Assembly (NCBI GenBank): GCA_964500725.1
Contig: CAZCNP010000001.1
Location: 138,950-202,949 of the forward strand
DNA length: 64,000 nucleotides
Reading direction: 5' to 3'
Origin: an uncultured Gammaproteobacteria bacterium
GTDB lineage: Bacteria > Patescibacteriota > Microgenomatia > Daviesbacterales > UBA10151
In this document: positions 1 to 64,000 of the stretch, piece by piece
How positions within the stretch are numbered: the stretch's first letter is position 1
How the letters are laid out: each line of letters starts with the position of its first letter
Translations under genes and position numbers: made by a program
Notes under the pieces: model-generated
Databases searched by the model: none
What the model saw: the letters and a program-made list of their open reading frames with translations, nothing else
Told to the model about the DNA's origin: nothing

Positions 1-190
1 GACCGAAAAGTTTGGCATATTGGTTAACCAAATTTCCCAAAACTTCTTTTTTATTGCCAGTGATTTTGACATCATCTACCCCACCCACTTCCAGTCCTGC
101 CACTTTTTTGGCCTGATCTAAGGCAACCGGTCCAATGATCGACTGCTGTTCCTTTATTATCCGGCTGATCGCCAAAATATATGGATCCAT
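1..190 (-). CDS. hypothetical protein, 5' end only (gene continues beyond window start)
   Basis: Minus-strand ATG at 190 opens a frame (MDPYILAISRIIKEQQSIIGPVALDQAKKVAGLEVGG...) that runs off the window edge; no recognisable family. Confidence 0.4.
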   Translation of the reverse strand, partial: MDPYILAISRIIKEQQSIIGPVALDQAKKVAGLEVGGVDDVKITGNKKEVLGNLVNQYAKLFG

Positions 191-193
191 AAC

Positions 194-997
194 TTAATCA
201 GTATTCAGAAACTTTAAATTAACCAAAGCTAAGCTATAGATGGCAAAGGAAGTCGTATACATCAAATCAACTATCCCTGCATTATAATAAAACTCACGAC
301 TAACACTGTATAAAAAGGTGTAATCAGTAAGGAACTGAATAGTAAATGCTAAAATGAAAAAAAGAATTTTCGGACGCATTATCCCACCAAGTAATTTTCT
401 AGAAAGCAAGTAAGTCAGGATAGCCAAAGAGATATAAAATGCTTCACCAGTAGGATAGGCAAAGTCTAAAAATACCCTAATAGGATCCGCAAAATCGATT
501 TCATAATCTTTTAATAATAAGGCATACGCAACTACCAATAAAATTAGTGGAATCAGTACTGCCTGAATCTTCCCACCCATTTTACTTAGCGATAACTTAA
601 TACCTGAAGCTTTAGCAAAAGACCACATTGCCAAAATATTAAATGGTATAACTGAAATATAGCCTATATCTGCAATAGATGGATAAGGTACTTCAACTTT
701 AGCAATTAGGTTAAAATAAGCCCAGATGAATTGACCAAAAACTTGACCTAAAAGTGCTAAAGATAAATATATAATCCCTCTTCCCATCACAGAGGACCAT
801 CCACCATATATCCGAGAAATAATCAGGCCATTAGCACCACCAACGAGAGCAAGTATTGGATAAACTGCACCGAATAGATTATTTTCAAAACCCTCTTTTT
901 GGCCAGAAATAAGAATCTTAACCCACCAGGCGAGGAGAATAAGGTAGAAAATAACTATAAACCAGGTTAGTTTAGAATTAGAAAGATTTTTAATCAC
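194..997 (-). CDS. polytopic integral membrane protein, unknown function
   Basis: 267-aa ORF with about 7 strongly hydrophobic segments; no catalytic motif recognised. Confidence 0.55.
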   Translation of the reverse strand: MIKNLSNSKLTWFIVIFYLILLAWWVKILISGQKEGFENNLFGAVYPILALVGGANGLIISRIYGGWSSVMGRGIIYLSLALLGQVFGQFIWAYFNLIAKVEVPYPSIADIGYISVIPFNILAMWSFAKASGIKLSLSKMGGKIQAVLIPLILLVVAYALLLKDYEIDFADPIRVFLDFAYPTGEAFYISLAILTYLLSRKLLGGIMRPKILFFILAFTIQFLTDYTFLYSVSREFYYNAGIVDLMYTTSFAIYSLALVNLKFLNTD

Positions 998-1030
998 TAA
1001 TTTGATTATGGAATTAAAAACAATAAAAAG

Positions 1031-1861
1031 TCAAGTAATCTGAACGCTTGTGGAAAATTTTCCAAATCCTTCACCCATTCGATACTTTATCTCTAAAATA
1101 ATCTCTTCCCCCTTTCTAACTCTTTGAGGATGTAAAGGAACAATAACTGGCATATTCATATCAGGGGTGCTCCAAATACTAACATCGGAACTCAAATAAG
1201 TTTTTGATGTTAACCTTATAGCATTAAGTAAACCATCTTGTTCAACTTTAATCACAATTTTTTCCAAAACATCCACCTCTATAAACTTATTAAAATCAAC
1301 CTGTTTAAAAACTACTACTGATGAAAGTTTTTGAACTACCTTTTGATTAGTTTCAAAGTTTCGAGCCTGTATTACAAAAGGCATTTGAAAACCATAAAAA
1401 TTAAAGTCATACTCAATCAGTTCTACTGCGCAATCTAGACGATAAGGAATTAATCTTGTTGCAGAATCTATTATTTTCTTCTCTCTTAAACTATTTAAAG
1501 CATGCGCTTGTTGCTCTGCGATTAAACAAGTATCTAAAAGCTCCGCTGTCACAACATCAATCCCATGCGGAAAATTAAAGTGTTTTATATCTGCAGAAAT
1601 GACCTCTATTTTGTCAGTTAGACCATTTGATTTAATATTCAACCTTGCAAACTCAGCCACATCCTTAGCAATTTCTACGGCAAATACCTTTTTAGCTCCA
1701 GCCTTAGCTGAAAGCAGAGCAAGTATTCCTGAACCTGTCCCGATATCCATAACAATATCGTCTCTTCTAACAACTTCTTTGATCGCTTTTTCAAAAACTT
1801 TCACTCTCTGCTTATCAAGTAAGCATTCCCCTATAACTTGTAAGTTACTAAAAATATCCAT
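1031..1861 (-). CDS. class I SAM-dependent methyltransferase, PRMT-like (protein arginine methyltransferase fold)
   Basis: Motif I VMDIGTGSGILALLSAKAGA; post-I AVEIA; an E-x8-E double-E loop (TAELLDTCLIAEQ) spaced as in PRMT1 (SEWMGYCLFYE); C-terminal beta-rich region as in the PRMT barrel. Confidence 0.6.
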   Translation of the reverse strand: MDIFSNLQVIGECLLDKQRVKVFEKAIKEVVRRDDIVMDIGTGSGILALLSAKAGAKKVFAVEIAKDVAEFARLNIKSNGLTDKIEVISADIKHFNFPHGIDVVTAELLDTCLIAEQQAHALNSLREKKIIDSATRLIPYRLDCAVELIEYDFNFYGFQMPFVIQARNFETNQKVVQKLSSVVVFKQVDFNKFIEVDVLEKIVIKVEQDGLLNAIRLTSKTYLSSDVSIWSTPDMNMPVIVPLHPQRVRKGEEIILEIKYRMGEGFGKFSTSVQIT

Positions 1862-1869
1862 GTTTTTAT

Positions 1870-2730
1870 TTAATTATTTAATGCCAGTAATACAATTCCT
1901 AACAAGGCTACCACTATACCTATAATCTGCTGCTTAGTAACAGGATCCCTAAAAAGTATAAAACTAAGCAATACAAATAATACAGGATAAGACCCTGCTA
2001 TAGGAGCAACCAAAGCTACCTGACCTTTGCTAATGGCAAAATTATAGCCAAACTCTGCGCTACCGGTTAGAATCAAAGAAGCAAGTAGTGGTTTAAGACT
2101 TACTTTTAATTGTGGTTTTTTTATCTTTATTTTGGCAATTTTTAAAAAGAATAGTAGTAAGGGGAAAGATAAATAGGTAATATATGTCGGCCAAAACCAA
2201 CCTAATTTTGAGACTGGAATTTTAATAAATGCAAAGTAAATACCCCACGACAACATAGCAATTAAAGCAAAAATAATTCCTGTGCTTAATATTATTCTCG
2301 CTTTCTTTAGTTTCTCAAACTCAAAAGAAGATAAAACTACCCCAATAAATATTACGACTATGAATATAGCTTGCCAAATTGAAATTGTTTCACCAAGGAA
2401 TATTAATGAAAGAATCACAGTAACTGCTGCAAATGAAGATGCTATTGTTCCAATCAAAGGAGAGCTTTCTATCTTCAACGCTTGGTAAAATGCCACTAAA
2501 GCAATAATAAAAAAGATACTAATTACAGCTGTCAAGAAAAACAATATTGGAGTTATGGCTTTAAAATCACTCATTGCAAAAGGAATTAGTAAAGTAAAAA
2601 GAAAAGCTCCAGCTATAAGCGTCCATAAAGTTGTTGAAAAACCGCCTAGCTTTCTTGTAGCAATTGTTCCAAAAATATCACCTACCCCCCACCCAAAGAA
2701 AGATATCAAAGCAAAAAATATTGATTCCAT
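1870..2730 (-). CDS. EamA/DMT-superfamily transporter
   Basis: 286 aa with about 10 TM helices arranged as two 5-TM halves, typical of EamA. Confidence 0.7.
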   Translation of the reverse strand: MESIFFALISFFGWGVGDIFGTIATRKLGGFSTTLWTLIAGAFLFTLLIPFAMSDFKAITPILFFLTAVISIFFIIALVAFYQALKIESSPLIGTIASSFAAVTVILSLIFLGETISIWQAIFIVVIFIGVVLSSFEFEKLKKARIILSTGIIFALIAMLSWGIYFAFIKIPVSKLGWFWPTYITYLSFPLLLFFLKIAKIKIKKPQLKVSLKPLLASLILTGSAEFGYNFAISKGQVALVAPIAGSYPVLFVLLSFILFRDPVTKQQIIGIVVALLGIVLLALNN

Positions 2731-2809
2731 ACAATTGAATTAAATATACTCTAACATGAATTAAACTGAAAATTAACTTGTAATATTATAACTAAAATAG
2801 GAGAAAAAT

Positions 2810-3202
2810 TTATTCCCAACAAACTTGCTGAAAGCGCATTGAAGAAGGAGAAGCTTTAAAATACTCTAAAACTGCTTCCTTGGCCTTTTCCTGATCAAAA
2901 GATTTACAGGAAAAAATATCAACCTGGGCTTCCCCATTTTTGGTAAAAGTATGAGCAGAAATATGGGAATAATCAATAATTACAAATCCTGATAAACCTG
3001 GGTTTTCAGGAATACCACTTACCACCACTGGACCATGCAGTACATGCATATCAATTTTTTCAGTTATATCAACTAAAAAATTCTTTAGCCCCTCTCCATC
3101 ATTTAATATTTGATTATCAACTTTTTCTAAATCTAAAATAATATGAAATCTTCCTGTCTGCATATTCGCTTTGTAAGAATATATTATGGGGGTAACAAAC
3201 AT
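2810..3202 (-). CDS. speH: S-adenosylmethionine decarboxylase proenzyme (small SpeH/SpeD-type, pyruvoyl enzyme)
   Basis: 130 aa; segment GFVIIDYSHISAHTFTKNGEAQVDIFSCKSF matches the self-cleavage and active-site region (ESHISIHTWPE...VDIFTCG) of archaeal/bacterial AdoMetDC. Confidence 0.6.
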   Translation of the reverse strand: MFVTPIIYSYKANMQTGRFHIILDLEKVDNQILNDGEGLKNFLVDITEKIDMHVLHGPVVVSGIPENPGLSGFVIIDYSHISAHTFTKNGEAQVDIFSCKSFDQEKAKEAVLEYFKASPSSMRFQQVCWE

Positions 3203-3217
3203 AGTTTGTCAAATTTT

Positions 3218-3290
3218 CCCCACAACAAAGTACTCTAATTTGCAGAGATGTGCTATAATTCAGTTATTATATTTTATTCTATAGGATAAC
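3218..3290 (+). promoter_or_regulatory. sigma70-type promoter with extended -10 (TGcTATAAT at 3251-3259); copy 1 of a duplicated promoter/5' segment
   Basis: gTGcTATAAT with a weak -35 (TACTCT); the same 150+ bp recurs at 9636-9840. Confidence 0.45.
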
Positions 3291-3292
3291 CT

Positions 3293-3613
3293 ATGAGTAC
3301 TAAAGAAGGTTTGGACGGATCCGTTTCAAACCAAGAAAAAAACAGCGCTCCTTCCACAGAGACACCGTTATATATTAACGGTACCTCAATATTGGCTTTC
3401 AGTCAAGGGGTTAATTTTAGAGAATTCCCTACCTCTGTAAAAGAGATTTTCTCAGGTGTCAGACAACCTCAGGATAAATGGTATCGCACAGCAGTTCTTG
3501 CTGCTTCCGCAGCAGTTGGCTTTGGATTGTCTATCGCATTTGTTTCCTTACTTGATCCTCAAACACCATCACTAATAAAAACAGTCATAGATTCAGTAGG
3601 GAGAATACCATAA
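3293..3613 (+). CDS. hypothetical membrane-associated protein (first gene of surface-protein operon)
   Basis: 106 aa with a C-terminal hydrophobic helix; its stop overlaps the next start (ATAATGG); its 5' 100 nt are duplicated at 9742. Confidence 0.55.
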   Translation: MSTKEGLDGSVSNQEKNSAPSTETPLYINGTSILAFSQGVNFREFPTSVKEIFSGVRQPQDKWYRTAVLAASAAVGFGLSIAFVSLLDPQTPSLIKTVIDSVGRIP

Positions 3614-4431
3614 TGGCTAACCCGGAAAGAAGACATGCAGGACTGCGTGTGGCTTTGGTTACTGCTTTAGGATTCTCAGGCGCAACCGGTGCAGTGCTTG
3701 CAGGGAAGGCATTTCTTGAAGGAGTTTCCAGACAACCGGTAGTCGCCAGTGAAAATCAAGAAGGAGGCATTATGCCTTCTTTAAAAACCTTTAACGAGCT
3801 AGTCGCTCAAACTCCTTTCCCGGCTATACCAACAATTACAGAAACTCCAACAGCTACTTCTACCAGCACTGCTACAAGTACAACTGAACCTACTGCTTCA
3901 AATACACCAACAGGAACAGCAACTAAACCAGCAAGTACTGCAACAGGCACTGCAACAGCAACAGAAGTTCCAACCCAAGAACCTACCAAAATACCAGCCA
4001 CAGCTATTATTAAACCCACAGAGGTTCCTACTGCTGAAACAGCTCCTACTCCTGATACTACTCCAGCACCTACAGCTCTAGCTCCTAAAATTGAGCCACC
4101 TGCTCCCCCAACCCAGCCTCCTCCTCCCCCAGAAAATGTCGATCCAAAGAAACGATTGCTGGATGCTACAAAGGCAGACTTAGTAGGAAGACTGGGAGTA
4201 AGCCCAAATAATATTGCCCCTATACTATATGACAATGCACTTATCTGGCAGAAAGATGGTACTATACTTTGTCCATATCCAATAGGCCCCAAGGACGGTA
4301 CTGGCTCCACCCGTTCTGATGGCAAAATGATCGCATTTTATTTAAAAGATAGTCCTAAAATAATACACATTTATTTCAGCGATCCTAACACAGGTAATTT
4401 TTCCTATTGTGGTACAGGCACCCGATCTTAA
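3613..4431 (+). CDS. hypothetical Thr/Pro-rich surface protein
   Basis: 272 aa; N-terminal hydrophobic segment, long (T/A/P)-rich low-complexity linker, Cys-containing C-terminal domain. Confidence 0.55.
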   Translation: MANPERRHAGLRVALVTALGFSGATGAVLAGKAFLEGVSRQPVVASENQEGGIMPSLKTFNELVAQTPFPAIPTITETPTATSTSTATSTTEPTASNTPTGTATKPASTATGTATATEVPTQEPTKIPATAIIKPTEVPTAETAPTPDTTPAPTALAPKIEPPAPPTQPPPPPENVDPKKRLLDATKADLVGRLGVSPNNIAPILYDNALIWQKDGTILCPYPIGPKDGTGSTRSDGKMIAFYLKDSPKIIHIYFSDPNTGNFSYCGTGTRS

Positions 4432-4494
4432 TAGCATCCGTTAAATTCTATCCTCTAATTGACCTTTGCATTCCTCATTTGTTACTCTTAAGCT

Positions 4495-4992
4495 ATGGAT
4501 AATCTAAATACTAAAGACAACTTATTATCTATTTCTCTTAAGAAGAAAAGAATATACATTATTTTTATAGTTTCCATTATTGTTTTATTATCAGCAATAA
4601 TTTTATTCATAAAATATCCCGCTTTTAAATCACTCTCTTCCAACCAAAGTCTGTATGGTGCAACTTTTGTCCCTCAAAAATACGACCAAAGCCCCACTTA
4701 TCCAACAGCAGTTTATCAAAAGGGTAAAGATTTTTTAGCTTACGGAACAATAAAAAACCTCGACAAAAAACTTTCTTGGGTTGAGCTGCAAGGCGCCAAT
4801 AATACTAGCTTTAAAACTCAATTAACTTGCAAAGGAAAGATTGTAGAGATGAGTATCCAGAACAATCAAAGGAGAATCGTCTCGTTAAAGGAGGGTTTAT
4901 CTGAAATGAACCTCGGAGACAAGTTCTTTGGAGTCTGTAGCAATCAAACTTGTCAGGAATTAAAAACTTGCACCCTTATCAAACGGTTTTAA
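4495..4992 (+). CDS. hypothetical membrane-anchored protein
   Basis: 165 aa with an N-terminal TM anchor and a small Cys-containing ectodomain; same operon. Confidence 0.5.
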   Translation: MDNLNTKDNLLSISLKKKRIYIIFIVSIIVLLSAIILFIKYPAFKSLSSNQSLYGATFVPQKYDQSPTYPTAVYQKGKDFLAYGTIKNLDKKLSWVELQGANNTSFKTQLTCKGKIVEMSIQNNQRRIVSLKEGLSEMNLGDKFFGVCSNQTCQELKTCTLIKRF

Positions 4993-4998
4993 TTTAAT

Positions 4999-7900
4999 AT
5001 GAAAAAAGGACCTAAATTATTAGTTCAACTATTATTCCTTTGTTTATTTTTGATAATTTTCTCAATTCTTACAAACCAAGAAGCACAAGCCTTAATAGAT
5101 GGTTGCGGAGGCTCAGAAGTCTGTTCTAGAAATGGCACCACAGGCTATTGCCCTGCTGCTCCTAATGATAGTTACACTGGTCAAGCATGCGCTGAAGAAG
5201 GATGCTGTTATGATAATGCTGGGATATGTGGCTCAGATTGGAGATATTGCGATGGTACTTTAGGGACCAATAGTACTGATACAAGAAGATATTGGGGTTG
5301 CCCTGGATGTGAAGGTGGTGGAAGCCCAACAGGTTCTATTTCTGCCAGCCCAAATCCTTGTTATTTAACAGCTAATAATAGTATTTGCACTTCTAATATA
5401 TCCTGGAATACCAGCAATACTTCTACTGTCAGGGTTTGTGTAAAAAATAGCAGCGTCAATACTTATGACCCGTTTAGCAGTGAACTTATTGGATCTTCAG
5501 AACCTGCTACCTGGATTGCTCCTGATAAAACTTATACTTTTACTATATTTAACTCCGGCAGCTGCAGTGGTGATTACCTTGCTACAACTACAGTTAGAGC
5601 TAAAGTACCTGCCCCAACTACCTCTACATCTTCTTGTATCAATGCAGATGGTTCTAATATAACTATTAGCTGGATCGATACACTTCCTGCCATAAGTTAT
5701 ATAGATATTAGTGCTTCTAGTACCTTCTCCCCCTATTATCATAAAAGTGTCTCAGGCACCCCTACCGATACTTATGGATTTACCGGTTATAGCAGTACGA
5801 TAAATGGACAACTTTTAACATTAGAGCCCAGTACCACGTATCATGTCCGGTCCTGGAATAATCAAGTCCAAAGTGATTCTTCTTCATTTACCACCCCCGT
5901 TGCCTGCAGTTGCACTGTTTCCTGGCATGATGTCCCTTCAGTTGTCTCTGCCAATACTGATTTTTCTCTTCATTTCACTGAAGGAACCAGTAATGTGGGA
6001 TGGAATTTTGGCTCGCTCTACTTAGATGATGTGTATGTAAACAATACCGTTGGAGGAAAATGCCTTACTGGTGCTGATATTAATGGAAACTGTGTTCTTG
6101 GTGATATTTATTTTGGAGCTTGGGAAGGCCTTAATTCAGGAGCACCTGGTACTCATACTTTAACTTGGAAAGTACCTGATACACGTACAGGAGTAACTTT
6201 TGGAAGCACTCCTGCCACTACCTGTACTCCATCTGCAGATTTTACTACCTGTGCAGTAGCATTTGACTGTTCTACCTTAGCCTGTCATACTAATACTACT
6301 TCTGCAATCTATGCAAATGGTATTTGTGGCTTAAAATCCTGTGCTCCAAATGCTCCAGCAGCCACAAGCTGTGGAGATGCCACCTGTCAAACTACTACCC
6401 CAACTTATTATACTGGCTCTAGTTGTAGTACTACTGCATGTTCTAACTACAATGCTTTTCCAGAAGCTACAATACCTGCTTGTCGGACAAGTGGTGGTTC
6501 TGGATATGATGGGAGTTCTTGTACCGAAACTACATACACAGCCAACTGTACTGATACTGATGCCTGTACTACTGATTCCTGTAGTGCTGCTGGGGTATGT
6601 ACTCATACTAATAATCCTGTTAATGGCGCCTGGTCTGATTGGAGCGGTGGCACTTGCGTATCCTGTGGAACTGGAACCTTAACTGGAGAAGTTAGAACGT
6701 GCACTAATCTTACTCCTTCTTGTGGTGGGACTGAATGTACTAGAAATGATGGAACCCTAACTACTCCTGCTGATAGAACAGAACAAAGATCAGGAGTAAC
6801 AGCCTGCACTGGCTCAACTACCTGTGACAGTACTCATTACTGTTCCTCTGGTACTTGTACAGCTTGTCCTGCTCTACCAGCTGCTCCGACTGGACTCAGT
6901 CCAATCACAGGATCTGTTCTTAGAACTGCTGGAAATACTACTTTTTCCTGGGATGCAGTTACAGGAGCTGCTGGGTATTATTTTAGGATTGCTCCTGACA
7001 TAAGAGTCCCGGGAGGTACTTGTGGTACAGATGTCTATTGCTCTGACATGATTACTTCTAATTCTATCTCCCGCACTCTTACAACTGGAACTGATTATAC
7101 CTGGTGGGTTCATAATGCTATAGCTGCAAATGGTTCATGCGGTACTGCTGGACCATATACTCCTGCCACTCTTCATGTCTGTTCTGCCATGACTACCCCA
7201 ACTCTCTTATCTCCTGCAGGAAACATAGATGCTGGTACCCGGAATATTACCTGGAACCGGGTTGCAAATGCTACAGCATATTCTGTGAGAGTAGCTGACC
7301 GAACTGATGGAAGCTCTGGTGACATAGAGAACTGTGATACCTGTACTGTAGATTTAACCCCTGCTGCTCTAAGTTGTGCTAATACAGCTGATACAACTTG
7401 CTCATATTCGTATAACTTTCTCTCAGGACACAACTACGATATCTGGGTTCACTCAAAGGTAGATAACAATTCTGAATGTTGGAGCAACGTGAACTACCTT
7501 ATTGCTAAAGTCCGTCCAGCTGTTTCTGCAGGTCCGAGCTGTATTCCCGCTGGATATAACGGAGCAGGATATACTATTACCTGGGCAGGCAGCGCTCCTG
7601 CCGGTTCCTACGTTGATATCAGCACCAGAGAAGACTTTGCTACTTACTATCATAAGGATGTCTCCAGTACCACCAGCACTAACGGAACCGATTTTAACCT
7701 TTCCACAGGAGGAGGAACCTCATTGACCTACAGTGGCAACACTCCATATTATGTCAGGCTTTACTGGAACTACTCCACACCTTACCACAGCGGCACCGCT
7801 TCCTTTACTACTCCTAACTATTGTACCCCTACTGGTTCCTGCAGTGTTTCTCCCACTACAATTACTACATATGCAACAGATACTACCACCTACACTGCCA

Positions 7901-8160
7901 CCCCATCAGGAGGAAATGGAACATATACATACTCCTGGACTTTTAATGGTAATACCGACCCATGTACTGCAAGTTCTTGTACTAAAAACTTTTCAACTGC
8001 TGGGACAGTAAGCTCCAGCTTGACTATCTCATCAGCTGGCTTAACATCATCAACTATCTCTTGTCCTGATGTAACTGTTCAACAAGCAGTAGGACCCTGG
8101 ATACAGGCTGTTGGTGATGTTCATTCAAATACTGGCATCAATGCTCCTGGAGGCCCATAA
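4999..8160 (+). CDS. large secreted Cys/Thr/Ser-rich multi-domain surface protein, putative adhesin (hevein-like ChtBD1 + TSP1 repeat + Cys-rich repeats + FN3-like units)
   Basis: 1053 aa with a signal peptide. It has QACAEEGCCYDNAGICGSDWRYCDG (hevein-like CC..G.CG...YC), WSDWSGGTCVSCGTGTLTGEVRTC (thrombospondin type-1 WSxWS...CSxTCG), multiple C-x-x-D-x-C-T-T-D-S-C repeats, and repeated ~90-aa units with W..V.GA.GY.FR / TDYTWWV (FN3-like). Confidence 0.75.
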   Translation: MKKGPKLLVQLLFLCLFLIIFSILTNQEAQALIDGCGGSEVCSRNGTTGYCPAAPNDSYTGQACAEEGCCYDNAGICGSDWRYCDGTLGTNSTDTRRYWGCPGCEGGGSPTGSISASPNPCYLTANNSICTSNISWNTSNTSTVRVCVKNSSVNTYDPFSSELIGSSEPATWIAPDKTYTFTIFNSGSCSGDYLATTTVRAKVPAPTTSTSSCINADGSNITISWIDTLPAISYIDISASSTFSPYYHKSVSGTPTDTYGFTGYSSTINGQLLTLEPSTTYHVRSWNNQVQSDSSSFTTPVACSCTVSWHDVPSVVSANTDFSLHFTEGTSNVGWNFGSLYLDDVYVNNTVGGKCLTGADINGNCVLGDIYFGAWEGLNSGAPGTHTLTWKVPDTRTGVTFGSTPATTCTPSADFTTCAVAFDCSTLACHTNTTSAIYANGICGLKSCAPNAPAATSCGDATCQTTTPTYYTGSSCSTTACSNYNAFPEATIPACRTSGGSGYDGSSCTETTYTANCTDTDACTTDSCSAAGVCTHTNNPVNGAWSDWSGGTCVSCGTGTLTGEVRTCTNLTPSCGGTECTRNDGTLTTPADRTEQRSGVTACTGSTTCDSTHYCSSGTCTACPALPAAPTGLSPITGSVLRTAGNTTFSWDAVTGAAGYYFRIAPDIRVPGGTCGTDVYCSDMITSNSISRTLTTGTDYTWWVHNAIAANGSCGTAGPYTPATLHVCSAMTTPTLLSPAGNIDAGTRNITWNRVANATAYSVRVADRTDGSSGDIENCDTCTVDLTPAALSCANTADTTCSYSYNFLSGHNYDIWVHSKVDNNSECWSNVNYLIAKVRPAVSAGPSCIPAGYNGAGYTITWAGSAPAGSYVDISTREDFATYYHKDVSSTTSTNGTDFNLSTGGGTSLTYSGNTPYYVRLYWNYSTPYHSGTASFTTPNYCTPTGSCSVSPTTITTYATDTTTYTATPSGGNGTYTYSWTFNGNTDPCTASSCTKNFSTAGTVSSSLTISSAGLTSSTISCPDVTVQQAVGPWIQAVGDVHSNTGINAPGGP

Positions 8161-8172
8161 CGAAAATTCTGC

Positions 8173-8604
8173 CTACTTAAGTTTTGACTTTACAAAATAA
8201 GCTATTTTCTCTACTAACTTCTTTGCTTCTTCCGCACTCGATTTATTAATTGATTCAATAAACTCCGGGTATCTTGTTTCTATATAGTAAGGATTAAGCT
8301 CACTTACTAGATCAGACAATTTGTTGAATTCTTTATCAAATTCAGCACAGATTCTTACTAATTCTTTTAAATCATGTGTTTTCTTAAAATCCAGTTCTTT
8401 GGCTACAATAAGAGCTTTTAAGTATTTTTCCGCAGCTTGATGGAAATGAAAACATATTGGAGAATAAAATTCTATCCCTTCTTCCAAAGAAATTTTGGCA
8501 TATTTGAAATCCTCATCAGCTTTTTTGATCCATCCTTCTGCCAATTTTGGATCAACCATATAATACTCTACCTTCTGAAAGTATTGACTTGATAAATGGA
8601 TCAC
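8173..8604 (-). CDS. HEPN domain protein (toxin partner of the upstream nucleotidyltransferase)
   Basis: 143 aa, alpha-helical, with ETRYP and R-x(4-6)-H-like HEPN signature; overlaps the NTase gene by about 50 nt. Confidence 0.65.
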   Translation of the reverse strand: MIHLSSQYFQKVEYYMVDPKLAEGWIKKADEDFKYAKISLEEGIEFYSPICFHFHQAAEKYLKALIVAKELDFKKTHDLKELVRICAEFDKEFNKLSDLVSELNPYYIETRYPEFIESINKSSAEEAKKLVEKIAYFVKSKLK

Positions 8605-8872
8605 CTATTCTAACCCTTTCTGAGACTTCTTTAGGAGTGTAAACAATAAAATCTGCAGCTATATTTTTTTCTACTAATTTATAAATCTCAACTACCCTAT
8701 CATGAAAGTTCCTACGATCATCCTTAATTATTAAAAAATCCAGATCAGAATCATCAGTCATATTTCCAGTAACAGATGAGCCAAACAGAAAAATCTTCTG
8801 AGGTTTGTACTTCTTTATCAGCTGGTCTGTAATAGAATCAATTTGGGACTGTATCTGTGATTTAGTCATCAA
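8552..8872 (-). CDS. minimal nucleotidyltransferase (MNT) domain protein, antitoxin-type
   Basis: LFGSSVTG...DSDLDFLII, the pol-beta-type NTase GS...D.D motif. Confidence 0.7.
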   Translation of the reverse strand: MMTKSQIQSQIDSITDQLIKKYKPQKIFLFGSSVTGNMTDDSDLDFLIIKDDRRNFHDRVVEIYKLVEKNIAADFIVYTPKEVSERVRIGDPFIKSILSEGRVLYG

Positions 8873-8966
8873 ACGTATTATATCATTTTCATCAATACCA
8901 GCCCAACTTGTAAAACCAGTAGTTTTGATTTATGTTTAGCAAAGAGGAAGTCTGAAGCTCAAGAAA

Positions 8967-9302
8967 TTACCCCTTAAGCATCTGCTGAATCTGTTTTTTA
9001 AATGTAGGCAGGTCTTTTTTGATTATCTCCCATACTAACCCCAAATCTACTCCAAAATAACCATGAATCAGTTTATCTCTTAGACCTGAAATCTTCTGCC
9101 AAGGAATAGCTGGATATTTCTTTTTAAAATCACCTGGTAAATTCTTAACTGCTTCTCCTATTATCTCAAGTCTTCTGATAGCTGCATCCTGAATGGGAAC
9201 TTCTCTGATAAATTTATCCTTAGATATGTCATTCGTTTCTTTTTCAATCCATTCAATACTTTCTGAAATATGAATTAAGAAAATAGTGGAATCTTTCCGC
9301 AT
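8967..9302 (-). CDS. hepT: HepT-like (DUF86) HEPN toxin
   Basis: RDKLIHGYF gives the R-x4-H-x-Y HEPN/DUF86 motif; paired with the upstream MntA-like gene. Confidence 0.7.
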   Translation of the reverse strand: MRKDSTIFLIHISESIEWIEKETNDISKDKFIREVPIQDAAIRRLEIIGEAVKNLPGDFKKKYPAIPWQKISGLRDKLIHGYFGVDLGLVWEIIKKDLPTFKKQIQQMLKG

Positions 9303-9315
9303 GTATCTTGCTAAT

Positions 9316-9642
9316 TTAAAGAATCCGAATCTGATCTTTTTGAATATAGTCTTTAAGTAATGGATTAATAGAGTTATATGTTAATAAATCCACCTTTTTA
9401 CCTACTGCTTTTTTCAAATCCATCTCCAGACCTATTAGATCAAGCAGACTACTGCCTCTGGGAAGCTCTACTAAAATATCAATATCACTACCCCTTGCTT
9501 GATCACCCCTGGCAAAAGAACCGAAAAGACTGCTTCTTTTTACCCTTGCTTGTTTAAGAATAGGCAGGATTTGATCTTTAAGCTTTTCTATACGCATCTG
9601 TAACTTAGTCATTAAATTTATTATACCATTTCCCCACAACAA
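9316..9642 (-). CDS. mntA: MntA-like nucleotidyltransferase antitoxin
   Basis: LFGSFARGDQARGSDIDILVE NTase motif; the true start is probably an internal Met (MTKLQ or MRIEKL). Confidence 0.7.
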   Translation of the reverse strand: MLWGNGIINLMTKLQMRIEKLKDQILPILKQARVKRSSLFGSFARGDQARGSDIDILVELPRGSSLLDLIGLEMDLKKAVGKKVDLLTYNSINPLLKDYIQKDQIRIL

Positions 9643-9840
9643 AGTACTCTAATTTGCAGAGATGTGCTATAATTCAGTTATTATATTTTATTCTATAAGC
9701 CTAGCTTGAAATTCTCGCTATACTCAAATTATAGGATAGCCTATGAGTACTAAAGAAGGTCTGTCACCCGGGTTACCAGACCAGAACCAAGAAAAAAACA
9801 GCGCTCCTTCCACAGAGACACCGTTACCAGATAACGTTAT
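9636..9840 (+). repeat. second copy of the promoter plus first ~100 nt of gene 3293, carrying a 36-bp insertion
   Basis: Near-identical to 3218-3375 (including TGcTATAAT at 9665-9673) but with an extra AGCCTAGCTTGAAATTCTCGCTATACTCAAAT inserted after TATA; the reading frame decays into a short junk ORF. Confidence 0.7.
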
Positions 9841-9846
9841 ATTAAA

Positions 9847-10059
9847 TTGCTTATTAAGTCAAGTAGGAAAAAAAAAGCAGCTATTTTTTTTGCAGCTGCT
9901 GGAACAGTAAACTCCAGTTTAACTGTCTCATCAGCTGGCTTAACATCATCAACTATCTCTTGTCCTGATGTAACTGTTCAACAAGCAGTAGGACCCTGGA
10001 TACAGGCTGTTGGTGATGTTCATTCAAACTCAGGGATAAATGCTGCTGGAGGACCATAA
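9847..10059 (+). pseudogene. 3'-terminal fragment of a paralogue of the 1053-aa surface protein
   Basis: About 150 nt are nearly identical to 8010-8160, encoding ...SSAGLTSSTISCPDVTVQQAVGPWIQAVGDVHSN.GINA.GGP*; only the last ~55 codons of a paralogue survive. Confidence 0.6.
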
Positions 10060-10100
10060 TAACAAATGAAAATGGAAAATGTAAAATTGATAATTTAATA

Positions 10101-10466
10101 TTATCTCTTCTTAATATTCTTTTGGGAACAGGACAGACAATATTGGGCTGAAGGTAAAGCTAAAAGTCTTTCTGTCTCAATCTGCTTACCACAATTATCA
10201 CATTTGCCATATGTGCCAATCTTGATCTTGGAAAGAGCAATTTTTATTATACTGTTCATTCTAATCAGTTGGGCTTTTATAACCTCAGATTTAGTATGTG
10301 TATCAGCAATGTATGAATCAGTCCCAGGCTCTGAAGATTCTGCCAAAGCAGGAGACTTGGCCGGATCATCTTCTTCTATATCTCTGATGCTTTGATCAAC
10401 CTCTTTTTTCTGCCTTTGCAGGTATTTATGAAGAAAATCCAGGGTTTGTTTAGGAAAATTTAACAT
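10101..10466 (-). CDS. DksA/TraR-family C4 zinc-finger protein
   Basis: C-terminal CDNCGKQIETERLLALPSAQYCLSC gives the C-x2-C...C-x2-C DksA/TraR finger. Confidence 0.6.
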   Translation of the reverse strand: MLNFPKQTLDFLHKYLQRQKKEVDQSIRDIEEDDPAKSPALAESSEPGTDSYIADTHTKSEVIKAQLIRMNSIIKIALSKIKIGTYGKCDNCGKQIETERLLALPSAQYCLSCSQKNIKKR

Positions 10467-11304
10467 TTGATTTTTTGAGTAATTTTTTTAGGTTTCTAAC
10501 TTTCCAGCTGATATTTGTTTTCTGATTATACCAGCTTTTACTTAAGTTTTGCATACTCAAAGATCTTAACACATTTTTTGCATGCGCCAGCGGATTTTGT
10601 CTGGTAACTTTATAAAAAATAGTCAGCCCTAACAGGACAAAAACAGCAGAAAAAAATGCCCCTGAATGATCTACCCTGAAAGGCTCAAGTATCAGCTTGA
10701 TAATACCTATATAAATAAATCCCAAACTGACAATCTTGCCTCTTTGATGAAAATGAATTGCCTGAGACCAGAGTAAACGCAAGGCTGCCAATAAAAATAA
10801 TGCCTCCACAATCTGGACAGGCCATCTCTTGCCTATGCTTCCCAGCATAGCAATTGAAAAAAATGCTTCTGAAGGAGCCCCAACGCCACACCCACCTAAA
10901 AAGCAACCAATGTTAGACAAAACTAATGCTCCTATTAAACCTACCGCGGCAATATCGGCAACTTGCCAAAAGTCCAAACGTTTATTTCTGGTAAGGAAAA
11001 ATAATGTCAGCCATCCCCCTAAAACTCCTCCCCAAAAAGAAAAACCCGGAAACTTATTAATTAAAATCAAATTCAAAGGTGAAGCCATAAATAATTGCAG
11101 ATGTGAAATTACAAAATATAATCTTGCTCCTGCAAGCCCTCCCAAAAAGGTTAGCAGAGTGAAATCTAAAATCTTTTCCTCATCCAGATCCCAAGCGCGG
11201 GCAAGTCTCCAAACCAAAAATATTCCCAGTAAAAACCCCAGCGCCAGAAAAACACCATATGATGAAACAGATAATTTGCCCACAGAGAAAAGCACTGGAA
11301 ACAT
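10450..11304 (-). CDS. lgt: prolipoprotein diacylglyceryl transferase
   Basis: Polytopic; GGLAGARLYFV (Lgt G..ARL signature) and FWGGVLGGW. Confidence 0.75.
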   Translation of the reverse strand: MFPVLFSVGKLSVSSYGVFLALGFLLGIFLVWRLARAWDLDEEKILDFTLLTFLGGLAGARLYFVISHLQLFMASPLNLILINKFPGFSFWGGVLGGWLTLFFLTRNKRLDFWQVADIAAVGLIGALVLSNIGCFLGGCGVGAPSEAFFSIAMLGSIGKRWPVQIVEALFLLAALRLLWSQAIHFHQRGKIVSLGFIYIGIIKLILEPFRVDHSGAFFSAVFVLLGLTIFYKVTRQNPLAHAKNVLRSLSMQNLSKSWYNQKTNISWKVRNLKKLLKKSNVKFS

Positions 11305-11370
11305 ATCGCTCTAGCCTACCACAAAGTCCACATTTGAATCAAATTGACAAAGGGGGTATACTGAATAGTT

Positions 11371-11814
11371 GTGACCGCTACCGCGCATGCATTAATAGGA
11401 GGAGCAATTGCTGCCTCTATTTCCAACCCTGCTGTTGGCATCCCGCTGGTTGCCATCTCCCATCCCCTGGTTGATATGATTCCCCACTGGGATTTTGGAC
11501 TGGGCTGGAAGAAAAAAAGTAAAACTTTACTTTTTTTACAATCTTTTGGAGATTTAGTCTTTGGAGTAGTTTTAACTTTTCTGCTTTTTGGCAATACAAC
11601 AGATAACCTTTATCTTCTGCTAGCTATCTTTATTTCTGAATCTTGGGATCTTTTACAAATGCCTTATTTACTGCTTAACTGGAAATTCTTTCCTTTTTCT
11701 GCCTTTTATAATTTTGGGCATTATACTAATGGTAAAGCCAAAATGCCTTGGGGAATCTTAACGCAGGCCGCCACAGTTGGCGGTTTAGTTTTAGTTTTGA
11801 GAATTTTCCACTAA
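11371..11814 (+). CDS. hypothetical small membrane protein
   Basis: 147-aa hydrophobic ORF; preferred over the antisense ORF 11316-11594, which is lysine-rich low complexity. Confidence 0.4.
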   Translation: MTATAHALIGGAIAASISNPAVGIPLVAISHPLVDMIPHWDFGLGWKKKSKTLLFLQSFGDLVFGVVLTFLLFGNTTDNLYLLLAIFISESWDLLQMPYLLLNWKFFPFSAFYNFGHYTNGKAKMPWGILTQAATVGGLVLVLRIFH

Positions 11815-12684
11815 ATCTTTTAAATACTTATCAAAATCTTCCCCAATTTCAGGGTGCTTTCTGGCTAAATCTACTACAGTTTTCATATATTCCAATTTAT
11901 TCCCAGTATCATAATATTTACCATTTTGCACCTCTACTGCATACAAAGGCACTCCTTCTTCTTTTAGCAAGTTTATAGCATCTACTAGCCAAATTTCTCC
12001 ACCTTTTCCTGGATCAAGCTTTTTTAAAGCGGCAAAAATTTCTGGAGGCAAAATATAGGCTCCATGGGTGGCTATATTTGAAGGGGCTTGATCTGGATCT
12101 GGTTTTTCTACAATTTTTTTAATTTTATAAACATTACCTTCTACCGGTTCTAAATCAGCTATGCCATATCTTTTTAAATCTTCCTTTTTTTCAATCTTTA
12201 CCCCAGAAATTACCATACCACCATATTTTTCATATACATCTATCATCTGTTTAAGCCTGGGGGGCTCTGCATAAATGAACTCATCACCCCAAATAACAGC
12301 AAATGGCTCATTACCTATAACTGGTTCTCCAGCCAAAACAGGGGTACCATTACCATAAGGGCCTTTTTGACGGATATAAATAAAGTTAGCCATATCAGCA
12401 ATACGATTTACTTGCTCAAGCATTTTTTCTTTTTGACCATTTACTAAATTCTGAACCAGATCCTGATTAGGAACATCAAAATGATCCTCAATTGCCCTTT
12501 TAGTAGAACCTGTCACAATAACAATATCTTCTATGCCTGAGGCTACTATCTCTTCTACTACATACTGAATAACAGGCTTATCAACAATAGGCAGCATTTC
12601 TTTGGGCATGGCCTTGGTTTGAGGAAGGAATCTGGTCCCAAATCCAGCTGCTGGTATCAAAGCTTTAGTGATTTTCTTTGCCAT
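11791..12684 (-). CDS. galU: UTP--glucose-1-phosphate uridylyltransferase
   Basis: KALIPAAGFGTRFLPQTKAMPKEMLPIVDKPVIQYVVEE N-terminus, length 297. Confidence 0.85.
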   Translation of the reverse strand: MAKKITKALIPAAGFGTRFLPQTKAMPKEMLPIVDKPVIQYVVEEIVASGIEDIVIVTGSTKRAIEDHFDVPNQDLVQNLVNGQKEKMLEQVNRIADMANFIYIRQKGPYGNGTPVLAGEPVIGNEPFAVIWGDEFIYAEPPRLKQMIDVYEKYGGMVISGVKIEKKEDLKRYGIADLEPVEGNVYKIKKIVEKPDPDQAPSNIATHGAYILPPEIFAALKKLDPGKGGEIWLVDAINLLKEEGVPLYAVEVQNGKYYDTGNKLEYMKTVVDLARKHPEIGEDFDKYLKDLVENSQN

Positions 12685-12702
12685 AACTTCAATTAGTATA
12701 TA

Positions 12703-13272
12703 CTATTTCACTCTTTCTATGTATTCTCCGCTTCTTGTATCTACTTTAACTTTCTCCCCAATATTCATAAACATAGGAACTTTGACTACCAAACCATTAT
12801 CTAAAACTGCTTCTTTAAAAACATTAGAAACAGTATTTCCCTTCTCCCCAGGTCCTGTCTCAGTAATAGAATAAACCAGGCTCATTGGCAGTTCCAAACC
12901 TAAAGCTTCTCCTTCTGACACAATTAGTATCAAATCTAACCCATCTCTTAAATATTTTGCTTGGTCCCCTATTACTTGAGAAGAGATAGTAAATTGTTCA
13001 AAAGATACAGGATCCATAAAATTAAATATATCTCCGTCTCGGTAAAGGAACTGGGCCTTTTTCTTTTCAACATTTGCCTCATCAACCCTGGCACCAGTAA
13101 TAAAGGTTCTTTCAATCACTGCTCCTGTTCTCACATTTTTGGTTTTCACCTTAATAGTCCCGCTTCCCCTGCCCATTTTGACATGTTCATAGGTTACAAC
13201 CAGCAAGATATTATTGCCCTCTTTAAAAAAGGTGCCATTTCTTAAATCTGTTACATTTAAAGCCATGCTCAA
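12703..13272 (-). CDS. efp: elongation factor P
   Basis: 189 aa; three-domain EF-P sequence with the KMGRGSG loop region. Confidence 0.9.
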   Translation of the reverse strand: MSMALNVTDLRNGTFFKEGNNILLVVTYEHVKMGRGSGTIKVKTKNVRTGAVIERTFITGARVDEANVEKKKAQFLYRDGDIFNFMDPVSFEQFTISSQVIGDQAKYLRDGLDLILIVSEGEALGLELPMSLVYSITETGPGEKGNTVSNVFKEAVLDNGLVVKVPMFMNIGEKVKVDTRSGEYIERVK

Positions 13273-13313
13273 GATTTTATCATAATTTCCCTTAACTTGT
13301 ATAATATTTATAA

Positions 13314-13676
13314 ATGCCGAGAGAAATTGATTTATTAAATTTAGGGAGCATTAACACAAGACAACATCATGCTATTACAAAACCCTGGTTTCGCAGTGTT
13401 GTAGTCGGAGGACCTTATGAAAACAGAACCGTAGCAGAGGCAGAAAAAGTGCTGATCTCATTAAATGAAGCAGACTTTAATATACCTCAAGCCAATGAAA
13501 CTGTTATTACTTCTTTAGAAATTGGTGATTCTTATGTACTAAAAGGCAGCGCTGATACTTTATTAATACACGGGGTAAACGATGGATTCCATGGATCTAA
13601 GTTGCTGGATCACCCTTTAAGAAATATAATTGCTGATAAGTTACTATCTCTTTTTAACCAAGCTGCATTTGAGTAG
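13314..13676 (+). CDS. hypothetical protein (uncertain)
   Basis: 120-aa ORF divergent from efp; its 3' end overlaps pepN by 66 nt on the opposite strand; no family recognised. Confidence 0.3.
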   Translation: MPREIDLLNLGSINTRQHHAITKPWFRSVVVGGPYENRTVAEAEKVLISLNEADFNIPQANETVITSLEIGDSYVLKGSADTLLIHGVNDGFHGSKLLDHPLRNIIADKLLSLFNQAAFE

Positions 13677-16126
13677 ATTTGCTCCAAAGCCTGGGCTATA
13701 GTTCTTTTTGCCTCAGGAACTGGATTTTTAGAAACAAACTTTTCTATATCTTTGGCATCTTCTAACTTGGTAAACTGGGCTGCTGGACCAAATACCCTGG
13801 TAAAGTAATGCCCCCCTGCATATCTTTCTTTTAATAATTGCCAATTCTCCTTCACAAATTCCCAGGCTAAATATCTTCCATGGGGATTTCCCCAAACTGA
13901 GGCTATAATTTGTAAGCTGTTTTGAAACCTTACATGTTTGGAAATAGAAAAATCGAGAGTTTTTTCCAACAAAGTTTTTGCAGGAAATAAACCTAAAGCC
14001 CTGCCTATTCTATCCTTTTCCTGCTGATTATCTTCTTTTTTATACATCTCAATTAAAGTATCAAATTCTCCTGTACCTCCATTTTCAGCAACCAGATTGT
14101 AAACAACCCCTCTTAAATCTGGATCAATATTTCCTTTTTTAAGTAGATCTTGGGCTTTTTTGATTGTTTCCCTATCCCCAAAAGAACCTAATTTATACAA
14201 AACCATCCCTCTTAACAGTCCATCAGTATGTCTTTCTTTTTCTTTTTTCTGCCAACCCATCTTACTTGCTATCAGTTGGTAAAGATCTCTGCCATAATCT
14301 TGGAACTGAGGATAAAAGGGCTCTAGAGCAAACAAACTATCCAACTGGCTTATATGCCCAGTCAGCTCTGCCCAAACTGTATAATCTTCTTCATTTTTAT
14401 AGTTTTGGGCAAATTCTAATGAAAGATCTGTCGCGACATTTCCAGACTGGGCTAAATCAAAAATATCTCTGATCAAACCTAGCCTATCAGGAGCAACTAA
14501 CTTCTTATTAGCTATAGAAGCTTTAAGCTTCTCTAAGTAATCTTTTTGATATTCAACTCTAACTAAAGAAGCCTCATCTGTATTTAATTTTTCCCCTTTA
14601 TTGGAAATCTCCAACCTCTTTTTGCTCATCAAAAATTGTTCTTTTCCAGCTTTTAGAGGAATACTCCAAATGGTCGTGTCATTAGTTTGTTTTTTAGATA
14701 TCGGAGAAGAAAAAAACCTAGACTGTGTCAATTGCAACCTGTTACCTGTGGCTTGTACTTTTATTAATGGGTGTCCTGGCTTACCAGTCCAGTTAGCCAT
14801 AATTTTTCCCACAGGCTTTTTGGAAACTTTTTCTAAAGCTGCCCACAAATCTTCTGTTTGGGCATTACTAAAGCTATGCTTTTTTAAGTAATGCTGCAAT
14901 CCCTTTTGAAAATCTTTCTCACCTAAATACTTCCACAGCATCCTTAAAACTGAGGCTCCTTTTGAATAACTAACCTTATCAAAAATTTCAGAAATCTCTG
15001 CTGGATGGCCAACTGGAACCTCAATTGGATGGGTATTTTTCAAGGCATCCAAAGAGAATGCTTCTCCCATCTCGTTTGCTATAAATTGAGTCCAGATATC
15101 CCATTGGGGGAAAATATTATCTATTGCCAAATATTCAATAAAAGAGGCAAAACCTTCATTTAACCAAAGGTGAGTCCACCACTCCATAGTTACTAAATTT
15201 CCAAACCACTGGTGGGCAAGCTCATGAGCAATAACCAAAGCCACCCATTGTTTATTAGCAGTTGAGGATCTTTCCTCATCAATTAGCAGGGTTGATTCTC
15301 TGTAAGTCACAGCTCCCCAATTTTCCATAGCCCCAGCAGCAAAATCCGGTATAGCTATCATGTCCAATACTGGTAAAGGATAATCTATACCAAAATAATC
15401 TTCATAAAAATCTAATACTTTTATTGCTACATCCAAAGCAAACTTGGCTTGGTTTTTCTTGCCAGGTGTAGTAAACACCCTTATCCCTTTCCGCTTTCCG
15501 CTTTCCCCTTGTATAAATTCAAATTCTCCGACAATAAATGCCAGAAGATAGGTAGACATTTTAGGAGTTGGGGCAAATTCAATTAATTTATATCCACTTT
15601 CATGTTCTGAAATATTTTCTTCAATGGTATTAGAAATAGCTGTAGTATGTTTTGGAACCAGCAAGCTTACATCAAATACAGCTTTATGAGCTGGTTCATC
15701 AAAACAAGGAAAAGCCCTTCTTGCATCTGTTGATTCAAACTGAGTTGTTGCCAAATGTTTTGCTTGTCCATTGTTATCATATTTACTCCTATAAAAACCT
15801 CTCATCTTATCATTTAGAACACCTTTAAAAATAAGTTTTAACTCACCCTTACCTATCTGGACTTGTTTAGGAAAAGTAAAAGTAGCAGTTTCGCTCTTCT
15901 TATCGTAAGAAATTTTCCCTGCCCAAGTTTCTTTTCCTTGGTGGATAAATTCTGCTGATTCTATTTCTAAATCAACTGAATGGAGAGTAATTTCTTGAGT
16001 GGGTTTATCTATCAAAAGGTAAATTGTTTCTTCACCAGTAAAAGTAAATTCATCTAAATTAGGCCTTAGTAAAATTTTATACCTTTCAGGCTTTATATAA
16101 GCTGGAAGTCTGTGTGGATTTCTCAT
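13610..16126 (-). CDS. pepN: M1-family aminopeptidase N
   Basis: GAMENWGAVTY exopeptidase motif and HELAHQWFGNLVT...E zinc-binding HEXXH-(18)-E; 838 aa. Confidence 0.9.
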   Translation of the reverse strand: MRNPHRLPAYIKPERYKILLRPNLDEFTFTGEETIYLLIDKPTQEITLHSVDLEIESAEFIHQGKETWAGKISYDKKSETATFTFPKQVQIGKGELKLIFKGVLNDKMRGFYRSKYDNNGQAKHLATTQFESTDARRAFPCFDEPAHKAVFDVSLLVPKHTTAISNTIEENISEHESGYKLIEFAPTPKMSTYLLAFIVGEFEFIQGESGKRKGIRVFTTPGKKNQAKFALDVAIKVLDFYEDYFGIDYPLPVLDMIAIPDFAAGAMENWGAVTYRESTLLIDEERSSTANKQWVALVIAHELAHQWFGNLVTMEWWTHLWLNEGFASFIEYLAIDNIFPQWDIWTQFIANEMGEAFSLDALKNTHPIEVPVGHPAEISEIFDKVSYSKGASVLRMLWKYLGEKDFQKGLQHYLKKHSFSNAQTEDLWAALEKVSKKPVGKIMANWTGKPGHPLIKVQATGNRLQLTQSRFFSSPISKKQTNDTTIWSIPLKAGKEQFLMSKKRLEISNKGEKLNTDEASLVRVEYQKDYLEKLKASIANKKLVAPDRLGLIRDIFDLAQSGNVATDLSLEFAQNYKNEEDYTVWAELTGHISQLDSLFALEPFYPQFQDYGRDLYQLIASKMGWQKKEKERHTDGLLRGMVLYKLGSFGDRETIKKAQDLLKKGNIDPDLRGVVYNLVAENGGTGEFDTLIEMYKKEDNQQEKDRIGRALGLFPAKTLLEKTLDFSISKHVRFQNSLQIIASVWGNPHGRYLAWEFVKENWQLLKERYAGGHYFTRVFGPAAQFTKLEDAKDIEKFVSKNPVPEAKRTIAQALEQIYSNAAWLKRDSNLSAIIFLKG

Positions 16127-16166
16127 TCTGTGAGTTTATCTCAAAAATTGGTATAATTCAATGTAC

Positions 16167-16250
16167 GCCGGGGTGGTGGAACAGCAGACACGTATCTCTC
16201 AAAAAGATATGAGCCAAAAGCTCGTGAGGGTGCAAATCCCTCTCCCGGTA
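16167..16250 (+). tRNA. tRNA-Leu (anticodon CAA), class II with long variable arm
   Basis: Hand-folded. Acceptor GCCGGGG pairs with TCCCGGT (2 GU). Anticodon stem TATCT/AGATA with loop CTCAAAA (U33, CAA, A37). Variable arm GAGC-CAAAA-GCTC. T-arm GAGGG-TGCAAAT-CCCTC. Discriminator A; CCA not encoded. The D-loop lacks the canonical GG. Confidence 0.55.
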
Positions 16251-16276
16251 CTCCAGGTATAATTATCTTAATTTAC

Positions 16277-16717
16277 CTAAAAATTAGCACATTTTTTATC
16301 AATACACTTGCATCCCTTTACCTCTATAAACCCACAAGTACTACTAACACCTAGTTCTTGACACCTTTTTTGAACCACATCAGGATGGGTTATTAGAGTA
16401 TTTTTATTGGCACAGCTTGGATTATAACCACAACAACTAGTAAAGTTTTTTACCTCACAATCATCATCTTTTTCGCAACTGTAATCTGGTTCAATAGATA
16501 CCATAGAATACTGCGTCCTTGTGGATCTAAAAGCGGAATTATCGTCTGTAATATTTATATTCTTAGAAGATTGAGATGCATTGGTCTGTTTGAGAATATT
16601 TACTTTCGTATCCTCTTTAACTTTTTTAAAATAGAAGGCACTCCCAACTATTAAAATAGATATAAGTAGAATCACTAAAATAAAAAATATCGATGAAGAC
16701 CCTCTTTGTTTATTCAC
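16277..16717 (-). CDS. small secreted/anchored Cys-rich protein
   Basis: N-terminal TM or signal anchor, then a domain with 10 Cys (CEKDDDCE...SCCGYNPSC...CGFIEVKGCKCIDKKC). Confidence 0.5.
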   Translation of the reverse strand: MNKQRGSSSIFFILVILLISILIVGSAFYFKKVKEDTKVNILKQTNASQSSKNINITDDNSAFRSTRTQYSMVSIEPDYSCEKDDDCEVKNFTSCCGYNPSCANKNTLITHPDVVQKRCQELGVSSTCGFIEVKGCKCIDKKCANF

Positions 16718-16801
16718 TTATTTAGTGTACTACATTTGAAGATAACGACGTATTTGAAAAATAGTTGACTCTTCCCCTTTATTTCTGTTACAAACATTAG
16801 G

Positions 16802-17359
16802 ATGAAAATAATAGGTTTAGTTGGAGAAAAGGGTTCTGGCAAACAGACCTTTGTTAACTTTTTAAAACAGATTGCCCCTAACTTAAATATCAGACAAGTC
16901 AGATTTTCAGATATTTTGGCTCAAACTTTGTTGATCTGGGATATTCCTATCACCAGACCTAACCTACAAAAACTCTCCTTAGTAATGAATGAGGCTTTTG
17001 GACAAGGGTCTTTGGCTAATGCTGCTAAATTTTCTATTGAAGGAGATACTGCTGATATAACTATCTTTGATGGAATAAGAAGAGAGGCAGAACTAAAACT
17101 TGTTAAATCTATGAAAAATAGCACCATAATCTATATAACAGCCCAGCAGGATTTAAGATATAAAAGATTAAAAGCAAGAAGTGAGAAAGTTGGAGAAACA
17201 GGTTTAACTTTTGAACAATTTTTAACAGAAGAAAATTCTAAAGCAGAGGGAAATATTGTTAATTTAGGCAAAAAAGCAGATATAAAAATTGAAAATAATG
17301 GTAGTTTAGAAGAGTTTAAAAAGAAAATTGAAGCCTTTGTAAAATCTAATAACTTTTAA
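16802..17359 (+). CDS. P-loop nucleotide/nucleoside kinase-like protein
   Basis: Walker A GLVGEKGSGKQT at the N-terminus; 185 aa, the size of dNMP or dephospho-CoA kinases. Confidence 0.5.
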   Translation: MKIIGLVGEKGSGKQTFVNFLKQIAPNLNIRQVRFSDILAQTLLIWDIPITRPNLQKLSLVMNEAFGQGSLANAAKFSIEGDTADITIFDGIRREAELKLVKSMKNSTIIYITAQQDLRYKRLKARSEKVGETGLTFEQFLTEENSKAEGNIVNLGKKADIKIENNGSLEEFKKKIEAFVKSNNF

Positions 17360-18714
17360 GCAGCTGCTTTGGGAGATTCTGTTTTTTCTGCTGGTTTACT
17401 TCTAGCTTTTTCCATTCCATAAAATCTAGTCCTATCCCCTCTAAACATCAAATCTATCTCCCCTGTTGAACCATTCCTGTGTTTTTGAATATCCAGTTTA
17501 ACCTGCTCTGGATGTTCAGCATCTTCCCTCCAGATAAACATAACTACATCCGCATCCTGCTCAATTGCCCCTGACTCCCTTAAATCAGCAAGCTGAGGCT
17601 TTCTTGTTCCTCTTTGCTCAACAGCCCTGGAAAGTTGGGAAATTGCCAGAACTGGAACTTTTAACTCCCTGGCTAAGTTTTTTAAATTCTGGGAAATTTC
17701 TGAAACTTCTTGAACCCTATTTTCTAGGTTTCTTCCCTTAACAAGCTGCAAATAATCCACTATCAAAAACCTTAACCCATGCTCTACCTGCAGCCTTCTG
17801 GCTTTTGTCCTCATCTCAGAAATAGTAATTCCTGGAGTATCATCAATATAAATAGGCGCCTCAGCCAACTCACCCATGGCCAAGGAAAGTTTGTCAAAAT
17901 CCTTCTCATCTAAGCGTCCTGTTTTTAATTTCCAAGCATCTATATCTGCCTGTCCCACCAGCAACCTGTCTACTAACTCCTCCTGGCTCATTTCCAAAGA
18001 AAAAATTCCCACTGGCAGCCCTGCATTAACTGCTACATATTGGGCTATGTTTAAGGCCATAGAAGTTTTTCCCTGACCTGGACGAGAGGCTAAAATTATT
18101 AAATTAGAATCCTGCATACCAGCCAGTTTAGAATCCAAATCTCTAAAACCAGTAGGTACCCCTCGAAGCTTTCCAGAGGATTTTTGCAGCTCATCTAACC
18201 TATCAAAGGATTCTGTTAAAGCATCTTTAATGGGCCTAAAATCTCTGCTGACATGATCTTGAGAAATAGCAAAGATGCCTGCTTCAGCATTCTCCAGTAA
18301 TTGTTCAACTGGCTCTGTTTCATCATAAGCTTTTTGGATTAAGGCTGTAGCTTGGGAAATCAAATTTCTTCTAACAGCATGGTCACGAATAATCTTGGCA
18401 TAATGTTCAATATGGGCTGAGGTAGGAACAACATTCACCAGTGAGGCAAGATAAGCAGATCCTCCAACTTTATCATATGCGCTTTTTCTTTTTAGTTCCT
18501 CTGTTACAGTCACCAAATCTATTGGCTCACGCCTGTCAAATAAATCTTGAATTGCCTCAAAGATAGAACCATGCTGTTCAGATCTATAAAAGTTGCCGGG
18601 GTGTAAAATTTCTGAGATTCTAACGATGGCATCTTTATCAATTAAAAGAGCCCCCAAAAGGGATTGCTCTGCTTCTATATTTTGTGGGGGCAGCTTTGTA
18701 ATAGGTTGCGGCAT
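17356..18714 (-). CDS. dnaB: replicative DNA helicase
   Basis: N-terminal NIEAEQSLLGALL; Walker A SRPGQGKTSMALNIA; RecA-like C-terminal domain. Confidence 0.9.
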   Translation of the reverse strand: MPQPITKLPPQNIEAEQSLLGALLIDKDAIVRISEILHPGNFYRSEQHGSIFEAIQDLFDRREPIDLVTVTEELKRKSAYDKVGGSAYLASLVNVVPTSAHIEHYAKIIRDHAVRRNLISQATALIQKAYDETEPVEQLLENAEAGIFAISQDHVSRDFRPIKDALTESFDRLDELQKSSGKLRGVPTGFRDLDSKLAGMQDSNLIILASRPGQGKTSMALNIAQYVAVNAGLPVGIFSLEMSQEELVDRLLVGQADIDAWKLKTGRLDEKDFDKLSLAMGELAEAPIYIDDTPGITISEMRTKARRLQVEHGLRFLIVDYLQLVKGRNLENRVQEVSEISQNLKNLARELKVPVLAISQLSRAVEQRGTRKPQLADLRESGAIEQDADVVMFIWREDAEHPEQVKLDIQKHRNGSTGEIDLMFRGDRTRFYGMEKARSKPAEKTESPKAAA

Positions 18715-18723
18715 TCTACACTC

Positions 18724-19380
18724 TTAACTCTTATTAAGTACCACTACTTGTGGTTCCTCAGGCAGCTTCTCTTTGGTGATTGAAAGCTTAGGTTGAGAAA
18801 CTACCCCTTCTGCGCCCGTTTCTTTCAAAAAGCTGTCTGCGCCTTCCAGTTCAAATTTTAATCCTTCAATTTTATAATGCATGGGAATAATAATTTTTGG
18901 CTCAAGTTGGGAAACAATTTCTGAGGCAACTTTAGCATCTGTAGTATAAATGGAACCTACAGGCACAAGTAAAATATCTGTCTGACCAATTTCTACAATT
19001 TGCTCCTCTGTTAACTTGCTTTGTCCTAGATCCCCTAGATGCACAATATCCAAATTATCAAAAAGCAAATGAAAAATAGTATTAGAACCTCTTTCAGACC
19101 CTTGAGAATCATCATGGAATGAGTTTATTCCAGTAATTACTACTCCTGAAACTTCATACTCTCCAGGTTTTTCAAAAACCATCGGTTTGCTTCCGTTTGC
19201 CGTACTGACTGCAGAAACAAAATTATGATCCTGGTGAGGATGGGTTGATAAAACTATATCTGCTTGCAAATCTTTAGGAGCTTTTAATCCAACATAATCT
19301 GGGTTATATGGATCTATGATTACAGTTGCATTTTTGCCTTTTATTTTAAAACATGCCTGACCATACCAATAGATGTCCAT
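18724..19380 (-). CDS. MBL-fold metallo-hydrolase
   Basis: HPHQDHNF, the H-x-H-x-D-H motif. Confidence 0.7.
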   Translation of the reverse strand: MDIYWYGQACFKIKGKNATVIIDPYNPDYVGLKAPKDLQADIVLSTHPHQDHNFVSAVSTANGSKPMVFEKPGEYEVSGVVITGINSFHDDSQGSERGSNTIFHLLFDNLDIVHLGDLGQSKLTEEQIVEIGQTDILLVPVGSIYTTDAKVASEIVSQLEPKIIIPMHYKIEGLKFELEGADSFLKETGAEGVVSQPKLSITKEKLPEEPQVVVLNKS

Positions 19381-19478
19381 TGTTTAAAAGATACTAGCAA
19401 AAAAACAAAACCTAAACAATCCCTCAATATTTTTTGAAGGTGCTTGCTAAATACTTTAGCAAAACGTAAAATATTCCC

Positions 19479-19913
19479 ATGAAGCTAGGGACAAAGCTTT
19501 CCACTAAGTCTTTTATTTTTTCCCATTTATTAATCTTGGTACTAGGCTTAATATTTTTAGGAAGCTTATATTATGTTTTAAATGTTGCCTACCAACCCCC
19601 TAAGAATGATTTTTTAAAAGGGCCTGTTACCTCCCCACCTAAAACTCTTCGGCTAGACCTGGACCAGCCGGAGCAAGATAGTCTATCTTATTCTTCTTCA
19701 ATAATTATTTCTGGAAAAACTAGTCCAAAAAAAGAAGTCTTAGTCTCTACTGATAATAATGATTTTGTCATTGAGTCAAAAATAGATGGCTCATTTTCCA
19801 CTATTTTAAATTTAGAAGAGGGAGTTAACAATATTACCGCTGTAGTATTTGATGCACTAGGAGATTCCAGATCAGCAAGCCGTACAGTCTACTATTCAAA
19901 GGAGAAACTATGA
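19479..19913 (+). CDS. hypothetical secreted/anchored protein
   Basis: N-terminal TM; 4-nt overlap with the next gene. Confidence 0.45.
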   Translation: MKLGTKLSTKSFIFSHLLILVLGLIFLGSLYYVLNVAYQPPKNDFLKGPVTSPPKTLRLDLDQPEQDSLSYSSSIIISGKTSPKKEVLVSTDNNDFVIESKIDGSFSTILNLEEGVNNITAVVFDALGDSRSASRTVYYSKEKL

Positions 19914-20635
19914 GAAAAAAATGTACAATGTATAATTTACAATTTACAATTAAGCTCATTTTGCTGCTCTTTACATTTTACATTTTACATTTTACATTTT
20001 ACATTTCGAGTGCTTCAGCACTCGACTCTACTCCTTCTGCTGATATTAGAGCCAAGCTGGAGGAGCTCAAAAAAGAAATTGCATCAAAAGCTGCTAAATT
20101 GAAACAGGAAGTCAACCGAAAATTAAGAGATAAAGCTTATACAGGAACAGTAAAATCTGCTTCAGAAACTACTTTAACTTTAGCAGCCTCATCTGGACCC
20201 AAAGTAATCAATATAAATCAAGATACCCTTTTTGAAAATGAAACAAAAAGCAAGAAGAAATTTACCAGCTGGGAAAGCATTTCCCAGGAAGATTATTTAG
20301 CAGCTTTAGGGGATATTGATGAAACAGGAGTATTAACAGCCAAAAAAATTATCCTGCTTCCACCTACTATAGAATCTAAAACTTTTCTGTGGGGCAAAAT
20401 TGTCTCTATCTCTGATGAGCTTGTAACTTTAAAAAGCAAAGATTCTAAAAATATTGCTGCATCTTTACCAGATTTATCAGAGGTTAAACTTAATGATTTT
20501 GTTATCCTCACCGGCGCTTTTAATAAAAACGAGCTTTTTGAGACAGAATTTGTATATGTTATCCCCCAAGGTGGAGTTATTAGACCTAAAAAAGTAGCCA
20601 CCCCTTCAGCTTCTCTTAAACCAGCTTCTCGTTAG
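19910..20635 (+). CDS. hypothetical secreted protein; heptanucleotide tandem repeat in the signal-peptide coding region
   Basis: Signal peptide, with (TTTACAT)x5 at 19971-20005 inside the coding region. Confidence 0.45.
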   Translation: MRKKCTMYNLQFTIKLILLLFTFYILHFTFYISSASALDSTPSADIRAKLEELKKEIASKAAKLKQEVNRKLRDKAYTGTVKSASETTLTLAASSGPKVININQDTLFENETKSKKKFTSWESISQEDYLAALGDIDETGVLTAKKIILLPPTIESKTFLWGKIVSISDELVTLKSKDSKNIAASLPDLSEVKLNDFVILTGAFNKNELFETEFVYVIPQGGVIRPKKVATPSASLKPASR

Positions 20636-21698
20636 GAGTTCCTGCTAAACCTTCAACGTACTTTTTAATCTTAGGCACAGAACTCTTTGGACAAACCAAA
20701 AGCACATCTCCCATATTTATAACAAGCATCCCTTCTAAATCTATACCCACTGTAAGCTGACCATTATAATTAAAAACTAAATTATCCTTTGAATCAACAA
20801 GCTCAACATTACCTTTAGTAACATTTTCATCCTCAGTTCCAGCTAAAGCTTCTTTCAAAGCCTCCCAGGCCCCAATATCACTCCAGCCTATATCAACTGA
20901 TAAAACCATTCCATCTGAGGGATCGATCTTTTCTAAAATTGCATTATCAAAGGATATTTTTGCTATTGTGGGATAAACCTCGTTTAATACTTTCTCATAG
21001 TCCTCAGTCTCAACAGCATCTGAAATTTGTTTTAGTTTCCCAAATAAATCAGGGGCAAATTTTTCATACATATTCCATAAGAATTTAGGAGTGGTGACAA
21101 AATAACCTAAATTCCAGGCATGTTTACCATCTTCTAAAAACTTGTTTGCTGTCTGCTCATCAGGCCTGTATTTAAAGGCTTTAAATTCATAAACAGAGGT
21201 TTCCTCTTCTTTTTTTATCTCATCACCAAATTCAATATATCCTAAATTCACACTGGCAAATCTAGGCTTTTGCCCTACAAAAACAATTTTTTGGGGATCC
21301 TGTTCAATTAACTTCCCTGCAGTTTTTAAAGCATTTCTAAACTCTTCTTCTTTTTTAATTAAGTGGTCCCCCCATAAAATAGCTATCTCTTCTTTAGGTA
21401 ACTTTTTTATAAAGTTGGCAATAGTAAGACCTACAGCTGGACCTACATCACGCATGCAAGGCTCAAAAATTAAGTTTTCCTCAGGAATTTGAGGAAATTG
21501 ATCTTTAAGTATGTCTTTATATTGAGCATTGGTGGAGATATAAATATCATTCCAGGAAAAATCTGGTAAAACTTTGGCAATAGAAATTTGAAGCATTGAT
21601 TTATTATCAACAATCTTTTCAAACTGTTTAGGGGTATTTTTTCTTGAGAGCGGCCAAAGCCTTGTTCCTACTCCCCCTGCAAAAACTACAATTTTCAT
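20616..21698 (-). CDS. sugar-phosphate nucleotidyltransferase (mannose-1-phosphate guanylyltransferase-like)
   Basis: MKIVVFAGGVGTRLWPLSR...KQF glycosyltransferase-A-fold NTase N-terminus; the ORF track extends to 21743, but the Met at 21698 fits the family N-terminus. Confidence 0.7.
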   Translation of the reverse strand: MKIVVFAGGVGTRLWPLSRKNTPKQFEKIVDNKSMLQISIAKVLPDFSWNDIYISTNAQYKDILKDQFPQIPEENLIFEPCMRDVGPAVGLTIANFIKKLPKEEIAILWGDHLIKKEEEFRNALKTAGKLIEQDPQKIVFVGQKPRFASVNLGYIEFGDEIKKEEETSVYEFKAFKYRPDEQTANKFLEDGKHAWNLGYFVTTPKFLWNMYEKFAPDLFGKLKQISDAVETEDYEKVLNEVYPTIAKISFDNAILEKIDPSDGMVLSVDIGWSDIGAWEALKEALAGTEDENVTKGNVELVDSKDNLVFNYNGQLTVGIDLEGMLVINMGDVLLVCPKSSVPKIKKYVEGLAGTPNEKLV

Positions 21699-21827
21699 AA
21701 TTACAAATAATTTTTCCTTAAACTCTAAAATGAAAATAGTCAACGTCTATTTTCATCCCCTTTAATATACCATAACTTTTATAGTTCTTCGAGCAATTAA
21801 GCAGGAATCTTTATAGGGAATTAGTGA

Positions 21828-22541
21828 CTATTTTCCTCTCTCTGCGATGTCTGCTATTGCAAAATTGCTGTCAAAATAAGACCTGAAGAAAATATCAACT
21901 TTATCCCCTAGTGGCTCATCCTGACCTTCTACTACCACCAGTGCATCTGCTTTTCTATAACCTACTAGCATACAAAACCTGGAAAGTCCTCTCAATGATT
22001 CATCCAAAATTCTGTTACTAGGCATGTTATCTGTGTAGGGATCCCATGATTCTGTTGCTGGTGGAGTAAATAGAGTTGGCACCATTAAACATTCTGGATT
22101 AATTCCCAAATACCCTCGGGGAACACCTTGCTTTTCTACACTCATGAATTTTAATGTTCCCACCAACCTATCCCGAGGGCTAATTTTTTGCAGCTCACCA
22201 GCCAGCTTAACAAGATCAATCCTATCGGAGTATTTCACTACTGCTACTACAGCATTGGGCATGCTTTGTCCGCTTAAAGGTGCATCAGCAGCAAACATAG
22301 ATTTTAGTTGTTCTTCGCGAGCTGTACTTGTTACCAGAGCGCAATAGTTAATGAAATCTTCTCCTGGTGAAACCTTAGCATGATCGGCATAAAGATCAGA
22401 ATAAGAAAAGACCCTTATTCCTAAACCAACTTTTTGAGCAGATTTTACCGCCTCTCTGGCAGGCTTAATAGAATATCCATCTAAAGCTACTTTAGCAATT
22501 CCTGGAGGCGTATTTCTAAAATATTCAAAGTCAACTTTCAT
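21828..22541 (-). CDS. hypothetical protein
   Basis: 237-aa ORF with good coding character; no family recognised. Confidence 0.5.
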   Translation of the reverse strand: MKVDFEYFRNTPPGIAKVALDGYSIKPAREAVKSAQKVGLGIRVFSYSDLYADHAKVSPGEDFINYCALVTSTAREEQLKSMFAADAPLSGQSMPNAVVAVVKYSDRIDLVKLAGELQKISPRDRLVGTLKFMSVEKQGVPRGYLGINPECLMVPTLFTPPATESWDPYTDNMPSNRILDESLRGLSRFCMLVGYRKADALVVVEGQDEPLGDKVDIFFRSYFDSNFAIADIAERGK

Positions 22542-22572
22542 TAGTAGCTAATTATATCCTATATACCCCATA

Positions 22573-22606
22573 GTTGACAAGCTTAAAAATTGTGATATAC
22601 TAATTA
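22573..22606 (+). promoter_or_regulatory. sigma70-like promoter (TTGACA-16-TATACT)
   Basis: TTGACAagcttaaaaattgtgaTATACT. Confidence 0.5.
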
Positions 22607-22607
22607 C

Positions 22608-22795
22608 ACAACTTAATATTTTAAAAGCGTTTGTATAGGAGTCACGATCCTAAAGCTGAGAGCCAAATACTCTACGGAAGTTTAACCGTTAAATAAAACA
22701 GACGATGTTGGAAAACCAAAGTCGCCACTAAGAGTTCTTAGAAAGTAATTTTTAAGAAAAACAGGATGGGACCGCGGGAGGTCCTTTTTTAATAC
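22608..22795 (+). promoter_or_regulatory. candidate T-box riboswitch leader ending in an intrinsic terminator, upstream of hisS
   Basis: F-box-like CCGTTA at 22686-22691. T-box-like AAAACAGGATGGGACCGCGG at 22757-22776 (compare AAUUAGGGUGGNACCGCG). Hairpin GGACC-gcggga-GGTCC followed by TTTTTT at 22769-22790. Confidence 0.4.
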
Positions 22796-22860
22796 AAAAA
22801 AAGATAACTCTCGTTCCTTGTTCATTACATTTGTAGTGGGCAAAGAATGGGAGTTTTTAA

Positions 22861-23058
22861 ATGGAAAAATTTAATGGTAGACCATCTATTTCAGAAATAT
22901 TTGACGCTCTTACAAGTGAGGAGACAACTCCTGATTGGGACACTCAAATATTGAGGGAAGCTGATGGCAGGTATGTAGAAAGAATAAGGGATGTTTTAAA
23001 CATAGGCTTACCTTTAGGTGAAGCAAGGATTGCATTAAGAGGCTTAGAAGAAAGATAG
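22861..23058 (+). CDS. small ORF (65 aa) between leader and hisS, doubtful
   Basis: Only an ORF-track call; acidic, with no SD sequence; could be non-coding leader sequence. Confidence 0.2.
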   Translation: MEKFNGRPSISEIFDALTSEETTPDWDTQILREADGRYVERIRDVLNIGLPLGEARIALRGLEER

Positions 23059-23113
23059 AAAGAAGGGAATAATTTTACAGTTGCAGCTAAAGTTGTTAAG
23101 ATGGGAGAATATT

Positions 23114-24355
23114 ATGATTAAAGCTCAGACATTAAAAGGATTTAGGGATTTTTTACCTGGTGAGGCCAGGAAAAGACAGTATGTTCAAAATATATTAAAA
23201 AGTGTTTTTGAATCATATGGTTTTGAACCTTTGGAAACCCCTGCTTTGGAGTATGAAGAAATACTTTTGGGCAAATATGGTGAGGAAGGTGATAAGCTAA
23301 TGTACCGTTTTACAGATAATGGAGACAGAAGAGTTGCTTTAAGATATGATCAAACAGTACCCTTGGCAAGAGTGATAGCAGAGTATGGGGATAAACTCCC
23401 TACTCCATTTAAAAGATACCAAATCCAACCTGTCTGGAGAGCTGAAAATACTCAAAAAGGAAGGTTTAGAGAATTTTTACAGTGTGATATAGACACAGTT
23501 GGCTCCAACTCCCCTCTTTCTGATGCAGAAATTATTGCCTGCACAATTCAATCATTAGAAAAATTAGGATTTGAAAATTGCAAAATCCTAGTAAATGACA
23601 GGGTAATCTTTTCCCAGCTTACCACCAAAACTGCTATTACTGAACAACAACTTCCAGCTGTAATAAGAATTTTAGATAAATTAAAAAAGATTGGCAGAGA
23701 AGGAGTAATAAATGAATTAGGAAAGATTGGATTTGGCAGTGAAAGAGCCACAAATATCTTACAAACAGTAGAAACTTATCCTCCTACTCAAAACTTACAA
23801 GCTGTTTTTCAACTTTTAGAACAAATGGGGATATCAAAAGAAAAATATGAATTCTCTCCTACTCTTGCAAGAGGATTAGACTACTACACAGGTTTAATTT
23901 TTGAAGCTGAAATTGAAGGTTACACTGCTGGATCAGTAGCAGGCGGCGGTAGATATGATAAGTTGGTAGGTATGTTCAGCGGTAAAGATATCCCGGCAGT
24001 AGGACTTGCTTATGGATTTGACCGCATAGTTGAGGCTATGACTGAATTAAATCTCTTCCCTGCCGAGCTTTCTACTACAAAAGTTTTAGTAACAGTATTT
24101 TCTCCTGACCTTTTAGATAAATCTTTAGAGGTAAGCTCTCTTTTGCGTTCAAATAATATAAATACTGAAATCTGGCTAAATACTGAGGCTAAACTAGAAA
24201 AGCAGTTAAAATATGCAGACCAAAAAGGGATACCCTTTGTAATTATCATTGGCTCCGAGGAAGCAAACTCTGGAAAAGTAATGTTAAAAAACCTTAGCAC
24301 CAAAGAGCAGCAAGCTCTAACCCTTGACGAAGTGATAGCAGAACTGTCATCCTAA
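23114..24355 (+). CDS. hisS: histidine--tRNA ligase
   Basis: Class II aaRS motifs (GFRDFLPGE..., RYDQTVPLAR, GGGRYD); GGGAGA SD 5 nt before the ATG at 23114. The ORF-track start at 23081 is probably too long. Confidence 0.9.
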   Translation: MIKAQTLKGFRDFLPGEARKRQYVQNILKSVFESYGFEPLETPALEYEEILLGKYGEEGDKLMYRFTDNGDRRVALRYDQTVPLARVIAEYGDKLPTPFKRYQIQPVWRAENTQKGRFREFLQCDIDTVGSNSPLSDAEIIACTIQSLEKLGFENCKILVNDRVIFSQLTTKTAITEQQLPAVIRILDKLKKIGREGVINELGKIGFGSERATNILQTVETYPPTQNLQAVFQLLEQMGISKEKYEFSPTLARGLDYYTGLIFEAEIEGYTAGSVAGGGRYDKLVGMFSGKDIPAVGLAYGFDRIVEAMTELNLFPAELSTTKVLVTVFSPDLLDKSLEVSSLLRSNNINTEIWLNTEAKLEKQLKYADQKGIPFVIIIGSEEANSGKVMLKNLSTKEQQALTLDEVIAELSS

Positions 24356-24371
24356 AAAAGAACCCATTTAA

Positions 24372-25310
24372 ATGAGCTCTCAAATTCTCACAAAACCTAT
24401 ACCTTACCTGGCTTTAATCCTTGCTCATCTAATCTGGGGTATTAATTTTATTGTTGCTAAAGTTACTCTGCAGGAGTTTCCCCCAATGAGCCTGGCTTTT
24501 TTAAGATTTGCCCTAGCTTCCCTGCTTTTGGCTCCTTTTTTCCTGGCCCAAACCAAAAAAGTAAAAATTGATAAAGCAGATTTGCCTAAACTTATCACCA
24601 TAGGCCTTTTTGTTATTACTTTAAACATCACCTTTTTCTTTGAAGGCATCAAAAGGACCAGTGTAGTAGATGCTTCAGTTCTAACTCTAATTATCCCAAT
24701 GTTATCTGTGCTTCTAGGCTGGTGGTTTTTAAAAGAAAAGGTATTTCTTGTTAATCTTTTAGGCATAGCTTTAGGTCTTATAGGAGCCCTGGTAATAGTA
24801 GGTCTTCCTCAAGTATTTACTGGTAGTATTTCCTCTCAAACTTTGACAGGTAATTTATTTATTGTATTAGCAGCCACATCCTGGGTAATTGGGGCAACTA
24901 TTTCTAAAAAAGTCTTAAAAAAATACCCTTCTTTGATAGTAACAGCCATAGCTTTTTTAGTTGGGATGATCAGTATGTTCATCCCTGCTGTTATAGAATA
25001 CCTGCAAAATCCCACCTGGGTTTATCAAGTAACAATCTTGGGAATATTAGGTCTAACTTTTATGACCTTACTTTCTTCTATTTCTGCCTATTTCCTTTTT
25101 GAATGGGGTTTGTCCAATACATCAATAATTGTGGCTGACTTGTTCCAGTATATAGAACCATTTATTGCTTCAACCCTGGCAGTTTTGGTCTTGGGAGAGG
25201 TAATTTCCAGCCAATTTATAGCAGGAGGAGCCCTGATTGCAATAGGAGCATATTTAGGCACTCTGGCCAAAGAAGCTCATCATAGGCATCATAAGGCTCA
25301 TAGAGTCTAG
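24372..25310 (+). CDS. EamA/DMT-superfamily transporter
   Basis: 312 aa, 10 TM, two-repeat architecture. Confidence 0.7.
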
Positions 25311-25345
25311 ACTCTAGCCATTATTTTTGTTATACTATCCTGCAT

Positions 25346-25672
25346 ATGAAAGCTAATATACATCCAACTTGGTATTCAGAGGCAAAAGTAACCTGCGCTT
25401 GTAGTAATACATTTACCACAGGGTCAACATTGCCTGCTATTCGCGTGGAAATCTGCAGCAATTGCCATCCACTTTTTACTGGTCAGCAAAAATTTATTGA
25501 TACTTTAGGCCAAGTAGACAGATTTATCAAAAAAACTGAAACTTCTAAAGTAAAACAGGAAGAAAGAAAGAAAATATTGGAAAATAGAAAATCTAGAGTA
25601 GAAGAAAAGAAAAAAGACAGACCAACCCTAAAAGACCTACTTATGCAGGCCCGCAAACAAGTCTCTTCTTAA
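25346..25672 (+). CDS. rpmE: 50S ribosomal protein L31 (Zn-ribbon type) with Lys-rich C-terminal extension
   Basis: MKANIHP...CACSN...[12 protein letters not shown]. Confidence 0.85.
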
Positions 25673-25675
25673 ATC

Positions 25676-26656
25676 GTGGATACTAATTACCTAAAAGAAC
25701 AAATTGATCAAATCAGCAAAAGAATCGAAGAAGTCAAACCTCTTTTGCAGGATCCAGAAATGGCTGAACTGGCAGCAGCAGAAATTAAAGAGCTTGAGCA
25801 ACAAAAACGAGCATTAATGTCTACTGACTACAGTCTACCGTCTACTGCAACTGCGGAAGTCGGCAGTCGGAAGTCGGAAGACGGTATTAACCCTAATGTG
25901 GCTATCATGGAAATTAGAAGTGCTGCTGGTGGTGATGAAGCAGGACTATTTGCACAAGACTTAGTTAGAATGTATAGCAGATTTGCCCAAAACTCCGGCT
26001 GGAAAACTGAAGAGTTAGACAGGTCCGAAGGTAAGCTGGGACAAATCAAAGAGTTAGTTTTAAAAATAACAGGCAAAGGCTCGTACACTAACTTAAAGTA
26101 TGAGTCTGGAGTCCATAGGGTCCAAAGAGTGCCTGTAACTGAATCTTCTGGAAGAATTCATACATCAACTGCAACTGTGGCTGTACTACCTCAAGTTACA
26201 GAAGCTCAAGTCTTTATCAATCCTGCAGATATTGAATTTGAAGCTTTTAGATCAGGAGGGGCAGGAGGACAAAATGTTAATAAAGTTTCAACAGCTGTCA
26301 GACTTACTCATAAACCCACTGGCATAATAGTTACCTGCCAAACTGAAAGATCACAATTGCAAAATAGGGAAAATGCTCTGTCTCTTCTTCGTTCAAGAAT
26401 ATGGGAAATTGAACAGCAAAAAGTAGTTGGAGATATTACCCAACAAAGAGCCATCCAAGTTGGGAGCGGTGATAGATCAGAGAAAATCAGAACTTATAAT
26501 TTCCCTCAAAATAGAGTCACAGACCACAGGATTGGTAAATCCTGGCATAACTTGGATAGAATCTTAGAGGGAGATATAACTGCTATATTTGAAGCTCTAC
26601 AGCAGGCAGAACAAGAACTTAAGGATGACAAAGCAACAGCCGACAACCAACCTTGA
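25676..26656 (+). CDS. prfA: peptide chain release factor 1
   Basis: [21 protein letters not shown]; PVT-type region; GTG start; carries a short insertion encoded by a GTCGGAA-type mini-repeat at 25848-25885. Confidence 0.9.
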
Positions 26657-27344
26657 GTCTAATACCCCAATCCAATATCAAAAATGTTGGGTTGAATTTT
26701 ACAAACTTAAATTTAAAGTTACCCCTGATGTTTTAATCCCCCGTCCTGAAACAGAACTTTTGGTAGATGAGGTATTAAAAGCAGTTAAGAATACAGAGTT
26801 AAAAGTTAAGAAAAAAATCGTTATCATTGATGTAGGAACAGGAGCTGGAAATATTGCTATTTCTATTGCTAAAAATACTCCCTCTAGTATTAAAATTTTA
26901 GCAAGTGATAAATCTGCTGCTGCTTTAAAAATAGCCCAAAGTAATTCCAAACTAAATGGAGTTGAAAAACAGATAGACTTTATTAATAGTAATTTACTGT
27001 CTAATATCAACTGTAAACTGCCAACTGTAAACTGCCAACTCATTATAGTTACCAACCTCCCGTACATTCCTGCAGCCAGAATTCCCTACTTGGACTCATC
27101 AGTTAAAGATTATGAGCCCCATATTGCTTTAGATGGCGGAGAAGATGGCTTTGAGCTTTATAGAGAACTATTTGCCCAAATTAAACAAAAAAGTCTTAAG
27201 CCTAATTTAATTATTGGAGAAATTGACTATACCCATGGAGAATTAGCTGTCAATGAAGCCCAAAAATATTTTCCTGAAGCTTCAGTTGAAGTTAAAAAAG
27301 ATCTAGCCCATCTGCAAAGGATCTTAACTATTAAAAACTATTGA
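26589..27344 (+). CDS. prmC: release-factor glutamine N5-methyltransferase (short form)
   Basis: [16 protein letters not shown] motif I and VTNLPYIP (NPPY-type); the start is uncertain because the ORF-track start overlaps the prfA 3' end. Confidence 0.65.
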
Positions 27345-28465
27345 TTCGGAAGTTCTTGCAAAGTAGCTATTACTGCTCTTTCTTTACCATCATTCCAAAC
27401 TGTCATATTTAGCTTATCTCCTATTTTTTTACTTGTTATAGTTTGGGAAATTTTATTCTCCTCAGTTACTGATTGCCCATCAATTTTGGTAATAATATCT
27501 CCCTCTTGTAAACCAGCCTGATCTGCTGAGGAATCTGGGACTACTTCCTGAATATATGCCCCTTGGGGCACCTCATTCATAATAGCCACATCCCTGGAGA
27601 TAAATCTATATCTAATCCCTAAAACTGGCCTGGAAACAGAACCAGTTTTAATAAACTCATCTGTTATTTTTTTAACCGAATTTATAGGCACTGCAAACCC
27701 AATATTTTGAGCTCCTTCAGTGGTAGCCACATTTACCCCAATTACTTGACCTGCAGAATTTAACAGTGGCCCCCCTGAATTACCAGGATTAATAGCAGCA
27801 TCTGTTTGAATTAAATCATCCAAAGCTTCAGATGAACCTGAAAAAGGATCTCCAGCTACCACTCTTCTGCCAACCCCAGAAACTACTCCTGTTGTCACAG
27901 TATTAGTAAACTTTCCTAAAGCATTTCCTATTGCTATAACTGTTTGGCCTATTTTTAATTTAGAAGAATCTCCTAGTTCTAAAGATTTTAAATCACTGCC
28001 GTCTACCTGCACTACCGCCAAATCTAAAACTGGATCCCTATAAATTTTCCTAATCTCATACTTTTTACCATCCCTGGTAACAACTGAATATTTAACATCT
28101 GTATCTGAAACAACATGTTTATTAGTTACAATAATCCCTTTATCAGAAACTACAAAGCCTGTACCAATGGTGGTATTTTGGCTTCTTGGAACTGAAAAAG
28201 GATCAAAAGGATTAAAAACACGTTGTGTTGCCCCAATTGCTACTACAGATGGTGAAACTTTTTCAGCTACATCAATTACAGCATTCTCTTCTGAAACTAT
28301 TTTTCTTGTTTCTAAGATACCTGGCTGTGGCAACTTATCACTAATTGTCCCAGGAAGCAAACCTCTAACTTGAGCCTGGTATAGCCCAACAGCCACTACC
28401 ACTCCTAAAGCTATGCTAATAACTATTCCAGATAAACTTGGTCTTGGTAATTTTGAATAATCCAT
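27338..28465 (-). CDS. htrA: HtrA/DegP-family serine protease with PDZ domain
   Basis: TNKHVV, catalytic D, and GNSGGPL; C-terminal PDZ; N-terminal TM. Confidence 0.85.
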   Translation of the reverse strand: MDYSKLPRPSLSGIVISIALGVVVAVGLYQAQVRGLLPGTISDKLPQPGILETRKIVSEENAVIDVAEKVSPSVVAIGATQRVFNPFDPFSVPRSQNTTIGTGFVVSDKGIIVTNKHVVSDTDVKYSVVTRDGKKYEIRKIYRDPVLDLAVVQVDGSDLKSLELGDSSKLKIGQTVIAIGNALGKFTNTVTTGVVSGVGRRVVAGDPFSGSSEALDDLIQTDAAINPGNSGGPLLNSAGQVIGVNVATTEGAQNIGFAVPINSVKKITDEFIKTGSVSRPVLGIRYRFISRDVAIMNEVPQGAYIQEVVPDSSADQAGLQEGDIITKIDGQSVTEENKISQTITSKKIGDKLNMTVWNDGKERAVIATLQELPNQ

Positions 28466-29703
28466 TATTCCAGCAACTCTACAGCTTTATCCAACTGCGG
28501 GTCTTTGGTTGCATCTTCTTTGTCAGATTCTGTCACCGCAGGTGACTCTATTTTAACATCTGGTTCAAGACCTTGTATATCATTAACCCACCTGCCGTTA
28601 GGTGTTAACCACTTAGCTACAGTAATATGGATGCCTGTTCCTCCTGCTAAATCCTGGGCTTCTTGAATAGTCCCTTTTCCAAATGATTTTTCTCCTACAA
28701 GCTGTGCCCTGTCTCTATCCTGCAAAGCCCCTGCCACAATTTCTGAGGCTGATGCCGAACCTTTATTTATCAAACCAACCATTGGTATATTAATTAATTT
28801 TCCTACCCTGCTAGCTTTAAACGAGGCTTGTACACCCTCATTGTTTTCCTGTAAAACCACATTCCCTCCATTCAAAAATTCTGAGGCAATAAATACTGCG
28901 CCTTCCAAAAACCCGCCCGGGTTGTTTCTTAAATCCAGCACTACAGCATCAGAGTTTGCTGCAAGTAAACTCGAAACAGCCTCTTGCCATTCATCTTCTG
29001 TTCTCTCTCCAAAGCGGGATAATTTAATCACCGCGACTTTTTTACCAGAGGTTGTATCTTTGAAAAACACCTCTACACTTTTTACAATAATTGTATCCCG
29101 GGTAAGTGTAAATGATTTGGTATCTGCATCCCCTTCTCTAAAAATTGTTAGAGTAATATCAGTTCCTTTTGGCCCTCTGATTAAATTGACTGCCTCAGGC
29201 AAAGTAATATTAGCAGTTTCTTTATCATTGATTTTAACAATTTGATCACCAGGGGCAATACCAGCTTTTTGAGCAGGAGTGCCAGAGAGAGGCGCAATCA
29301 CTACTAATCTTTTTTCTTTATTAAATCCGAGCTGAATACCAACTCCTTCAAAGCTGCCATTTAACTCATCTTTAGTAAACTTTTGTTGCTCAGGTGGCAA
29401 AAAAACTGTATACGGATCTCCTAAAGCAGAAACCATCCCAGAGATAGCGCCATAATATAGCTTACTAGGATCTATTGCTTTTTTATCAACATACGAACGG
29501 TATAAAAGATCCCAGGTATCCCAAAATAGCTTAAAATCCAAATTAACCTGCTTAGGAGGCTGTTTATTAACAACAGAAATGGATGGTTTATAGGTAGCCC
29601 ACTTTATTTGGACATCTTTATGACCTAACTGCCACCCTAAAAGAAAAGCAAGTATTACTATTAAAACTGCTCTTGTATTTATTTCTCGGAGGGCTTGCTT
29701 CAT
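28465..29703 (-). CDS. ctp: S41 C-terminal processing peptidase
   Basis: PDZ plus S41 core (GLINKGSASASEIVAGALQD...GEKSFGKGTIQ). Confidence 0.85.
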   Translation of the reverse strand: MKQALREINTRAVLIVILAFLLGWQLGHKDVQIKWATYKPSISVVNKQPPKQVNLDFKLFWDTWDLLYRSYVDKKAIDPSKLYYGAISGMVSALGDPYTVFLPPEQQKFTKDELNGSFEGVGIQLGFNKEKRLVVIAPLSGTPAQKAGIAPGDQIVKINDKETANITLPEAVNLIRGPKGTDITLTIFREGDADTKSFTLTRDTIIVKSVEVFFKDTTSGKKVAVIKLSRFGERTEDEWQEAVSSLLAANSDAVVLDLRNNPGGFLEGAVFIASEFLNGGNVVLQENNEGVQASFKASRVGKLINIPMVGLINKGSASASEIVAGALQDRDRAQLVGEKSFGKGTIQEAQDLAGGTGIHITVAKWLTPNGRWVNDIQGLEPDVKIESPAVTESDKEDATKDPQLDKAVELLE

Positions 29704-29734
29704 AGAGTCCGCTTAGGAAATTACTGTGTAGACT

Positions 29735-30883
29735 TTACACTATTACCTCTAAGTTAGCAACTGGTACCTGGATCTTTTTAAAGCTTGTTTCAACCGTAGC
29801 AAGGTAAGTCTTAATTCCGGATGGCAATAACGTCACCGAGTCATCAATTGCCGCCAATTTACCCTGTCCTCCAAGGTAGTAATTTCCTATAATACGGACT
29901 CTCATCCCTATTGCTAGTTCTGCAACCTGCGCTGCATGATCCATTTCCAAAGTTGATCCGCTACTTTGCAGTGGAGGCAACCTGGTGCTTCTTATTTTTG
30001 TAAGACAGGCTGATAAAGAAGCAGGTAAATTAATTGAGGCTTTATTCCCGTCTAGAAAAACAAACTTACCTTCAAACTCTCTTAACACTTCAAAAATATC
30101 ACTGCCAATAGGTATTGTTCCAAAACCCTCACAAACTACGATGGAAATACCAATATCATTATCCAACTTTTTTGGGAAAACCAAACGTCCACTGGCCATT
30201 GCCTTGTACTCTTTAGCATTTAGACCACCAGAGATTATTCCGCTTACCCCAGATGAAATAGCTGCAGAAATAGTATCTTTAAAAAATAAACTTCCGCCAA
30301 CCAGTATTTGACCATCAAAATTAGTTTGAATAGTAGACTTAGCTATTAAATCATCCCTTTTGCCTAAAATATGTAAAATACCATCTCTCGGCCTGCCAGA
30401 ACCAAACAGTCCATAAATCCTACTAACCTGGGTGCGGATAACAACCAAGCCTTTCTGTTGATCAACTATCTCTACTATCCCATAAACTCCTGCAGGTAAA
30501 TCAAATCTTTTAGGAGAAAGAGAAATTTTGACTTCCCCTGTTTTATTGTTAAAAAAATCTAGGATTCCATCAGTAGGAGAAATTACTGCTTTTTTGCCTC
30601 CAAAGATTCCCCCTTTTTTTAATGCTAATAATTCCCCCTGATAAATCCTTTGGCCAACTGTTTTAATCATCAGCTTTTCTACTTCGTTAGGAGATACAGA
30701 AAGCAAGGTAGACAAATTTAGAGTCCTAAATCCGGAAGTTACTTCGGAACTACCGATAATTTCATCAGGAGTAACTTCTTGTCCAATAGAAACTCTCAAT
30801 ACTCCTTTGCCTTTTAAAGTACGGGTAACATAAGTTACTACATCTTTTTCTATTCTTACTCTGACAGGTACAAAATGTTTCAC
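29735..30883 (-). CDS. hypothetical protein co-transcribed with ctp/htrA
   Basis: 382 aa, Gly-rich beta-type sequence, no family recognised; 4-nt overlap with the upstream gene. Confidence 0.5.
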   Translation of the reverse strand: MKHFVPVRVRIEKDVVTYVTRTLKGKGVLRVSIGQEVTPDEIIGSSEVTSGFRTLNLSTLLSVSPNEVEKLMIKTVGQRIYQGELLALKKGGIFGGKKAVISPTDGILDFFNNKTGEVKISLSPKRFDLPAGVYGIVEIVDQQKGLVVIRTQVSRIYGLFGSGRPRDGILHILGKRDDLIAKSTIQTNFDGQILVGGSLFFKDTISAAISSGVSGIISGGLNAKEYKAMASGRLVFPKKLDNDIGISIVVCEGFGTIPIGSDIFEVLREFEGKFVFLDGNKASINLPASLSACLTKIRSTRLPPLQSSGSTLEMDHAAQVAELAIGMRVRIIGNYYLGGQGKLAAIDDSVTLLPSGIKTYLATVETSFKKIQVPVANLEVIV

Positions 30884-31557
30884 AGACTCCTCCCATCAAT
30901 TACGATTCCTAAATTTCCTCCATATACTTCAACAGCATTCTCATTCTTGCCTAAAACATGCCCATTTTGCAGCTTATATGCTATTTCACACCTATTGGCA
31001 GAACATGGCACTACTATAATATTTCCTTTGGTAATGCGATAGTTTTTTCCCAATAGCTTTAAATCCATTACTCCATCATTATTATTAAATTGTGCCATCA
31101 TAATCGATCCTACGATTTCATCTGTATCGTTTATTAAGACAACTGTCCATAAATCTTCAAAGGTATCTTCTTTCCTTCTATCGAGTAAAAGCGCATCTAT
31201 GAAAACTTGGGTAAGTACTGCTAGGTTTGGAGTAAAGTTTAAAAACTTCGCTGGAATCAAAACTTTCCTTAATACTATATTTAAAAAAGGATTATCCCCA
31301 AGCAAAGAGTTTTCTGGAGAATTTTCTCCCAGCCCAGGTTTCGGACCGTTTATTTTTAGAGCCTCCCTAAGAATTGCTAAATCCATCTGCATATCAAATT
31401 CTGTCTGGGGGAGTGTCTGAGGATATAAAATTTTATTAGCTAAATAATTTTCAACTTGGGGTATAGCAGGTACTGGCTTAAGCCAAGAAGCAACAGCTTC
31501 AGGCAGGATTTGATCTAAATTATCAAAGCTGTCAAAAAGACTGGATAACTTGGGCAT
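30880..31557 (-). CDS. hypothetical protein (first gene of the ctp/htrA operon)
   Basis: 225-aa ORF. Confidence 0.45.
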   Translation of the reverse strand: MPKLSSLFDSFDNLDQILPEAVASWLKPVPAIPQVENYLANKILYPQTLPQTEFDMQMDLAILREALKINGPKPGLGENSPENSLLGDNPFLNIVLRKVLIPAKFLNFTPNLAVLTQVFIDALLLDRRKEDTFEDLWTVVLINDTDEIVGSIMMAQFNNNDGVMDLKLLGKNYRITKGNIIVVPCSANRCEIAYKLQNGHVLGKNENAVEVYGGNLGIVIDGRSL

Positions 31558-31577
31558 AAATCTAGTGTACCACTAGA

Positions 31578-31650
31578 TAGTTCATAGTTGGTAGTAATTA
31601 GTTGGTAGTAATTAGTTGGTAGTAAATTTAATACTCTGAACTATGAACTA
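31578..31650. repeat. 11-bp inverted repeat (AGTTCATAGTT / AACTATGAACT) enclosing 3 tandem copies of GGTAGTAATTAGTT
   Basis: Read directly from the sequence, in the gap between the rpsR 3' end and the downstream operon. Confidence 0.6.
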
Positions 31651-31652
31651 AT

Positions 31653-31946
31653 TTACACCTTGGGGACAAAAGGAAGAAGAGCCAAGTGTCTGGCGTATTT
31701 GATATGTTTTGTTACTGCCCTTTGATGCCTGCTGCAAAGATTGCTTTTTAGCTTAGGCATAATTTTAGCTCTATCAGACAGAAAGCGTCGCAAGACCACT
31801 ACATCAGTATAGGATGGGCTAGTTTCACCCTGGCAAAAAACACAAGCCTTCCTAGACCTGCTTGTTGTAGGTTCTTCCACTTTTGTTACTTTTTCTTCTG
31901 TAACAGCTTTAGAAATTACTTTTCTAGTTATCTTTTTCTCAGCCAT
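31653..31946 (-). CDS. rpsR: 30S ribosomal protein S18 (with N-terminal extension)
   Basis: CVFCQ...VVLRRFLSDRAKI. Confidence 0.85.
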   Translation of the reverse strand: MAEKKITRKVISKAVTEEKVTKVEEPTTSRSRKACVFCQGETSPSYTDVVVLRRFLSDRAKIMPKLKSNLCSRHQRAVTKHIKYARHLALLPFVPKV

Positions 31947-31972
31947 AAGGAAGGATTATATCTTAAATTCAG

Positions 31973-32467
31973 TTAAAAAGGAAGATCATCTTTAACCTCT
32001 TCTTGAGGAGCTTTTTCTGGAGCTACTTCTTCAGCTTCTGCTTTTGTATCTTCTGCCTTTTTTTCTGCTGGCTTTGATTCCGCTTTTGCAGGCTCTGCAC
32101 TGATATCTTCAGGAGCTGGTTCCCCATTACCCTTTGGAGAAAGAATGATCATATCCTCTATAGTAATTTCTGCATCTCTTCTTTTTTGGCCATCTTGGCC
32201 TTCCCATTCACGATATTGCAAACGTCCAGAGATAAATACCTTCATCCCTTTTTTAAGGAATTGATTACAAATCTCTGCTAACTTATTCCAGGATACTAAT
32301 CTATGAAAATCAGTTTCTTCTTTTTTCTCACCATCAGAAGTAGTGTAATAACGATTTGTGGCAATGCCAAAAGTACAAACTGCGCTACCAGAAGGGGTAT
32401 ACCTAAGCTCTGGATCCCTTGTTAAATTACCTATCAACTCAATCCTATTCCATGATCTACTAGCCAT
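31973..32467 (-). CDS. ssb: single-stranded DNA-binding protein
   Basis: OB-fold N-terminus (RIELIGNLTRDPELRYTPSG) and an acidic C-terminal tail ending DDLPF. Confidence 0.9.
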   Translation of the reverse strand: MASRSWNRIELIGNLTRDPELRYTPSGSAVCTFGIATNRYYTTSDGEKKEETDFHRLVSWNKLAEICNQFLKKGMKVFISGRLQYREWEGQDGQKRRDAEITIEDMIILSPKGNGEPAPEDISAEPAKAESKPAEKKAEDTKAEAEEVAPEKAPQEEVKDDLPF

Positions 32468-32480
32468 ATTTACTCTTGTC

Positions 32481-32750
32481 CTATTTTCTGATCAACAAGT
32501 AACGAAGTATATCTTCTTCCAATCTCAAATTTTTGTCAAGAGCCTTGATAGTCTGAGGCTCAGCTTGTACCTCAAAGTGGGCATAGTAACCAGATGTCTG
32601 CCTCTTAATTGGGTAAGATAAAGGTTTTTGTCCCCAAAGATCCTCTTTCTCTACCTTATCAAAACTTTTTTTCATAGACTCTACAAGCTCCTTGCGAGCC
32701 TTTTCTTCTAAATCAGGTTTTAAAACCAAAGTTAAATAATAATTATTCAC
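32481..32750 (-). CDS. rpsF: 30S ribosomal protein S6
   Basis: MNNYYLTLVLKPDLEE...; classic rpsF-ssb-rpsR order. Confidence 0.85.
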   Translation of the reverse strand: MNNYYLTLVLKPDLEEKARKELVESMKKSFDKVEKEDLWGQKPLSYPIKRQTSGYYAHFEVQAEPQTIKALDKNLRLEEDILRYLLIRK

Positions 32751-32790
32751 AAAGGGAATTGTACAAGTAATAAGCTAAAAATACAACTCT

Positions 32791-32834
32791 CGGATATACT
32801 TGGCAATATTAGGCAATATCTGGTAATATTAGGT
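32791..32834. repeat. 2 x ~21-bp direct repeat (GGYAATATTAGGYAATATCTG) immediately upstream of the fic start
   Basis: GGCAATATTAGGCAATATCTG GTAATATTAGGTAATATCTGG, ending 10 nt before the ATG at 32848. Confidence 0.6.
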
Positions 32835-32847
32835 AATATCTGGAAAA

Positions 32848-33846
32848 ATGATGTTAATCCCTCCTAAATACATTTTAACTCCTAAAATTTCCCAATTATT
32901 ACAATCTATCGAAGGAAGCAAAGAGGTTATCGATTCAATCGCTATCCCAAAAGAGGTAGAACAAAATATTAGAAGACAATCTACTTTAAAAAGTTCTCTT
33001 TTTTCTGCCCGCATTGAGGGTAATACCTTAACACTGGATGAACTGCCCCACAGACCTTCCAAAGACCAAAAAAAACAAGAGGTTTTCAATATACTAAAAG
33101 CTTTAAACTGGATTTACCAAAGAAGGGCTAAGGATTTACAAGTTAAAGACATCCTAACTCTTCATTCGATGGTCATGGCAGGATTAATAGAAAAAAGTGA
33201 TTTAGCTCAATTCAGAACAGACCTGGGAGCAATCTTTAACTCTGCAGGGATTGCTGTCTATCTTCCACCGCGGCCTTCCCAAATCCTAAAACTCATAAAT
33301 CAATTAACCAATTTTTCCAATAGCTCAAAGGAGACTTTTGTGCCAATTAAAGCTTGCTTGTCTCATTATATATTTGAAAAAATACATCCATTCTTGGACG
33401 GCAATGGACGAGTTGGACGCTTGCTTTTACAACTTATTCTTGCCAAAGGGGGTTACGGAATGAAGGGTCTGCTTACTTTAGAAGAGTTCCTGGATAACCA
33501 CCGAAGCAACTATTACAAAACCTTGGAAGATTCACAAAAAGATGTATCAGATTATCTGGAATTTATGCTAGAGGCTATAGCAACATCTGCTCAGCAAATA
33601 AAACAGACAATTTTGCAGCAAGAAAAAGCAGAACCTGAAAGCTACCTTCTCCCCAGAAGAGCAGAGATTTTAAACATCATCCAAGATCATAAGCTTATTA
33701 ACTTTGATACTCTAAAAAGAAGATTTTTAGCTGTTAATGAAAGAACCTTAAGATACGACCTAAAAAAACTAGCCGACCAAGGCTTAATCAGAAAAAGAGG
33801 TACTACAAAAGGGGTCTACTATGAGGTTGAAGGTGAGAGTGATTAA
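32848..33846 (+). CDS. fic: Fic-family protein (AMPylator) with C-terminal winged-helix domain
   Basis: HPFLDGNGRVGR (HPFx[DE]GNGR); N-terminal SARIEGN matching the [ST]xxxE[GN] auto-inhibitory motif. Confidence 0.85.
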   Translation: MMLIPPKYILTPKISQLLQSIEGSKEVIDSIAIPKEVEQNIRRQSTLKSSLFSARIEGNTLTLDELPHRPSKDQKKQEVFNILKALNWIYQRRAKDLQVKDILTLHSMVMAGLIEKSDLAQFRTDLGAIFNSAGIAVYLPPRPSQILKLINQLTNFSNSSKETFVPIKACLSHYIFEKIHPFLDGNGRVGRLLLQLILAKGGYGMKGLLTLEEFLDNHRSNYYKTLEDSQKDVSDYLEFMLEAIATSAQQIKQTILQQEKAEPESYLLPRRAEILNIIQDHKLINFDTLKRRFLAVNERTLRYDLKKLADQGLIRKRGTTKGVYYEVEGESD

Positions 33847-33952
33847 CACAAGCTGTGCCAGAAACAACTGAGCAGAAAAAATCAGTACCCATATCTTATT
33901 TAACCCGTATATTTGATTTCTACTTCTCTAACTGCTAAAATTAGGCACGTTT

Positions 33953-34318
33953 ATGGAAAGAGATCATAAAGCACCCCAGGAAACGTTAGCGGATCACCTT
34001 AGAGCATTATCCAAACCACGATTTCTCCGCAGGTCCCTGAGGATGCCATCAGAAACTTTGGCAGATGCAGCAAGAAGAAGGGCTAATGGAGGTGAAATAT
34101 CAGCTACCGCCACTTTATTACAACATGCTGTTGAGCTAAGCGATCCGCAAAAACTGGCAATTCTTATTCAAGCCTATGATAAACTAGCCGATCGATACCT
34201 GGAACAAGCTCTTCTATACGAAGAACAAGGCTTGCTATATGTTGCAAGAGGGTGGCAGTATGAGGCAATAAGAATCCGCAATCAACGAACACGATTAGGA
34301 GATCTCTCTATTGCTTAG
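33953..34318 (+). CDS. hypothetical protein (higher-GC block)
   Basis: 121-aa ORF; Arg/Ala-rich, with composition like the adjacent 776-aa gene. Confidence 0.35.
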   Translation: MERDHKAPQETLADHLRALSKPRFLRRSLRMPSETLADAARRRANGGEISATATLLQHAVELSDPQKLAILIQAYDKLADRYLEQALLYEEQGLLYVARGWQYEAIRIRNQRTRLGDLSIA

Positions 34319-34348
34319 GCACTCATCAAAAACCCGACTATATCTCCA

Positions 34349-36679
34349 TCAGTGACACAACTGAGTACCGGAATCAGTAAAGGTTTTTCCTGCCTCGGGG
34401 ATAAACTGCCAGTTGAAACTATCCGGATGAAGAGTAAGTTTAAGCACACCGAACGTATCATCATTTCCTATATCGCTATTTTGTATAAAGGCTCCTGGGA
34501 AAGGATAATGATTTTTCCCGCCAGTACCCACAACAAATTCACGAATGCCTTTAAGAGGATCATAACCTCCGCTTGGATTTTGAGGAGCAAACCGTTCGTA
34601 ATTATGGTCGTGACCATTTAAAACCACATCAACTCCATTATCATATAAGGCTTGCCAAATCGGCTGCATAGATGTATAACTGCCGTGTTGTCCGGAACTA
34701 AATCTGGGATGATGCCAATATGCAGCCTGGCAAAGACCAGGGTGAGCAGCCAGGTCAGCCCTGACCCAACTCTCTTGCGGCGAGCCCGCGCCACAACCCC
34801 CTACTTTGGAACAGTTACTATTGATAACCAAAATATGCCAAGATCCAAGGTTATAGCTATAATACCCTTTTGCAGGATCACCCGCAGCAGCGCCAAAATA
34901 ATTAAAATATCCTGAAGCGCCGGTGGTCAAATATTCATGATTGCCAACAGCCGGTTTAGTTTTATCTTTGAACTGACCCCATGATGGATTGTAACAATTT
35001 GCAAATTCAAGCGCAGTTCCGGAATCATATACACTATCACCTGCAGTAAATACTAAACCAGAAGCTCCTCCTGCAAAAATAGAATTTAAAAGTTTAGCTG
35101 TTTGCTCATCGCCGGAGCTAGAACAGGAAGCAATATCACCGGCTCCAACTAATATAGGATCAACCCCTCCCACAGGTGTTGAACTTGGGGCAGGCGTAAC
35201 AGTAGAAGTTGGTGTAGCAAGCACTACCCCATCATTATGCAAAGCATCAAGAAATGAACCATACGAAGCAGTGCTCCACTCACGAGCACTCTCTACTATT
35301 GATCCCTCTCCCCATTCATTAAAAGTTGTAATAAGTTGCCAGGGTGCATTAGAGGCTAACATATTTTGAATGTTTTGTGCCCATCGCGCCAAATCACGTG
35401 TAAGTCTTGCTGACTCACCAACTTTCCAAAAACCAGGGCTGATGGAAAAACTGTATCCTGTCTGGGAATCTTCAGCTACTGCCGGCCCATATTGATGCCA
35501 CCCATCAGGCTGGCTTGCACAAGTTTTATAACCGCTGAATACTTTTAAAACTATATGTGCATTTACTGTATTTGCCTGGGCCCAGCGGTCTGCCATTGCG
35601 CAATTATCAGCCGGGTCAGCATAGGCAAAAACTACAAACCGCCCCCCAATCTTAAGATAACTAGGATCACTGCTATAATGATCACGGATATAAATAAGAT
35701 CATTTTGTATTTGAGTTGCTGTGGGATTTCCCTGTCCTTCTGGCTCATAATAAATGCTCCATAAAAATCCTGTACCAGCACTTGCCTGTAGAATTGTAGG
35801 CATCCGGTTATCAGTATTTGTTCCCCGACCCCACCAAGATGCTATCCCAGCTTGAATCTTCCCATACTTCATAGCAGCGATTTGCTGTTTTAGTATAACC
35901 TGGTCACCTAGATCATAAAAACCTAAACTGGGATTAAAGTTGGTATAAGGATAAATTTCTTGTTGAGTCCAGGCTTGCGGAAACCAAGGATAATAGAATG
36001 CAGCCCTAATTGGGAATACTAACTCTCCTGCTGGAGCCAGTGTTACCGTTGGTGTTGGCGTCGGTGTAGGGGTCGGACCTGAGTAAGTTGGAACTGGTGT
36101 TGGAGTAGAAACAGTCGTTGAGTCAACGGAAGTTTCAATAACCAGTTGTGGAGTATTTATACCTGATTCACGGCTTGCTAAATTGATCTGGGTAGGCCCA
36201 TCAGTTGAAAGTCCTAAACTTAATAAACCATTACCTTCTACAAGTGGTGTTACATCAATACTGGTCCAAGCACCTTTAGCAAAAGCGCCTGATGCGCCCG
36301 TCATCACCCCAGATATCTTTGGAGCATTTGAGTAAGTGATAGTTGATTCTTTCCAGCTATTATCTGCAACTCCCCAAACTTTATAGCCAAAATATCCATT
36401 GCTTCCAGCATAAATTCTTAAAGTAGCGCGCAAGACAGTACCAGTCAGATTTTGAATGTTAAAACGTATGTAACTATGCAGAACCGGCGAACCATCAACT
36501 CTAATTGCTGTTCTATTACCGAAGTTATTGTTTGGATATGACTCATTTACATAAGCATCAGCAACTGAAGTAAACGTTGTTGTTTGAGCTGCAGCCATTG
36601 TCACAATTGGTTTACGCGGGATAATCAGTAAGAATAAACCTAAAAATACTAAAAGAAGATTTCTTTTTGAGTAAATCAT
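34349..36679 (-). CDS. secreted multi-domain protein: DNRLRE-like beta-sandwich + putative glycoside-hydrolase-like domain + calcineurin-like metallophosphoesterase
   Basis: Signal peptide. N-terminal DAYVNESYPNNNFGN...LRATLRIYA (DNRLRE-type). Central AAFYYPWF...FNEWGEGS (GH99-like, tentative). C-terminal GDIASCS...GDSVYDSGT...GNHEY...GHDHNYER metallophosphatase motifs. GC visibly higher than its neighbours. Confidence 0.7.
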   Translation of the reverse strand: MIYSKRNLLLVFLGLFLLIIPRKPIVTMAAAQTTTFTSVADAYVNESYPNNNFGNRTAIRVDGSPVLHSYIRFNIQNLTGTVLRATLRIYAGSNGYFGYKVWGVADNSWKESTITYSNAPKISGVMTGASGAFAKGAWTSIDVTPLVEGNGLLSLGLSTDGPTQINLASRESGINTPQLVIETSVDSTTVSTPTPVPTYSGPTPTPTPTPTVTLAPAGELVFPIRAAFYYPWFPQAWTQQEIYPYTNFNPSLGFYDLGDQVILKQQIAAMKYGKIQAGIASWWGRGTNTDNRMPTILQASAGTGFLWSIYYEPEGQGNPTATQIQNDLIYIRDHYSSDPSYLKIGGRFVVFAYADPADNCAMADRWAQANTVNAHIVLKVFSGYKTCASQPDGWHQYGPAVAEDSQTGYSFSISPGFWKVGESARLTRDLARWAQNIQNMLASNAPWQLITTFNEWGEGSIVESAREWSTASYGSFLDALHNDGVVLATPTSTVTPAPSSTPVGGVDPILVGAGDIASCSSSGDEQTAKLLNSIFAGGASGLVFTAGDSVYDSGTALEFANCYNPSWGQFKDKTKPAVGNHEYLTTGASGYFNYFGAAAGDPAKGYYSYNLGSWHILVINSNCSKVGGCGAGSPQESWVRADLAAHPGLCQAAYWHHPRFSSGQHGSYTSMQPIWQALYDNGVDVVLNGHDHNYERFAPQNPSGGYDPLKGIREFVVGTGGKNHYPFPGAFIQNSDIGNDDTFGVLKLTLHPDSFNWQFIPEAGKTFTDSGTQLCH

Positions 36680-36792
36680 CAGTTAAGTGAAAATTACTTA
36701 GCCTGGTCTAAAATTTTGGAACAGGCAGTTGTAGGAGTGGCAGTCTAACAAAACATTAACTAATATGTCAAGATGTCAAGCAGCTTAAACTT

Positions 36793-37890
36793 TCAATTTC
36801 CAATCAAAAATTCTACAACATCACCATCCTGCATAATATAATCTTTACCTTCAGTTCTAACCCAACCTTTTTGTTTAGCCATAGTATGTGATCCTGCTTC
36901 TATTAATTTTCCATACTCTATTACCTCAGCTCTAATAAACTTCTTTTCAAAATCAGTATGGATTACTCCAGCTGCTTGCGGGGCTTTAGCTCCTTTTTGA
37001 GTTGTCCAAGCCCTCACTTCTTTCTTGCCAGCAGTTAAGAAGGAAATTAAACCAAGTAATCCATAAGCTTTAGCAATCAATCTTTCCAGACCTGTTTGTT
37101 CAATGCCAGCATCTTTAAGATATTCCAACCTTTCATCTTCAGATAAATCAGCTAGCTCTTCTTCAAGTCTTGCACAAATCACCATTTTGTTCTGCTCTGC
37201 TTCTGAATTTAATCTTTGAGCATATTCTTCTTCTCCAACATTATATGTATACAAAACAGGTTTAATAGAAAGTAAGGGTAAAGTTTTAAACCATTTTTTT
37301 AGTCTTTCATCCCCCACTTCATATTTTCCTGGAACCCTACCAGCATCCAACTCTTCTTTAATTTTATTTAAAATTTCTAATTTTTCCTGCTCTAAAATAT
37401 CTTTGGAAGCTTTAACTAAATTTTGTTGAGCTGGAATTAACTTTTCTAAAGTCTGTATATCTGCCAAACCTAATTCTGTTTCAATAGTTAATCTATCAGA
37501 ATCAGGATTTTCTGAACCCTCCCTAACAATATTAGGATCAGCGAAGTCTCGCAGAACATGAACGATTGCATCAACTTCCCTAATATGAGAAAGAAACTGG
37601 TTACCCAGTCCTGCTCCAGTTGCAGCACCCTTTACTAGCCCTGCAATATCTACAAATTCCACTACAGCTGGCACTATCGGTGGAAATCCGCCCATTTTTT
37701 CCTCTTCTTTTACTATCTGTGCTAATCCTTCCAGACGATAGTCTGGCACAGCTACTACTCCCACATTTGATTCAACTGTAGCAAAAGGATAATTGGCACT
37801 CAAAGCCACCCTCTTTTTTAAGAGAGCATTAAAAAGAGTGCTTTTCCCCACATTTGGTAATCCAACTATTCCACATTTTAAAGATGACAT
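36793..37890 (-). CDS. ychF: ribosome-binding ATPase YchF (Obg-family GTPase)
   Basis: GIVGLPNVGKSTLFNALL G1 motif; TGS-like C-terminus; 365 aa. Confidence 0.9.
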   Translation of the reverse strand: MSSLKCGIVGLPNVGKSTLFNALLKKRVALSANYPFATVESNVGVVAVPDYRLEGLAQIVKEEEKMGGFPPIVPAVVEFVDIAGLVKGAATGAGLGNQFLSHIREVDAIVHVLRDFADPNIVREGSENPDSDRLTIETELGLADIQTLEKLIPAQQNLVKASKDILEQEKLEILNKIKEELDAGRVPGKYEVGDERLKKWFKTLPLLSIKPVLYTYNVGEEEYAQRLNSEAEQNKMVICARLEEELADLSEDERLEYLKDAGIEQTGLERLIAKAYGLLGLISFLTAGKKEVRAWTTQKGAKAPQAAGVIHTDFEKKFIRAEVIEYGKLIEAGSHTMAKQKGWVRTEGKDYIMQDGDVVEFLIGN

Positions 37891-37919
37891 GAAGAAATTA
37901 TATCAAAGAAGAAACAATT

Positions 37920-39029
37920 CTACTCGACTTTAAAGCTATCTAAAACCTGAATTACTGCTTCCTTATAATCCCTGCCTCCATCCAACAAGTAACCTGACTG
38001 CTCCAATAGCACTTTTCCATAAATATCCACCAACCCTCTTTCCATTACAGCCCACTGTTTACCATCAATAGTTTTCTCTCCCACCATCATCCAGCCTCCT
38101 TTTTTATCCTCTGTCTGAGACTTAAAATCACCCATTTTAAAACCAGATTCTGTCTGTTTAAACTCTTTCCTGGCACTTATTGCTTTTTCCATACTGGCTT
38201 TATCCTTTAAACTATCATCCTTCGTGGAAGCAATTAAAGCGTTTGCCAAATTCCCAGGAGCGGCAATCAACACTTCCCGTTTATCTGATCCGCTGTTATC
38301 TTTCACTACCCACCCTTTTGGATATTGCAGGCTGTATCCATATTGGTCATTTTTGTAAGTTTGCCAGGAGATTTTTGGAGTTTCAAATTTTAATGACTGG
38401 AGGATATTGGTCATACCAGAAAGGTATTTATCAAAAGATTTTGTCTCTGCAATATAGTGGACAATATAAGCCTTATGACCAAACAGAATAATTACCACTC
38501 GTCCCTTCAATGAAGTATTATCTTGTGAAGCAGTATAAGTAACCTGTTCCCCATCCTGGCCTCCGTAAGTAACTACTATCCTTTCAATTACTTTAAAGTC
38601 AGACGCGTCTTTTGTACTGTTGCTTATCCAAAGCTCCATTATCTCGCGCCTTGTGGTATCCGGCTTTGATGATAAATCAACTACATCCAGTGTTATATTC
38701 TCTATAAATTTGTCTGCAGAATTTTCTTTAGGAGCTAAAAACGAAGTTAAAGTATTGCCTGAACCATCTTTTCTGGTCCATTCGCTGCCGGGCAAATTTG
38801 CGCTTATCCCTTCCTCTTTATTTTTATAATCTGTTTGTGAATACCCAGAAGGCGCAGGCTTCGGCTTTGCGCTTTTATTTAACCCTACATTAATTACTCC
38901 TGTTGAAACCGCTACCCCACCCAAAACAAGCGCTGCAACAATAATTATGATGGGTATCGGGAAAAAACCTTTTTGTTCTGATAGTCTGGGCATTAATTTA
39001 ACTGTAATAAATAAAATTTGACAAGTCAA
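37920..39029 (-). CDS. hypothetical membrane-anchored secreted protein
   Basis: TM anchor then two repeated modules containing Y.LQYPKGW...; the likely true start is the internal Met (MPRLS, about 38993). Confidence 0.5.
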   Translation of the reverse strand: MTCQILFITVKLMPRLSEQKGFFPIPIIIIVAALVLGGVAVSTGVINVGLNKSAKPKPAPSGYSQTDYKNKEEGISANLPGSEWTRKDGSGNTLTSFLAPKENSADKFIENITLDVVDLSSKPDTTRREIMELWISNSTKDASDFKVIERIVVTYGGQDGEQVTYTASQDNTSLKGRVVIILFGHKAYIVHYIAETKSFDKYLSGMTNILQSLKFETPKISWQTYKNDQYGYSLQYPKGWVVKDNSGSDKREVLIAAPGNLANALIASTKDDSLKDKASMEKAISARKEFKQTESGFKMGDFKSQTEDKKGGWMMVGEKTIDGKQWAVMERGLVDIYGKVLLEQSGYLLDGGRDYKEAVIQVLDSFKVE

Positions 39030-39060
39030 GTCTTATATGTCTATGCTTTAATTTAAGGAG

Positions 39061-39330
39061 GTGATTTTTATGCTAAAAACCATAGGTATTTGGTTTCTAA
39101 ATTTCCTAATTGGGATAGTGGGAACAGCAATTTTGGTTACAAAATTGACCGACCGAGGTGAGGGTATTGCCGCAACAGGCAGCTCTGCTTCAGTCAAAGT
39201 CAATATGGATTTGGCAGGCATTATTATTTGGGTTGTAATCGTGACAATTTACTTTGTCGCAGCAAAAAAACTTTGGGGTAAAACAGTCGGCTCACTAATA
39301 ATTGATACGCTGATGGGTAAAAAGAAGTAA
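39061..39330 (+). CDS. small membrane protein
   Basis: 89 aa, 2 TM; GGAGG SD at 39055. Confidence 0.45.
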   Translation: MIFMLKTIGIWFLNFLIGIVGTAILVTKLTDRGEGIAATGSSASVKVNMDLAGIIIWVVIVTIYFVAAKKLWGKTVGSLIIDTLMGKKK

Positions 39331-39809
39331 TGTTTACCTATATCATTATTCTGGCTGCTGTACTAGTTATCTCCCCTTTTGTTTTGAAGCTTGCTTCAAA
39401 CCAAGGAAAGGAAACCAAACAACAGCTAAAATTTATTTTATTATCTATTCTTTCTGCTCAAATTCTTTTGGGTTTTTTGAATTGGGAAAATTTCAACTCT
39501 GGCAGAAGCGGCTTTGAGCTTGCATTTACCTATTTAAATTCATTTCTGGGCTTTTTCTTCATTATTTCTACAATCCAAACTATCTTCTTAATAATTAGCA
39601 AATCTTTTAATACTCTGGTTGTGATTTTAAATTTTGCCAACACTGTTTTACTCTTTACCGGAATGATCAGGTTAAGTAATATCTTAGGTTTTCAGGCTGC
39701 GAGCTTTGCAGCAGTAGGAGCAGTTTTTTTAGTACTCATTGGTAATATTATTGCTCTTGCCTTTGTCAACAAAGACAAAAATATCTTGAAAAAATATCTT
39801 GGGACTTGA
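39330..39809 (+). CDS. membrane protein
   Basis: 159 aa, about 4 TM; stop/start overlap with the upstream gene. Confidence 0.45.
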   Translation: MFTYIIILAAVLVISPFVLKLASNQGKETKQQLKFILLSILSAQILLGFLNWENFNSGRSGFELAFTYLNSFLGFFFIISTIQTIFLIISKSFNTLVVILNFANTVLLFTGMIRLSNILGFQAASFAAVGAVFLVLIGNIIALAFVNKDKNILKKYLGT

Positions 39810-40489
39810 CAAATATTTTTTCACATATAATGATAAATTTAATGAGTAAAATTGCCCAAAAGGGAATTGTTGACCCAAAGATAATTATTGGTGGTATTAT
39901 AGTTTTAGTAGTTATATTCTTTTTAGCCACTGGTAATTTTAAATTCTCAGCCTCTCGCAGCAATCAGGCATCTCCTCAAAAAGCAGAACAAAAAGATGAA
40001 CAATCAGAGCAAGCCCAAACGGCATCAGTGCCTAAAAGCTATCAAAGCAGTCAGTATAAATTCAGCCTTCAATATCCGGAAAACTGGAGTGTTAAGGAAG
40101 CACAAGGACAATATGTTGCAGCTTTTTTCTCTCCAGAAGAATCATCATCTGATAAATACCGCGAATTTTTAGGCGTTAAAGCTATTAGCACCTCGGCTAA
40201 ACCTAATATTACTCTGCAAGAAGCAACTGATCTATGGGAAGAACAAACCAAAAAAGAATCAACAGCTAATAATTTTAAAATAATTGATAGAAAATCATCA
40301 ACAGTCTCAGCTATAGAGGCCAAGGATCTAGTCTACACTGTTGATATTGAAGGAATCCCTGCAAAAGGATTTGTTAGAATAGTATTAACAGATAGCAATA
40401 TTTATATCTTTCAATATTTCGCAGAAACTGATAAATACGAAAAATATCTATCAGATATTGAAGGCATAATCTCTTCAGTCACCCTTTGA
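39806..40489 (+). CDS. secreted protein with module related to the 37920 gene
   Basis: TM anchor; YKFSLQYPENWSVKE... shares the Y..LQYP..W motif with 37920-39029. Confidence 0.5.
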   Translation: MTNIFSHIMINLMSKIAQKGIVDPKIIIGGIIVLVVIFFLATGNFKFSASRSNQASPQKAEQKDEQSEQAQTASVPKSYQSSQYKFSLQYPENWSVKEAQGQYVAAFFSPEESSSDKYREFLGVKAISTSAKPNITLQEATDLWEEQTKKESTANNFKIIDRKSSTVSAIEAKDLVYTVDIEGIPAKGFVRIVLTDSNIYIFQYFAETDKYEKYLSDIEGIISSVTL

Positions 40490-41175
40490 AAATCCTAATA
40501 TTTATTATTTTAATAATTTTTGCAGCTACAGGTTATTATGTGCTTCAAAATGGGATTCCAGATAATATTCCTGTTGAAATAGTGTCAACTAAAATAAGTC
40601 GTGATCTGGCTGTAGAAAAGGTTAAGAATTTACCTGAAGTGCAAGAATACCTCAAAAATGTTCCAAACGGAAAGATTGAGGTAGATAATGAACTAGAGGG
40701 TGAGCACAACGTCCATGTTTATGAAGTCAGGAACGGCCACACAGCTACTTTTAACTGGTACAGGGTGAGTATCAAAAGCGGTGAAGTCAAGCCAGAATTT
40801 GAAGTTACACCTTCAACTACAGGGACTATTTTAGGTAAACTTTGTTACCCCTCCGAAATGTTACCTCCCGGCAAAATTGAAGCAAAAAGGTTATCTGATG
40901 GCAATATTTTTACCCAGGATTATCCCGGCAACCAGAATGGCGGTAAATCCAGTTATGCCTTTGAACTGGAAGAAGGAGATTATTATATAAGATATAATGT
41001 TGATAACAAATTATTTGGTTATTCAACCACTGTTTGCCCAACTGGCAATGAAAAAACATGTGCCGACACCAAACAACGGATTCCGGTGATGGCAGCAGTA
41101 AAAGACGGCCAGGAACTAAAAAACTACGACCTATGTGATTATTTCTATAAAGACTCCAATGCCCCAAAATTTTAA
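40486..41175 (+). CDS. hypothetical secreted protein
   Basis: 229 aa with a signal anchor; same operon. Confidence 0.5.
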   Translation: MKILIFIILIIFAATGYYVLQNGIPDNIPVEIVSTKISRDLAVEKVKNLPEVQEYLKNVPNGKIEVDNELEGEHNVHVYEVRNGHTATFNWYRVSIKSGEVKPEFEVTPSTTGTILGKLCYPSEMLPPGKIEAKRLSDGNIFTQDYPGNQNGGKSSYAFELEEGDYYIRYNVDNKLFGYSTTVCPTGNEKTCADTKQRIPVMAAVKDGQELKNYDLCDYFYKDSNAPKF

Positions 41176-42919
41176 AAACCTGATCTTTATCTTTATTACC
41201 GTCTTACTGTTGCCGTCACTCACATCGGCGCAGGAGAAGGCCTACGATGTATCTTTTACGGAAAAAGAATGTACTGCTATCAGCAGTGCGACAGGCCAGA
41301 ATTTAAAATACTATCCTCCTGGTTGCGATCTCCGTGACAATAATAATGCAGATGTTGAATATATAGATAAAATTGAAGATATATCAATTCTTAGATCTGG
41401 ATTAGATACAGAACGCAACACCCTTCTTCGGTTTTCGGACCCTACAACAGCAAAAACACACATGGATGAAGTAGTGGCCCTCCTCCTAGAGACAGATTAT
41501 GTATCTACAGATGATAAATATAAGGCATTACCCTACATCAAAGAAACCGTCATGATTGGTGACGGAGGCATACTCCTTATCGGTGAGACTTCTTCTCATG
41601 TAAATCGCATTGGAGTTATAAAAGATAGTAATTTGCGTGATTACGAAAACGGCTGGATAAGTGAATTTCGAACGCATTTAATCGCTCAAAAAGGGTCATG
41701 CGTTATCGCAATTGCCGGACAAACATCGTTAAATTCTAAACAGGATGAATTTCACTCGATCCGTTACGACAGTTCAAATACCCACAAGAACGTAACTAAC
41801 GTCACCGGTTATGTCGTTAATGAGCATCCGGGTTTTGATCATGGAAAGGCAAAGCTTCTTGAATGGGCAAAAGGAGAAGCAATCAAACTTGAGAAAGCGA
41901 TCGGGCCCTATTGTAGCGGTAGTAACGCAACAGCAAAAGCGCCGGCTCCACCTGTAAATAAGTCAAACTATACCCAGGCTCTGGTAATTGAACCACCCAA
42001 AAAAAGCGATTTTCAAAAAATTTCCAAATCCGATTTTAAATTAGTTTATCCGGTGGGTACCAGTTCTGCTACCCTCAAACTCGCCACTGAATCGGCAAAT
42101 TTAACAGGCACAACATTTATCGGAAAAGTTGGCGGAGAGGGTGAACTGATACTGCAACTTCCCGATGGGAAAGAAGTAAAACTTGAAGATGATAAATCAG
42201 CTTATGAAGGAGAAAAGCCATACGCAAGGTGGCACGACATAAGTGGACGCAATAATTATATTGCACCCAAAAGGAGCGTTTACATTGAAGAAGTTGATTG
42301 TCATATCCTGTTAGAACAGGAGGGACAAAAGGCTGAGGCTTTAAAGAGATCCGAAGGTATAAGATATGCAAGCGATTGGAGTGTGGACGATACAATTATC
42401 ATCAAACCAACAGGCGACTGCAGTTATATGAGTGAGGGTGAACCTGTCAGGGTGTTGGCCATAAAAGGACAAGTCACTTTTAAAACACTCGGCAATATCT
42501 CGGTATCGGCAAATAATGCTGATTTTGGAATTGGATACAATGCTAAACCCTCTATCTCCATAATAGAAATCTATAACGGGTCAATAATCGTAACAAATAA
42601 TGCAGGTAATTCAAAAACAATCTCAACAACCTATGGAGAAGAGATTAAACAAATTGAACTTGATAAAGACGGGGTGATGAATGAAAAAATCGCCATTCCT
42701 CTTTCACAATGGGAAGCATTTTTGGCAAGCAGGCAGGAGAAAAAAGAAGAGCCCAAAGGAAATACTCTGCCCATTGCCGGAGCAGTTGCGGTTTTAGTCT
42801 TAGGAGGAATTGTTTTCTTTTTATACCGGACCGGTAAACTCCTACCGCTCTATAAAGTATACAGCCAAAAAATTGTCCAAATGCTTCAAAAAATTCGTAA
42901 GGAAAAGAAAATTGATTGA
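41135..42919 (+). CDS. large secreted protein with C-terminal TM anchor
   Basis: 594 aa; signal peptide; C-terminal LPIAGAVAVLVLGGIVFFLY helix followed by basic residues. Confidence 0.55.
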   Translation: MIISIKTPMPQNFKNLIFIFITVLLLPSLTSAQEKAYDVSFTEKECTAISSATGQNLKYYPPGCDLRDNNNADVEYIDKIEDISILRSGLDTERNTLLRFSDPTTAKTHMDEVVALLLETDYVSTDDKYKALPYIKETVMIGDGGILLIGETSSHVNRIGVIKDSNLRDYENGWISEFRTHLIAQKGSCVIAIAGQTSLNSKQDEFHSIRYDSSNTHKNVTNVTGYVVNEHPGFDHGKAKLLEWAKGEAIKLEKAIGPYCSGSNATAKAPAPPVNKSNYTQALVIEPPKKSDFQKISKSDFKLVYPVGTSSATLKLATESANLTGTTFIGKVGGEGELILQLPDGKEVKLEDDKSAYEGEKPYARWHDISGRNNYIAPKRSVYIEEVDCHILLEQEGQKAEALKRSEGIRYASDWSVDDTIIIKPTGDCSYMSEGEPVRVLAIKGQVTFKTLGNISVSANNADFGIGYNAKPSISIIEIYNGSIIVTNNAGNSKTISTTYGEEIKQIELDKDGVMNEKIAIPLSQWEAFLASRQEKKEEPKGNTLPIAGAVAVLVLGGIVFFLYRTGKLLPLYKVYSQKIVQMLQKIRKEKKID

Positions 42920-43271
42920 TATTTACAAAAAAGTTATTGAGCCAAAACTTAAAGATTGGGTGGTTTTTGAACATGGAACTTGTGTGATTCTCTACCACAC
43001 TCCAAAAGATTTACAGGCTGAAGCAAAAGAAGTTTTACAAAAATACGGCCAAGTCCAACCAGGATCTTCATCCGCAGATTTTACGATTACAAAAGTTGAC
43101 AATGGCTGGATTGTTACAGGAGACCAACCAGGTATCTTAAATTATGTGTCAGAAGATGAAGGAAAAGGTATGGAAAACTACGAACTCGGCCTTCTTGGCA
43201 GAAACCAAAAGCAATTGGATAGTAAAGAGCTAAAGGTTACTTATGTTAATACAGCAATAGGTACAATATAA
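42912..43271 (+). CDS. hypothetical protein (TTG start coupled to the upstream stop)
   Basis: The ORF-track frame 42810-43271 overlaps the upstream gene; a TTG at 42912 overlapping the TGA of the upstream gene gives a 119-aa product. Confidence 0.3.
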   Translation: MIDIYKKVIEPKLKDWVVFEHGTCVILYHTPKDLQAEAKEVLQKYGQVQPGSSSADFTITKVDNGWIVTGDQPGILNYVSEDEGKGMENYELGLLGRNQKQLDSKELKVTYVNTAIGTI

Positions 43272-43737
43272 CAGGCAAAGTAAAAAGGTAGTAAACAACC
43301 CCAATTTTGAATAAAGCAGAAACCTGCTGCCTTATATCATATCCCCAGCCTGATTTAATTTGCCGTAGTATTACATAATCCCGAAAATTATTGGGTGATA
43401 TTTGCCAAAATAAAAAATCAAGTATTGCCCCAAAAATAAACCACACTCCTATCATATTAATAAGTCCCAAAAAAACCGGAATTGCATAACTTTTATCGGG
43501 AAAAAGAACTGGGCCGGAAATCATAAACCAAATAAGTGCTATAAATCCCGTGCTAAGCAAAGTCATAATCCAAAGGCCATACAGAACATTAAAATAAGCA
43601 GGATATTGTTTAGCAGTTACCCTTATCCTTATTTGGCTGTCAACCTCATCAAGTTTAAAAAATCTCTTCAGACGGGGCTGTATCCATTTAATAAACGGCG
43701 GAACTATTGCACCTACCCAAAATTGAGTTGAGCTCAT
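43246..43737 (-). CDS. membrane protein
   Basis: 163 aa, 4 TM. Confidence 0.5.
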   Translation of the reverse strand: MSSTQFWVGAIVPPFIKWIQPRLKRFFKLDEVDSQIRIRVTAKQYPAYFNVLYGLWIMTLLSTGFIALIWFMISGPVLFPDKSYAIPVFLGLINMIGVWFIFGAILDFLFWQISPNNFRDYVILRQIKSGWGYDIRQQVSALFKIGVVYYLFTLPVILYLLLY

Positions 43738-43740
43738 ATT

Positions 43741-45489
43741 TTATTCTTGCTTGCCTGCATTTTTACAAGCCTGATAATTTGCCCAAGCTTGGTCACGACA
43801 AACCTGAGTTTTTCCATGACAGTCGCTTGCTTTCATACATGCATCATATTTATCAGCTGGAGAAACCTCGTCTAAATACGAACCTTTAGCATTGTCTGAA
43901 CATACTTTCTGACAGCTATTAAAAACTTCAAAGCATCTATAACTTTCCCACTCGTAATTTTTATAGGAGCAATCCGTACCAGTTTGTTGCTGAGGCTTGT
44001 CTTTTGGCTCAGTATCAACTCCAGTTTCTTTATCAAGTTTTAGCTCAGGTTTTGCAGGAGATACAATCTCACGCCCAATATCTTTCTCAATCTGACTGAT
44101 TGCACTGTTAAGCATCTCATCAATAGATTTGAAATTACCTATTTCAGAAACACGCCCACGTTCAATGACCCCGGTTTCTATGTTGATGAGTTCAGCAAAG
44201 ACATGACCAGAATTTTGATTATCCCAATAAAACAAGTCTCCTGCGGATATATCTAACATATATCTGACGCTCTTCCCCTTCTTCCTTTGATCTAAAGTAA
44301 GCATTTGGTAATCCTTATCCAAAGGAATAATCATACCGATACTCTGGCCTTCGCTAAAAGTAGAGTCAGATGTTTCTTGTTTATCCCCCTCAGCATCTGA
44401 TCTTTTCCTTAGTGAAACATCATTAGAAGTAAGTTGTTGTTGACCTCCCCTAGCTGAAACAAACTGCTGGGCAGCTTTGAATATATCAGCCTGCTCTAAG
44501 GTTCTACCACCGGAGGTTCTTCCGGTAAGCCACTGGTCATAGCGGTATTGACGAACTTTTCTTAAGGCTTCATCTCGAGTTTTACTGCTGTCAACAATTT
44601 CAGTTGCTGCCTTATATCCAATTCCGCTCCCTTCAGCAAAATTTTTTATGGCCGAATCTCTTACTCTGACCCATTCTTCCCGCTCTTGTGTTTCTTTCCT
44701 GATTCGCTGTGAATCCATTAAATTACTTATCTTTTGTCTGCTGATTGCTTCATCAAATTTTGATGTATATTTCTCTTGTCCAAATGGCACAGTAGCTAAA
44801 GATCGATACGCGATTTCTGCCGCTTCACCTTTTGTTAAATTGGACACATTGGTATTAAGGATGTTTTTATCTTTGGCCAAGGTTTGTGCTTCCTCATCTG
44901 TTAATATTTTTCCCGGCTCCCAATCCATCAGGCGGGATAAAGACCCTGCAGATTCTGCACCTTTAACCTGAGCATCCGGATTGAAATTAGTTTTTACTTG
45001 CTGGGCATTAACCTGCTTTATAAATCTGAAAGGCAGGTTTGATTGCTTTTCCGAACCTTCTTTAAACCAGCCTTGCTCCTTTGCATAACAAACTTCTGTT
45101 TCATGCTGGTAACCACTGATATCTGCAAAACAGTCTTTGTAAGTCCCTTTATCAGGAGTCACCCCTGAAAGCTTAGTCAGCGTCACTGCCCATTCACCCC
45201 GTGTCATAGTTTGTTCTGGATCGAAGTTCCCATCCTTATCCCCTTCCAAAATCTTTTCTCTGGCAAGATAGCTAATTGCAGTGTAGTTTTTATGATCTGC
45301 AGACACATCTTTAAATGGTTTGGGTTTGAATGAGGCAATATTACCTTCTGTAGTGGTTGTGTCTGCTTTTAAACCCCCCCTGGAGGATAATAACCAAATT
45401 GCTGCAGCAACAATCAAAACTACAACAACAATAAGCGGGATAATATGTACAATGCCCGCTTCGCAGCGAGGCGAGCCTTTTTGGTTCAT
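43741..45489 (-). CDS. membrane-anchored surface protein with SLH-like domain and Cys-rich C-terminus
   Basis: TM; FKDVSADHKNYTAISYLAREKILEGDKDGNFDPEQTMTRGEWAVTL follows the SLH pattern F.DV...H...I..L...GI..G..DG.F.P...TR.E.A..L. Confidence 0.6.
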   Translation of the reverse strand: MNQKGSPRCEAGIVHIIPLIVVVVLIVAAAIWLLSSRGGLKADTTTTEGNIASFKPKPFKDVSADHKNYTAISYLAREKILEGDKDGNFDPEQTMTRGEWAVTLTKLSGVTPDKGTYKDCFADISGYQHETEVCYAKEQGWFKEGSEKQSNLPFRFIKQVNAQQVKTNFNPDAQVKGAESAGSLSRLMDWEPGKILTDEEAQTLAKDKNILNTNVSNLTKGEAAEIAYRSLATVPFGQEKYTSKFDEAISRQKISNLMDSQRIRKETQEREEWVRVRDSAIKNFAEGSGIGYKAATEIVDSSKTRDEALRKVRQYRYDQWLTGRTSGGRTLEQADIFKAAQQFVSARGGQQQLTSNDVSLRKRSDAEGDKQETSDSTFSEGQSIGMIIPLDKDYQMLTLDQRKKGKSVRYMLDISAGDLFYWDNQNSGHVFAELINIETGVIERGRVSEIGNFKSIDEMLNSAISQIEKDIGREIVSPAKPELKLDKETGVDTEPKDKPQQQTGTDCSYKNYEWESYRCFEVFNSCQKVCSDNAKGSYLDEVSPADKYDACMKASDCHGKTQVCRDQAWANYQACKNAGKQE

Positions 45490-46736
45490 TTTTTCTTCCT
45501 TTTTTTAATATACCATGCTATTCCAATTGCAACGGTTATTATCACTACAGATGCAACAGCAAGTTTGGTCACTGAAAGTTGTCGGGAAACTACAACCACC
45601 CCCTGTTTACCTCCGTCCGGTTTAACTTTAACTGTTTGTCCATCTTTGGTTTTAACCTCCACTTCTCCTTCATAGACACCTATAACTGCCAACTTTTTAT
45701 CCTTGCTCTGGCTGATCCAAAAATGAGTTCTGCTGACTGTCACACCCAACCAACCTGCATCTACACCAAACTGGTTTTCAGCAGGCTTGTTATTTCTTAC
45801 TCTTACCTCTATTTCCCCCTGCCCCAACTCTACTGTATGTGAGGTAAATCCTTCAACCTCCACCGGTTTGCGGAACTTAATCTCTGACCATTCGGGGGCA
45901 CTAATTACCGATCCGGAATCAGCAGACCAGGTGTACCCAAGCTGGACCATGTCTGAAGTAGATCTCATAGTCGAGTCAAGATATGTAGCCTGTAGAGTAT
46001 CACCGCCTTTAGGGAGTATCTGAATAAAATCGCTTGAAGTTGGCGTTTTTATCTCACCTTGCCCCTTAATAAGGGTGACATTCTCCTCACCCGGAATATA
46101 GTTTGGTAAAAACGACCAAGCTCTTTGTTCTTCTTCGGTTGTTAAAGTGGGCGGCCTGTATGAATCTTCTTCATCTTTGTCAGGATACCAATGCCCCTGG
46201 AACATTTCCTCCAAGGTGAGCTCTGTGATATCCGGTATATCCGGGGCAATGTAAAATTTATTATCCAAGACGGCCTCAAAAGCCCCCGGCAAAGATATTA
46301 AACCATCAATAGCTTCAGAAAATCGGGAAAACCATTCGCCTATAAAAATAGGGAGGGTCTGATTTGGAGCTTCCTTTTTGGCCTCTTTAGGCTTTTTGTC
46401 GGACTTCCTGCAAGCCCAAAAATCCTCCAGGGCTTTGGCATTACAGGCAGAGCTTTTTTCTGTGCACTGCTCTCTTTTTGTACATCTTGAATAAATTTCT
46501 CCGGAATTAAAATAAACGGTCCCGTCCGGTTTTTTTGTTTCCTCACCGCATGAATAGATACAAGCATTAAAATTTTCCGTGCATTTTTTCATATCCTGAT
46601 CAAAAACAGGCCTGCACTCGGCATCTGTCTTGGCATGAGCATAAGAATTAAAGAGAAAAATCGAGGCTATGAAAAGTATCAGTATGGGCAGGATGCCTGC
46701 CCGCCGAAGCTTTAGCGTAAGCGGGAACTTTTTCAC
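45486..46736 (-). CDS. secreted Cys-rich protein with C-terminal TM anchor
   Basis: Signal peptide; 14-Cys N-terminal domain; C-terminal VVIITVAIGIAWYIKKRKKK. Confidence 0.55.
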   Translation of the reverse strand: MKKFPLTLKLRRAGILPILILFIASIFLFNSYAHAKTDAECRPVFDQDMKKCTENFNACIYSCGEETKKPDGTVYFNSGEIYSRCTKREQCTEKSSACNAKALEDFWACRKSDKKPKEAKKEAPNQTLPIFIGEWFSRFSEAIDGLISLPGAFEAVLDNKFYIAPDIPDITELTLEEMFQGHWYPDKDEEDSYRPPTLTTEEEQRAWSFLPNYIPGEENVTLIKGQGEIKTPTSSDFIQILPKGGDTLQATYLDSTMRSTSDMVQLGYTWSADSGSVISAPEWSEIKFRKPVEVEGFTSHTVELGQGEIEVRVRNNKPAENQFGVDAGWLGVTVSRTHFWISQSKDKKLAVIGVYEGEVEVKTKDGQTVKVKPDGGKQGVVVVSRQLSVTKLAVASVVIITVAIGIAWYIKKRKKK

Positions 46737-47005
46737 TCTGATATCAGAGTAGCACCAATTAAATTATCAAGTCAAACACTAGATATTTCTGGTGGTTTGG
46801 AATGAATAATCTTTCCTAGAGAGTTTCTTTCTACAATTATTCTGGCTTTTCTTGGATTAGGTAATTTGAAGCTGAACTGGAATGGGAAATCTATCGAATT
46901 ATAAGCGGAGCTTGAAATTCTCGCTACGCTCAAATTATTAGTTGTAATAGCGGGATACAAATACCTACGGAAAGACTCATGAGGCTAATTATAACAGAGG
47001 ATTCA

Positions 47006-48838
47006 TTAACGTGGATCGTAAGTCTCGCCAAAAGTTGCCACTACCCTATTGTTTTTATCATAAGCTATAATTTCTATCTTCTTCCAGTCAAGTTCTATGC
47101 CTGATGGACCGTTTGTACTACAACCTGTTGGGCCCCGGCAGACTTGTGAAGGGTCTCCCTCGATTTTACCACTCCAGAAATTATTTCCATCTTTTTTAAT
47201 CTCTATTCTTATAGGTAGCCAAACCCTGACATCCTTTCCAGGATCTGTTGCAACAATAATATGGGGCTTTTGGGCTGAGGAGAAAGCGATTGATGGCTGA
47301 CCAGTTGCCACATCCAAAAATTCGAAGTATCCATCTGAATATTCATTTGCTTCTGGAGCACCAGTAGAACGCTTCGTAGGTAACGAAACTGGCGATGGAC
47401 TTGCTAAAGTAGATGGGGTAATCATTTGGCCAATGTTTGCTTCCAAATCAGCCAGCCCTTCCTTAAAAATGGCCTCCAGCTTATTCAAATTGCGCCACCC
47501 CAATGAACTGCCTGCTTTCTCACCCACCCCACTCTCCCAATTCCTTAGAATCAAATTGAGACGCCCGACACTTCGACCTTCTAGATAAAATGTACTTATA
47601 CCAATCTTCATCAAATATTTAACCTTAGCAAGATTATTCCTTGGAAGAACGCCATAGTTTTTATCTAACAGCAGCAGGATCTCTACTGATTCCCGGGTAT
47701 TCATGGCCGGATTGTCATTAATTTTTACTATATCTTCATAATGTGGTGGGGTACTTTTGGATATCAAAAGGTCATCTTTTGAGATAACTATTCCTTTTTC
47801 GGCAAACACTTTTTGTAATGCTTCAAGGACATTAAAGGAAGGGGGTTCTCCCCAACGCACTTTGTCCTCTGCCAACAATTTCTCGTAATTCTTTTCGCGC
47901 GCTTTCCTGATGTATGCTGAAGATTCCTCTTCACTACCATCCTTAGTGGTTGCCATAATTTCTGCCGCTGCCTCATCGCCAATTATTTTTGCCATATTCT
48001 TCTGGCGAGCTTTTCTGATTCGCTCATTCTCCGCCTGGCGCTGGCTCCCAAGCTTGTCATCAAGATCTATTAAGTTTTCAACCCTATACCTCTCCACCTG
48101 ATGTTCCAGTTCCGGCGAAAATTTTTCCTTTCCCAAAGGGATTGTAGCTACAGAACGATAAATTATTCCAGCAGCTTCCCCCTTCGTCAGATTACCCGCA
48201 ATATCATTGCCTTGCGATATCTCGCGTTCTTTGGCAACACCCACAGCAGTCTCATTTGAACTTTTTGCCCCCTCTGTCCCCTCCCACTTCATAAGCCGGG
48301 ATAGAGAACCAACTGCCTCTGTAATTTTCACCGGAACGTCGGGATTAAAATTCTCTTTAGACTCTTGAGCATAAACTGCCACGATCAGTTGTTGGAAGTT
48401 AAATGTTTGCGGGTCCACAGCAGTTAGTCCTTCAAGCCAACCCTGCTCTTTGGCTAAGCAAATAGAGGCCGCATCCTTCCCCAGCCCCACATCGGAAAAA
48501 CAATTCTTATATGTTCCCTCATCAGGGGTAATACCCGTTAGCCTCACCAAGATTACAGTCCATCCCGCCCTAGTCAACACATCTTTAGAGTTAAATTTCC
48601 CGTCCTTATCCCCTTCCAATACTCCCTCCCTGGCTAAATAAGAAATTGCGGTGTAATTTTTGTCATTAACTGAAACATCCTCAAATGGCTTTTGCTTAAG
48701 AGAAGCTATTTCTTCAAAGGATGGTGGAGTATTTCGTCCTTTGATAAAAAACCAAATTATTGCACCGAAAACTGCAAGCACAACTAAAATTGCAACAATA
48801 TGAACAGCACCCTTTTGGGCCAAAAAATGGCGAGTCAT
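47006..48838 (-). CDS. paralogous SLH-like membrane-anchored surface protein
   Basis: N-terminal ~130 aa alignable with 43741-45489 (FEDVSVNDKNYTAISYLAREGVLEGDKDGKFNS...TRAGW). Confidence 0.6.
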   Translation of the reverse strand: MTRHFLAQKGAVHIVAILVVLAVFGAIIWFFIKGRNTPPSFEEIASLKQKPFEDVSVNDKNYTAISYLAREGVLEGDKDGKFNSKDVLTRAGWTVILVRLTGITPDEGTYKNCFSDVGLGKDAASICLAKEQGWLEGLTAVDPQTFNFQQLIVAVYAQESKENFNPDVPVKITEAVGSLSRLMKWEGTEGAKSSNETAVGVAKEREISQGNDIAGNLTKGEAAGIIYRSVATIPLGKEKFSPELEHQVERYRVENLIDLDDKLGSQRQAENERIRKARQKNMAKIIGDEAAAEIMATTKDGSEEESSAYIRKAREKNYEKLLAEDKVRWGEPPSFNVLEALQKVFAEKGIVISKDDLLISKSTPPHYEDIVKINDNPAMNTRESVEILLLLDKNYGVLPRNNLAKVKYLMKIGISTFYLEGRSVGRLNLILRNWESGVGEKAGSSLGWRNLNKLEAIFKEGLADLEANIGQMITPSTLASPSPVSLPTKRSTGAPEANEYSDGYFEFLDVATGQPSIAFSSAQKPHIIVATDPGKDVRVWLPIRIEIKKDGNNFWSGKIEGDPSQVCRGPTGCSTNGPSGIELDWKKIEIIAYDKNNRVVATFGETYDPR

Positions 48839-49300
48839 TAATACCAGATTAACACTACCAAAAAGATTAAGTCAAATTTGACCCTTTCTAATACTATCAT
48901 TATCGTTCTATCCATAATTCAAAAATGGGAAGTATCTACTGTCCTTTGGGTTTATTGGATACAAAGACCCAAAAATCAGAAAAGCCATTTGAAGGTATTC
49001 AACACTACCATCCCAACAGTTTAATACCCGTAAAAAAGACCAGGAAATCAACACATAATCCTGACCCTCCTCCTTTAACAGGACAACAGAAGAAGTCTAA
49101 TAGGCCCATTTCTTCCTTTAGGGTAATCACAGAACATGCACAATTTCAGGAGTAAAAAGATATAACTGTTTGCAGCAACCATTCAGGGACAGAATCAAAC
49201 AACTGGATGATACCTTTATCCTGCTTTCAGCGGGGCCCGCGCAATGACGTAGTTACTGGGAAACTCTGAATAGTTACATACTTAGCTTTGTAAAGATAAA

Positions 49301-50344
49301 TTATTTTTTAAACAGCAGCTCTTGCTCTATTTGGGAAGTAACGACCTTACCTAAATGTATATAACCTGATTCAGTGACAACCCTTCCTCTGGAAGTTCTT
49401 TTTAAAAAACCAACCTGCATAAGATATGGCTCTATAACCTCCTCAATAGTACCAATATCTTCAGAAATAGTGGCAGCCAAAGTTTCTACCCCCACCGGTC
49501 CGCCGTTAAATTTATCAACAATAGTTAGCAGCAATCTTCTGTCTGAATCATCCAACCCTAGCGAATCAACTTCAAGTAAATCCAGAGTTTGAGCGAGAAG
49601 CTCTTTGGTAACCTTTCCTTCCCCATGTACTTCTGTAACATCTCTGACTCTTTTGAGAAGTTTTAAGGCAATTCTGGGTGTGCCACGGGCTCTTTTAGAG
49701 AGTTGAATAACCTCTTCCTGATCTATCGGCACTTTCAGTTTTTTGGCAGCCCGTTTGATAATTTGAGAAAGTTCCCACGGGGTATAAAAAGATAATCTAT
49801 GGATTACTCCAAAACGGTCCCTTAAAGGCGAGGAAACCATACCAATTCTGGTAGTGGCTCCAATGATAGTAATCTGGGGTAATTCCAACCGTAAAGTTCT
49901 GGCAGATGGACCTTTACCGATCACCATATCTAAAGTAAAATCTTCCATAGCAGGATAAAGGGTTTCTTCTACTACCTTAGACAATCTGTGGATTTCATCA
50001 ATAAATAATATATCATGAGGTTCCAGGCTGGTTAAAATAGCAGCCAGATCTCCAGCTCTTTCAATTGCCGGACCAGAGGTAATTCTGATATTACTACCCA
50101 TTCCTTTAGCTATCAAATGAGCCAATGTTGTTTTACCAAGTCCAGGAGGACCATAAAGCAGGGTGTGTTCCATAGCCTCAGCTCTTTTTTTGGCAGCAGT
50201 GATAGCAATATGAAGTGATTTTTTAATCTTCTCCTGACCAATAAACTCCTCCCAGTCGCTTGCCCTTAAGGAACTAAAAAGTTTTTCTTCCTCAATTGTT
50301 TCTGTCATTTCTGGTACTTTTAATTTAGGTTTAGTGTTGCTCAT
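49301..50344 (-). CDS. ruvB: Holliday junction ATP-dependent DNA helicase RuvB
   Basis: [14 protein letters not shown] Walker A, sensor, winged helix; the ORF track extends to 50377, but the internal Met at 50344 or 50308 is more likely. Confidence 0.9.
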
Positions 50345-50921
50345 ACTTTTTAGTCTTACCCAAATTGCGTAAGGCATAACTTATCTTTTGTTCAAGAGTT
50401 TTTTCAGATAATGGTACAGCCTGAATGGCTTTCATTGCTTCTTGTCTGGTATATCCCAAATTACGTAAGGCTTCGATAGCCTCTATGCTTTCTACACTAT
50501 CTGAAGTTAAATCCAACTCTTTTAATCCTCCCAGTTTGTTCTTAAGCTCAATGATAATCTTTTGAGCATTCTTATGACCTAACCTTGGAACAGTTGTAAA
50601 AAAGTTGGTATCAGCATCTTTAATAGCTTGCTGCACCTTTCCGACTCCTTTATCAATCACTAAAAGAGCAGTTTTAGGACCAATTCCTGAAACAGTTAGA
50701 GTTAATTTAAAAAGTTCCAGTTCACCAGGAGTAAGAAAACCGTATAAATCAAGGATATCCTCCCTGACATGGGTATATATAAATAGCTGCACCTGCGCAG
50801 ATGCTTTAAGAAGACTCAGATAATTTGGTAGAACTGTTACTAAATAACCTACTCCGCAAGTAAGTAGAATAATCTGGTTTGCAGACTTTGAATGTATTGT
50901 GCCGGATAGAAAACCAATCAT
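50331..50921 (-). CDS. ruvA: Holliday junction DNA helicase RuvA
   Basis: MIGFLSGTI... plus HhH motifs (GIGPKTA). Confidence 0.85.
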
Positions 50922-50925
50922 TTCA

Positions 50926-51426
50926 TTATTTTAATTTATACTGCGATACTTTACGCATTTTATACGAACAGGCGTGAGTTATAGCAATAGCTAAAGCATC
51001 TGCTGCATCATCTTGGGTTATCTTCTTAAACAAATGTAGAATTGATCCTACCATACTCTGGATCTGATTCTTATCAGCCCTGCCATAACCTGTTAGAGCT
51101 TGCTTTACCTGAAGAGGAGTATATGAAGCAGTAGGAATATTAGACTTTGAAGCCGCCAGAAGTATGACCCCTCTGGCCTCCCCAACTATTAAGGCTGTTT
51201 TAGAATTAGCAGCAAAATATAACTGTTCAACAGCCAGTACTTCTGGAGTTAGCTTCTCAATAAGGTCGATGATAAAGTCATAAATACTGGTCAACCTATC
51301 TTCTAAGTTAATCCTTGGTGAAGTCTCAAAACAACCATAATCTAAGGCTTTCTGTTTACCGTATTCATCCTTAATTACTCCCCATCCTACTCTAGCAATT
51401 CCTGGATCAATACCTAAAATGACCAT
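50926..51426 (-). CDS. ruvC: crossover junction endodeoxyribonuclease RuvC
   Basis: MVILGIDPGIARVGWGVI RNase-H-fold N-terminus. Confidence 0.85.
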   Translation of the reverse strand: MVILGIDPGIARVGWGVIKDEYGKQKALDYGCFETSPRINLEDRLTSIYDFIIDLIEKLTPEVLAVEQLYFAANSKTALIVGEARGVILLAASKSNIPTASYTPLQVKQALTGYGRADKNQIQSMVGSILHLFKKITQDDAADALAIAITHACSYKMRKVSQYKLK

Positions 51427-51488
51427 AATGCGGATAGTATACCAGAGAAAATAATTTTAAAACGGGACTTTTATGCTAATATGGGAAT

Positions 51489-52313
51489 ATGCAGCATCAG
51501 CAACTTGAAAACTGGCAAAAAATCCCTGAACTTAAAAGTCTTTTTGATCTCACAACAGCGCCTAAACAACTCTATTATTGCGGTGCTTTAAACCCTAAAA
51601 TTTTTAAACACTGCGTATCTGTTGTAGGCAGCCGCAAAATGACTGACTACGGCAGCCGTGTTATTGAAAAAATTATCCCTTCACTCGTTGCGGAAGGCAA
51701 AACTGTTGTTTCAGGTTTCATGTATGGAGTTGACCAATATGCCCACAGGATCTGCGCGGAAAGCGGAGGCAAAACTATCGCAGTTTTGGGATGGGGCATA
51801 AACACACCCCTTGCCGGAGAAGATCTTAAACTGGCCAAAAAAATTATTGACCAGGGAGGAATCTTACTTTCTGAATGGGAGACACAAAGAGCCGCTCACT
51901 GGACTTTTCCTGCAAGAAACAGGGTTGTGGCAGCTCTCTCTTCCGAAATTATTATTGTTGAGGCAGCCGAAAAAAGCGGTTCCCTTATTACAGCCGCTCT
52001 TGCCTCAAAACTTAAAAGGAAACTCTGGGCTGTCCCCGGACCTATTACCAGCCGCACCTCAAAAGGAACAAACCAACTAATCTCATCAGGTAAAGCACAG
52101 ATGTGGTTAGGTAAACCTGCTCAAATCACTTTTCTAAATACCGATAACGACCCAATCATCGATATTCTTCTTTCCGAGGCCTTATCTGCTGATGAAATCG
52201 CCCATAAGCTTAAATCCCCTGTTTCTGAAACAGGAGCAAAGCTATCAATCTTACTGCTCTCTGGTCAAGTCCTTGAAAAAGGAGGAAAATATTACATAGC
52301 CGATGCTAATTAA
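51489..52313 (+). CDS. dprA: DNA processing protein DprA (Smf)
   Basis: [21 protein letters not shown]...[10 protein letters not shown] Rossmann core. Confidence 0.8.
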
Positions 52314-53376
52314 AATCCGTTCAATTGCCAATATTGGTTTAGAGACAATTCCTGTAGATATAGAAGTCGACGTGGCCTCAAGCGGCTTTCCGGGTTTTAC
52401 CATTGTTGGTCTGGCCAGCAAAGCTATTGAAGAAGCAAGGGAAAGAGTAAAAACAGCCATCATCAATTCCAAGCTGAATTTTCCTCCAAAGAAAATCACA
52501 GTTAACTTGGCTCCCGCTGATTTACCAAAAGACGGAGCAGCTTATGATTTACCAATCGCGCTTGGAATTCTTTTGGCAAGCGGACAGCTCAATATTCCGG
52601 ATAATCTTGACTTAAAAAAATCCTTCTTTTATGGAGAGTTATCGCTTGATGGAATGCTGCGGCCAACCAGAGGCATATTGCTTCTGGGTCTTTTTGCACA
52701 AAAAAACGGCTCCGTCACAAAGATTTTCGTGCCGGAAGCAAGCGCTTCTGAAGCAAGTATAGTAACCGGAATAAGGATTTTCCCGGTAAACACTTTATCA
52801 CAATTGGCCGAACATCTACTCGGCAAAGAAATGCACCCGTTAAAGATAAGAGCGATTGCAAAAGACGATGATCTTATTTTAGGAGAATATAACCTTTCGG
52901 AAATTGCCGGGCAGGAACAAGCAAAAAGAGCCTTGATTATAGCAGCTGCCGGCGGGCACAACCTTCTTATGTGGGGTCCTCCGGGAACCGGGAAGACAAT
53001 GCTCTCCCGCGCTTTACCGGGAATCCTTCCGCCACTCAATACATCAGAAGCTCTGGAAGTAACAAGAATTTACTCTGTTTCAGGTCTTTTAGATACCGGA
53101 CAACCTCTGATTTCTAGGCGGCCGTTCCGGGCGCCTCATCATGGCATTTCAAATGCAGGTATGATTGGCGGCGGCAGTAACCCCCTGCCCGGTGAAGTCA
53201 GTTTAGCCCATTTGGGTGTTTTATTCTTAGATGAAATGCCTGAATTTCCAAGAACAGTTTTGGAAAGCCTAAGACAACCTATGGAAGACGGAACTGTTGA
53301 GATTGTCCGCGTGGCAGGACACGTCAAATATCCAGCCTCCTTCACTTTGATTGCCGCAATTAATCCCTGCCCATAG
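52303..53376 (+). pseudogene. comM: comM/yifB (Mg-chelatase-like AAA+ ATPase) 5' portion, truncated by an integrated element
   Basis: Lon-like N-domain plus AAA+ ([23 protein letters not shown]) ending ...[11 protein letters not shown]-stop at 53376, exactly where homologues continue CGY...; the missing C-terminus is at 62445-62957. Confidence 0.8.
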
Positions 53377-53417
53377 GGGTATACATTGTTTGTTAATTGA
53401 AGCTAAAATTATTATAA

Positions 53418-53693
53418 TTGCAAAACAAATATATTAGGAGTATCATTCAATCAATGAAGAAGAAACTATTTTCTTTTATTATCGGTCTTGCTCTCGTCTT
53501 TACCTTTGTTTTGTCTTCTGCGTCTCCTGTCGATGCTTACTCATATAGGGTCAGAGGCTATACAAGATCAAATGGTACTTATGTAAACAGTTATTATAGA
53601 ACTAGCCCAAACTATACAAGATTTGATAATTATTCCACCCGAGGTAACTATAATCCTTATACTGGTAGATTTGGTACAAGAAGCCCTTGGTAA
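53418..53693 (+). CDS. small secreted Tyr/Arg/Asn-rich protein (element cargo)
   Basis: Signal peptide (true start probably MKKKLFSF) then an RGY/YxR-rich low-complexity sequence. Confidence 0.4.
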   Translation: MQNKYIRSIIQSMKKKLFSFIIGLALVFTFVLSSASPVDAYSYRVRGYTRSNGTYVNSYYRTSPNYTRFDNYSTRGNYNPYTGRFGTRSPW

Positions 53694-53740
53694 CATCTTT
53701 TTCCTCCTAGATTATCCCTAGAGTAATACTGATAATATGA

Positions 53741-54301
53741 GTGGATATGACTAAACGTGATGTAGGTTTAATCTTTGCCGGGGCATTATTAGCTTCAGGC
53801 ATTATTTTTATCATTGTGGGCTTTATGTATAAAGATAGCCTGGGTGATTATATTCAAGCAAAATATATCCCACCTGCTTTTAATATTCCTAAGGAGGTTA
53901 ATAGAGATTTTGCTATAGATATAATTGACCGAGTAAATATTGTGCGCAAGAACGCTAATTTACAGCCTCTTAAGGAAAGCTCAGCCCTATCTTATGCAGC
54001 ATTTCTAAGAGCAAAAGAGATTTTAGCTAATCAGGAATTTAACCATTATGCTTCTGGTAGCGGAGATATAAAAGCCCAGAAAGCGGTTGAAGTAGTTGGA
54101 TACAGGTATAGCGAAGTGGGTGAGAACCTAGCCAGAGGATATGATGATCCTAATCTGGTAATTGAAGGGTGGTTGAATTCACCTGAACATAAACAGAATA
54201 TGCTTAAAATTAATTATAAAGAAGTGGGCGTAACGGTATTAGAAGGATTATTTCAAGGTAATAATGAAAACATTATTGTACTGTTACTAGGAAATCCGTA
54301 A
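53741..54301 (+). CDS. CAP/SCP/PR-1-like domain protein, membrane anchored
   Basis: N-terminal TM; EFNHYASGSG...GENLA...GWLNSPEHKQNM resembles the CAP-domain HY / GEN / W..S..H motifs. Confidence 0.5.
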   Translation: MDMTKRDVGLIFAGALLASGIIFIIVGFMYKDSLGDYIQAKYIPPAFNIPKEVNRDFAIDIIDRVNIVRKNANLQPLKESSALSYAAFLRAKEILANQEFNHYASGSGDIKAQKAVEVVGYRYSEVGENLARGYDDPNLVIEGWLNSPEHKQNMLKINYKEVGVTVLEGLFQGNNENIIVLLLGNP

Positions 54302-54309
54302 GAATATAC

Positions 54310-54516
54310 TTAATCAAAGAGTTCTTTTACAGGTATTTTCAGTGCTTTTGCAATCGCATTTATTCTTTTTATTGACGGATTTCTCTTTCCGGCCTCGATC
54401 TCGTTTAAATAGCTGTAATCAATCTTTGATTCATAAGCTAGATCTTCCTGGGTCATCTTTTTGGCTCTTCTCACAGCCCTAATCCTTTTACCTAGTGCTT
54501 CATTAATATTGGCCAT
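54310..54516 (-). CDS. XRE-family HTH transcriptional regulator (repressor-like)
   Basis: 68 aa; KKMTQEDLAYESKIDYSYLNEIEAGKRNPSIKRINAIAKAL cro/cI-type HTH; divergent from a TTGACT-17-TATACT promoter at 54552-54580. Confidence 0.7.
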   Translation of the reverse strand: MANINEALGKRIRAVRRAKKMTQEDLAYESKIDYSYLNEIEAGKRNPSIKRINAIAKALKIPVKELFD

Positions 54517-54592
54517 AAACGAATTATGGCTTTGATATTAAGAAAGTTGTATTGACTATAGTCCAAGATTAGGCATATACTCACCTTAAGAA

Positions 54593-55375
54593 ATGAAAAG
54601 AATAAAAATAGCACTATTTGCTTTATTGTTAAGCATTGCTGTTTTTGTATTTAATCCTGGTTTAACTCTAGCTCAACAAGGATGTTGCTCCTGGCATGGA
54701 GGGATCTCTTATTGCGATTCAAGTGTTGGTACATATGTCTGCAATGATGGTACATATAGTCCCAGTTGTGGTTGTTATAAAGCACTTCCCCCAACTCCTA
54801 CATTTCCTCAAATGAATGCTACTTGGAATTTTTCCGCAAATACTAATGGTACGTATGACGTAAAAGTAGATCTAGATGACAGTAATCCCTCAAGATATAG
54901 CGTAGTCTTAAGTAAGATATTAGGTGGAGACCCGGGGCCATTGGTAGACTATACGAGTCCTGCATTTACTTTTAAAAATATTTATCCTGGCACTTGGTAC
55001 ATGAACACTAAAAAAGATATAAACAATACTTGGTCTACGGTTGCATATTGGAAGATAATTGTTCCCGAGTGGATTGCTCCTACACCAATGCCCATACCTA
55101 TAACTACACCTCCACCAATCGCAGTTACGCCTAACAGTAATGAGTCCTTGCTTAGTTCCTTTTTCCAATGGTTGTTTAACAGAAACAAAAGTGAGAACAT
55201 CGCTGCACCTACTTCAACCCCTACTCCAAAACAGGCTCCTTATAAATGTAACTGTGCAAAGACTTGTACGCAGATTTCTACATGTGCTGAAGCTTATTAT
55301 CAACTAAATACTTGTGGGTGCTCCGTCAGAGATGGTGACGATGATGGTATCCCTTGCGAAAGTTTGTGCAATTAG
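54593..55375 (+). CDS. secreted Cys-rich protein with C-terminal Excalibur (Ca-binding) domain
   Basis: Signal peptide; C-terminal CAEAYYQLNTCGCSVRDGDDDGIPCESLC (D-x-D-x-DG-x-x-CE Excalibur motif). Confidence 0.6.
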   Translation: MKRIKIALFALLLSIAVFVFNPGLTLAQQGCCSWHGGISYCDSSVGTYVCNDGTYSPSCGCYKALPPTPTFPQMNATWNFSANTNGTYDVKVDLDDSNPSRYSVVLSKILGGDPGPLVDYTSPAFTFKNIYPGTWYMNTKKDINNTWSTVAYWKIIVPEWIAPTPMPIPITTPPPIAVTPNSNESLLSSFFQWLFNRNKSENIAAPTSTPTPKQAPYKCNCAKTCTQISTCAEAYYQLNTCGCSVRDGDDDGIPCESLCN

Positions 55376-55387
55376 ATTTATAAGACT

Positions 55388-55726
55388 ATGAAATGGATTA
55401 TTGGAATAACCGCTTTTTTTCTTCTAATTTCCTTAATTTTTAATACTTCGTCCAATTCCAGTAGTACAAAAAATGATACTTCAGTAACAACTACCGTTGA
55501 TTATCCTGATGAAAATATTGAGTCAGATCAAACAGAAGAAGATGTTAATATAGATTCTGGTCCAACAGAATTTAATGGGTATCCTTGTACAGGTGATTGT
55601 AGCGGACATGAAGCAGGATATGAATGGGCTGAAGAACACGGTATAACACAAGACGATGTTGACAATTATTCAGGTAATTCCAATTCTTTTATGGAAGGAA
55701 TGCAATCATATGTTGATGAGAACTAA
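55388..55726 (+). CDS. hypothetical secreted protein
   Basis: Signal peptide; acidic; CTGDCSGHEAGYEWAEEHGI. Confidence 0.4.
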   Translation: MKWIIGITAFFLLISLIFNTSSNSSSTKNDTSVTTTVDYPDENIESDQTEEDVNIDSGPTEFNGYPCTGDCSGHEAGYEWAEEHGITQDDVDNYSGNSNSFMEGMQSYVDEN

Positions 55727-55794
55727 TAGAAAAGATGCTGCCTATGAAAACCGTTAGAATACTATATATGGCATATATAGTATAAACTTGGATT

Positions 55795-56130
55795 ATGAGT
55801 AGAATATTTTTAAGCCTTATTATCTATGCCACATTAATTTTGGCTACATTTACTCTTGGATTAAAAGTAAACAATTTTAGCAATAAAATCAATTTATTTT
55901 GTTTAGCGTTTTTTGCCCTTGTTGCAATGTTTGCTTTTGATAGAATTTCAGACCCTAATATAAAAATCCTTTACTCGTTATGTTTGGTCATTGCTAGTGG
56001 GGTAGGAAGATATGGGACGCAAATGATCGAAAAGAAAAGCAACCGTTTGCATGGTGATGAATATGCGAATATTAGACAATTGATTTACGTAGTTGTATTT
56101 ATCTTTGGTTTATTGGGACTGATTGCCTAG
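55795..56130 (+). CDS. small membrane protein
   Basis: 111 aa, 3-4 TM. Confidence 0.4.
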   Translation: MSRIFLSLIIYATLILATFTLGLKVNNFSNKINLFCLAFFALVAMFAFDRISDPNIKILYSLCLVIASGVGRYGTQMIEKKSNRLHGDEYANIRQLIYVVVFIFGLLGLIA

Positions 56131-56148
56131 ACGGTTAATATTGGTAAT

Positions 56149-56490
56149 TTGGATTTATTGAAATTAGTTATGAACAAAGCAAAAACAGAAATAGAAAATT
56201 TAAAGACTGAGCTTTCGGGACTTAAAATAAGAGTTCAAAGAATTGAGGACTTTTTACTTGAACTGCCTAACGCTGAAGGATATATTCACCAATCACAAGT
56301 TGATGATTTATTCGAAGAGGCTAAAAAAACAGCACTTAAATACAATTTGGTAAGTGCATCCTTACTACAAAGAAGGTTAAAGGTTGGTTATGCCAGAGCT
56401 GCCAGAATCCTTGATGAGTTGGAGGAGGCAGAAATAGTAGGTCCAGGCGAAGGTGGCAAGCCAAGAAAAGTTCTAAGCTCAAAGGTTTAA
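56149..56490 (+). CDS. stand-alone FtsK-gamma winged-helix domain protein
   Basis: Coiled-coil N-terminus then SASLLQRRLKVGYARAARILDELEEAEIVGPGEGGKPRKVL, the FtsK/SpoIIIE gamma (KOPS-binding) domain consensus. Confidence 0.6.
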   Translation: MDLLKLVMNKAKTEIENLKTELSGLKIRVQRIEDFLLELPNAEGYIHQSQVDDLFEEAKKTALKYNLVSASLLQRRLKVGYARAARILDELEEAEIVGPGEGGKPRKVLSSKV

Positions 56491-56499
56491 ATAAAAAAT

Positions 56500-56796
56500 A
56501 TGAAGAAGCATACAAAGCTTTTTTATCGTGCTATCGCCAGGATTAGAGCAGTAGGAGAAAAAAATGGAATGGTTTATCTAAGTCGCATTAAGACTGCGAT
56601 GGGTACGGGTTATACCAGAGCATATAATCTTCATGTTGAATTAATTGAAGCAGGAATAATAGAAAAGCCTAATTTTGCTGATATAGATAAAAAAAGGACT
56701 AAGGGAAATATTATTTGGAAAAATCTAAGTAAGTTTAGGGTTCCGAGGGGGATTACAGAAAAAGAAAAAGCTAGAGTTGAAGAAGAAAGAAGTTAA
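56500..56796 (+). CDS. divergent FtsK-gamma-like winged-helix protein
   Basis: VYLSRIKTAMGTGYTRAYNLHVELIEAGII resembles the same winged-helix core. Confidence 0.4.
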   Translation: MKKHTKLFYRAIARIRAVGEKNGMVYLSRIKTAMGTGYTRAYNLHVELIEAGIIEKPNFADIDKKRTKGNIIWKNLSKFRVPRGITEKEKARVEEERS

Positions 56797-57155
56797 AAAG
56801 TTGAATTACTTAGTTTATTTTCTATTTCATCCAACCTTTTAACAATATCCGAAGCCTCATAAGCATCTAACCAGCATCTTGTTAGAAAGCCCATTGAGCT
56901 ACCAACTGGAACAGGCACACCTTCAGCCCAAACTCCATTAATAACTTTACCTAAGAATCTTTTAACATCCTCCGGTGTTTCCAGCCTCACAGTCTTGCCA
57001 TAGAAGCCCTGTAAAGCCCTATTACGACCACCTTTACTGCTTGCTACCAATTTAGCCTCATTGCTTGTAGGATCGTGCCTGAAACAAAATTCCTTATCTT
57101 TTTGTGCAAAGGCTTGGCACTGTTGGTTATTATTTAATATCTTTTTGCATTTCAT
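56793..57155 (-). CDS. hypothetical protein (N-terminal C-x5-C...C-x-RH)
   Basis: 120-aa ORF, 4-nt overlaps on both sides. Confidence 0.4.
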   Translation of the reverse strand: MKCKKILNNNQQCQAFAQKDKEFCFRHDPTSNEAKLVASSKGGRNRALQGFYGKTVRLETPEDVKRFLGKVINGVWAEGVPVPVGSSMGFLTRCWLDAYEASDIVKRLDEIENKLSNSTF

Positions 57156-57460
57156 TGTGCTATTAATTTACCCAAAATTGGAATAGGTATAGGAACACCA
57201 CCTGTTCTAGCTAATTCCAGTAATTCCGGTAATTCCTCTTTATCTACAATAGGTGAACCAATACACTCTTTCCCTCTGAAAAATACCCATATATCAGATG
57301 ATTTACATCCTGCACATTCAGTACCTAAGCTATGTTGTTTATGTTCTTGTGAGCAGACGCAAGGCTTCTCACCACAAATACAAACCCAAATAGGCTCATT
57401 CGGGCTACTTATAATGCTAACTTTCTTCTCCAAATTGTTCACTCTTGTTATAGTATTCAT
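57152..57460 (-). CDS. small Cys-rich (zinc-binding) protein
   Basis: CICGEKPCVCS...CAGC. Confidence 0.4.
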   Translation of the reverse strand: MNTITRVNNLEKKVSIISSPNEPIWVCICGEKPCVCSQEHKQHSLGTECAGCKSSDIWVFFRGKECIGSPIVDKEELPELLELARTGGVPIPIPILGKLIAQ

Positions 57461-57795
57461 AGTTCTGTTAAAGCAAGACTATCAAAAGTGTCTTGGCTAG
57501 TTAAAATAATCTCCATAAAGCCTTCGCCTTTTCTTATAATATTCTCTAATTCCTCTATTTCTTTTTGAACCTCTTGTTCGTTCTCGTTTCTTTCTTTTGC
57601 TAGTTTTAGAATGTGGTTTTGATAATTATTCCATTCCTGAAGGGTTACAAGATCTTTACCATCATTTTGATTAACATGATTAGCAAAACCATACTTCCAA
57701 CGATCCATTTTAACAATTAATTCATAAGTAGTATTTTTTGGCTGTACCTTATTCAACTGTTTCTTTATCTGTCTAATCCTACTCATTACCTTCAT
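57457..57795 (-). CDS. hypothetical protein
   Basis: 112-aa helical ORF in a co-directional, overlapping array. Confidence 0.4.
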   Translation of the reverse strand: MKVMSRIRQIKKQLNKVQPKNTTYELIVKMDRWKYGFANHVNQNDGKDLVTLQEWNNYQNHILKLAKERNENEQEVQKEIEELENIIRKGEGFMEIILTSQDTFDSLALTEL

Positions 57796-57984
57796 TTATT
57801 GTCCCCCTTCAATTATTCGGTCTAGATCTTGATCACTTAGGTCTTTTAGCTTGTCGCAGTAACTGATCCCGTATTTTATTTTAAGCTCAATAGGAATGTC
57901 CAATTCTTCTGGAGTTGGTAATTTTTTCCGACTAAGAATCTGGTCAATTTTTTTATTTAGCTGTTTAATCTGTTGTCTATTCAT
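57796..57984 (-). CDS. hypothetical small protein
   Basis: 62-aa ORF. Confidence 0.35.
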   Translation of the reverse strand: MNRQQIKQLNKKIDQILSRKKLPTPEELDIPIELKIKYGISYCDKLKDLSDQDLDRIIEGGQ

Positions 57985-57986
57985 AA

Positions 57987-60191
57987 CTAAGTTATAGGGG
58001 GTACCCCCTCGCCTGTTTCTCCAGTTTTATCGTTAGAGCTTATTCCGCTATTTCCGCTTTTTCCGCCATCCTCATTTGAATCGTTTGTGCTTAGGGTGTT
58101 TGATTGTTCGATATATTGGTTTAATTTATCTAAATACTTTATTCTTGAATGCGGATGCTGATTAAGGGGATTAAGCTGAAAAAGCTCCTTAGGTCTACCG
58201 CTTGTGATTTCCTTAGTAACCTTAATCCTGTTTATCTTTAATAGAGATGCAATCGAGCTTGAGATTTGTTCTGAGCTCTTATGACCCCCGAAATAATCAT
58301 TAAGTGCAGTTTTAGTCAAACCTTGAGGGTTCTTTTTCAACGCAGTTAAGATTTCATTACCCAAAAGGTCACCAACACTGTTTTGAAAAATATACTCTAG
58401 GGATTCAACCGCATAATCAATTATTGCGACAGCTGCTTTTAAGTGCTCAACTCTAATCTCCTTAGACAGATCTAAAAGGCAATAGAGACAGGCAAGTCTA
58501 ATGGTATAAGGCTCAATCCTTGCTGACATCGCACCAACAAGACCGGGTATATCAGTAGTCAAGTCATGGTATATTTTTGTCCATAGGGGGTTAGCCTCTT
58601 TTGACCACCTAATTTCGTCATTCTTCCACATATCGCCCCACTGGTTTGTTTTGTCTATTTCGTCTGCTGTCCACCCATCCCTATTTTGACCCTGCGCAAA
58701 GAGGACCGCTTTTTTAAGCTGTTCCCTTACTGGTGCCACGTCTTCGTCTATGAGATTTCCTCCATGAGGAAGCTCCTTTGAACGCCTTTGGCAAAACCAT
58801 AGGAATCGGTTGCAGAATCCATTAGCCATCTCTGTCCCTGTGAGATACCGGAGCAACTCATCCCGGGTAATGTGACCAATAATGGCAATATGGGTGTTTG
58901 TAGCTTTAAGCGGCGCATTTCTGGTAAGGGTTCTTAGGTCCCCTCGATCCCAAGCACTCCTAATAATGGGGCTCAGCGTATTACCTTCCCTGGACATAAC
59001 CTTTAAAGTTGATGCAAACTCTTCTTCAACTAAAAGTAGTCGCTTATCTTTTATACCTTCCTCAACCACAATCTCTTCCCCGTCCTTTATTTTTGCTGTA
59101 GCATCTCTAACTGCATTAATTAACCCTTCGCCACTAGAGGACCCGGATACGATATTATTGTTCTCCCATTCTTCGTCAACCTCTCCAAAAAATCTCCGCA
59201 CCCGGTTTAACGCAGTTCCTTTGCGTGCCTTTGAAGTATCACCAACATAAACGGAAAACAGTTTTAGTTTATGCTTTGTTGCCTCAATCTGGAAAAACGG
59301 GCCGTTCCCAATGATAGAACCAAAGACGGTTAAGAAGTTAATAAGTAGCGCAACAGGATCTGACTCTGTATGAGGTTCAACTAACTTTACAAAATCACCT
59401 GCCAGCCCATGATATGCAGCTGGATCAAGAGGAGAGGGCCATTCTATTTCTAGGTTTTCAATATTATTTTCTCTAGATTCTCTTGAGCCTTTTTCTTTAC
59501 TAGCTATAGATTGAAAGGTAGCCCACAATTCCGTCTCAGCTAAGGGCGGCTGATTTTTGAGGTTCCAACCCCTTACTAAATCCCAACAAGAGGTAAGCCA
59601 GTCGCTCTCTGGAAATTTGCTTAGGAGTTTTCCTATAATGGATGCTGCAGATTCGTTTCTTTTGCCCTCGGGTACACCCTTAAGTACTTCGGGATTAAAT
59701 TTTGAAGCTCTTGAATTATTTAAGAACCTTTCTGGAAGCTTGGCAAAATTATTTAAAAAAGGTGTAGTAAGCCATTTGTATTTGTTTCCTGAAGCATGAA
59801 CAGATGGAGCTATTATAATATAACCACCTTCGGCTTTTAGATCGATTCCTGGTTCAATACCATTTTGAGAATGACAATTCCCATTATATTCATAGAGGTA
59901 GTGCCAACCTCCACCGCCGGTCTGAGCCTTAACAGTATCAGTTAAACCTTCGGTTGAGCCTCCATGGCGGGGATCAATATCAACTACAGTAATGCCGGCA
60001 AGTTTACCTGTTACAACACCTATATTCGCCCAAGGCCATAGCGTCCACCAATTTTCTACCTCCTCTATTGTCGGTAGTCTGCCCTGGTAATCTTTCCAAG
60101 ACTCAACGCAGGGTTTTTTGCTGCTTGGGTTTATGGGGATTACCGGCCAGTTTTTTGCGAGGTATTTTACTGCTGCTTCTTTGAGTGTCAT
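57987..60191 (-). CDS. bifunctional primase-polymerase (PrimPol) domain replication protein with DUF3987-like C-terminal region
   Basis: NWPVIPINPSSKKPCVESWKDYQ...WTLWPWANIGVVTGKLAGITVVDIDPRHGG matches the Prim-Pol N-terminal domain; 734 aa. Confidence 0.75.
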   Translation of the reverse strand: MTLKEAAVKYLAKNWPVIPINPSSKKPCVESWKDYQGRLPTIEEVENWWTLWPWANIGVVTGKLAGITVVDIDPRHGGSTEGLTDTVKAQTGGGGWHYLYEYNGNCHSQNGIEPGIDLKAEGGYIIIAPSVHASGNKYKWLTTPFLNNFAKLPERFLNNSRASKFNPEVLKGVPEGKRNESAASIIGKLLSKFPESDWLTSCWDLVRGWNLKNQPPLAETELWATFQSIASKEKGSRESRENNIENLEIEWPSPLDPAAYHGLAGDFVKLVEPHTESDPVALLINFLTVFGSIIGNGPFFQIEATKHKLKLFSVYVGDTSKARKGTALNRVRRFFGEVDEEWENNNIVSGSSSGEGLINAVRDATAKIKDGEEIVVEEGIKDKRLLLVEEEFASTLKVMSREGNTLSPIIRSAWDRGDLRTLTRNAPLKATNTHIAIIGHITRDELLRYLTGTEMANGFCNRFLWFCQRRSKELPHGGNLIDEDVAPVREQLKKAVLFAQGQNRDGWTADEIDKTNQWGDMWKNDEIRWSKEANPLWTKIYHDLTTDIPGLVGAMSARIEPYTIRLACLYCLLDLSKEIRVEHLKAAVAIIDYAVESLEYIFQNSVGDLLGNEILTALKKNPQGLTKTALNDYFGGHKSSEQISSSIASLLKINRIKVTKEITSGRPKELFQLNPLNQHPHSRIKYLDKLNQYIEQSNTLSTNDSNEDGGKSGNSGISSNDKTGETGEGVPPIT

Positions 60192-60415
60192 GGAAGTTTA
60201 ATCTCCTCTAACAGCCTGTTAAACTTGTCCATTAATTCTGAAGTTTGGGGGGCAAAGCGGATGTATCTTTTGCAGCTACCACAGGATTCTTTAATTTGAG
60301 GAATATACTTTATGTACCCTTGGTTATAGGAAATTAATTTGAGAGTAAAAATTCTATCTTCCTCAGCACAATTGGGGCAAGGTTTGGTAGACTCAATTAA
60401 TATAAGATCAGTCAT
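60188..60415 (-). CDS. small zinc-ribbon protein
   Basis: CPNC...CGSC pairs. Confidence 0.4.
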   Translation of the reverse strand: MTDLILIESTKPCPNCAEEDRIFTLKLISYNQGYIKYIPQIKESCGSCKRYIRFAPQTSELMDKFNRLLEEIKLP

Positions 60416-60566
60416 GGCTAATCTCCTTAAATAAACCTACAAGATTGTCGGTAATGATCTTTTGGGTGAGGATAGAAATATTTTTATCCAAATTAGAAGT
60501 TACCCGGAAGCTTTGGGTTCTGTCTTTATTAATTCTTTTAAGCGTTAGGTTATGTTTATTTTGCAT
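60408..60566 (-). CDS. small basic protein (52 aa), candidate recombination directionality factor
   Basis: MQNKHNLTLKRINKDRTQSFRV...; its TGA overlaps the ATG of the downstream gene (ATGACTGA); below the ORF-track size cut-off; call based on position only. Confidence 0.25.
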   Translation of the reverse strand: MQNKHNLTLKRINKDRTQSFRVTSNLDKNISILTQKIITDNLVGLFKEISHD

Positions 60567-60591
60567 ATTATGCTTTTAACTTAAGGTGGTT

Positions 60592-60765
60592 TTATCCTCT
60601 AATCTCCTCTGCTGGAACTAAAATGTATCCCTTGCCATCACAGCCATGACAAATCTGCTTCTGCCAATTCACCCTGCCGAATCCCGCACATACGGGGCAC
60701 TTTTGTGCAATTGATTTTGCTTTTATTTTTTCAATCTTTACTTCGAATTGTTTTTGAAAATCCAT
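60592..60765 (-). CDS. small zinc-finger protein (57 aa)
   Basis: MDFQKQFEVKIEKIKAKSIAQKCPVCAGFGRVNWQKQICHGCDGKGY...; two C-x2-C pairs; below the ORF-track cut-off. Confidence 0.3.
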   Translation of the reverse strand: MDFQKQFEVKIEKIKAKSIAQKCPVCAGFGRVNWQKQICHGCDGKGYILVPAEEIRG

Positions 60766-60787
60766 CTCCTACCTCCTATTTCAGCCC

Positions 60788-60818
60788 ATAAAAAAACCAC
60801 AGGTTTTACCCTGTGGTT
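60788..60818 (-). terminator. rho-independent terminator downstream of the integrase gene
   Basis: On the minus strand, a 9-bp stem AACCACAGG / CCTGTGGTT with a 6-nt loop, followed by TTTTTTTAT. Confidence 0.55.
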
Positions 60819-60890
60819 GCCGGCTGTTTTGCCGGATGACCAGACTAAAAGGACATTAACTTAAAAGTAACTATATGTCAAGAAAGCAAA

Positions 60891-62441
60891 TCAAGCAATG
60901 AAATTAATCTTTACTCTATCTTTCTTGACAATTATACTGCCAATTAAACCTTGCAGAATTCTTCTTTTTATTTCCAGCTGTGCCTTATCAAATTTAGTAG
61001 AAAAGTCTTTTAAAAAAGCTTTCTTCTGCTTTGTCAGAGCTTCTTTGTCTAAGGATTTTGATAGCTTTTCTTCTAATATTGCAAGTTTATTTTTTGCTTC
61101 TTCAATCTGTGCCAAGTTTTCCTCTTTAGCTACGGCATAATCTTGCAGGGTGATAACACTCGCTTCATAGGCTTGCCAGTGTCTTTTCGCAGCCTCTGTA
61201 AGTGTTTCTAGTGTGGCTACAAGGTGTGCTTTTTCCTGTTCCTCCTCCTTCTTGCCATCGTCTGTAGCTCGTTGCATAAATTCCTTATAAATTGCCGGAT
61301 TGTTTACGATTTGTTGAATCTTGGTTATTACAGCACCTTCTAATTTAGTAGCACCCATAATATGACCCTTACATTCAGTTATTCCATTTCCATAACTATA
61401 TGAACTGGCACAATAGTAACTAAAATATGGTTTAGTATTTGGGTATTTTTCTCTTTGCATAAGACTTCTACGGTTTGTTTTATAATAAATATTTCTGCCA
61501 CAATAACCACATTTAGCTAAACCTACCAATAAACCTTTGCTTCCCACTACCCGGCCTCGTAGTGACGTTTTTTGCTTAATTCTTTCCTGTACTTTATTGA
61601 ATAAATCCTCGGCGACAATTACCGGGTGTGTACCTTTAACAAGTATCCATTCTTCTTTAGGAGTGATTAATCTTTTCCCTCGTTTTGTTGGCCTATGGTT
61701 ATGTCTAACATACCCGATAAATACTGGATTTTTGAGTATTCTTTGAATATAAGCACAAGACCATAACTTACCAGTAGGGGAAGGAATTTTGGACTCATTT
61801 AATTCTGTTGCTATCCTTCTGTAGCTATAGTCCCTATTCCCGTACCAATTGAACATATTTCTTATAACTTCTGCTTCTTTTTCATTTTCTGTTACCTTTA
61901 GAATAACTGAGGGATGGATTGATACATATTCTTTGTCGTAGCCATAGGGCACATCATGTAACATTCCCTTTAATGCCCTGTTTTTAGCCCCCTGGCGGAC
62001 TTTGCGTCTTAAGCTTTTAATATCCAAGTCAGCTTTTATGTCTGATATACCCTCATAGATAACACCGGAATCATCTTCGTCTGGATCGTACTTATCAGGT
62101 GGAATCGGTTCTCTCGGTTGATCAATGGAGTAAACCTGTACCAGGCAGTCTTTTAATTGCTCCCTTATAATTGTTGCTGTTGCTCTATCCCTGGCCAATC
62201 TATCAGCATCCCTTACAATTACTAAATCGAATTTACGAAACTTGGCATCTTCAAGAAGTTTCAGGAGTTCTAATCTGTTGGCTATTTCATGCCCTTTTTG
62301 TGTATCCTGGTAGATATTTACTAATTCCCAGCTATGTTCTTGGATAGTCCTCTTAGCTCTTTCTATCTGGTCTTCGTGGCTTCCTTTATCTGATCCGGCT
62401 TGTTCTTCTGTACTAACTCGGGTATAAATTGCAGTTCTCAT
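60891..62441 (-). CDS. large serine recombinase (integrase)
   Basis: MRTAIYTRVSTEEQ catalytic-Ser N-terminus, resolvase domain, recombinase and zinc-ribbon region (CGYCGR...YYCAS), and C-terminal coiled coil. The ORF-track N-terminal extension to 62546 is actually the comM frame on the other strand. Confidence 0.85.
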   Translation of the reverse strand: MRTAIYTRVSTEEQAGSDKGSHEDQIERAKRTIQEHSWELVNIYQDTQKGHEIANRLELLKLLEDAKFRKFDLVIVRDADRLARDRATATIIREQLKDCLVQVYSIDQPREPIPPDKYDPDEDDSGVIYEGISDIKADLDIKSLRRKVRQGAKNRALKGMLHDVPYGYDKEYVSIHPSVILKVTENEKEAEVIRNMFNWYGNRDYSYRRIATELNESKIPSPTGKLWSCAYIQRILKNPVFIGYVRHNHRPTKRGKRLITPKEEWILVKGTHPVIVAEDLFNKVQERIKQKTSLRGRVVGSKGLLVGLAKCGYCGRNIYYKTNRRSLMQREKYPNTKPYFSYYCASSYSYGNGITECKGHIMGATKLEGAVITKIQQIVNNPAIYKEFMQRATDDGKKEEEQEKAHLVATLETLTEAAKRHWQAYEASVITLQDYAVAKEENLAQIEEAKNKLAILEEKLSKSLDKEALTKQKKAFLKDFSTKFDKAQLEIKRRILQGLIGSIIVKKDRVKINFIA

Positions 62442-62444
62442 TAG

Positions 62445-62957
62445 GAGTATTATACCAACAATGTCAACCCCTGTCCCTGCGGCTATCTTGGACATCCAAA
62501 ACGGGAATGTAAATGTTCCGATAAACAAATCGCCAAATACAGACACCGTATTTCCGGACCAATCCTGGACCGTGTTGATCTTTTTGTTCCGGTTTCGGCT
62601 ATTGAATCTGAAAAACTTTCTCTAACCTCCAACAATCAACCCAACCGGATTTCTTCCGAAGAGGCAAAAAAGCAAGTCATAAAGGCGAGAAAAATTCAAA
62701 ATAAGCGTTTTAAAGATGAAGAGAAAAGAAGTCTCTATACAAATTCCCAGATGCGGAATGCCGATGTCAAAAAATACTGTTTTCTGACATCTGAGGCGGA
62801 AAATTTATTAAAACTGGCCGCTGATAAGTTTGATTTTTCAGCCCGGAGCTATTTCCGTCTGATTAAAGTAGCACGCACAATTGCCGATCTTAAAGCCATA
62901 AAAAATATCCTACCCCTACATATGGCTGAAGCCCTCCAATACAAACAGATTATATGA
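62445..62957 (+). pseudogene. comM: comM/yifB 3' portion (Mg-chelatase C-terminal domain) separated from its 5' part by the element
   Basis: The frame reads ...NPCPCGYLGHPKRECKCSDKQIAKYRHRISGPILDRVDLFVPV...SARSYFRLIKVARTIADLKA...HMAEALQYKQII*, the exact continuation of the protein ending NPCP at 53376. Confidence 0.8.
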
Positions 62958-63313
62958 AGCAGGATAACCGAAAGGTCGGATTTTTAGGGGAAAATCTGGC
63001 AGAACAGGCTTTAAAGAACAAGGGTTTTAAGATTTTGGAAAGAAATTTCAGTAATAAGTTTGGAGAAATTGATATTATAGCGCAGGATCATGATACTTTG
63101 GTTTTTATCGAAGTAAAAACCAAAAAGGGCACGAGATTAGGCTTACCTGAGGAAATGATTAATACTTATAAATTAAAAAAAGTTCAAAAAATGGCGGAAG
63201 TGTATTTAAATGGCAAAACCCTGCCCTGCCGCATTGATGTAGTAGCAATCATCCTGTCAGAAGACAATAAGCTTCTGAACCTAAATCACTATCAGGCAGT
63301 TTATCTGAAATAA
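62954..63313 (+). CDS. yraN: YraN-family (UPF0102) endonuclease
   Basis: GENLAEQALKNKGFKILERNF...GEIDIIAQD...FIEVKTKK. Confidence 0.7.
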   Translation: MKQDNRKVGFLGENLAEQALKNKGFKILERNFSNKFGEIDIIAQDHDTLVFIEVKTKKGTRLGLPEEMINTYKLKKVQKMAEVYLNGKTLPCRIDVVAIILSEDNKLLNLNHYQAVYLK

Positions 63314-63318
63314 CAGAT

Positions 63319-63519
63319 TCATTTCTTTGCATGGGTAAATGCAACACTTGCCAAAAGCGCATCTGCCACTACTGCCACAACCACTAACCAGCTAGGAAGG
63401 ACCCATCCTGAAATAGCTGCTTGCCAACCTAAGAGTAAGTAAAATACTCCAAACACAGCTTTGGCACTATATAAAAATCCAACTAATTTTAAAAAGGTAT
63501 TAAGTTTCAAAATTATCAC
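63319..63519 (-). CDS. small hydrophobic protein (uncertain)
   Basis: 66-aa ORF, 2 TM. Confidence 0.3.
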   Translation of the reverse strand: MIILKLNTFLKLVGFLYSAKAVFGVFYLLLGWQAAISGWVLPSWLVVVAVVADALLASVAFTHAKK

Positions 63520-63627
63520 CCCCTTAACATTAAATATATACCTTCACTTAGTTGTAAGTCAATAATAATTACTCACTTATTACTTATCTTTAATGCCCTT
63601 GTAACAGTTTAAGTTTATCTTTGTTTT

Positions 63628-64000
63628 ATGCCTGCTAATAAATTGAAGGCAGCGGATTTTTATAGCAAAATTTTAAATATAATTGTTAAAAGTAAGGTGC
63701 CATTTTTAATTGGCGGAGGGTTTGCAGTTTATAAATATACAAATTTAAGAATGCCTACTAAAGATTTGGATATTTTTTGCAAAGCTGGAGATTTTCCTAA
63801 AATTGTCTCAATTCTAAAAGCAGCTGGTATTAATATAAAAGTATTAGATGAAAGATGGTTAGCCCAAGTCAAAGAGTTCCGCTGCCGTTTTGATTTACTT
63901 TTTTCTTCTCCTAATTATTTAATTTCTGTTGATGATAATTGGTTCAAACATGCCAAAGACAGCAGGCTTTTTGGATTTAAAGTAAAAGTGATGCCTCCGG
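63628..64000 (+). CDS. hypothetical protein, 5' portion (runs off window end)
   Basis: ATG at 63628 opens a frame with no stop to 64000 (MPANKLKAADFYSKILNIIVKSKVPFLIGGGFAVYKYT...); possibly nucleotidyltransferase-like. Confidence 0.4.
   Translation, partial: MPANKLKAADFYSKILNIIVKSKVPFLIGGGFAVYKYTNLRMPTKDLDIFCKAGDFPKIVSILKAAGINIKVLDERWLAQVKEFRCRFDLLFSSPNYLISVDDNWFKHAKDSRLFGFKVKVMPP

What the first reader, a model, noticed from the sequence alone, without database searches (positions are those of the whole stretch)
3218..8160. Surface-protein operon encoding a eukaryote-like adhesin (hevein-type chitin-binding + thrombospondin type-1 repeat + Cys-rich + FN3-like units)
Four co-directional genes sit behind a strong extended -10 promoter. 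The 1053-aa product has a signal peptide. It carries QACAEEGCCYDNAGICGSDWRYCDG, close to the hevein/ChtBD1 pattern C-x4-C-C-S-x2-G-x-C-G-x3-4-[FYW]-C. It carries WSDWSGGTCVSCGTGTLTGEVRTC, a textbook thrombospondin type-1 repeat. It also has several C..D.C.TD.C...G.C.H repeats and at least three ~90-aa FN3-like units (TDYTWWV / YYFRIAPD / YSVRVAD). This combination of eukaryotic extracellular modules is unusual in bacteria. It is consistent with attachment to a host cell surface or to chitin/glycan, as expected for an episymbiont.
Basis: partly seen in the sequence, partly recalled or inferred. Interest (0 to 1): 0.7.

Follow-up and report, generated by a model that had tools for sequence, protein, structure and literature searches.

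The report
Modular secreted surface protein with thrombospondin repeat
A tiny uncultured groundwater bacterium (Candidatus Daviesbacteria) encodes a large secreted, cysteine-rich, many-domain protein that really does contain an animal-type thrombospondin type-1 repeat, but the proposed chitin-binding (hevein) domain is not supported and most of the other modules are ordinary bacterial ones.

Summary
Four co-directional ORFs (3293-8160) follow an extended -10 box (TGCTATAAT, 3251-9). The last encodes a 1053-aa protein with a signal peptide, and every quoted motif is present. It is NCBI 'hypothetical protein HY383_03370', Candidatus Daviesbacteria.

- **TSR (aa 541-610): real.** It matches human thrombospondin-1 TSRs, and profiles built from Pfam-validated TSRs score it 24-48 bits against at most 8.5 bits in 5000 shuffles. 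The predicted fold retrieves TSR structures first, though weakly. It fails Pfam's own TSP_1 model.
- **Hevein/chitin-binding: not supported.** No Pfam or PDB hit appears, a hevein profile gives 5.6 bits (55 of 5000 shuffles do as well), the aromatic sugar-binding residues are missing, and the structure model is unusable.
- **Other modules.** There are two FN3 units (not three), one PKD domain, one sub-threshold Dicty-type Cys repeat, and four beta-rich stretches (presumed beta-sandwiches) that match no named family.
- **C-terminal tail.** The 22-aa PWIQxxGDVHSNxGINxPGGP tail is the exact C-terminus of 14 related proteins and matches no known sorting signal.

The same contig carries two more TSR proteins, one passing Pfam and one already named by NCBI. 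The case is therefore a new member of a known kind. Function (adhesion or binding) is inferred.

The parts
3215..3283 (+). Promoter element holding the extended -10 box TGCTATAAT (3251-3259). The 69 nt are repeated 100% identically at 9629-9697.
   Evidence: Sequence read; repeat family D3; three-way alignment. No -35 match was found.
3293..3613 (+). Gene 1, 106 aa, with one predicted TM helix (aa 66-88). Its first ~40 codons overlap a conserved leader element: 30 nt are invariant at 3341-3370, and a palindrome ACCGTTA/TAACGGT lies at 3364-3382.
   Evidence: No Pfam or NCBIfam family was found.
3613..4431 (+). Gene 2, 272 aa. It has an N-terminal TM anchor (aa 13-31), a Pro/Thr-rich linker and a ~90-aa C-terminal domain.
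   Evidence: No family hit and no homologue in related loci.
4495..4992 (+). Gene 3, 165 aa. It has an N-terminal TM anchor (aa ~17-47) and a ~120-aa external domain containing Cys residues.
   Evidence: No significant family hit.
4999..8160 (+). Gene 4, a 1053-aa secreted modular protein with 61 Cys, 16% Thr and 12% Ser. It is NCBI HY383_03370 'hypothetical protein', Candidatus Daviesbacteria.
4999..5091 (+). Signal peptide, aa 1-31, with an AQA-L cleavage motif and no lipobox.
   Evidence: Hydropathy analysis; sequence.
5092..5322 (+). N-terminal 10-Cys module, aa 32-108 (the 'hevein-like' segment). Its family is unassigned.
   Evidence: No Pfam or PDB hevein hit. Hevein profile score 5.6 bits, not significant. 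Only one homologue, P0092. AF2 pLDDT 41.
5323..5607 (+). Presumed beta-sandwich module, aa 109-203, with the 'ISASPNPC' signature. It is common in uncultured-bacterium proteins and its family is unassigned.
   Evidence: 32 of the listed homologues carry it. The profile finds no PDB relative.
5608..5913 (+). Copy 1 of the 'ISW..YVDIS..YYHK..YYVRLW' module, aa 204-305.
   Evidence: There is only a weak resemblance to antibody VH sequences.
5914..6243 (+). aa 306-415, a segment with no detectable relatives among the 150 listed hits.
   Evidence: region R3: no covering match.
6244..6618 (+). Cys-rich region, aa 416-540, including one Dicty_CTDC-like repeat at aa 516-537.
   Evidence: Pfam Dicty_CTDC 15-19 bits, below the 27-bit cut-off. 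A related repeated unit occurs in P0003 and at L001 9200-9672.
6619..6828 (+). Thrombospondin type-1 repeat (TSR), aa 541-610. It has WSDW, CxSCGxG, RTC and GGxEC motifs, a long C4-C5 loop and one extra Cys (C575). A short Cys knot follows at aa 611-625.
6874..7512 (+). Two FN3 domains, aa 626-730 and 731-838. By eye (not tested), each carries an inserted Cys-bearing loop.
   Evidence: The profile hits PDB FN3 domains (3mpc 1.4e-7, titin, fibronectin). 12 of 19 family members hit Pfam fn3.
7516..7833 (+). Copy 2 of the 'ISW..YVDIS..YYHK' module, aa 840-945.
7834..8088 (+). PKD-like domain, aa 946-1030.
   Evidence: The profile hits the PKD domains of collagenases ColH and ColG (3e-6 to 5e-5).
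8089..8160 (+). Conserved C-terminal tail GPWIQAVGDVHSNTGINAPGGP plus the stop codon.
   Evidence: It is the C-terminus, within 0-2 residues, of 14 of the 15 other fetched proteins that carry the motif. P0048 runs 9 residues further, and in P0092 the motif is internal. Seven loci were found in four genome assemblies, three labelled Daviesbacteria. No NCBIfam sorting-signal model hits it.
9629..10059 (+). Collapsed second copy of the locus. It holds an identical promoter, the first ~40 codons of gene 1 (78-94% identical), then directly the last 171 nt of gene 4 (92% identical) in a different frame. It is probably a deletion remnant.

Best explanation
Gene 4 encodes a Sec-secreted, disulfide-rich, modular extracellular protein of a Candidatus Daviesbacteria (CPR/Microgenomates) bacterium.

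**Domain order**
1. Signal peptide.
2. An orphan 10-Cys module.
3. Three beta-rich modules of unassigned family.
4. A Cys-rich region.
5. One genuine but divergent thrombospondin type-1 repeat.
6. Two FN3 domains.
7. A second copy of one of the beta-rich modules.
8. A PKD-like domain.
9. A conserved 22-aa C-terminal tail.

**Proposed mechanism (inferred).** The string of beta-sandwich modules acts as a stalk. It presents the Cys-rich modules and the TSR as binding surfaces for a partner-cell or polymer (glycan or protein) ligand.

**Role of the tail (inferred).** A family of otherwise differently built Daviesbacteria surface proteins shares this tail. It most likely retains or docks the protein at the cell surface.

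**Operon (inferred).** Genes 1-3 encode three small single-pass membrane proteins. They are probably co-transcribed from the extended -10 promoter and are candidate membrane partners. Nothing tested here links them to gene 4 beyond position.

**What is shown:** ORFs, motifs, domain identities (TSR, FN3, PKD), tail conservation and genomic setting.

**What is inferred:** secretion, surface retention, adhesion, ligand class and operon status.
For: **ORFs and promoter**
- ORFs and their spacing.
- Extended -10 box.
- Signal peptide and TM helices.

**TSR**
- PDB phmmer hits human TSP-1 TSRs: E 1.9e-6 for 3r6b and 1lsl, where two TSRs of the chain each match the single query TSR, and 1.8e-4 for a single TSR chain.
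- In an exhaustive phmmer of 1.8 billion representatives, 9 of the 10 hits on aa 533-600 that I scanned carry Pfam TSP_1 far above threshold. The tenth, P0128, has no Pfam hit but is named a TSP1-domain protein by NCBI.
- Home-built TSR profiles give 24-28 bits (canonical set) and 44-48 bits (long-loop set), against at most 8.5 bits for 5000 shuffles.
- The AF2 model has pLDDT 74.
- The nine best Foldseek hits are all TSR-containing structures.

**FN3 and PKD**
- FN3.
- PKD.

**Tail**
- It is conserved at the C-terminus (within 0-2 residues) of 14 other proteins, whatever domain precedes it.
- It is multi-copy within Daviesbacteria genomes.

**Genomic setting**
- The same contig carries two more TSR proteins beside dockerin and cohesin proteins. 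TSRs are therefore an established extracellular module in this lineage.
- GC3 of gene 4 (0.27) equals that of housekeeping genes. It is a resident gene, not a recent insert or an assembly chimera.
- A second assembly carries a ~92% identical 3' end plus the neighbouring toxin-antitoxin genes.
Against: - There is no experimental or expression data.
- The TSR fails Pfam's TSP_1 model. It has two Trp instead of three, one Arg of the Arg layer, a one-residue deletion in CSxTCG and an extra Cys.
- Nothing identifies the ligand.
- There is no recognised anchor: no LPXTG, SLH domain, TM helix or lipobox. Surface retention is therefore conjecture.
- Genes 1-3 have no detectable homologues next to related tail-bearing genes, so a functional operon partnership is unsupported.
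- About a third of the protein (aa 32-108, 306-415 and 416-515) has no assignable family.
Confidence: 0.55

Rival explanations
1. The protein is a eukaryote-like adhesin whose N-terminal module is a hevein-type (ChtBD1) chitin-binding domain, so it attaches the cell to chitin or GlcNAc glycans.
For: The core Cys spacing C-x4-CC-x6-CG-x4-Y-C (aa 64-84) is one residue off the hevein pattern. Its only homologue, P0092, has the exact C-x4-CC-x5-CG-x4-Y-C spacing.
Against: - No Pfam Chitin_bind_1 hit appears even at E<=10.
- No hevein, WGA or chitinase chain appears among PDB hits at E<=10, although PDB holds many. The best hit is an insignificant trefoil factor (E 0.34).
- A hevein profile gives 5.6 bits, matched by 55 of 5000 shuffles, and gives -7.1 bits for P0092.
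- Aligned by eye on the shared Cys residues, the positions of the residues I recall as hevein's sugar-binding aromatics (Trp21, Trp23; from memory) are Asn/Ile here and Gly/Gly in P0092.
- The outer cysteines (C1, C7-C8) do not fit the spacing.
- The AF2 model is uninformative (pLDDT 41).
Confidence: 0.08
2. The protein is not a cell-cell adhesin. It is a non-catalytic binding or scaffold component of an extracellular polymer-targeting (cellulosome-like) system, and the TSR serves as a carbohydrate- or matrix-binding module.
For: - On the same contig, ~20 kb away, a canonical TSR sits in a 1094-aa protein that also has a weak, sub-threshold CBM_4_9 match.
- Another TSR there sits in P0128, beside dockerin and cohesin proteins.
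- FN3 and PKD modules are typical of bacterial glycoside hydrolases. The best PDB FN3 matches include an 'Fn3-like protein' (3mpc) and a carbohydrate-binding family 6 protein (5g56).
- The window also encodes a CBM96-GH99-type protein.
Against: - Gene 4 has no dockerin, cohesin, CBM or catalytic domain detectable by Pfam or NCBIfam.
- The association with the cohesin/dockerin island is by genome proximity only.
Confidence: 0.25
3. The locus is one member of a recombining family of variable surface-protein genes. The shared promoter-leader and shared 3' tail sequence serve as homology arms for cassette exchange or deletion, giving surface variation.
For: - A collapsed copy at 9629-10059 joins the identical 69-nt promoter and 5' leader directly to the last 171 nt of gene 4.
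- The same promoter-leader precedes a different gene set in a related assembly (L001).
- Tail-encoding gene ends are multi-copy and coincide with contig breaks in other MAGs.
Against: - Only one remnant and three copies of the leader were seen.
- No recombinase lies adjacent to the locus, and no population-level variants were examined.
- The tail is conserved at the protein level across diverged genomes, which a protein function explains without invoking recombination.
- The remnant's tail segment is out of frame with the leader ORF, so simple decay is sufficient.
Confidence: 0.12

Closest known systems
Thrombospondin type-1 repeat (TSR; Pfam TSP_1 PF00090), e.g. human thrombospondin-1 TSR2/3 (PDB 1LSL, 3R6B) and Branchiostoma hemicentin-1-like long-loop TSRs
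   Same: - It shares the WSxW motif, CxSCGxG, RTC, P..GGxEC and the two terminal cysteines.
- It is 57% identical to one amphioxus TSR, including the long 'ECTxxDGTxTTxxDRTE' loop.
- Pairwise and profile scores are significant.
- The predicted fold retrieves TSR structures first.
   Different: - It is below Pfam's detection.
- It has two Trp, not three, and one Arg of the stacking layer.
- It has a one-residue deletion between C1 and C2, so the eukaryotic O-fucosylation motif CxxS/TCG, as I recall it, is not kept.
- It has an extra Cys (C575).
- It sits in a bacterial protein, where the eukaryotic C-mannosylation and O-fucosylation of TSRs (general knowledge, not tested here) are not expected.
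MBI4035996.1 'thrombospondin type-1 domain-containing protein' (P0128) and the adjacent 1094-aa TSP_1 protein of the same Daviesbacteria contig (JACQIW010000013.1)
   Same: Same genome and same contig, ~20 kb away. P0128's TSR is 59-68% identical to this one and shares WSxWSGGTC, GTLTGExRTC and GGTECT.
   Different: - From its sequence, by eye, P0128 looks like a 402-aa TM-anchored cohesin-like/TSR/dockerin-like protein. Pfam finds no family in it.
- The 1094-aa protein has a canonical six-Cys, three-Trp TSR that passes Pfam (47.5 bits), plus a weak, sub-threshold CBM_4_9 match.
- Neither carries the PWIQ tail or the FN3/PKD array.
Apicomplexan TRAP/CTRP-type adhesins (TSR plus other adhesive modules); the comparison is functional only
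   Same: Both are secreted proteins that combine a TSR with other extracellular binding modules. TSR adhesins mediate host attachment in apicomplexans (PMC3417536).
   Different: The present protein has no vWA domain, no TM-cytoplasmic tail and no link to a motility motor. It has a bacterial Sec signal. There is no evidence here of host binding.
Bacterial C-terminal sorting/anchoring signals (LPXTG-sortase, PEP-CTERM, GlyGly-CTERM, T9SS CTD, SLH)
   Same: The tail is a short motif fixed at the extreme C-terminus of many differently built secreted proteins of one lineage, and it is multi-copy per genome.
   Different: - The tail has no hydrophobic helix and no basic end.
- At 22 aa it is far shorter than a T9SS CTD.
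- No NCBIfam or Pfam model hits it.
- No candidate processing enzyme was identified.
- A related motif (PWWQVRGGDV) is internal in P0092, where it leads into a further ~270-aa region.

Membership tests
Thrombospondin type-1 repeat (TSP_1, PF00090) | Significant sequence similarity to bona fide TSRs | tested here: met
   - phmmer against PDB finds TSP-1 TSRs at E 1.9e-6 and 1.8e-4.
- Profiles built from Pfam-validated TSRs score 24-48 bits, against at most 8.5 bits in 5000 shuffles.
- Whole-library hits on aa 533-600 are TSP_1 proteins.
Thrombospondin type-1 repeat (TSP_1, PF00090) | Reaches Pfam's curated gathering score (21.6 bits) | tested here: not met
   No TSP_1 hit was reported for the full protein or the isolated segment, even at E<=10. 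HMMER's filters drop most hits above E ~0.1. The paralogue P0128 also fails, whereas the 1094-aa neighbour passes.
Thrombospondin type-1 repeat (TSP_1, PF00090) | Six conserved cysteines plus the WxxW(xxW) and RxR stacking layers | tested here: inconclusive
   The six Cys positions align (C553, C556, C568, C580, C603, C609) and WSDW is present. Against this, the third Trp is replaced by GG, only one Arg (R566) is kept, and there is an extra Cys575.
Thrombospondin type-1 repeat (TSP_1, PF00090) | Elongated three-strand TSR fold | tested here: inconclusive
Hevein / ChtBD1 (Chitin_bind_1, PF00187) | Profile or pairwise similarity to hevein domains | tested here: not met
   No Pfam hit at E<=10. 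No hevein or WGA chain at E<=10 in PDB. Own hevein profile gives 5.6 bits, p~0.01 by shuffles, and -7.1 bits for the only homologue. The profile's input sequences were validated.
Hevein / ChtBD1 (Chitin_bind_1, PF00187) | Eight-Cys pattern C-x8-C-x4-CC-x5-C-x6-C-x3-5-C-x3-C (pattern from memory, consistent with the hevein/WGA sequences validated) | tested here: not met
   The observed pattern is C-x12-C-x4-CC-x6-C-x6-C-x16-C-x2-C, plus two extra N-terminal Cys. Only the central C-x4-CC...CG...YC core resembles hevein.
Hevein / ChtBD1 (Chitin_bind_1, PF00187) | Sugar-binding Ser19, Trp/Tyr21, Trp/Tyr23 and Tyr30 (residue roles and numbering from memory, not checked against a source here) | tested here: not met
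   By my own Cys-anchored alignment (no tool places these positions), the equivalents are Tyr71, Asn73, Ile76 and Tyr83. In P0092 they are Asp, Gly, Gly and Tyr. Only the last aromatic is kept.
Hevein / ChtBD1 (Chitin_bind_1, PF00187) | Hevein fold | tested here: inconclusive
   The AF2 run with a two-sequence alignment gave pLDDT 40.8, which is unusable. No further homologues could be found.
Fibronectin type III (fn3, PF00041) | Profile similarity to FN3 domains | tested here: met
   A profile of aa 626-838 units and their homologues hits PDB FN3 domains (1.4e-7 to 1e-3). 12 of 19 family members hit Pfam fn3. The two window units alone do not reach Pfam fn3.
PKD domain | Profile similarity to PKD domains | tested here: met
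   A profile of aa 943-1032 and its homologues hits the ColH and ColG PKD domains (3e-6 to 5e-5) and a chain named 'PKD domain' (6aem, 3e-3).
Dictyostelium Cys-rich repeat (Dicty_CTDC, PF00526) | Reaches the Pfam gathering score (27 bits) and occurs in tandem copies | tested here: not met
   There is a single copy at aa 516-537, scoring 15.3 bits in the full protein and 19.1 bits in the isolated segment.
Known bacterial C-terminal sorting signals (LPXTG, PEP-CTERM, GlyGly-CTERM, PGF-CTERM, T9SS CTD) | A signature motif followed by a hydrophobic helix and basic residues (or an ~80-aa CTD), detected by an NCBIfam or Pfam model | tested here: not met
   The only strongly hydrophobic 19-residue stretch in gene 4 is the N-terminal signal peptide, aa 2-29. 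The tail is hydrophilic. No sorting-signal model hit the protein at E<=1 in NCBIfam or Pfam.

The most novel reading that the evidence does not exclude
The 22-aa C-terminal tail (PWIQxxG(G)DVHSNxxINxPGGP-COOH) is a previously undescribed, lineage-specific surface-display or docking signal of Daviesbacteria. It would be a short beta-hairpin peptide that tethers a whole family of variable, modular secreted proteins to a cell-surface receptor, possibly the ~240-aa domain encoded downstream of tail genes in L003 and L006. This protein would use that system to display a thrombospondin repeat acquired long ago from an animal-like source. In this reading the duplicated promoter-leader and tail segments could also allow cassette exchange among family members.
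Probability: 0.2. Interest if true: 0.7.

Novelty: new member of a known kind. Interest (0 to 1): 0.4.

Why it matters
- **Attachment biology of CPR bacteria.** CPR bacteria are thought to live attached to other cells, yet their attachment machinery is almost unknown.
- **What is new at the annotation level.** This unannotated 'hypothetical protein' carries a real animal-type thrombospondin repeat that Pfam's TSP_1 model does not detect. It is 57% identical to an amphioxus TSR.
- **Lineage context.** The same Daviesbacteria contig has at least three TSR proteins within ~35 kb. Standard Pfam scans therefore under-count this family.
- **The practical lead.** The conserved C-terminal tail is shared by many differently built secreted proteins. 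It offers a sequence handle for cataloguing the surface proteome of this lineage, and a testable candidate for how these cells retain secreted proteins.
- **Limits.** Modular FN3/PKD surface proteins are ordinary in bacteria. TSR proteins in this genome are already flagged in public annotation. No function has been shown.

Tried and rejected
1. **Word-index homologue searches.** The TSR segment and the N-terminal module alignment both returned nothing. The full-length search gave only the protein itself plus one partial hit. The exhaustive representative search was needed.
2. **AF2 of the N-terminal module.** With two sequences it gave pLDDT 41, which is unusable, so no fold search was run on it.
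3. **Trefoil (P-domain) reading of the N-terminal module.** The best PDB hit was pS2 at E 0.34, which is not significant. Rejected.
4. **Testing whether the tail is the detached first strand of a larger domain.**
   - By my own reading of the sequences, the ~240-aa family found downstream of tail genes (A8) carries its own equivalent N-terminal stretch.
   - It shows only weak similarity to the region after the internal motif in P0092 (BLASTP E 0.16; hhalign E 0.0046, probability 7.5%).
   - It has no PDB or Pfam relative.
   - This is left as a lead, not a finding.
5. **Conservation of genes 1-3 beside related tail genes.** None was detected.
6. **Rfam on the whole window.** No hit. The consensus fold of the conserved leader showed no covariation with three sequences.
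7. **Recent horizontal acquisition of gene 4 or its TSR.** GC3 (0.27 for the gene, 0.24 for the TSR) equals that of housekeeping genes. The raised GC comes from amino-acid composition (GC2 0.62).
8. **Literature search.** No paper in the library was found on type-1 thrombospondin repeats in CPR bacteria; the one relevant-looking hit I read concerns type-3 repeats. Two further searches, on eukaryotic-like TSP1 proteins in symbionts and on Daviesbacteria, found nothing relevant by title or abstract.

Full report
**What is there**

The window has four + strand ORFs at 3293-3613 (106 aa), 3613-4431 (272 aa), 4495-4992 (165 aa) and 4999-8160 (1053 aa). They are separated by a 1-nt overlap, 63 nt and 6 nt. 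Upstream lies a perfect extended -10 box, TG-C-TATAAT, at 3251-3259, with no usable -35 (sequence). The simple consensus scan therefore does not list it.

Genes 1-3 are each predicted to have one transmembrane helix, and none matches a Pfam or NCBIfam family. Gene 4 has a hydrophobic N-terminus ending in AQA, 61 cysteines, and 16% Thr and 12% Ser. It is identical to NCBI 'hypothetical protein HY383_03370 [Candidatus Daviesbacteria bacterium]'. It lies on contig JACQIW010000013.1 of assembly GCA_016198315.1.

Flanking genes on the other strand:
- An AdoMet decarboxylase-like gene upstream.
- Two HEPN/nucleotidyltransferase toxin-antitoxin pairs downstream.
- A DksA/TraR zinc-finger protein and Lgt beyond those.

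**The thrombospondin repeat is real**

- Pfam reports no TSP_1 hit for the protein or for the isolated segment, even at E<=10.
- phmmer against PDB sequences nonetheless finds human thrombospondin-1 TSRs. The E-values are 1.9e-6 for 3r6b and 1lsl, where two TSRs of each chain match the single query TSR, and 1.8e-4 for a single TSR chain. UNC5D is a weaker hit.
- An exhaustive phmmer of 1.84 billion representatives gave 435 hits. Of the ten proteins matching aa 533-600 that I scanned, nine carry Pfam TSP_1 far above threshold. The tenth, P0128, has no Pfam hit.
- Those I looked up are amphioxus, bivalve, copepod and hydroid proteins, plus unnamed metagenome or read-archive sequences.
- Profiles that I built from those validated TSRs score aa 542-584 at 24-28 bits (canonical set). 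They score aa 542-599 at 44-48 bits (amphioxus long-loop set). The maximum in 5000 composition-matched shuffles was 8.5 bits.
- An AF2 model of aa 515-630, made with an alignment of TSRs, reached pLDDT 74.
- The nine best Foldseek PDB hits are all TSR-containing structures, but the E-values are only 0.07-3.

The repeat is divergent:
- It has two Trp rather than three.
- It keeps one Arg of the stacking layer.
- It has a one-residue deletion between the first two Cys.
- It has an extra Cys575.
- It has a long C4-C5 loop, shared with the amphioxus TSRs. Identity to the best amphioxus TSR is 57%.

**TSRs are not unique to this gene in this genome**

About 20 kb away on the same contig, outside the window, lies an island flanked by two tyrosine-integrase genes. 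It encodes:
- A 1094-aa protein with a canonical TSR (Pfam TSP_1, 47.5 bits).
- P0128 (MBI4035996.1), which NCBI already names 'thrombospondin type-1 domain-containing protein'.
- Dockerin and cohesin proteins.

A metagenome scan also found two bacterial-looking TSR proteins, L009 and L011. The GC3 of gene 4 (0.27) and of its TSR segment (0.24) equals that of housekeeping genes. Any eukaryote-to-bacterium transfer is therefore old, and the raised GC reflects amino-acid composition.

**The hevein assignment fails**

- The segment aa 62-86 does resemble the central hevein pattern. Its only homologue, P0092, has exactly the C-x4-CC-x5-CG-x4-Y-C spacing.
- There is no Pfam Chitin_bind_1 hit.
- No hevein, WGA or chitinase chain appears among PDB hits at E<=10. 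The best hit is a trefoil factor at E 0.34.
- A hevein profile gives 5.6 bits, reached by 55 of 5000 shuffles, and -7.1 bits for P0092.
- The outer cysteines do not fit the spacing.
- Aligning by eye on the shared cysteines, the positions of the residues I recall as hevein's sugar-binding aromatics (Trp21 and Trp23, from memory) are Asn/Ile here and Gly/Gly in P0092.
- AF2 with two sequences gave pLDDT 41, so fold could not be tested.

I treat the module as an orphan 10-Cys domain.

**The other modules**

| Residues | Assignment | Evidence |
|---|---|---|
| aa 626-838 | Two FN3 domains | Profile hits PDB FN3 at 1.4e-7 and below; 12 of 19 family members hit Pfam fn3 |
| aa 946-1030 | PKD-like domain | Hits ColH and ColG PKD domains at 3e-6 |
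| aa 109-203 | Widespread module with an 'ISASPNPC' signature (presumed beta-sandwich) | No PDB relative |
| aa 204-305 and 840-945 | Two copies of an 'ISW..YVDIS..YYHK' module | Only weak resemblance to antibody VH |
| aa 516-537 | One sub-threshold Dicty_CTDC-like repeat | |
| aa 306-415 | No relatives among the listed hits | |

**The tail**

The tail GPWIQAVGDVHSNTGINAPGGP is the C-terminus, within 0-2 residues, of 14 of the 15 other fetched proteins that carry the motif. It follows directly after whatever last domain each has. P0048 runs 9 residues further. In the fifteenth, P0092, a related motif is internal.

A scan of 185,579 species genomes found the tail in four assemblies:
- Three are labelled Daviesbacteria.
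- The fourth is a MAG labelled 'uncultured Gammaproteobacteria', whose contigs are ~80-92% identical to this locus.

Several copies occur per genome, often at contig ends.

The tail has no hydrophobic helix and matches no NCBIfam or Pfam sorting-signal model. In P0092 the related motif PWWQVRGGDV leads into ~270 more residues. In L003 and L006 a ~240-aa domain protein lies downstream of the tail gene. That domain is fused C-terminally in P0036, P0148 and P0076. It has no Pfam or PDB relative, and its similarity to the P0092 region is only suggestive. A docking or retention role for the tail is my inference.

**Best explanation**

This is a secreted modular binding protein. A stalk of beta-sandwich modules presents Cys-rich modules and a TSR, and the protein belongs to a Daviesbacteria family defined by the shared tail. 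Adhesion to a partner cell is plausible for a CPR organism. Binding of an extracellular polymer within a cohesin/dockerin-type system is a serious rival, given the genomic company that TSRs keep here. Neither the ligand nor the localisation nor co-transcription with genes 1-3 has been shown, and genes 1-3 have no homologues beside related tail genes.

**Noticed alongside**

Positions 9629-10059 hold a collapsed copy of the locus:
- The identical 69-nt promoter.
- The first ~40 codons of gene 1.
- Directly after that, the last 171 nt of gene 4 at 92% identity, in a different frame.

The same promoter-leader precedes different genes in a related assembly. It carries an invariant 30-nt stretch and a 7-bp palindrome inside the start of gene 1.

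**Verdict**

It is wrong or unsupported on hevein and chitin, and it overstates the 'eukaryotic' character. The finding is a new member of a known kind. The conserved tail is the most promising open lead.

Noticed in passing
window 9629-10059: A collapsed duplicate of the locus. It holds a 69-nt promoter 100% identical to 3215-3283 and the first ~40 codons of gene 1 (with a 36-nt insertion before the start codon). These are joined directly to the last 171 nt of gene 4 (92% identical; 7 synonymous and 6 non-synonymous codon differences), out of frame. It looks like a deletion remnant of a second operon copy.
   Followed up: partly
window 3262-3412; also 9676-9868 and L001 1243-1432: A conserved promoter-leader element overlaps the start of gene 1. 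It has 30 invariant nt (3341-3370) with no synonymous variation, and a perfect 7-bp palindrome ACCGTTA (3364-3370) / TAACGGT (3376-3382). In L001 it precedes a different gene set. It may be a regulatory site or an upstream ORF. There is no Rfam hit and no covariation with three copies.
   Followed up: partly
window 8173-9642 (- strand): Two tandem HEPN/nucleotidyltransferase toxin-antitoxin pairs (HEPN + NTP_transf_2, and HepT-like + NTP_transf_2) sit between gene 4 and its collapsed duplicate. The related assembly L001 has only one pair at this position.
   Followed up: partly
L015 1-11335 (contig JACQIW010000013.1, 214.9-226.2 kb, ~14 kb beyond the window start): An island flanked by two tyrosine-integrase genes. 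It encodes a 1094-aa protein with a canonical TSR (Pfam TSP_1, 47.5 bits) and a weak, sub-threshold CBM_4_9 match, the TSR protein P0128, a dockerin protein and a cohesin protein. A holin-like gene lies just beyond the second integrase. TSRs in this genome keep cellulosome-like company and may be mobile.
   Followed up: partly
L001, L002, L005, L006, L007 (first ~400 nt of each): In other Daviesbacteria assemblies the tail-encoding 3' ends of family members lie at or within ~400 nt of contig ends. They are nearly identical between contigs of one MAG, which indicates multi-copy sequence that breaks assemblies.
   Followed up: partly
L003 6640-7488; L006 ~1355-2437; C-termini of P0036, P0148, P0076: An uncharacterised ~240-aa domain with the signature ...P.YD.LKSLYY.Q.K ... 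PAE.I..QPKYL.IL...W.EIQ. It occurs as a separate secreted protein downstream of tail genes, or fused to the C-terminus of related surface proteins. It has no Pfam or PDB relative.
   Followed up: partly
L001/L002 (CAYQAW010000023.1, CAYQAW010000005.1): A MAG labelled 'uncultured Gammaproteobacteria' has contigs ~80-92% identical in DNA to this Daviesbacteria locus, covering the gene 4 3' end, the HEPN/MNT genes and the promoter-leader. It is probably mis-binned or mislabelled.
   Followed up: no
window 43741-45489 and 47006-48838 (- strand): Two proteins with S-layer homology (SLH) domains. The organism therefore has an SLH-type cell-wall anchoring route, which gene 4 lacks.
   Followed up: no
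window 57987-62546 (- strand): A Prim-Pol/PriCT/DUF3987 primase-like gene lies next to a large serine recombinase. This is probably an integrated mobile element or prophage remnant.
   Followed up: no
window 34349-36679 (- strand): A 776-aa protein combining CBM96, a GH99-like region and a calcineurin-like phosphoesterase domain, in a locally GC-richer stretch.
   Followed up: no
L009 835-1842 and L011 239-3409 (JGI metagenome contigs): Two bacterial-looking ORFs with signal peptides and two or three TSR-like repeats. L009 shares the extra Cys before GG seen in the window's TSR. By eye, L011 ends in a peptidoglycan-binding-like region. Divergent TSRs may be more widespread in uncultured bacteria than Pfam annotation shows.
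   Followed up: no

What the first reader, a model, noticed from the sequence alone, without database searches (positions are those of the whole stretch)
8161..10059. Recombination scar: duplicated promoter/5' end and duplicated 3' end of the adhesin operon flank a block of two MNT/HEPN toxin-antitoxin pairs
The segment 9636-9840 repeats the promoter and first ~100 nt of gene 3293. The segment 9892-10059 repeats the last ~150 nt of the 1053-aa gene (...SSAGLTSSTISCPDVTVQQAVGPWIQAVGDVHSN...), with a few substitutions. Everything between the two genes is missing from the second copy. Between the intact operon and this remnant lie four minus-strand genes forming two NTase/HEPN pairs (8173-8872 and 8967-9642). 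This is consistent with an ancestral tandem duplication of the adhesin operon followed by deletion, with toxin-antitoxin modules sitting at the junction. Alternatively, the remnant could serve as a silent donor cassette for gene conversion of the conserved C-terminus, giving antigenic or phase variation.
Basis: seen in the sequence. Interest (0 to 1): 0.55.

Follow-up and report, generated by a model that had tools for sequence, protein, structure and literature searches.

The report
Displaced gene ends flanking toxin-antitoxin cassettes
Two toxin-antitoxin gene pairs were recombined in just after a large surface-protein gene of an uncultured Daviesbacteria bacterium, leaving a dead stub of that operon's start and end beside the neighbouring dksA gene; a related genome shows the same kind of scar several times at the same spot, so it looks like an insertion hotspot rather than an antigen-switching device.

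Summary
Window 9629-9826(9863) repeats the promoter and first ~28-38 codons of gene 3293. Window 9888-10059 repeats the last 57 codons of the 1053-aa gene (92% identity, with a 101-nt identical core). Two intact MNT/HEPN pairs lie between the intact operon and this stub.

Comparison with related genomes changes the reading:
- The stub sits where the operon's 3' end ancestrally abuts dksA (L003, L022).
- The repeats differ mostly at synonymous sites, and the differences are clustered. They look like diverged functional alleles, not a decaying local copy.
- Another Daviesbacteria genome (L014/L024) carries four copies of the orthologous gene's 3' end at the same locus. They are separated by AbiE, HigB-like/HTH and AAA-ATPase cassettes.
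- Smaller toxin-antitoxin (TA) cassettes flanked by duplicated dksA or pepN 3' ends occur in other relatives.

Best reading: this is a scar of homology-driven acquisition of TA cassettes, with displacement of the resident gene ends. The duplicated 5' end is unique to this genome and needs one extra step.

A silent-cassette role in antigenic variation is not supported, and an assembly artefact is unlikely. Interest is moderate. The repeated 3' end encodes a conserved, undescribed C-terminal tag, PWIQxxGDVHSNxxINxPGGP.

The parts
3215..3407 (+). H1, copy A of the 5' repeat. It holds the operon promoter region (extended -10 TGCTATAAT at 3251-3259), the ribosome-binding site, and codons 1-38 of gene 1.
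3293..3613 (+). Gene 1: 106 aa, C-terminal membrane helix, no family hit.
3613..4431 (+). Gene 2: 272 aa, N-terminal membrane helix, Pro/Thr-rich linker.
4495..4992 (+). Gene 3: 165 aa, N-terminal membrane helix.
4999..8160 (+). Gene 4: 1053-aa Cys-rich secreted multi-domain protein that ends in the tag PWIQAVGDVHSNTGINAPGGP.
7990..8160 (+). H2, copy A of the 3' repeat (last 57 codons of gene 4). The identical core is 8029-8129.
8173..8604 (-). HEPN-domain toxin gene of pair 1. NCBI places the start at 8559 (128 aa).
8552..8872 (-). MNT nucleotidyltransferase antitoxin gene of pair 1. It carries the GSx10DxD motif (read by eye in the translation).
8967..9302 (-). HepT (DUF86) toxin gene of pair 2. 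It carries the motif RDKLIH (read by eye in the translation).
9316..9612 (-). MntA antitoxin gene of pair 2. The start is at 9597 (NCBI) or 9612.
9620..9628 (-). Extended -10 (TGGTATAAT) for pair 2, just outside the repeat. The TA block therefore carries its own promoter.
   Evidence: read directly from the sequence
9629..9863 (+). H1', copy B of the 5' repeat. Clear homology runs to 9826. The truncated ORF 9743-9910 (55 aa) starts here.
9698..9733 (+). 36-nt insertion in the 5' UTR of copy B. The overlapping stretch 9694-9732 is 90% identical to 46900-46938.
9864..9887 (+). Deletion junction or filler, with an A9 run (9870-9878) and the start of a T8 run (9885-9892).
9888..10059 (+). H2', copy B of the 3' repeat. 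The identical core is 9928-10028. It is annotated as the 70-aa ORF HY383_03345 (9847-10059).
10060..10100 (.). Ancestral spacer between the surface-protein gene and dksA. It is orthologous to the spacers in L003 and L022.
10101..10466 (-). dksA-like zinc-finger gene, the conserved right-hand neighbour.

Best explanation
The 9629-10059 segment is a non-functional, displaced remnant of a second allele of the surface-protein operon. It sits at the operon's ancestral position next to dksA.

Shown:
- In the closest relatives, the orthologous gene's stop codon abuts dksA across the same spacer that follows copy B.
- The two copies differ like separately evolved coding alleles, apart from perfectly identical blocks of 69, 42 and 101 nt.
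- The 1.47-kb block 8161-8628 carries two complete MNT/HEPN modules with their own promoter. It begins 12 nt after the stop codon of the intact gene.

Inferred:
- DNA carrying the TA block plus homologous operon sequence entered by homologous recombination of the single-crossover (Campbell) type. The incoming DNA was either a small circle (TA block plus fused operon ends, crossing over in the 101-nt core) or a circle or tandem copy of the whole operon plus TA block (crossing over in the promoter block).
- This displaced the resident gene ends downstream.
- In the second route, the redundant interior of one copy was then deleted between codon ~38 of gene 1 and codon ~997 of gene 4.
- Later gene conversion keeps patches of the repeats identical.

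Consequence, also inferred: recombination between either repeat pair would delete the TA block. If the modules act as addiction systems, they would select against loss of the region.

The locus is a recurrent insertion site. The homology used is the conserved 3' end that encodes the C-terminal tag.
For: 1. Ancestral position.
- In L003 (Lgt 80% identical) and L022, the tag-bearing gene ends next to dksA.
- Their spacer aligns with window 10060-10100.
- Copy A diverges right after its stop codon.

2. Allelic divergence.
- H2/H2' has 8 synonymous differences over 45 synonymous sites and 6 non-synonymous over 123 sites.
- All 14 mismatches lie outside a 103-nt identical run (p = 2e-5).
- H1' has an in-frame 6-nt indel.

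3. Recurrence at the same locus in L014/L024.
- The 3' end of the 848-aa orthologue, plus its spacer, occurs four times (7865-7951, 9418-9507, 10228-10278, 11580-11630).
- The copies are separated by AbiEi/AbiEii, Gp49-HigB/HTH and AAA_14/DUF4143 genes, before dksA.
- Copies c1 and c2 differ by a synonymous TTA/CTG change and an in-frame codon indel.

4. Same pattern at other gene ends.
- In L018, a MazE/PIN pair lies between 62-nt repeats of the dksA 3' end. The repeats differ by 6 synonymous and 1 non-synonymous change.
- In L016, L017 and L008, cassettes lie between repeats of the same pepN codons.

5. An unrelated HEPN/MNT pair (35-38% identity) sits 7 nt after another tag-bearing gene in L023.

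6. The junctions are reproduced in other assemblies.
Against: - No circular intermediate, empty-site allele or donor genome was seen.
- The duplicated 5' end (H1') has no counterpart in L014/L024 or any other locus. The simple 3'-end displacement model does not explain it without an extra assumption.
- Comparison with L003 does not show which flank of each repeat is 'resident' and which is 'incoming'. The informative sites are split (read).
- Identical blocks could reflect constraint rather than crossover.
- TA modules are frequent in these genomes, so adjacency to tag genes may be partly chance.
- The syn/non-syn counts are small.
- The addiction or stabilisation role is untested.
Confidence: 0.55

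Rival explanations
1. Purely local history. The operon was duplicated in tandem within this lineage. The TA block then inserted at its preferred spot, right after the stop codon of the first copy. The interior of the second copy was deleted.
For: - It explains both H1' and H2' with one duplication.
- The TA block lies exactly between the end of one unit (8160) and the start of the next (9629).
- TA cassettes sit directly after tag-gene stop codons elsewhere.
Against: - The copies are not evenly diverged: perfect blocks lie next to stretches with 20-45% mismatch, and synonymous changes are in excess.
- No relative has two operons.
- The four-copy 3'-end array in L024, which has no 5' ends, would need repeated duplication and near-total deletion.
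Confidence: 0.25
2. A site-specific cassette platform. The tag-coding 3' end would be an attachment site recognised by a recombinase acting in trans. Small TA or defence cassettes would be inserted and excised there, as in integrons or cis-mobilisable elements, leaving arrays of att-like repeats.
For: - Arrays of repeats separate single cassettes in L024.
- Cassette genes are all antiparallel to the surface gene in the window, L023 and L024.
- The best-conserved part of the repeats is the same stretch, CCTGGATACAGG...CATTC.AATAC.
- A large serine recombinase is present elsewhere in the window, at 60891-62546.
Against: - No recombinase lies within 10 kb of the locus here, and none lies in the L024 array.
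- Repeats at dksA and pepN ends have unrelated sequences.
- No conserved hairpin of the attC type was found. Fold z-scores are only -1 to -2.3, and the stems are not conserved between genomes.
- Nucleotide conservation cannot be separated from conservation of the peptide tag.
Confidence: 0.12
3. The stub is a silent donor cassette. It would convert the 3' end of the expressed gene and so vary the surface protein.
For: - A 101-nt identical core is flanked by variant sequence, the geometry used by pilS- or vls-type systems.
Against: - There is a single stub, and only 6 amino-acid differences.
- The region covered is the conserved tag, not a variable domain.
- No other cassettes exist in the window.
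Confidence: 0.03
4. An assembly artefact or a chimera of two co-existing strains.
For: - The source is a metagenome-assembled genome.
- Logan unitigs break inside the repeat core.
Against: - The unitig ends are exactly k-1 = 30 nt into the core, as expected for a true repeat.
- Both copy-specific right-hand junctions exist at 100% identity in other read sets.
- The H1'-H2' junction ORF is identical on a second NCBI contig that also carries the identical 1053-aa gene.
- The exact repeats (69 and 101 nt) are shorter than usual reads.
Confidence: 0.04

Closest known systems
Orphan (displaced) C-terminal modules of rhs and cdiA polymorphic-toxin loci (Koskiniemi et al. 2014, PMC3967940)
   Same: - Fragments of the 3' part of a large surface or secreted-protein gene lie downstream of the full gene.
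- They keep a stretch of near-identity to it and usually lack their own translation signals.
- They are thought to arise when horizontally acquired modules recombine in and displace the old end.
- Recombination between the main gene and the orphan is possible.
   Different: - Here the displaced piece carries no alternative toxin domain. It is nearly the same as the expressed end.
- The genes between the repeats are ordinary TA or defence modules, not immunity genes.
- A piece of the operon's promoter and 5' end is displaced too.
Tandem accretion of integrative elements or cis-mobilisable elements at the 3' end of a gene (att direct repeats). Named from my own knowledge of ICE/IME biology.
   Same: - Direct repeats duplicate the target gene's 3' end.
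- The gene is restored by the incoming copy.
- Arrays of partial 3' ends separate successive inserts (L024).
   Different: - No integrase was found in or near the inserts.
- Inserts are one to four genes long.
- The repeats look like diverged alleles with long identical cores, which suits general homologous recombination.
Integron cassette arrays, which in chromosomal superintegrons often carry TA cassettes
   Same: - Small, mostly single-function cassettes (many of them TA modules) in one orientation, separated by a repeated sequence, next to a fixed platform.
   Different: - No IntI integrase.
- No attC-type folded sites.
- The repeat is the coding 3' end of a protein gene.
HepT/MntA (HEPN/MNT) toxin-antitoxin systems
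   Same: - Both pairs have an MNT gene upstream of a HEPN or HepT gene, with family motifs and strong Pfam scores.
   Different: - Nothing unusual in the modules themselves. Only their position between direct repeats is notable.

Membership tests
HepT/MntA (HEPN/MNT) toxin-antitoxin | Toxin with a HEPN-fold domain | tested here: met
   PF05168 at 7.5e-32 (8173-8604) and PF01934 at 3e-28 (8967-9302).
HepT/MntA (HEPN/MNT) toxin-antitoxin | Rx4-6H catalytic motif in the toxin | tested here: inconclusive
   HepT2 has RDKLIH (translation). I found no canonical motif by eye in the PF05168-type HEPN of pair 1.
HepT/MntA (HEPN/MNT) toxin-antitoxin | MNT antitoxin with GSx10DxD, encoded directly upstream | tested here: met
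   PF01909 hits. Motifs GSSVTGNMTDDSDLD and GSFARGDQARGSDID are present. Pair 1 overlaps by 8 nt and pair 2 has a 13-nt gap.
HepT/MntA (HEPN/MNT) toxin-antitoxin | Toxicity neutralised by the cognate MNT | not testable with these tools
   Needs expression experiments.
Integron | IntI tyrosine recombinase next to the array | tested here: not met
   No recombinase among the called genes within +-10 kb, and none in the L024 array.
Integron | attC sites that fold as imperfect hairpins | tested here: not met
   DNA folds of the repeat cores give z-scores of -1.0 to -2.3. The stems are not conserved between the window and L024.
Integrative element accretion (att repeats at a gene 3' end) | Direct repeats that duplicate the target gene's 3' end, with the gene kept intact | tested here: met
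   Window; L024; L018.
Integrative element accretion (att repeats at a gene 3' end) | An integrase or excisionase encoded by at least one element of the array | tested here: not met
Polymorphic-toxin orphan modules (rhs/cdiA) | Orphan carries a different C-terminal toxin domain plus a cognate immunity gene | tested here: not met
   The stub differs from the expressed end by 6 aa. The intervening genes are MNT/HEPN.
Silent-cassette antigenic variation (pilE/pilS, vlsE type) | Several silent copies holding variable sequence between conserved blocks | tested here: not met
   There is one stub, and no other copy in the 64 kb. It covers the conserved tag.
Simple tandem duplication remnant | Copies identical at birth, so differences should be evenly spread and neutral | tested here: not met
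   Mismatches are clustered (p = 2e-5) and pN/pS is ~0.28. There is an in-frame indel.

The most novel reading that the evidence does not exclude
In Daviesbacteria, and perhaps other CPR bacteria, the conserved DNA that encodes the C-terminal tag PWIQxxGDVHSNxxINxPGGP would serve as a landing pad for a cassette-capture system. TA and defence cassettes would be gained and lost one by one there, each bringing its own copy of the gene end. This would work like an integron, but with a protein-coding 3' end as the recombination site and without a dedicated linked integrase. The same gene-end displacement would operate at dksA and pepN.
Probability: 0.15. Interest if true: 0.75.

Novelty: new variant of a known kind. 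Interest (0 to 1): 0.4.

Why it matters
- **If the recombination reading holds:** small TA and defence cassettes in these reduced, uncultured bacteria spread by carrying a piece of a conserved host gene end and recombining there. The displaced ends would then form a readable record of successive acquisitions.
- **A practical marker:** arrays of duplicated gene 3' ends could be used to find recent horizontal insertions in CPR genomes.
- **The C-terminal tag:** the work points to a conserved, undescribed tag on many CPR surface proteins.
- **Annotation:** ORF HY383_03345 should be treated as a gene fragment.
- **What it is not:** it does not reveal a new antigen-variation system.

Tried and rejected
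- **Third copy:** I looked for a third copy of either repeat in the window and found none.
- **Known RNA families:** none reach threshold anywhere in the window.
- **Junction hairpin or terminator:** folding of 9840-9930 is not significant (z = -1.06). No terminator-like site lies at the junction.
- **Intact second operon or gene 1-3 homologues in related loci:** none by tblastn or by short blastn of H1/H1' and the TA block.
- **Homologues of the copy-B gene-1 variant:** only the stub itself was found.
- **Viral or mobile-element copies of the tag or of HepT2:** nothing relevant.
- **Displaying the second NCBI contig (385,984 nt):** the tool merges it with the first, and the last look-up failed.
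- **Polarising the flanks of H2/H2' with L003:** the informative sites split evenly.
- **Base composition:** it does not mark the TA block as foreign.
- **Literature:** searches found no description of the tag or of this arrangement.
- **First metagenome scan:** the 7-sequence alignment failed for lack of a conserved stretch. I repeated it with 5 sequences.
Full report
**Source.** The window is part of contig JACQIW010000013.1 of a Candidatus Daviesbacteria metagenome-assembled genome, GCA_016198315.1. GC content is 38%.

**Observation.** Repeat finding, alignment and pattern searches confirm both duplications.
- H1 (3215-3407) and H1' (9629-9863) share a perfect 69-nt block that contains an extended -10 element. 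Copy B then has a 36-nt insertion, followed by the ribosome-binding site and start codon, a diverged patch with an in-frame 6-nt indel, and a perfect 42-nt block. Similarity decays after that.
- H2 (7990-8160) and H2' (9889-10059) are 92% identical, with a perfect 101-nt core.
- Neither repeat has a third copy in the 64 kb.
- Between the copies lie HEPN/MNT and HepT/MNT pairs with strong Pfam scores and the family motifs.
- In the stub, the gene-1 frame (ORF 9743-9910, 55 aa) and the gene-4 frame (ORF 9847-10059, 70 aa, annotated by NCBI) are out of frame. They are joined by about 24 nt that hold an A9 run, followed by a T8 run.

**Is it an assembly artefact?** Probably not.
- Logan unitigs from other runs reproduce window 8100-9063 and 9999-11360 at 100% identity. 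Each ends exactly 30 nt inside the identical core, as a k = 31 graph does at a true repeat.
- A second NCBI contig of 385,984 nt encodes the identical 1053-aa protein and the identical 55-aa ORF that spans the H1'/H2' junction. I could not fetch its DNA.

**Position of the stub.** I fetched 19 related loci through the neighbouring lgt gene.
- The right flank (pepN, efp, a nucleotidyltransferase gene, lgt, dksA) is conserved in most of the loci.
- In the closest relative, L003 (Lgt 80% identical), a gene-4 orthologue (78% over 118 aa, running to the contig end) stops next to dksA. Its spacer aligns with window 10060-10100.
- The same holds for L022, and L013 also has a tag-bearing gene abutting dksA.
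- Copy A loses all similarity right after its stop codon, where the TA block begins.
- So copy B, not copy A, sits at the ancestral junction.
- In L019, dksA directly abuts the AdoMet-decarboxylase gene that flanks the operon on the left here. The whole interval is therefore variable.

**Nature of the divergence.**
- The 14 H2/H2' mismatches all lie outside a 103-nt identical run (p = 2e-5 by permutation).
- They split into 8 synonymous (45 sites) and 6 non-synonymous (123 sites) differences, giving pN/pS of about 0.28.
- Together with the in-frame indel in H1', this says the two copies diverged while both were coding. They behave as alleles from different genomes or old paralogues.
- The perfect blocks then reflect crossover or later gene conversion.

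**Recurrence.**
- L014 and its metagenome twin L024 belong to a different Daviesbacteria species. There, the orthologous 848-aa protein (with a CARDB domain) ends in PWIQVEGDMHSNTRIDLSGGP.
- Its last 50-90 nt plus spacer recur three more times before dksA. The copies are separated by AbiEi/AbiEii, Gp49-HigB/HTH and AAA_14/DUF4143 genes, all antiparallel to the surface gene.
- In L023, a 152-aa tag-bearing protein is followed 7 nt later by an unrelated HEPN/MNT pair.
- In L018, a MazE/PIN pair lies between 62-nt repeats of the dksA 3' end. These differ by six synonymous and one non-synonymous change.
- In L016, L017 and L008, repeats of the same pepN codons flank other small inserts.
- In L015, a 36-nt promoter-region repeat flanks a PaaX/Cas2-like gene.
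- Cassette insertion with duplication of an adjacent conserved sequence is therefore common in this lineage. Where it can be judged, the duplicate is a diverged allele rather than a fresh copy.

**Mechanism.**
- The simplest process that yields 'gene end, cassette, displaced gene end' with allelic repeats is single-crossover homologous integration. The incoming DNA would be circular, or circularised, and would carry a cassette plus a homologous gene end.
- The reverse reaction would release such circles. This explains H2/H2' and the L024 array.
- The duplicated 5' end is special to this genome. Either the incoming circle already carried a fused promoter/5'-3' remnant, or a whole operon plus TA block integrated (or duplicated) and the redundant interior was then deleted. 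I cannot distinguish these routes.
- The TA block has its own promoter, so it does not depend on H1' (read).
- Because any recombination between H1/H1' or H2/H2' would remove the TA genes, active modules would penalise such deletions. This is inference from the known stabilising effect of chromosomal TA loci, which I state from my own knowledge.
- No recombinase lies within 10 kb, and no attC-like fold is conserved. A trans-acting recombinase cannot be excluded; a large serine recombinase lies at 60891-62546.

**The tag.**
- An exhaustive search with the 1053-aa protein found 435 relatives at E <= 0.001.
- At least 16 cluster representatives, 98 to 1137 aa long and with unrelated upstream sequence, end in PWIQxxGDVHSN(T/E)xINxPGGP.
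- The tag is not in Pfam or NCBIfam, and the string does not occur in the literature searched.
- Such a conserved coding end offers ready homology for recombination between genomes.

**Comparison with known systems.**
- The closest analogue is the displaced 'orphan' ends of rhs/cdiA loci (PMC3967940).
- It also resembles accretion of integrative elements at gene 3' ends, and, in outline, integron arrays.
- It fails defining features of each: there is no alternative toxin domain, no integrase and no attC.
- It also fails the features of silent-cassette antigenic variation.

**Verdict.**
- The 'scar' reading is right.
- The 'tandem duplication' reading is only one of two routes.
- The 'donor cassette' reading is unsupported.
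- Interest is moderate, mainly for the recurrent gene-end displacement pattern and the new tag.

Noticed in passing
window 8098-8160 and 9997-10059; proteins P0006, P0015, P0041, P0054, P0064, P0072, P0096, P0105, P0128, P0135, P0140: There is a conserved extreme C-terminal tag, PWIQxxGDVHSN(T/E)xINxPGGP-stop. It ends many otherwise unrelated secreted CPR proteins of 98-1137 aa. It is absent from Pfam and NCBIfam and from the literature searched. It could be a sorting or attachment signal.
   Followed up: partly
window 9694-9732 and 46900-46938: A ~39-nt intergenic element (TATAAGC..AGCTTGAAATTCTCGCTA..CTCAAATTAT) occurs in two copies at 90% identity. It contains an imperfect palindrome, AGC-TT-GAA-A-TTC-TC-GCT. 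One copy is the 36-nt insertion in the stub's 5' UTR, flanked by TATA repeats.
   Followed up: partly
window ~53400-62600 (57987-60191, 60891-62546): A likely integrated mobile element. It has a Prim-Pol/PriCT_1/DUF3987 gene, a large serine recombinase (Resolvase + Recombinase + Zn_ribbon_recom), and FtsK-gamma and HTH genes among many small ORFs of unknown function.
   Followed up: partly
L018:10067-10911; L016:6152-6794; L017:3396-4887; L008:2344-2542: Small TA or other cassettes are flanked by direct repeats that duplicate the 3' end of dksA or pepN. The pepN repeats cover the same codons (SNVEWLKRD) in three genomes.
   Followed up: partly
L015:8242-8822: A perfect 36-nt repeat holding an extended -10 flanks a single PaaX/Cas2-like gene upstream of efp. 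The promoter region is duplicated here, rather than a gene end.
   Followed up: partly
L011:5641-5688, 8451-8558, 11980-12079: A ~100-nt palindromic repeat family, possibly a miniature inverted-repeat element, occurs in three places in one relative.
   Followed up: no
L027:767-5031: A tag-bearing 832-aa protein is followed by three genes whose products have hydrophobic N-termini that I read by eye as prepilin-like. This hints at a link between tag proteins and type IV pili.
   Followed up: no
window 9870-9892: A9 and T8 runs lie at the deletion junction. A +1 slip in the A run would fuse the 55-aa and 70-aa stub ORFs into one frame. The 70-aa ORF begins with a stretch (KSSRKKK + AAIFFAAAG) that I read by eye as signal-peptide-like.
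   Followed up: no
window 45224-45321 vs 48594-48691: There is 73% similarity between the 582-aa SLH-domain gene and the 610-aa gene. These are paralogous surface-protein genes in a second cluster.
   Followed up: no
L003, L006, L008, L009, L012, L013, L015, L016, L019, L020: Public records titled 'uncultured Gammaproteobacteria bacterium' (binchicken and other TPA assemblies) are mostly syntenic with Daviesbacteria loci and 49-80% identical to them in Lgt; L020 is only 32% identical. The organism labels look wrong.
   Followed up: no

What the first reader, a model, noticed from the sequence alone, without database searches (positions are those of the whole stretch)
22573..23116. Candidate T-box riboswitch controlling hisS
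Downstream of a good TTGACA-16-TATACT promoter, the leader contains CCGTTA (F-box consensus CCGUUA). It has the segment AAAACAGGATGGGACCGCGG, which resembles the T-box consensus AAUUAGGGUGGNACCGCG. A GGACC/GGTCC hairpin with a U6 tract overlaps the 3' half of that motif, as in T-box terminator/antiterminator switches. The first conserved gene downstream is histidyl-tRNA synthetase. About 320 nt, including a doubtful 65-aa ORF, separate the terminator from the hisS ATG, which is longer than typical.
Basis: partly seen in the sequence, partly recalled or inferred. Interest (0 to 1): 0.5.

Follow-up and report, generated by a model that had tools for sequence, protein, structure and literature searches.

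The report
Compact histidine T-box leader of hisS
The leader upstream of hisS is very likely a real tRNA-sensing T-box riboswitch specific for histidine, but it is a miniaturised version found in candidate-phyla-radiation bacteria that standard databases miss, it carries two terminator-like hairpins instead of one, and in related genomes it sits directly in front of the tRNA-His gene.

Summary
The Rfam T-box model matches at only 27.3 bits, below the 93-bit threshold, because about 76 positions of Stem I are replaced by 7 nt. The same leader occurs in 86 places (82 distinct) in Microgenomates/Patescibacteria genomes and metagenomes. Covariation supports all aptamer helices and the Stem IIA/B pseudoknot. 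The 7-nt apical loop GUCACGA presents the His codon CAC. The bulge UGGG matches the CCCA end of lineage tRNA-His (C73 in 14 of 14). Downstream genes are hisS, hisG, hisE, hisI, hisD, hisC and a histidine-racemase-like gene; in 14 leaders the next gene is tRNA-His. The main correction concerns the expression platform. The canonical terminator is a second hairpin (T2, 22807-22854, then U5). T2 also holds the ribosome-binding site of a conserved 65-aa ORF, which accounts for the "too long" gap before hisS. This is a new variant of a known kind: a T-box with an ultrashort Stem I, a terminator platform and a nested pre-terminator. The roles of T1 and T2 are inferred, not tested.

The parts
22574..22601 (+). 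Sigma-70-type promoter: TTGACA, 16-nt spacer, TG-extended TATACT. The inferred transcription start is near 22608.
   Evidence: 11/12 matches, TG present. A promoter scoring at least 9/12 is found in 73 of 80 homologous leaders, in most of them ending 16-24 nt before Stem I.
22626..22657 (+). Ultrashort Stem I. Base helix AGC/GCU (22626-28 with 22655-57), an internal loop (K-turn-like in many homologues), upper helix UAGGA/UCCUA (22636-40 with 22648-52), and a 7-nt apical specifier loop GUCACGA (22641-47). The His codon CAC is at 22643-45 and is followed by the purine G.
   Evidence: The Rfam alignment replaces 76 model positions with 7 nt. Helices 1 and 2 covary, with 7 of 8 pairs showing changes on both sides. 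The loop is GUCACGN in 74 of 82 distinct leaders, and CAC is present in 81 of 82.
22659..22673 (+). Short Stem II hairpin: AGAG/CUCU with the A-rich loop CCAAAUA. The family consensus for the loop is YCAAAAUR.
   Evidence: Helix 3: all 4 pairs change on both sides and 99.4% of cells are paired. Loop tally.
22675..22699 (+). Stem IIA (CGG/CCG, 22675-77 with 22686-88), F-box CCGUUA (22686-91), and the IIB pseudoknot GUUU (22680-83) with AAAC (22696-99).
   Evidence: Helix 4. For the pseudoknot, 87.8% of cells are paired and there are 82 double-change cells against 22.7 in shuffles (0/500). The pseudoknot was not part of the model that made the alignment.
22703..22724 (+). An extra conserved hairpin in the linker between the decoding and discriminator domains: CGAU-G-UUGG AAAA CCAA-A-GUCG. 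Its function is unknown.
   Evidence: Rfam treats it as an insertion. Helix 5: 6 of 8 pairs change on both sides.
22730..22762 (+). Purine string AAGAG (RRRNG, 22730-34), Stem III (22735-58), and the AA-rich linker (22759-62).
   Evidence: Helix 6: all 10 pairs change on both sides. The motif tally matches the RRRNG-Stem III-AA motif described in PMC7778990.
22763..22781 (+). T-box sequence forming the 5' strand of the antiterminator: A1 AGGA (22763-66), the 7-nt bulge UGGGACC (22767-73, where UGGG pairs with the tRNA 3' CCCA), and A2 GCGGGAGG (22774-81).
   Evidence: The sequence is invariant across the leaders. Lineage tRNA-His genes have C73 in 14 of 14 cases.
22768..22790 (+). It sequesters the acceptor-binding bulge and lies inside the apical loop of the antiterminator. 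Its inferred role is an early terminator or a pause.
   Evidence: terminator scan. The free energy is about -10 kcal/mol. It is present with a run of at least 5 U in 61 of 63 non-redundant leaders, in three sequence variants. It is absent in L094 and L119.
22807..22818 (+). 3' strand of the antiterminator: ACUCUCGU (pairs with A2, 7 of 8) and UCCU (pairs with A1, 4 of 4). The same bases form the 5' strand of T2.
   Evidence: The block CYYYYCGUUCCU is found 11-144 nt after A2 in 77 of 81 leaders. L094 and L119 show the same pairing with only a small loop between the strands.
22807..22858 (+). T2, the canonical terminator/sequestrator: a 48-nt hairpin (-26 kcal/mol) followed by U5. Its 3' strand contains the Shine-Dalgarno sequence GGGAG (22849-53) of orf65.
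   Evidence: One search gives T1+T2 (the MFE) at -38.6 kcal/mol and the best antiterminator-containing fold at -26.3. Counting from the table, a T2 hairpin (-20 to -60 kcal/mol) followed by at least 5 U is present in about 58 of 81 leaders.
22861..23058 (+). orf65, a conserved small protein-coding gene of unknown function and the first cistron of the regulated operon.
   Evidence: Homologues lie at the same position in L007 (77% amino-acid identity), L134 and L032. Differences by codon position are 11, 6 and 21. There is no Pfam hit.
23074..23115 (+). Relic of the 3' end of a DapF-like (histidine-racemase-like) gene, reading FTVAAKVVKMGEYY. It overlaps the hisS ribosome-binding site.
   Evidence: It aligns with the end of the intact or fragmentary gene in L007 and L001.
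23114..24355 (+). hisS, encoding histidyl-tRNA synthetase. This is the regulated gene.
   Evidence: Pfam tRNA-synt_His E=7.7e-48 and HGTP_anticodon. It is 56-71% identical to Microgenomates HisRS proteins.

Best explanation
This is a histidine-specific T-box riboswitch with a compact architecture. It belongs to a Microgenomates (Patescibacteria/CPR) bacterium and controls the operon orf65-hisS.

The proposed mechanism is as follows. Transcription starts near 22608. The anticodon GUG of tRNA-His pairs with CAC, which is displayed in a 7-nt, anticodon-loop-like apical loop of an ultrashort Stem I. A short A-rich Stem II hairpin and the Stem IIA/B pseudoknot support this contact. There is no distal Stem I platform for the tRNA elbow.

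If the tRNA is uncharged, its 3' end CCCA pairs with UGGG in the T-box bulge. This stabilises a canonical antiterminator, with A1 AGGA/UCCU and A2 GCGGGAGG/(A)CUCUCGU. The 3' strand of that antiterminator is the 5' strand of the strong terminator T2 (22807-54, then U5). T2 therefore cannot form, RNA polymerase reads through, and the orf65 ribosome-binding site stays free.

Without uncharged tRNA-His, two hairpins form. T1 (22768-85, then U6) pairs the bulge itself and can terminate or pause polymerase before the antiterminator 3' strand has been made. T2 then terminates whatever escapes T1 and masks the ribosome-binding site.

What is shown here: the conserved structures, the codon, the bulge/discriminator match, the antiterminator/T2 strand sharing, and the histidine regulon. 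What is inferred: tRNA binding, discrimination between charged and uncharged tRNA, and the division of labour between T1 and T2.
For: **Match to the family**
- Rfam T-box aligns over the full model with a truncated Stem I.
- The same leader occurs 86 times (82 distinct sequences). All seven modelled helices are 85-100% paired. Six of them show changes on both sides; T1 varies on one side only.
- The pseudoknot covaries.

**Histidine specificity**
- CAC is in the loop in 81 of 82 leaders. RRRNG-Stem III-AA is present and the bulge UGGGACC is invariant.
- 14 of 14 linked tRNA-His genes have an encoded G-1 and C73.

**Expression platform**
- The antiterminator 3' strand pairs 7-8 of 8 (A2) and 4 of 4 (A1) at variable distance in 77 of 81 leaders.
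- One-sided and a few two-sided compensations are seen, for example L149 GCGGGAGC/GCUCUCGU.
- L094 and L119 have the same antiterminator with only a short loop.
- T1+T2 folds at -38.6 kcal/mol against -26.3 for the antiterminator fold, so the default state is off.

**Gene context**
- Leaders collected only through an 18-nt T-box motif are followed by hisG, hisS, hisE, hisD, hisC, hisI, a histidine-racemase-like gene or tRNA-His.
- Where a tRNA gene follows T2 directly, control cannot be translational. This supports termination.
Against: - No experiment was done, and tRNA binding is inferred.
- The Rfam score is far below the curated threshold.
- Stem II has no recognisable S-turn.
- C73 of mature tRNA-His is normally paired with G-1, so the fourth pair with UGGG may not form. 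TBDB ignores discriminator matching for His for this reason (PMC7778990).
- The T-box strand is invariant, so the antiterminator and T1 helices show almost no two-sided covariation.
- T1 is a weak terminator (about -10 kcal/mol). In several homologues 1-3 nt separate its stem from the U-run.
- About 19 leaders lack a U-run after T2 and look translational.
- 64 of the 80 closest HisRS loci have no such leader within 3 kb upstream.
Confidence: 0.85

Rival explanations
1. T1 (22768-85, then U6) is the only terminator. The antiterminator is a register shift in which UCCU (22782-85) moves from GGGA to AGGA once the tRNA occupies UGGG. The downstream hairpin T2 is unrelated to the switch.
For: T1 is nearly universal (61 of 63 non-redundant leaders) and has a terminator shape. 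L006 and L001 have T1 but no T2 or antiterminator 3' strand. AGGA and GGGA can both pair with UCCU, as the sequence shows.
Against: This model does not explain why the 12-nt block CYYYYCGUUCCU is conserved at variable distance and is complementary to A1 plus A2. It does not explain why GCGGGAGG, which would be a mere loop, is invariant. It also does not explain why L094 and L119 lack T1 altogether yet keep the antiterminator and T2.
Confidence: 0.08
2. Control is purely translational, as in actinobacterial ileS T-boxes. T2 is only a sequestrator of the orf65 Shine-Dalgarno sequence, and its U-run is simply the spacer before the start codon. T1 and T2 do not terminate transcription.
For: GGGAG(G) in the T2 3' strand lies 7-8 nt before the start codon in the window and in many homologues. 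A subfamily of about 19 leaders has a sequestrator without a U-run. According to PMC7583486, ultrashort Stem I is so far associated with translational T-boxes.
Against: In 14 leaders T2 plus U6 abuts a tRNA-His gene, which is not translated. In L005, L022 and L035 the real gene has its own Shine-Dalgarno sequence downstream of T2. Both T1 and T2 have the hairpin-plus-U-run shape, conserved in about 58 of 81 leaders for T2 and 61 of 63 for T1.
Confidence: 0.1
3. The T-box identity and the antiterminator/T2 switch are as in the best explanation, but T1 is not a terminator. Instead it is a hairpin-stabilised pause, or an anti-antiterminator, that gives a T-box lacking the elbow platform more time to capture tRNA and keeps the bulge masked until then.
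For: T1 is weak (-7 to -13 kcal/mol). In some homologues the U-run is offset by 1-3 nt. Pausing has been shown to set kinetic checkpoints for tRNA capture in the glyQS T-box (PMC13001445). The review PMC7583486 argues that transcriptional T-boxes need fast tRNA capture through the elbow platform, which is missing here.
Against: No data separate pausing from termination. L006 appears to rely on T1 alone, where it is stronger (-12.4 kcal/mol, U8).
Confidence: 0.3
4. The element is not a tRNA sensor. It is a conserved leader bound by a protein such as HisRS, or a decaying relic with chance similarity to a T-box.
For: The Rfam score is below threshold. One homologue, L054, has lost the CAC loop.
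Against: All the modules that contact the tRNA, namely the codon, the purine after it, the UGGG bulge and the RRRNG string, are the most conserved positions. Helices covary across 82 distinct sequences. The association with tRNA-His genes and his genes is specific.
Confidence: 0.03

Closest known systems
Canonical transcriptional T-box riboswitch (Rfam RF00230; B. subtilis tyrS/glyQS; Firmicute hisS leaders with a CAC specifier)
   Same: Shared features are a specifier codon followed by a purine, a K-turn-like base of Stem I, the Stem IIA/B pseudoknot with F-box, RRRNG-Stem III-AA, the T-box sequence with a 7-nt UGGN bulge, the A1/A2 antiterminator that shares its 3' strand with a hairpin-plus-U-run terminator, and regulation of an aminoacyl-tRNA synthetase and biosynthesis genes.
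   Different: Stem I is about 30 nt, not about 100. The AG bulge, the distal loop and the tRNA-elbow platform are all missing, and the codon sits in an apical loop. Stem II is a short hairpin. There is an extra hairpin in the linker. A second terminator-like hairpin (T1) is nested in the antiterminator loop and pairs with the bulge. The score is 27-44 bits against a 93-bit threshold. The host phylum is Patescibacteria.
Actinobacterial translational ileS T-boxes with ultrashort Stem I (Sherwood et al. 2015; M. tuberculosis ileS structure, as described in PMC7583486 and PMC11297988)
   Same: Shared features are an ultrashort Stem I with the specifier in an apical loop, no elbow platform, reliance on Stem II and the IIA/B pseudoknot, insertions on top of helix A2, and a ribosome-binding site inside the alternative hairpin.
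   Different: Here the alternative hairpin is followed by a U-run in most members and can precede a tRNA gene, so termination is implied. The specificity is His, not Ile. There is an extra linker hairpin, the T1 element is present, and the phylum differs. The comparison rests on published descriptions, because no actinobacterial sequence was available to align.
Staphylococcal glyS T-box with the stem Sa insertion in the antiterminator/terminator domain (PMC9177973)
   Same: Both have a lineage-specific insertion in the apical part of the antiterminator.
   Different: Stem Sa is not described as pairing with the T-box bulge or as carrying its own U-run. I recalled this from the abstract only and did not test it.
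L119-type long-Stem-I His T-box from the same metagenome collection
   Same: It has the identical discriminator sequence (GGAUGGGACCGCGGGAG...CUCUCGUUCC) and a CAC specifier, and it is followed by tRNA-His.
   Different: It has a long Stem I with a side-bulge specifier (GAA-CAC-A) and no T1. It scores 83.7 bits. It looks like the ancestral form of the compact family.

Membership tests
T-box riboswitch (tRNA-sensing leader) | A specifier codon in Stem I that matches the amino acid of the regulated genes, followed by a purine | tested here: met
   CAC is at 22643-45 and is followed by G. CAC is present in 81 of 82 distinct leaders. Downstream genes are hisS, hisG, hisE, hisI, hisD, hisC and tRNA-His.
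T-box riboswitch (tRNA-sensing leader) | A conserved T-box sequence with a 7-nt bulge whose UGGN is complementary to the tRNA NCCA end | tested here: met
   AGGAUGGGACCGCG is at 22763-76 and is invariant. UGGG matches C73-CCA of 14 of 14 linked tRNA-His genes. One caveat is that C73 pairs with G-1 in mature tRNA-His.
T-box riboswitch (tRNA-sensing leader) | Mutually exclusive antiterminator (A1-bulge-A2) and terminator or sequestrator that share one strand | tested here: met
   A1 pairs 4 of 4 and A2 pairs 7-8 of 8 in 77 of 81 leaders. The same strand forms T2.
T-box riboswitch (tRNA-sensing leader) | Stem IIA/B pseudoknot with F-box | tested here: met
   CCGUUA is at 22686-91. The pseudoknot covaries, with 82 double-change cells against 22.7 in shuffles.
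T-box riboswitch (tRNA-sensing leader) | Stem II with an S-turn and 5-purine string that docks on the codon-anticodon duplex | tested here: inconclusive
   There is a covarying 4-6 bp hairpin with the A-rich loop YCAAAAUR. No S-turn is recognisable, so docking cannot be judged from sequence.
T-box riboswitch (tRNA-sensing leader) | Stem III flanked by RRRNG and AA | tested here: met
   AAGAG, Stem III (all 10 pairs change on both sides), then AAAAC.
T-box riboswitch (tRNA-sensing leader) | A long Stem I with AG bulge and distal loop, forming the tRNA-elbow platform | tested here: not met
   76 model positions are replaced by 7 nt. Stem I spans only 22626-57.
T-box riboswitch (tRNA-sensing leader) | Score at or above the Rfam RF00230 gathering threshold | tested here: not met
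   The window scores 27.3 bits and homologues score 34-44, against a threshold of 93. A canonical T-box in L197 scores 136.5.
T-box riboswitch (tRNA-sensing leader) | Uncharged cognate tRNA binds and increases readthrough, while charged tRNA does not | not testable with these tools
   This needs in vitro transcription or binding assays.
Class II translational T-box (actinobacterial ileS type) | An ultrashort Stem I with the specifier in the apical loop | tested here: met
   The 7-nt loop GUCACGA sits on a 5-bp helix.
Class II translational T-box (actinobacterial ileS type) | An expression platform that is a Shine-Dalgarno sequestrator without an intrinsic terminator | tested here: not met
   The window T2 is followed by U5, and T1 by U6. 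About 58 of 81 leaders have T2 plus at least 5 U. Fourteen precede a tRNA gene. A subfamily of about 19 leaders does meet this feature.

The most novel reading that the evidence does not exclude
A CPR-specific T-box design makes transcriptional control work without the tRNA-elbow platform by using two sequential checkpoints. The first is a pre-terminator or pause (T1) that competes directly with the tRNA 3' end for the bulge. The second is the canonical antiterminator/terminator (T2). In many lineages the first regulated gene is the ligand's own gene, tRNA-His. That would be a T-box driving transcription of the tRNA it senses, which creates a positive-feedback or bootstrapping circuit if that gene is the only tRNA-His copy.
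Probability: 0.45. Interest if true: 0.75.

Novelty: new variant of a known kind. Interest (0 to 1): 0.6.

Why it matters
T-box riboswitches are usually described as a feature mainly of Gram-positive bacteria. Current reviews state that transcriptional T-boxes need a long Stem I with the elbow-binding platform, and that truncated Stem I goes with translational control (PMC7583486).

This family would be a natural counter-example, in ultrasmall bacteria with reduced genomes. It could therefore help define the minimal RNA needed for co-transcriptional tRNA sensing.

Threshold-based annotation misses the family, because it scores 27-44 bits against a 93-bit cut-off. I found no paper in the searchable library that links T-boxes with Patescibacteria.

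The leader also marks a histidine regulon in these organisms. That regulon includes a histidine-racemase-like gene, peptidases, and the tRNA-His gene itself. I know of no described T-box regulon that contains a tRNA gene, though this rests on my own knowledge and was not searched exhaustively.

Tried and rejected
- **Rfam at the gathering threshold.** It gave nothing anywhere in the window. It even missed a tRNA-Leu that scores 44.6 bits against a 29-bit threshold in E-value mode. That null result was therefore not informative.
- **A register-shift antiterminator using only T1.** I considered this first, then dropped it once the conserved downstream strand turned up.
- **Other copies or other amino-acid specificities.** The family model finds only one copy in the 64-kb window. 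In the metagenome scan every genuine compact-family leader has N=G in the bulge. Most hits with A, C or U at that position are chance matches in coding DNA, and L197 is an ordinary T-box. The pattern was biased towards this discriminator sequence, so other specificities are not excluded.
- **tRNA-His in the window.** None was found. The discriminator base was read from linked tRNA-His genes in homologous loci instead.
- **Sherwood et al. 2015 (PMC4313828).** It could not be read, so the comparison with actinobacterial T-boxes rests on reviews.
- **Pfam.** It gave nothing for orf65 or for the DapF-like protein. The PDB sequence search gave a weak best match to histidine racemase.
- **A fixed-register test of T2 pairing.** It under-counted because of 1-nt offsets, so I relied on the folding energies.
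Full report
**Observation.**
- A near-consensus promoter, TTGACA-16-TGnTATACT, lies at 22574-22601.
- CCGTTA is at 22686-91.
- AACAGGATGGGACCGCG is at 22760-76.
- A GGGACC/GGTCCT hairpin at 22768-85 is followed by T6.
- A 65-aa ORF runs from 22861 to 23058.
- hisS runs from 23114 to 24355 (Pfam tRNA-synt_His E=7.7e-48).

Rfam at its curated thresholds reports nothing in the window. In E-value mode the T-box model RF00230 aligns over its whole length at 22621-22788. The score is only 27.3 bits against a threshold of 93, with E=5.8e-4 for the 901-nt search and 0.041 for the whole window. The alignment explains the low score. Seventy-six model positions of Stem I are replaced by 7 nt, and a 22-nt hairpin is treated as an insertion.

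**Related sequences.** HisRS relatives (56-71% identity) come from Microgenomates/Patescibacteria MAGs such as Daviesbacteria and Levybacteria.
- Sixteen of these 80 loci carry the same leader upstream of hisS.
- A metagenome scan with the 18-nt motif AGGATGGNACCRCGRGAG returned 120 further loci.
- A covariance model built from 15 leaders finds exactly one copy in the window (210 bits).
- In all it finds 86 full-length copies, 82 of them distinct.
- A sigma-70 promoter scoring at least 9/12 is present in 73 of 80 leaders, in most of them ending 16-24 nt upstream of Stem I. The element is therefore the 5' end of a primary transcript.

**Structure of the aptamer.** On the 86-sequence alignment, 93.4% of cells form standard pairs, against 70% in shuffles and at most 53% when partners are slid. 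There are 731 double-change cells against 195 in shuffles, and 0 of 500 shuffles reach the observed value. The alignment was fitted to the model, and cells count sequences rather than independent events, but the margin is large.

The Stem IIA-loop/linker pseudoknot was not part of the model. It is still 87.8% paired, with 82 double changes against 22.7 in shuffles, for example GUUU/AAAC, GUUG/CAAC, GUUA/UAAC, GCC/GGC and GAC/GUC.

The modules in the window are:
- Stem I (22626-57): a 3-bp base, an internal loop that is K-turn-like (GA/GA) in many homologues, a 5-bp helix and the 7-nt loop GUCACGA.
- A short Stem II (22659-73) with an A-rich loop.
- Stem IIA with the F-box, and the pseudoknot (22675-99).
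- An extra linker hairpin (22703-24).
- AAGAG, Stem III, then AA (22730-62). This is the RRRNG-Stem III-AA motif described in PMC7778990.
- The T-box sequence itself.

**Specificity.** Three independent lines point to histidine.
- The apical loop is GUCACGN in 74 of 82 distinct leaders and contains CAC in 81 of 82. It resembles an anticodon loop: U, then three bases, then a purine. CAC also obeys the "C-rule" for specifiers (PMC7778990).
- The bulge is invariably UGGG.
- Fourteen leaders are followed within 60-275 nt by a tRNA gene. All fourteen are tRNA-His(GUG) with an encoded G-1 and C73, so the 3' end is CCCA, the complement of UGGG.

One caveat applies. C73 is normally paired with G-1, which is why TBDB ignores discriminator matching for His (PMC7778990).

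The protein genes behind the leaders are hisS (34), hisG (25), a DapF-like gene (24), peptidase M15 (12), hisE (8), hisD (6), hisC (4), hisI (3), an M20 peptidase and a SLOG protein. The best PDB match for the DapF-like protein is histidine racemase (E=2.6e-5). The metagenome loci were chosen only by the RNA motif, so this association is independent of how they were collected.

Downstream, a 12-nt block CYYYYCGUUCCU is conserved in 77 of 81 leaders, 11-144 nt after the T-box. It is complementary to A1 (AGGA/UCCU, 4 of 4) and A2 (GCGGGAGG/CCUCUCGU, 7-8 of 8). It leaves exactly the canonical 7-nt bulge UGGGACC. Changes keep the pairing, for example CCUUCCGU, GCGAGAGG, ACGGGAGG, and the two-sided change GCGGGAGC/GCUCUCGU in L149.

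The same block is the 5' strand of a long hairpin, T2, which is followed by 5-7 U. In the window T2 is 22807-54, at -26 kcal/mol, followed by U5. Counting from the table, about 58 of 81 leaders have such a T2, with free energies of -20 to -60 kcal/mol.

L094 (compact) and L119 (long Stem I, 83.7 bits) have the same antiterminator with only an 8-11-nt loop and no T1. These two show that T1 is an insertion in the apical loop of the antiterminator.

In the window, T1 plus T2 is the minimum-energy fold (-38.6 kcal/mol). The best fold that contains the antiterminator is -26.3, so the default state is off.

T1 is nevertheless selected for. Sixty-one of 63 non-redundant leaders keep a 5-7-bp hairpin on the bulge followed by at least 5 U. 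It occurs in three sequence variants (GGUCC, GGUCUC, GCGGUC), and L008 keeps it across a 30-nt insertion. The rest of the loop is not conserved.

**Transcription or translation?** The 3' strand of T2 carries GGGAG(G) 7-8 nt before the start codon of the first gene, in the window (orf65) and in many homologues. T2 could therefore also mask the ribosome-binding site.

Three observations argue for termination in most members.
- In 14 leaders T2 plus U6 abuts a tRNA gene.
- In L005, L022 and L035 the gene has its own Shine-Dalgarno sequence further downstream.
- Both hairpins have U-runs.

About 19 leaders (the L093/L103/L183 group and L169) have a hairpin without a U-run that pairs the antiterminator strand with the Shine-Dalgarno sequence. 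These look translational, although they keep T1 with its U-run.

**The gap before hisS.** orf65 has homologues at the same position in L007 (77% identity), L134 and L032. Differences concentrate at third codon positions (21, against 11 and 6), so it is probably a real small gene. Positions 23074-23115 are a relic of the 3' end of the DapF-like gene that lies before hisS in other loci. The "too long" distance is thus explained.

**Mechanism.** Uncharged tRNA-His would bind CAC and UGGG. This blocks T1, lets the antiterminator form once 22807-18 has been transcribed, prevents T2, and allows transcription and translation of orf65-hisS. Without it, T1 terminates or pauses polymerase, and T2 terminates and sequesters.

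The split of roles between T1 and T2 is inference. One alternative is that T1 is mainly a pause that buys time for a T-box lacking the fast elbow contact. Pausing is known to act as a checkpoint in glyQS (PMC13001445).

**Comparison and novelty.** All the discriminator and decoding hallmarks of T-boxes are met. The long Stem I platform and the Rfam threshold are not.

The closest described forms are the actinobacterial ileS T-boxes with ultrashort Stem I, which are translational (PMC7583486, PMC11297988). That review states that the elbow platform is essential in transcriptional T-boxes. TBDB searched its short-Stem-I model only in Actinobacteria, plus sequences already found by the Rfam model (PMC7778990). 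No paper in the library joins T-box with Patescibacteria or candidate phyla.

I therefore class this as a new variant of a known kind. Its lineage-specific features are the nested T1, the linker hairpin, and the placement in front of tRNA-His. None of these functional claims has been tested experimentally.

Noticed in passing
L054 1111-1184; also L087, L105, L116, L125, L127, L152, L156, L163, L165, L166, L177, L190, L192; L119 2691-2765: A tRNA-His(GUG) gene follows the His T-box leader directly, often starting 1 nt after the T2 U-run. It is usually the first gene of an operon that also holds hisS or his biosynthesis genes. No other tRNA type is found there. The T-box would therefore control the gene for its own ligand.
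   Followed up: partly
L054 845-1025: This leader has an intact T-box, antiterminator, T1 and T2, and a tRNA-His gene downstream. However, its Stem I loop is UUCCCCA, with no CAC. It may be degenerate, or it may recognise the tRNA differently.
   Followed up: no
L119 2822-3062 (- strand): A His T-box with a long Stem I and the side-bulge specifier GAA-CAC-A. Its discriminator sequence is the same as in the compact family, it has no T1, and it scores 83.7 bits, still below the Rfam threshold of 93. It is probably the ancestral form.
   Followed up: partly
window 23074-23115; intact genes in L004 1885-2625, L020 2274-2990, L022 2330-2989: A DapF-like gene family with no Pfam hit is a frequent member of the His T-box operon. 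Its best PDB match is histidine racemase (9cr6, E=2.6e-5). Only a 14-codon relic of it survives in the window, just before hisS.
   Followed up: partly
L005, L006, L008, L014, L105, L169, L193 and others, downstream of the leader: Histidine biosynthesis genes (hisG, hisE, hisI, hisD, hisC) occur in these CPR genomes, often only as a partial set. CPR bacteria are usually described as lacking amino-acid biosynthesis.
   Followed up: no
L093 973-1157(+) and 4635-4819(-); likewise L103, L106, L107, L183: Two nearly identical leaders face each other about 3.5 kb apart. One drives hisG-hisE-DapF-like and the other drives a peptidase M15 (VanX-like) gene. This subfamily has a Shine-Dalgarno sequestrator instead of a T2 terminator.
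   Followed up: no
window 16167-16251: ARAGORN finds a tRNA-Leu(CAA) here, and Rfam in E-value mode scores it at 44.6 bits against a 29-bit threshold. The Rfam run at gathering thresholds reported no match in the window. This looks like a filter artefact of that mode.
   Followed up: partly
window 22551-22580 (- strand): A promoter-like site, TTGTCA-18-TATAAT (11/12), overlaps the leader promoter back to back. It is suitably placed for the divergent gene at 21828-22541.
   Followed up: no
L005, L007, L008, L032 (between promoter and Stem I); L006 1760-1800 (inside the Stem I internal loop); L085, L091, L163, L189 (inside the linker hairpin): Lineage-specific extra hairpins are inserted at several points of the leader without disturbing the conserved modules.
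   Followed up: no
window 28718-28759: A weak partial Rfam match to Rickettsia sRNA47 (25.6 bits against a 60-bit threshold, E=0.014). This is probably chance.
   Followed up: no
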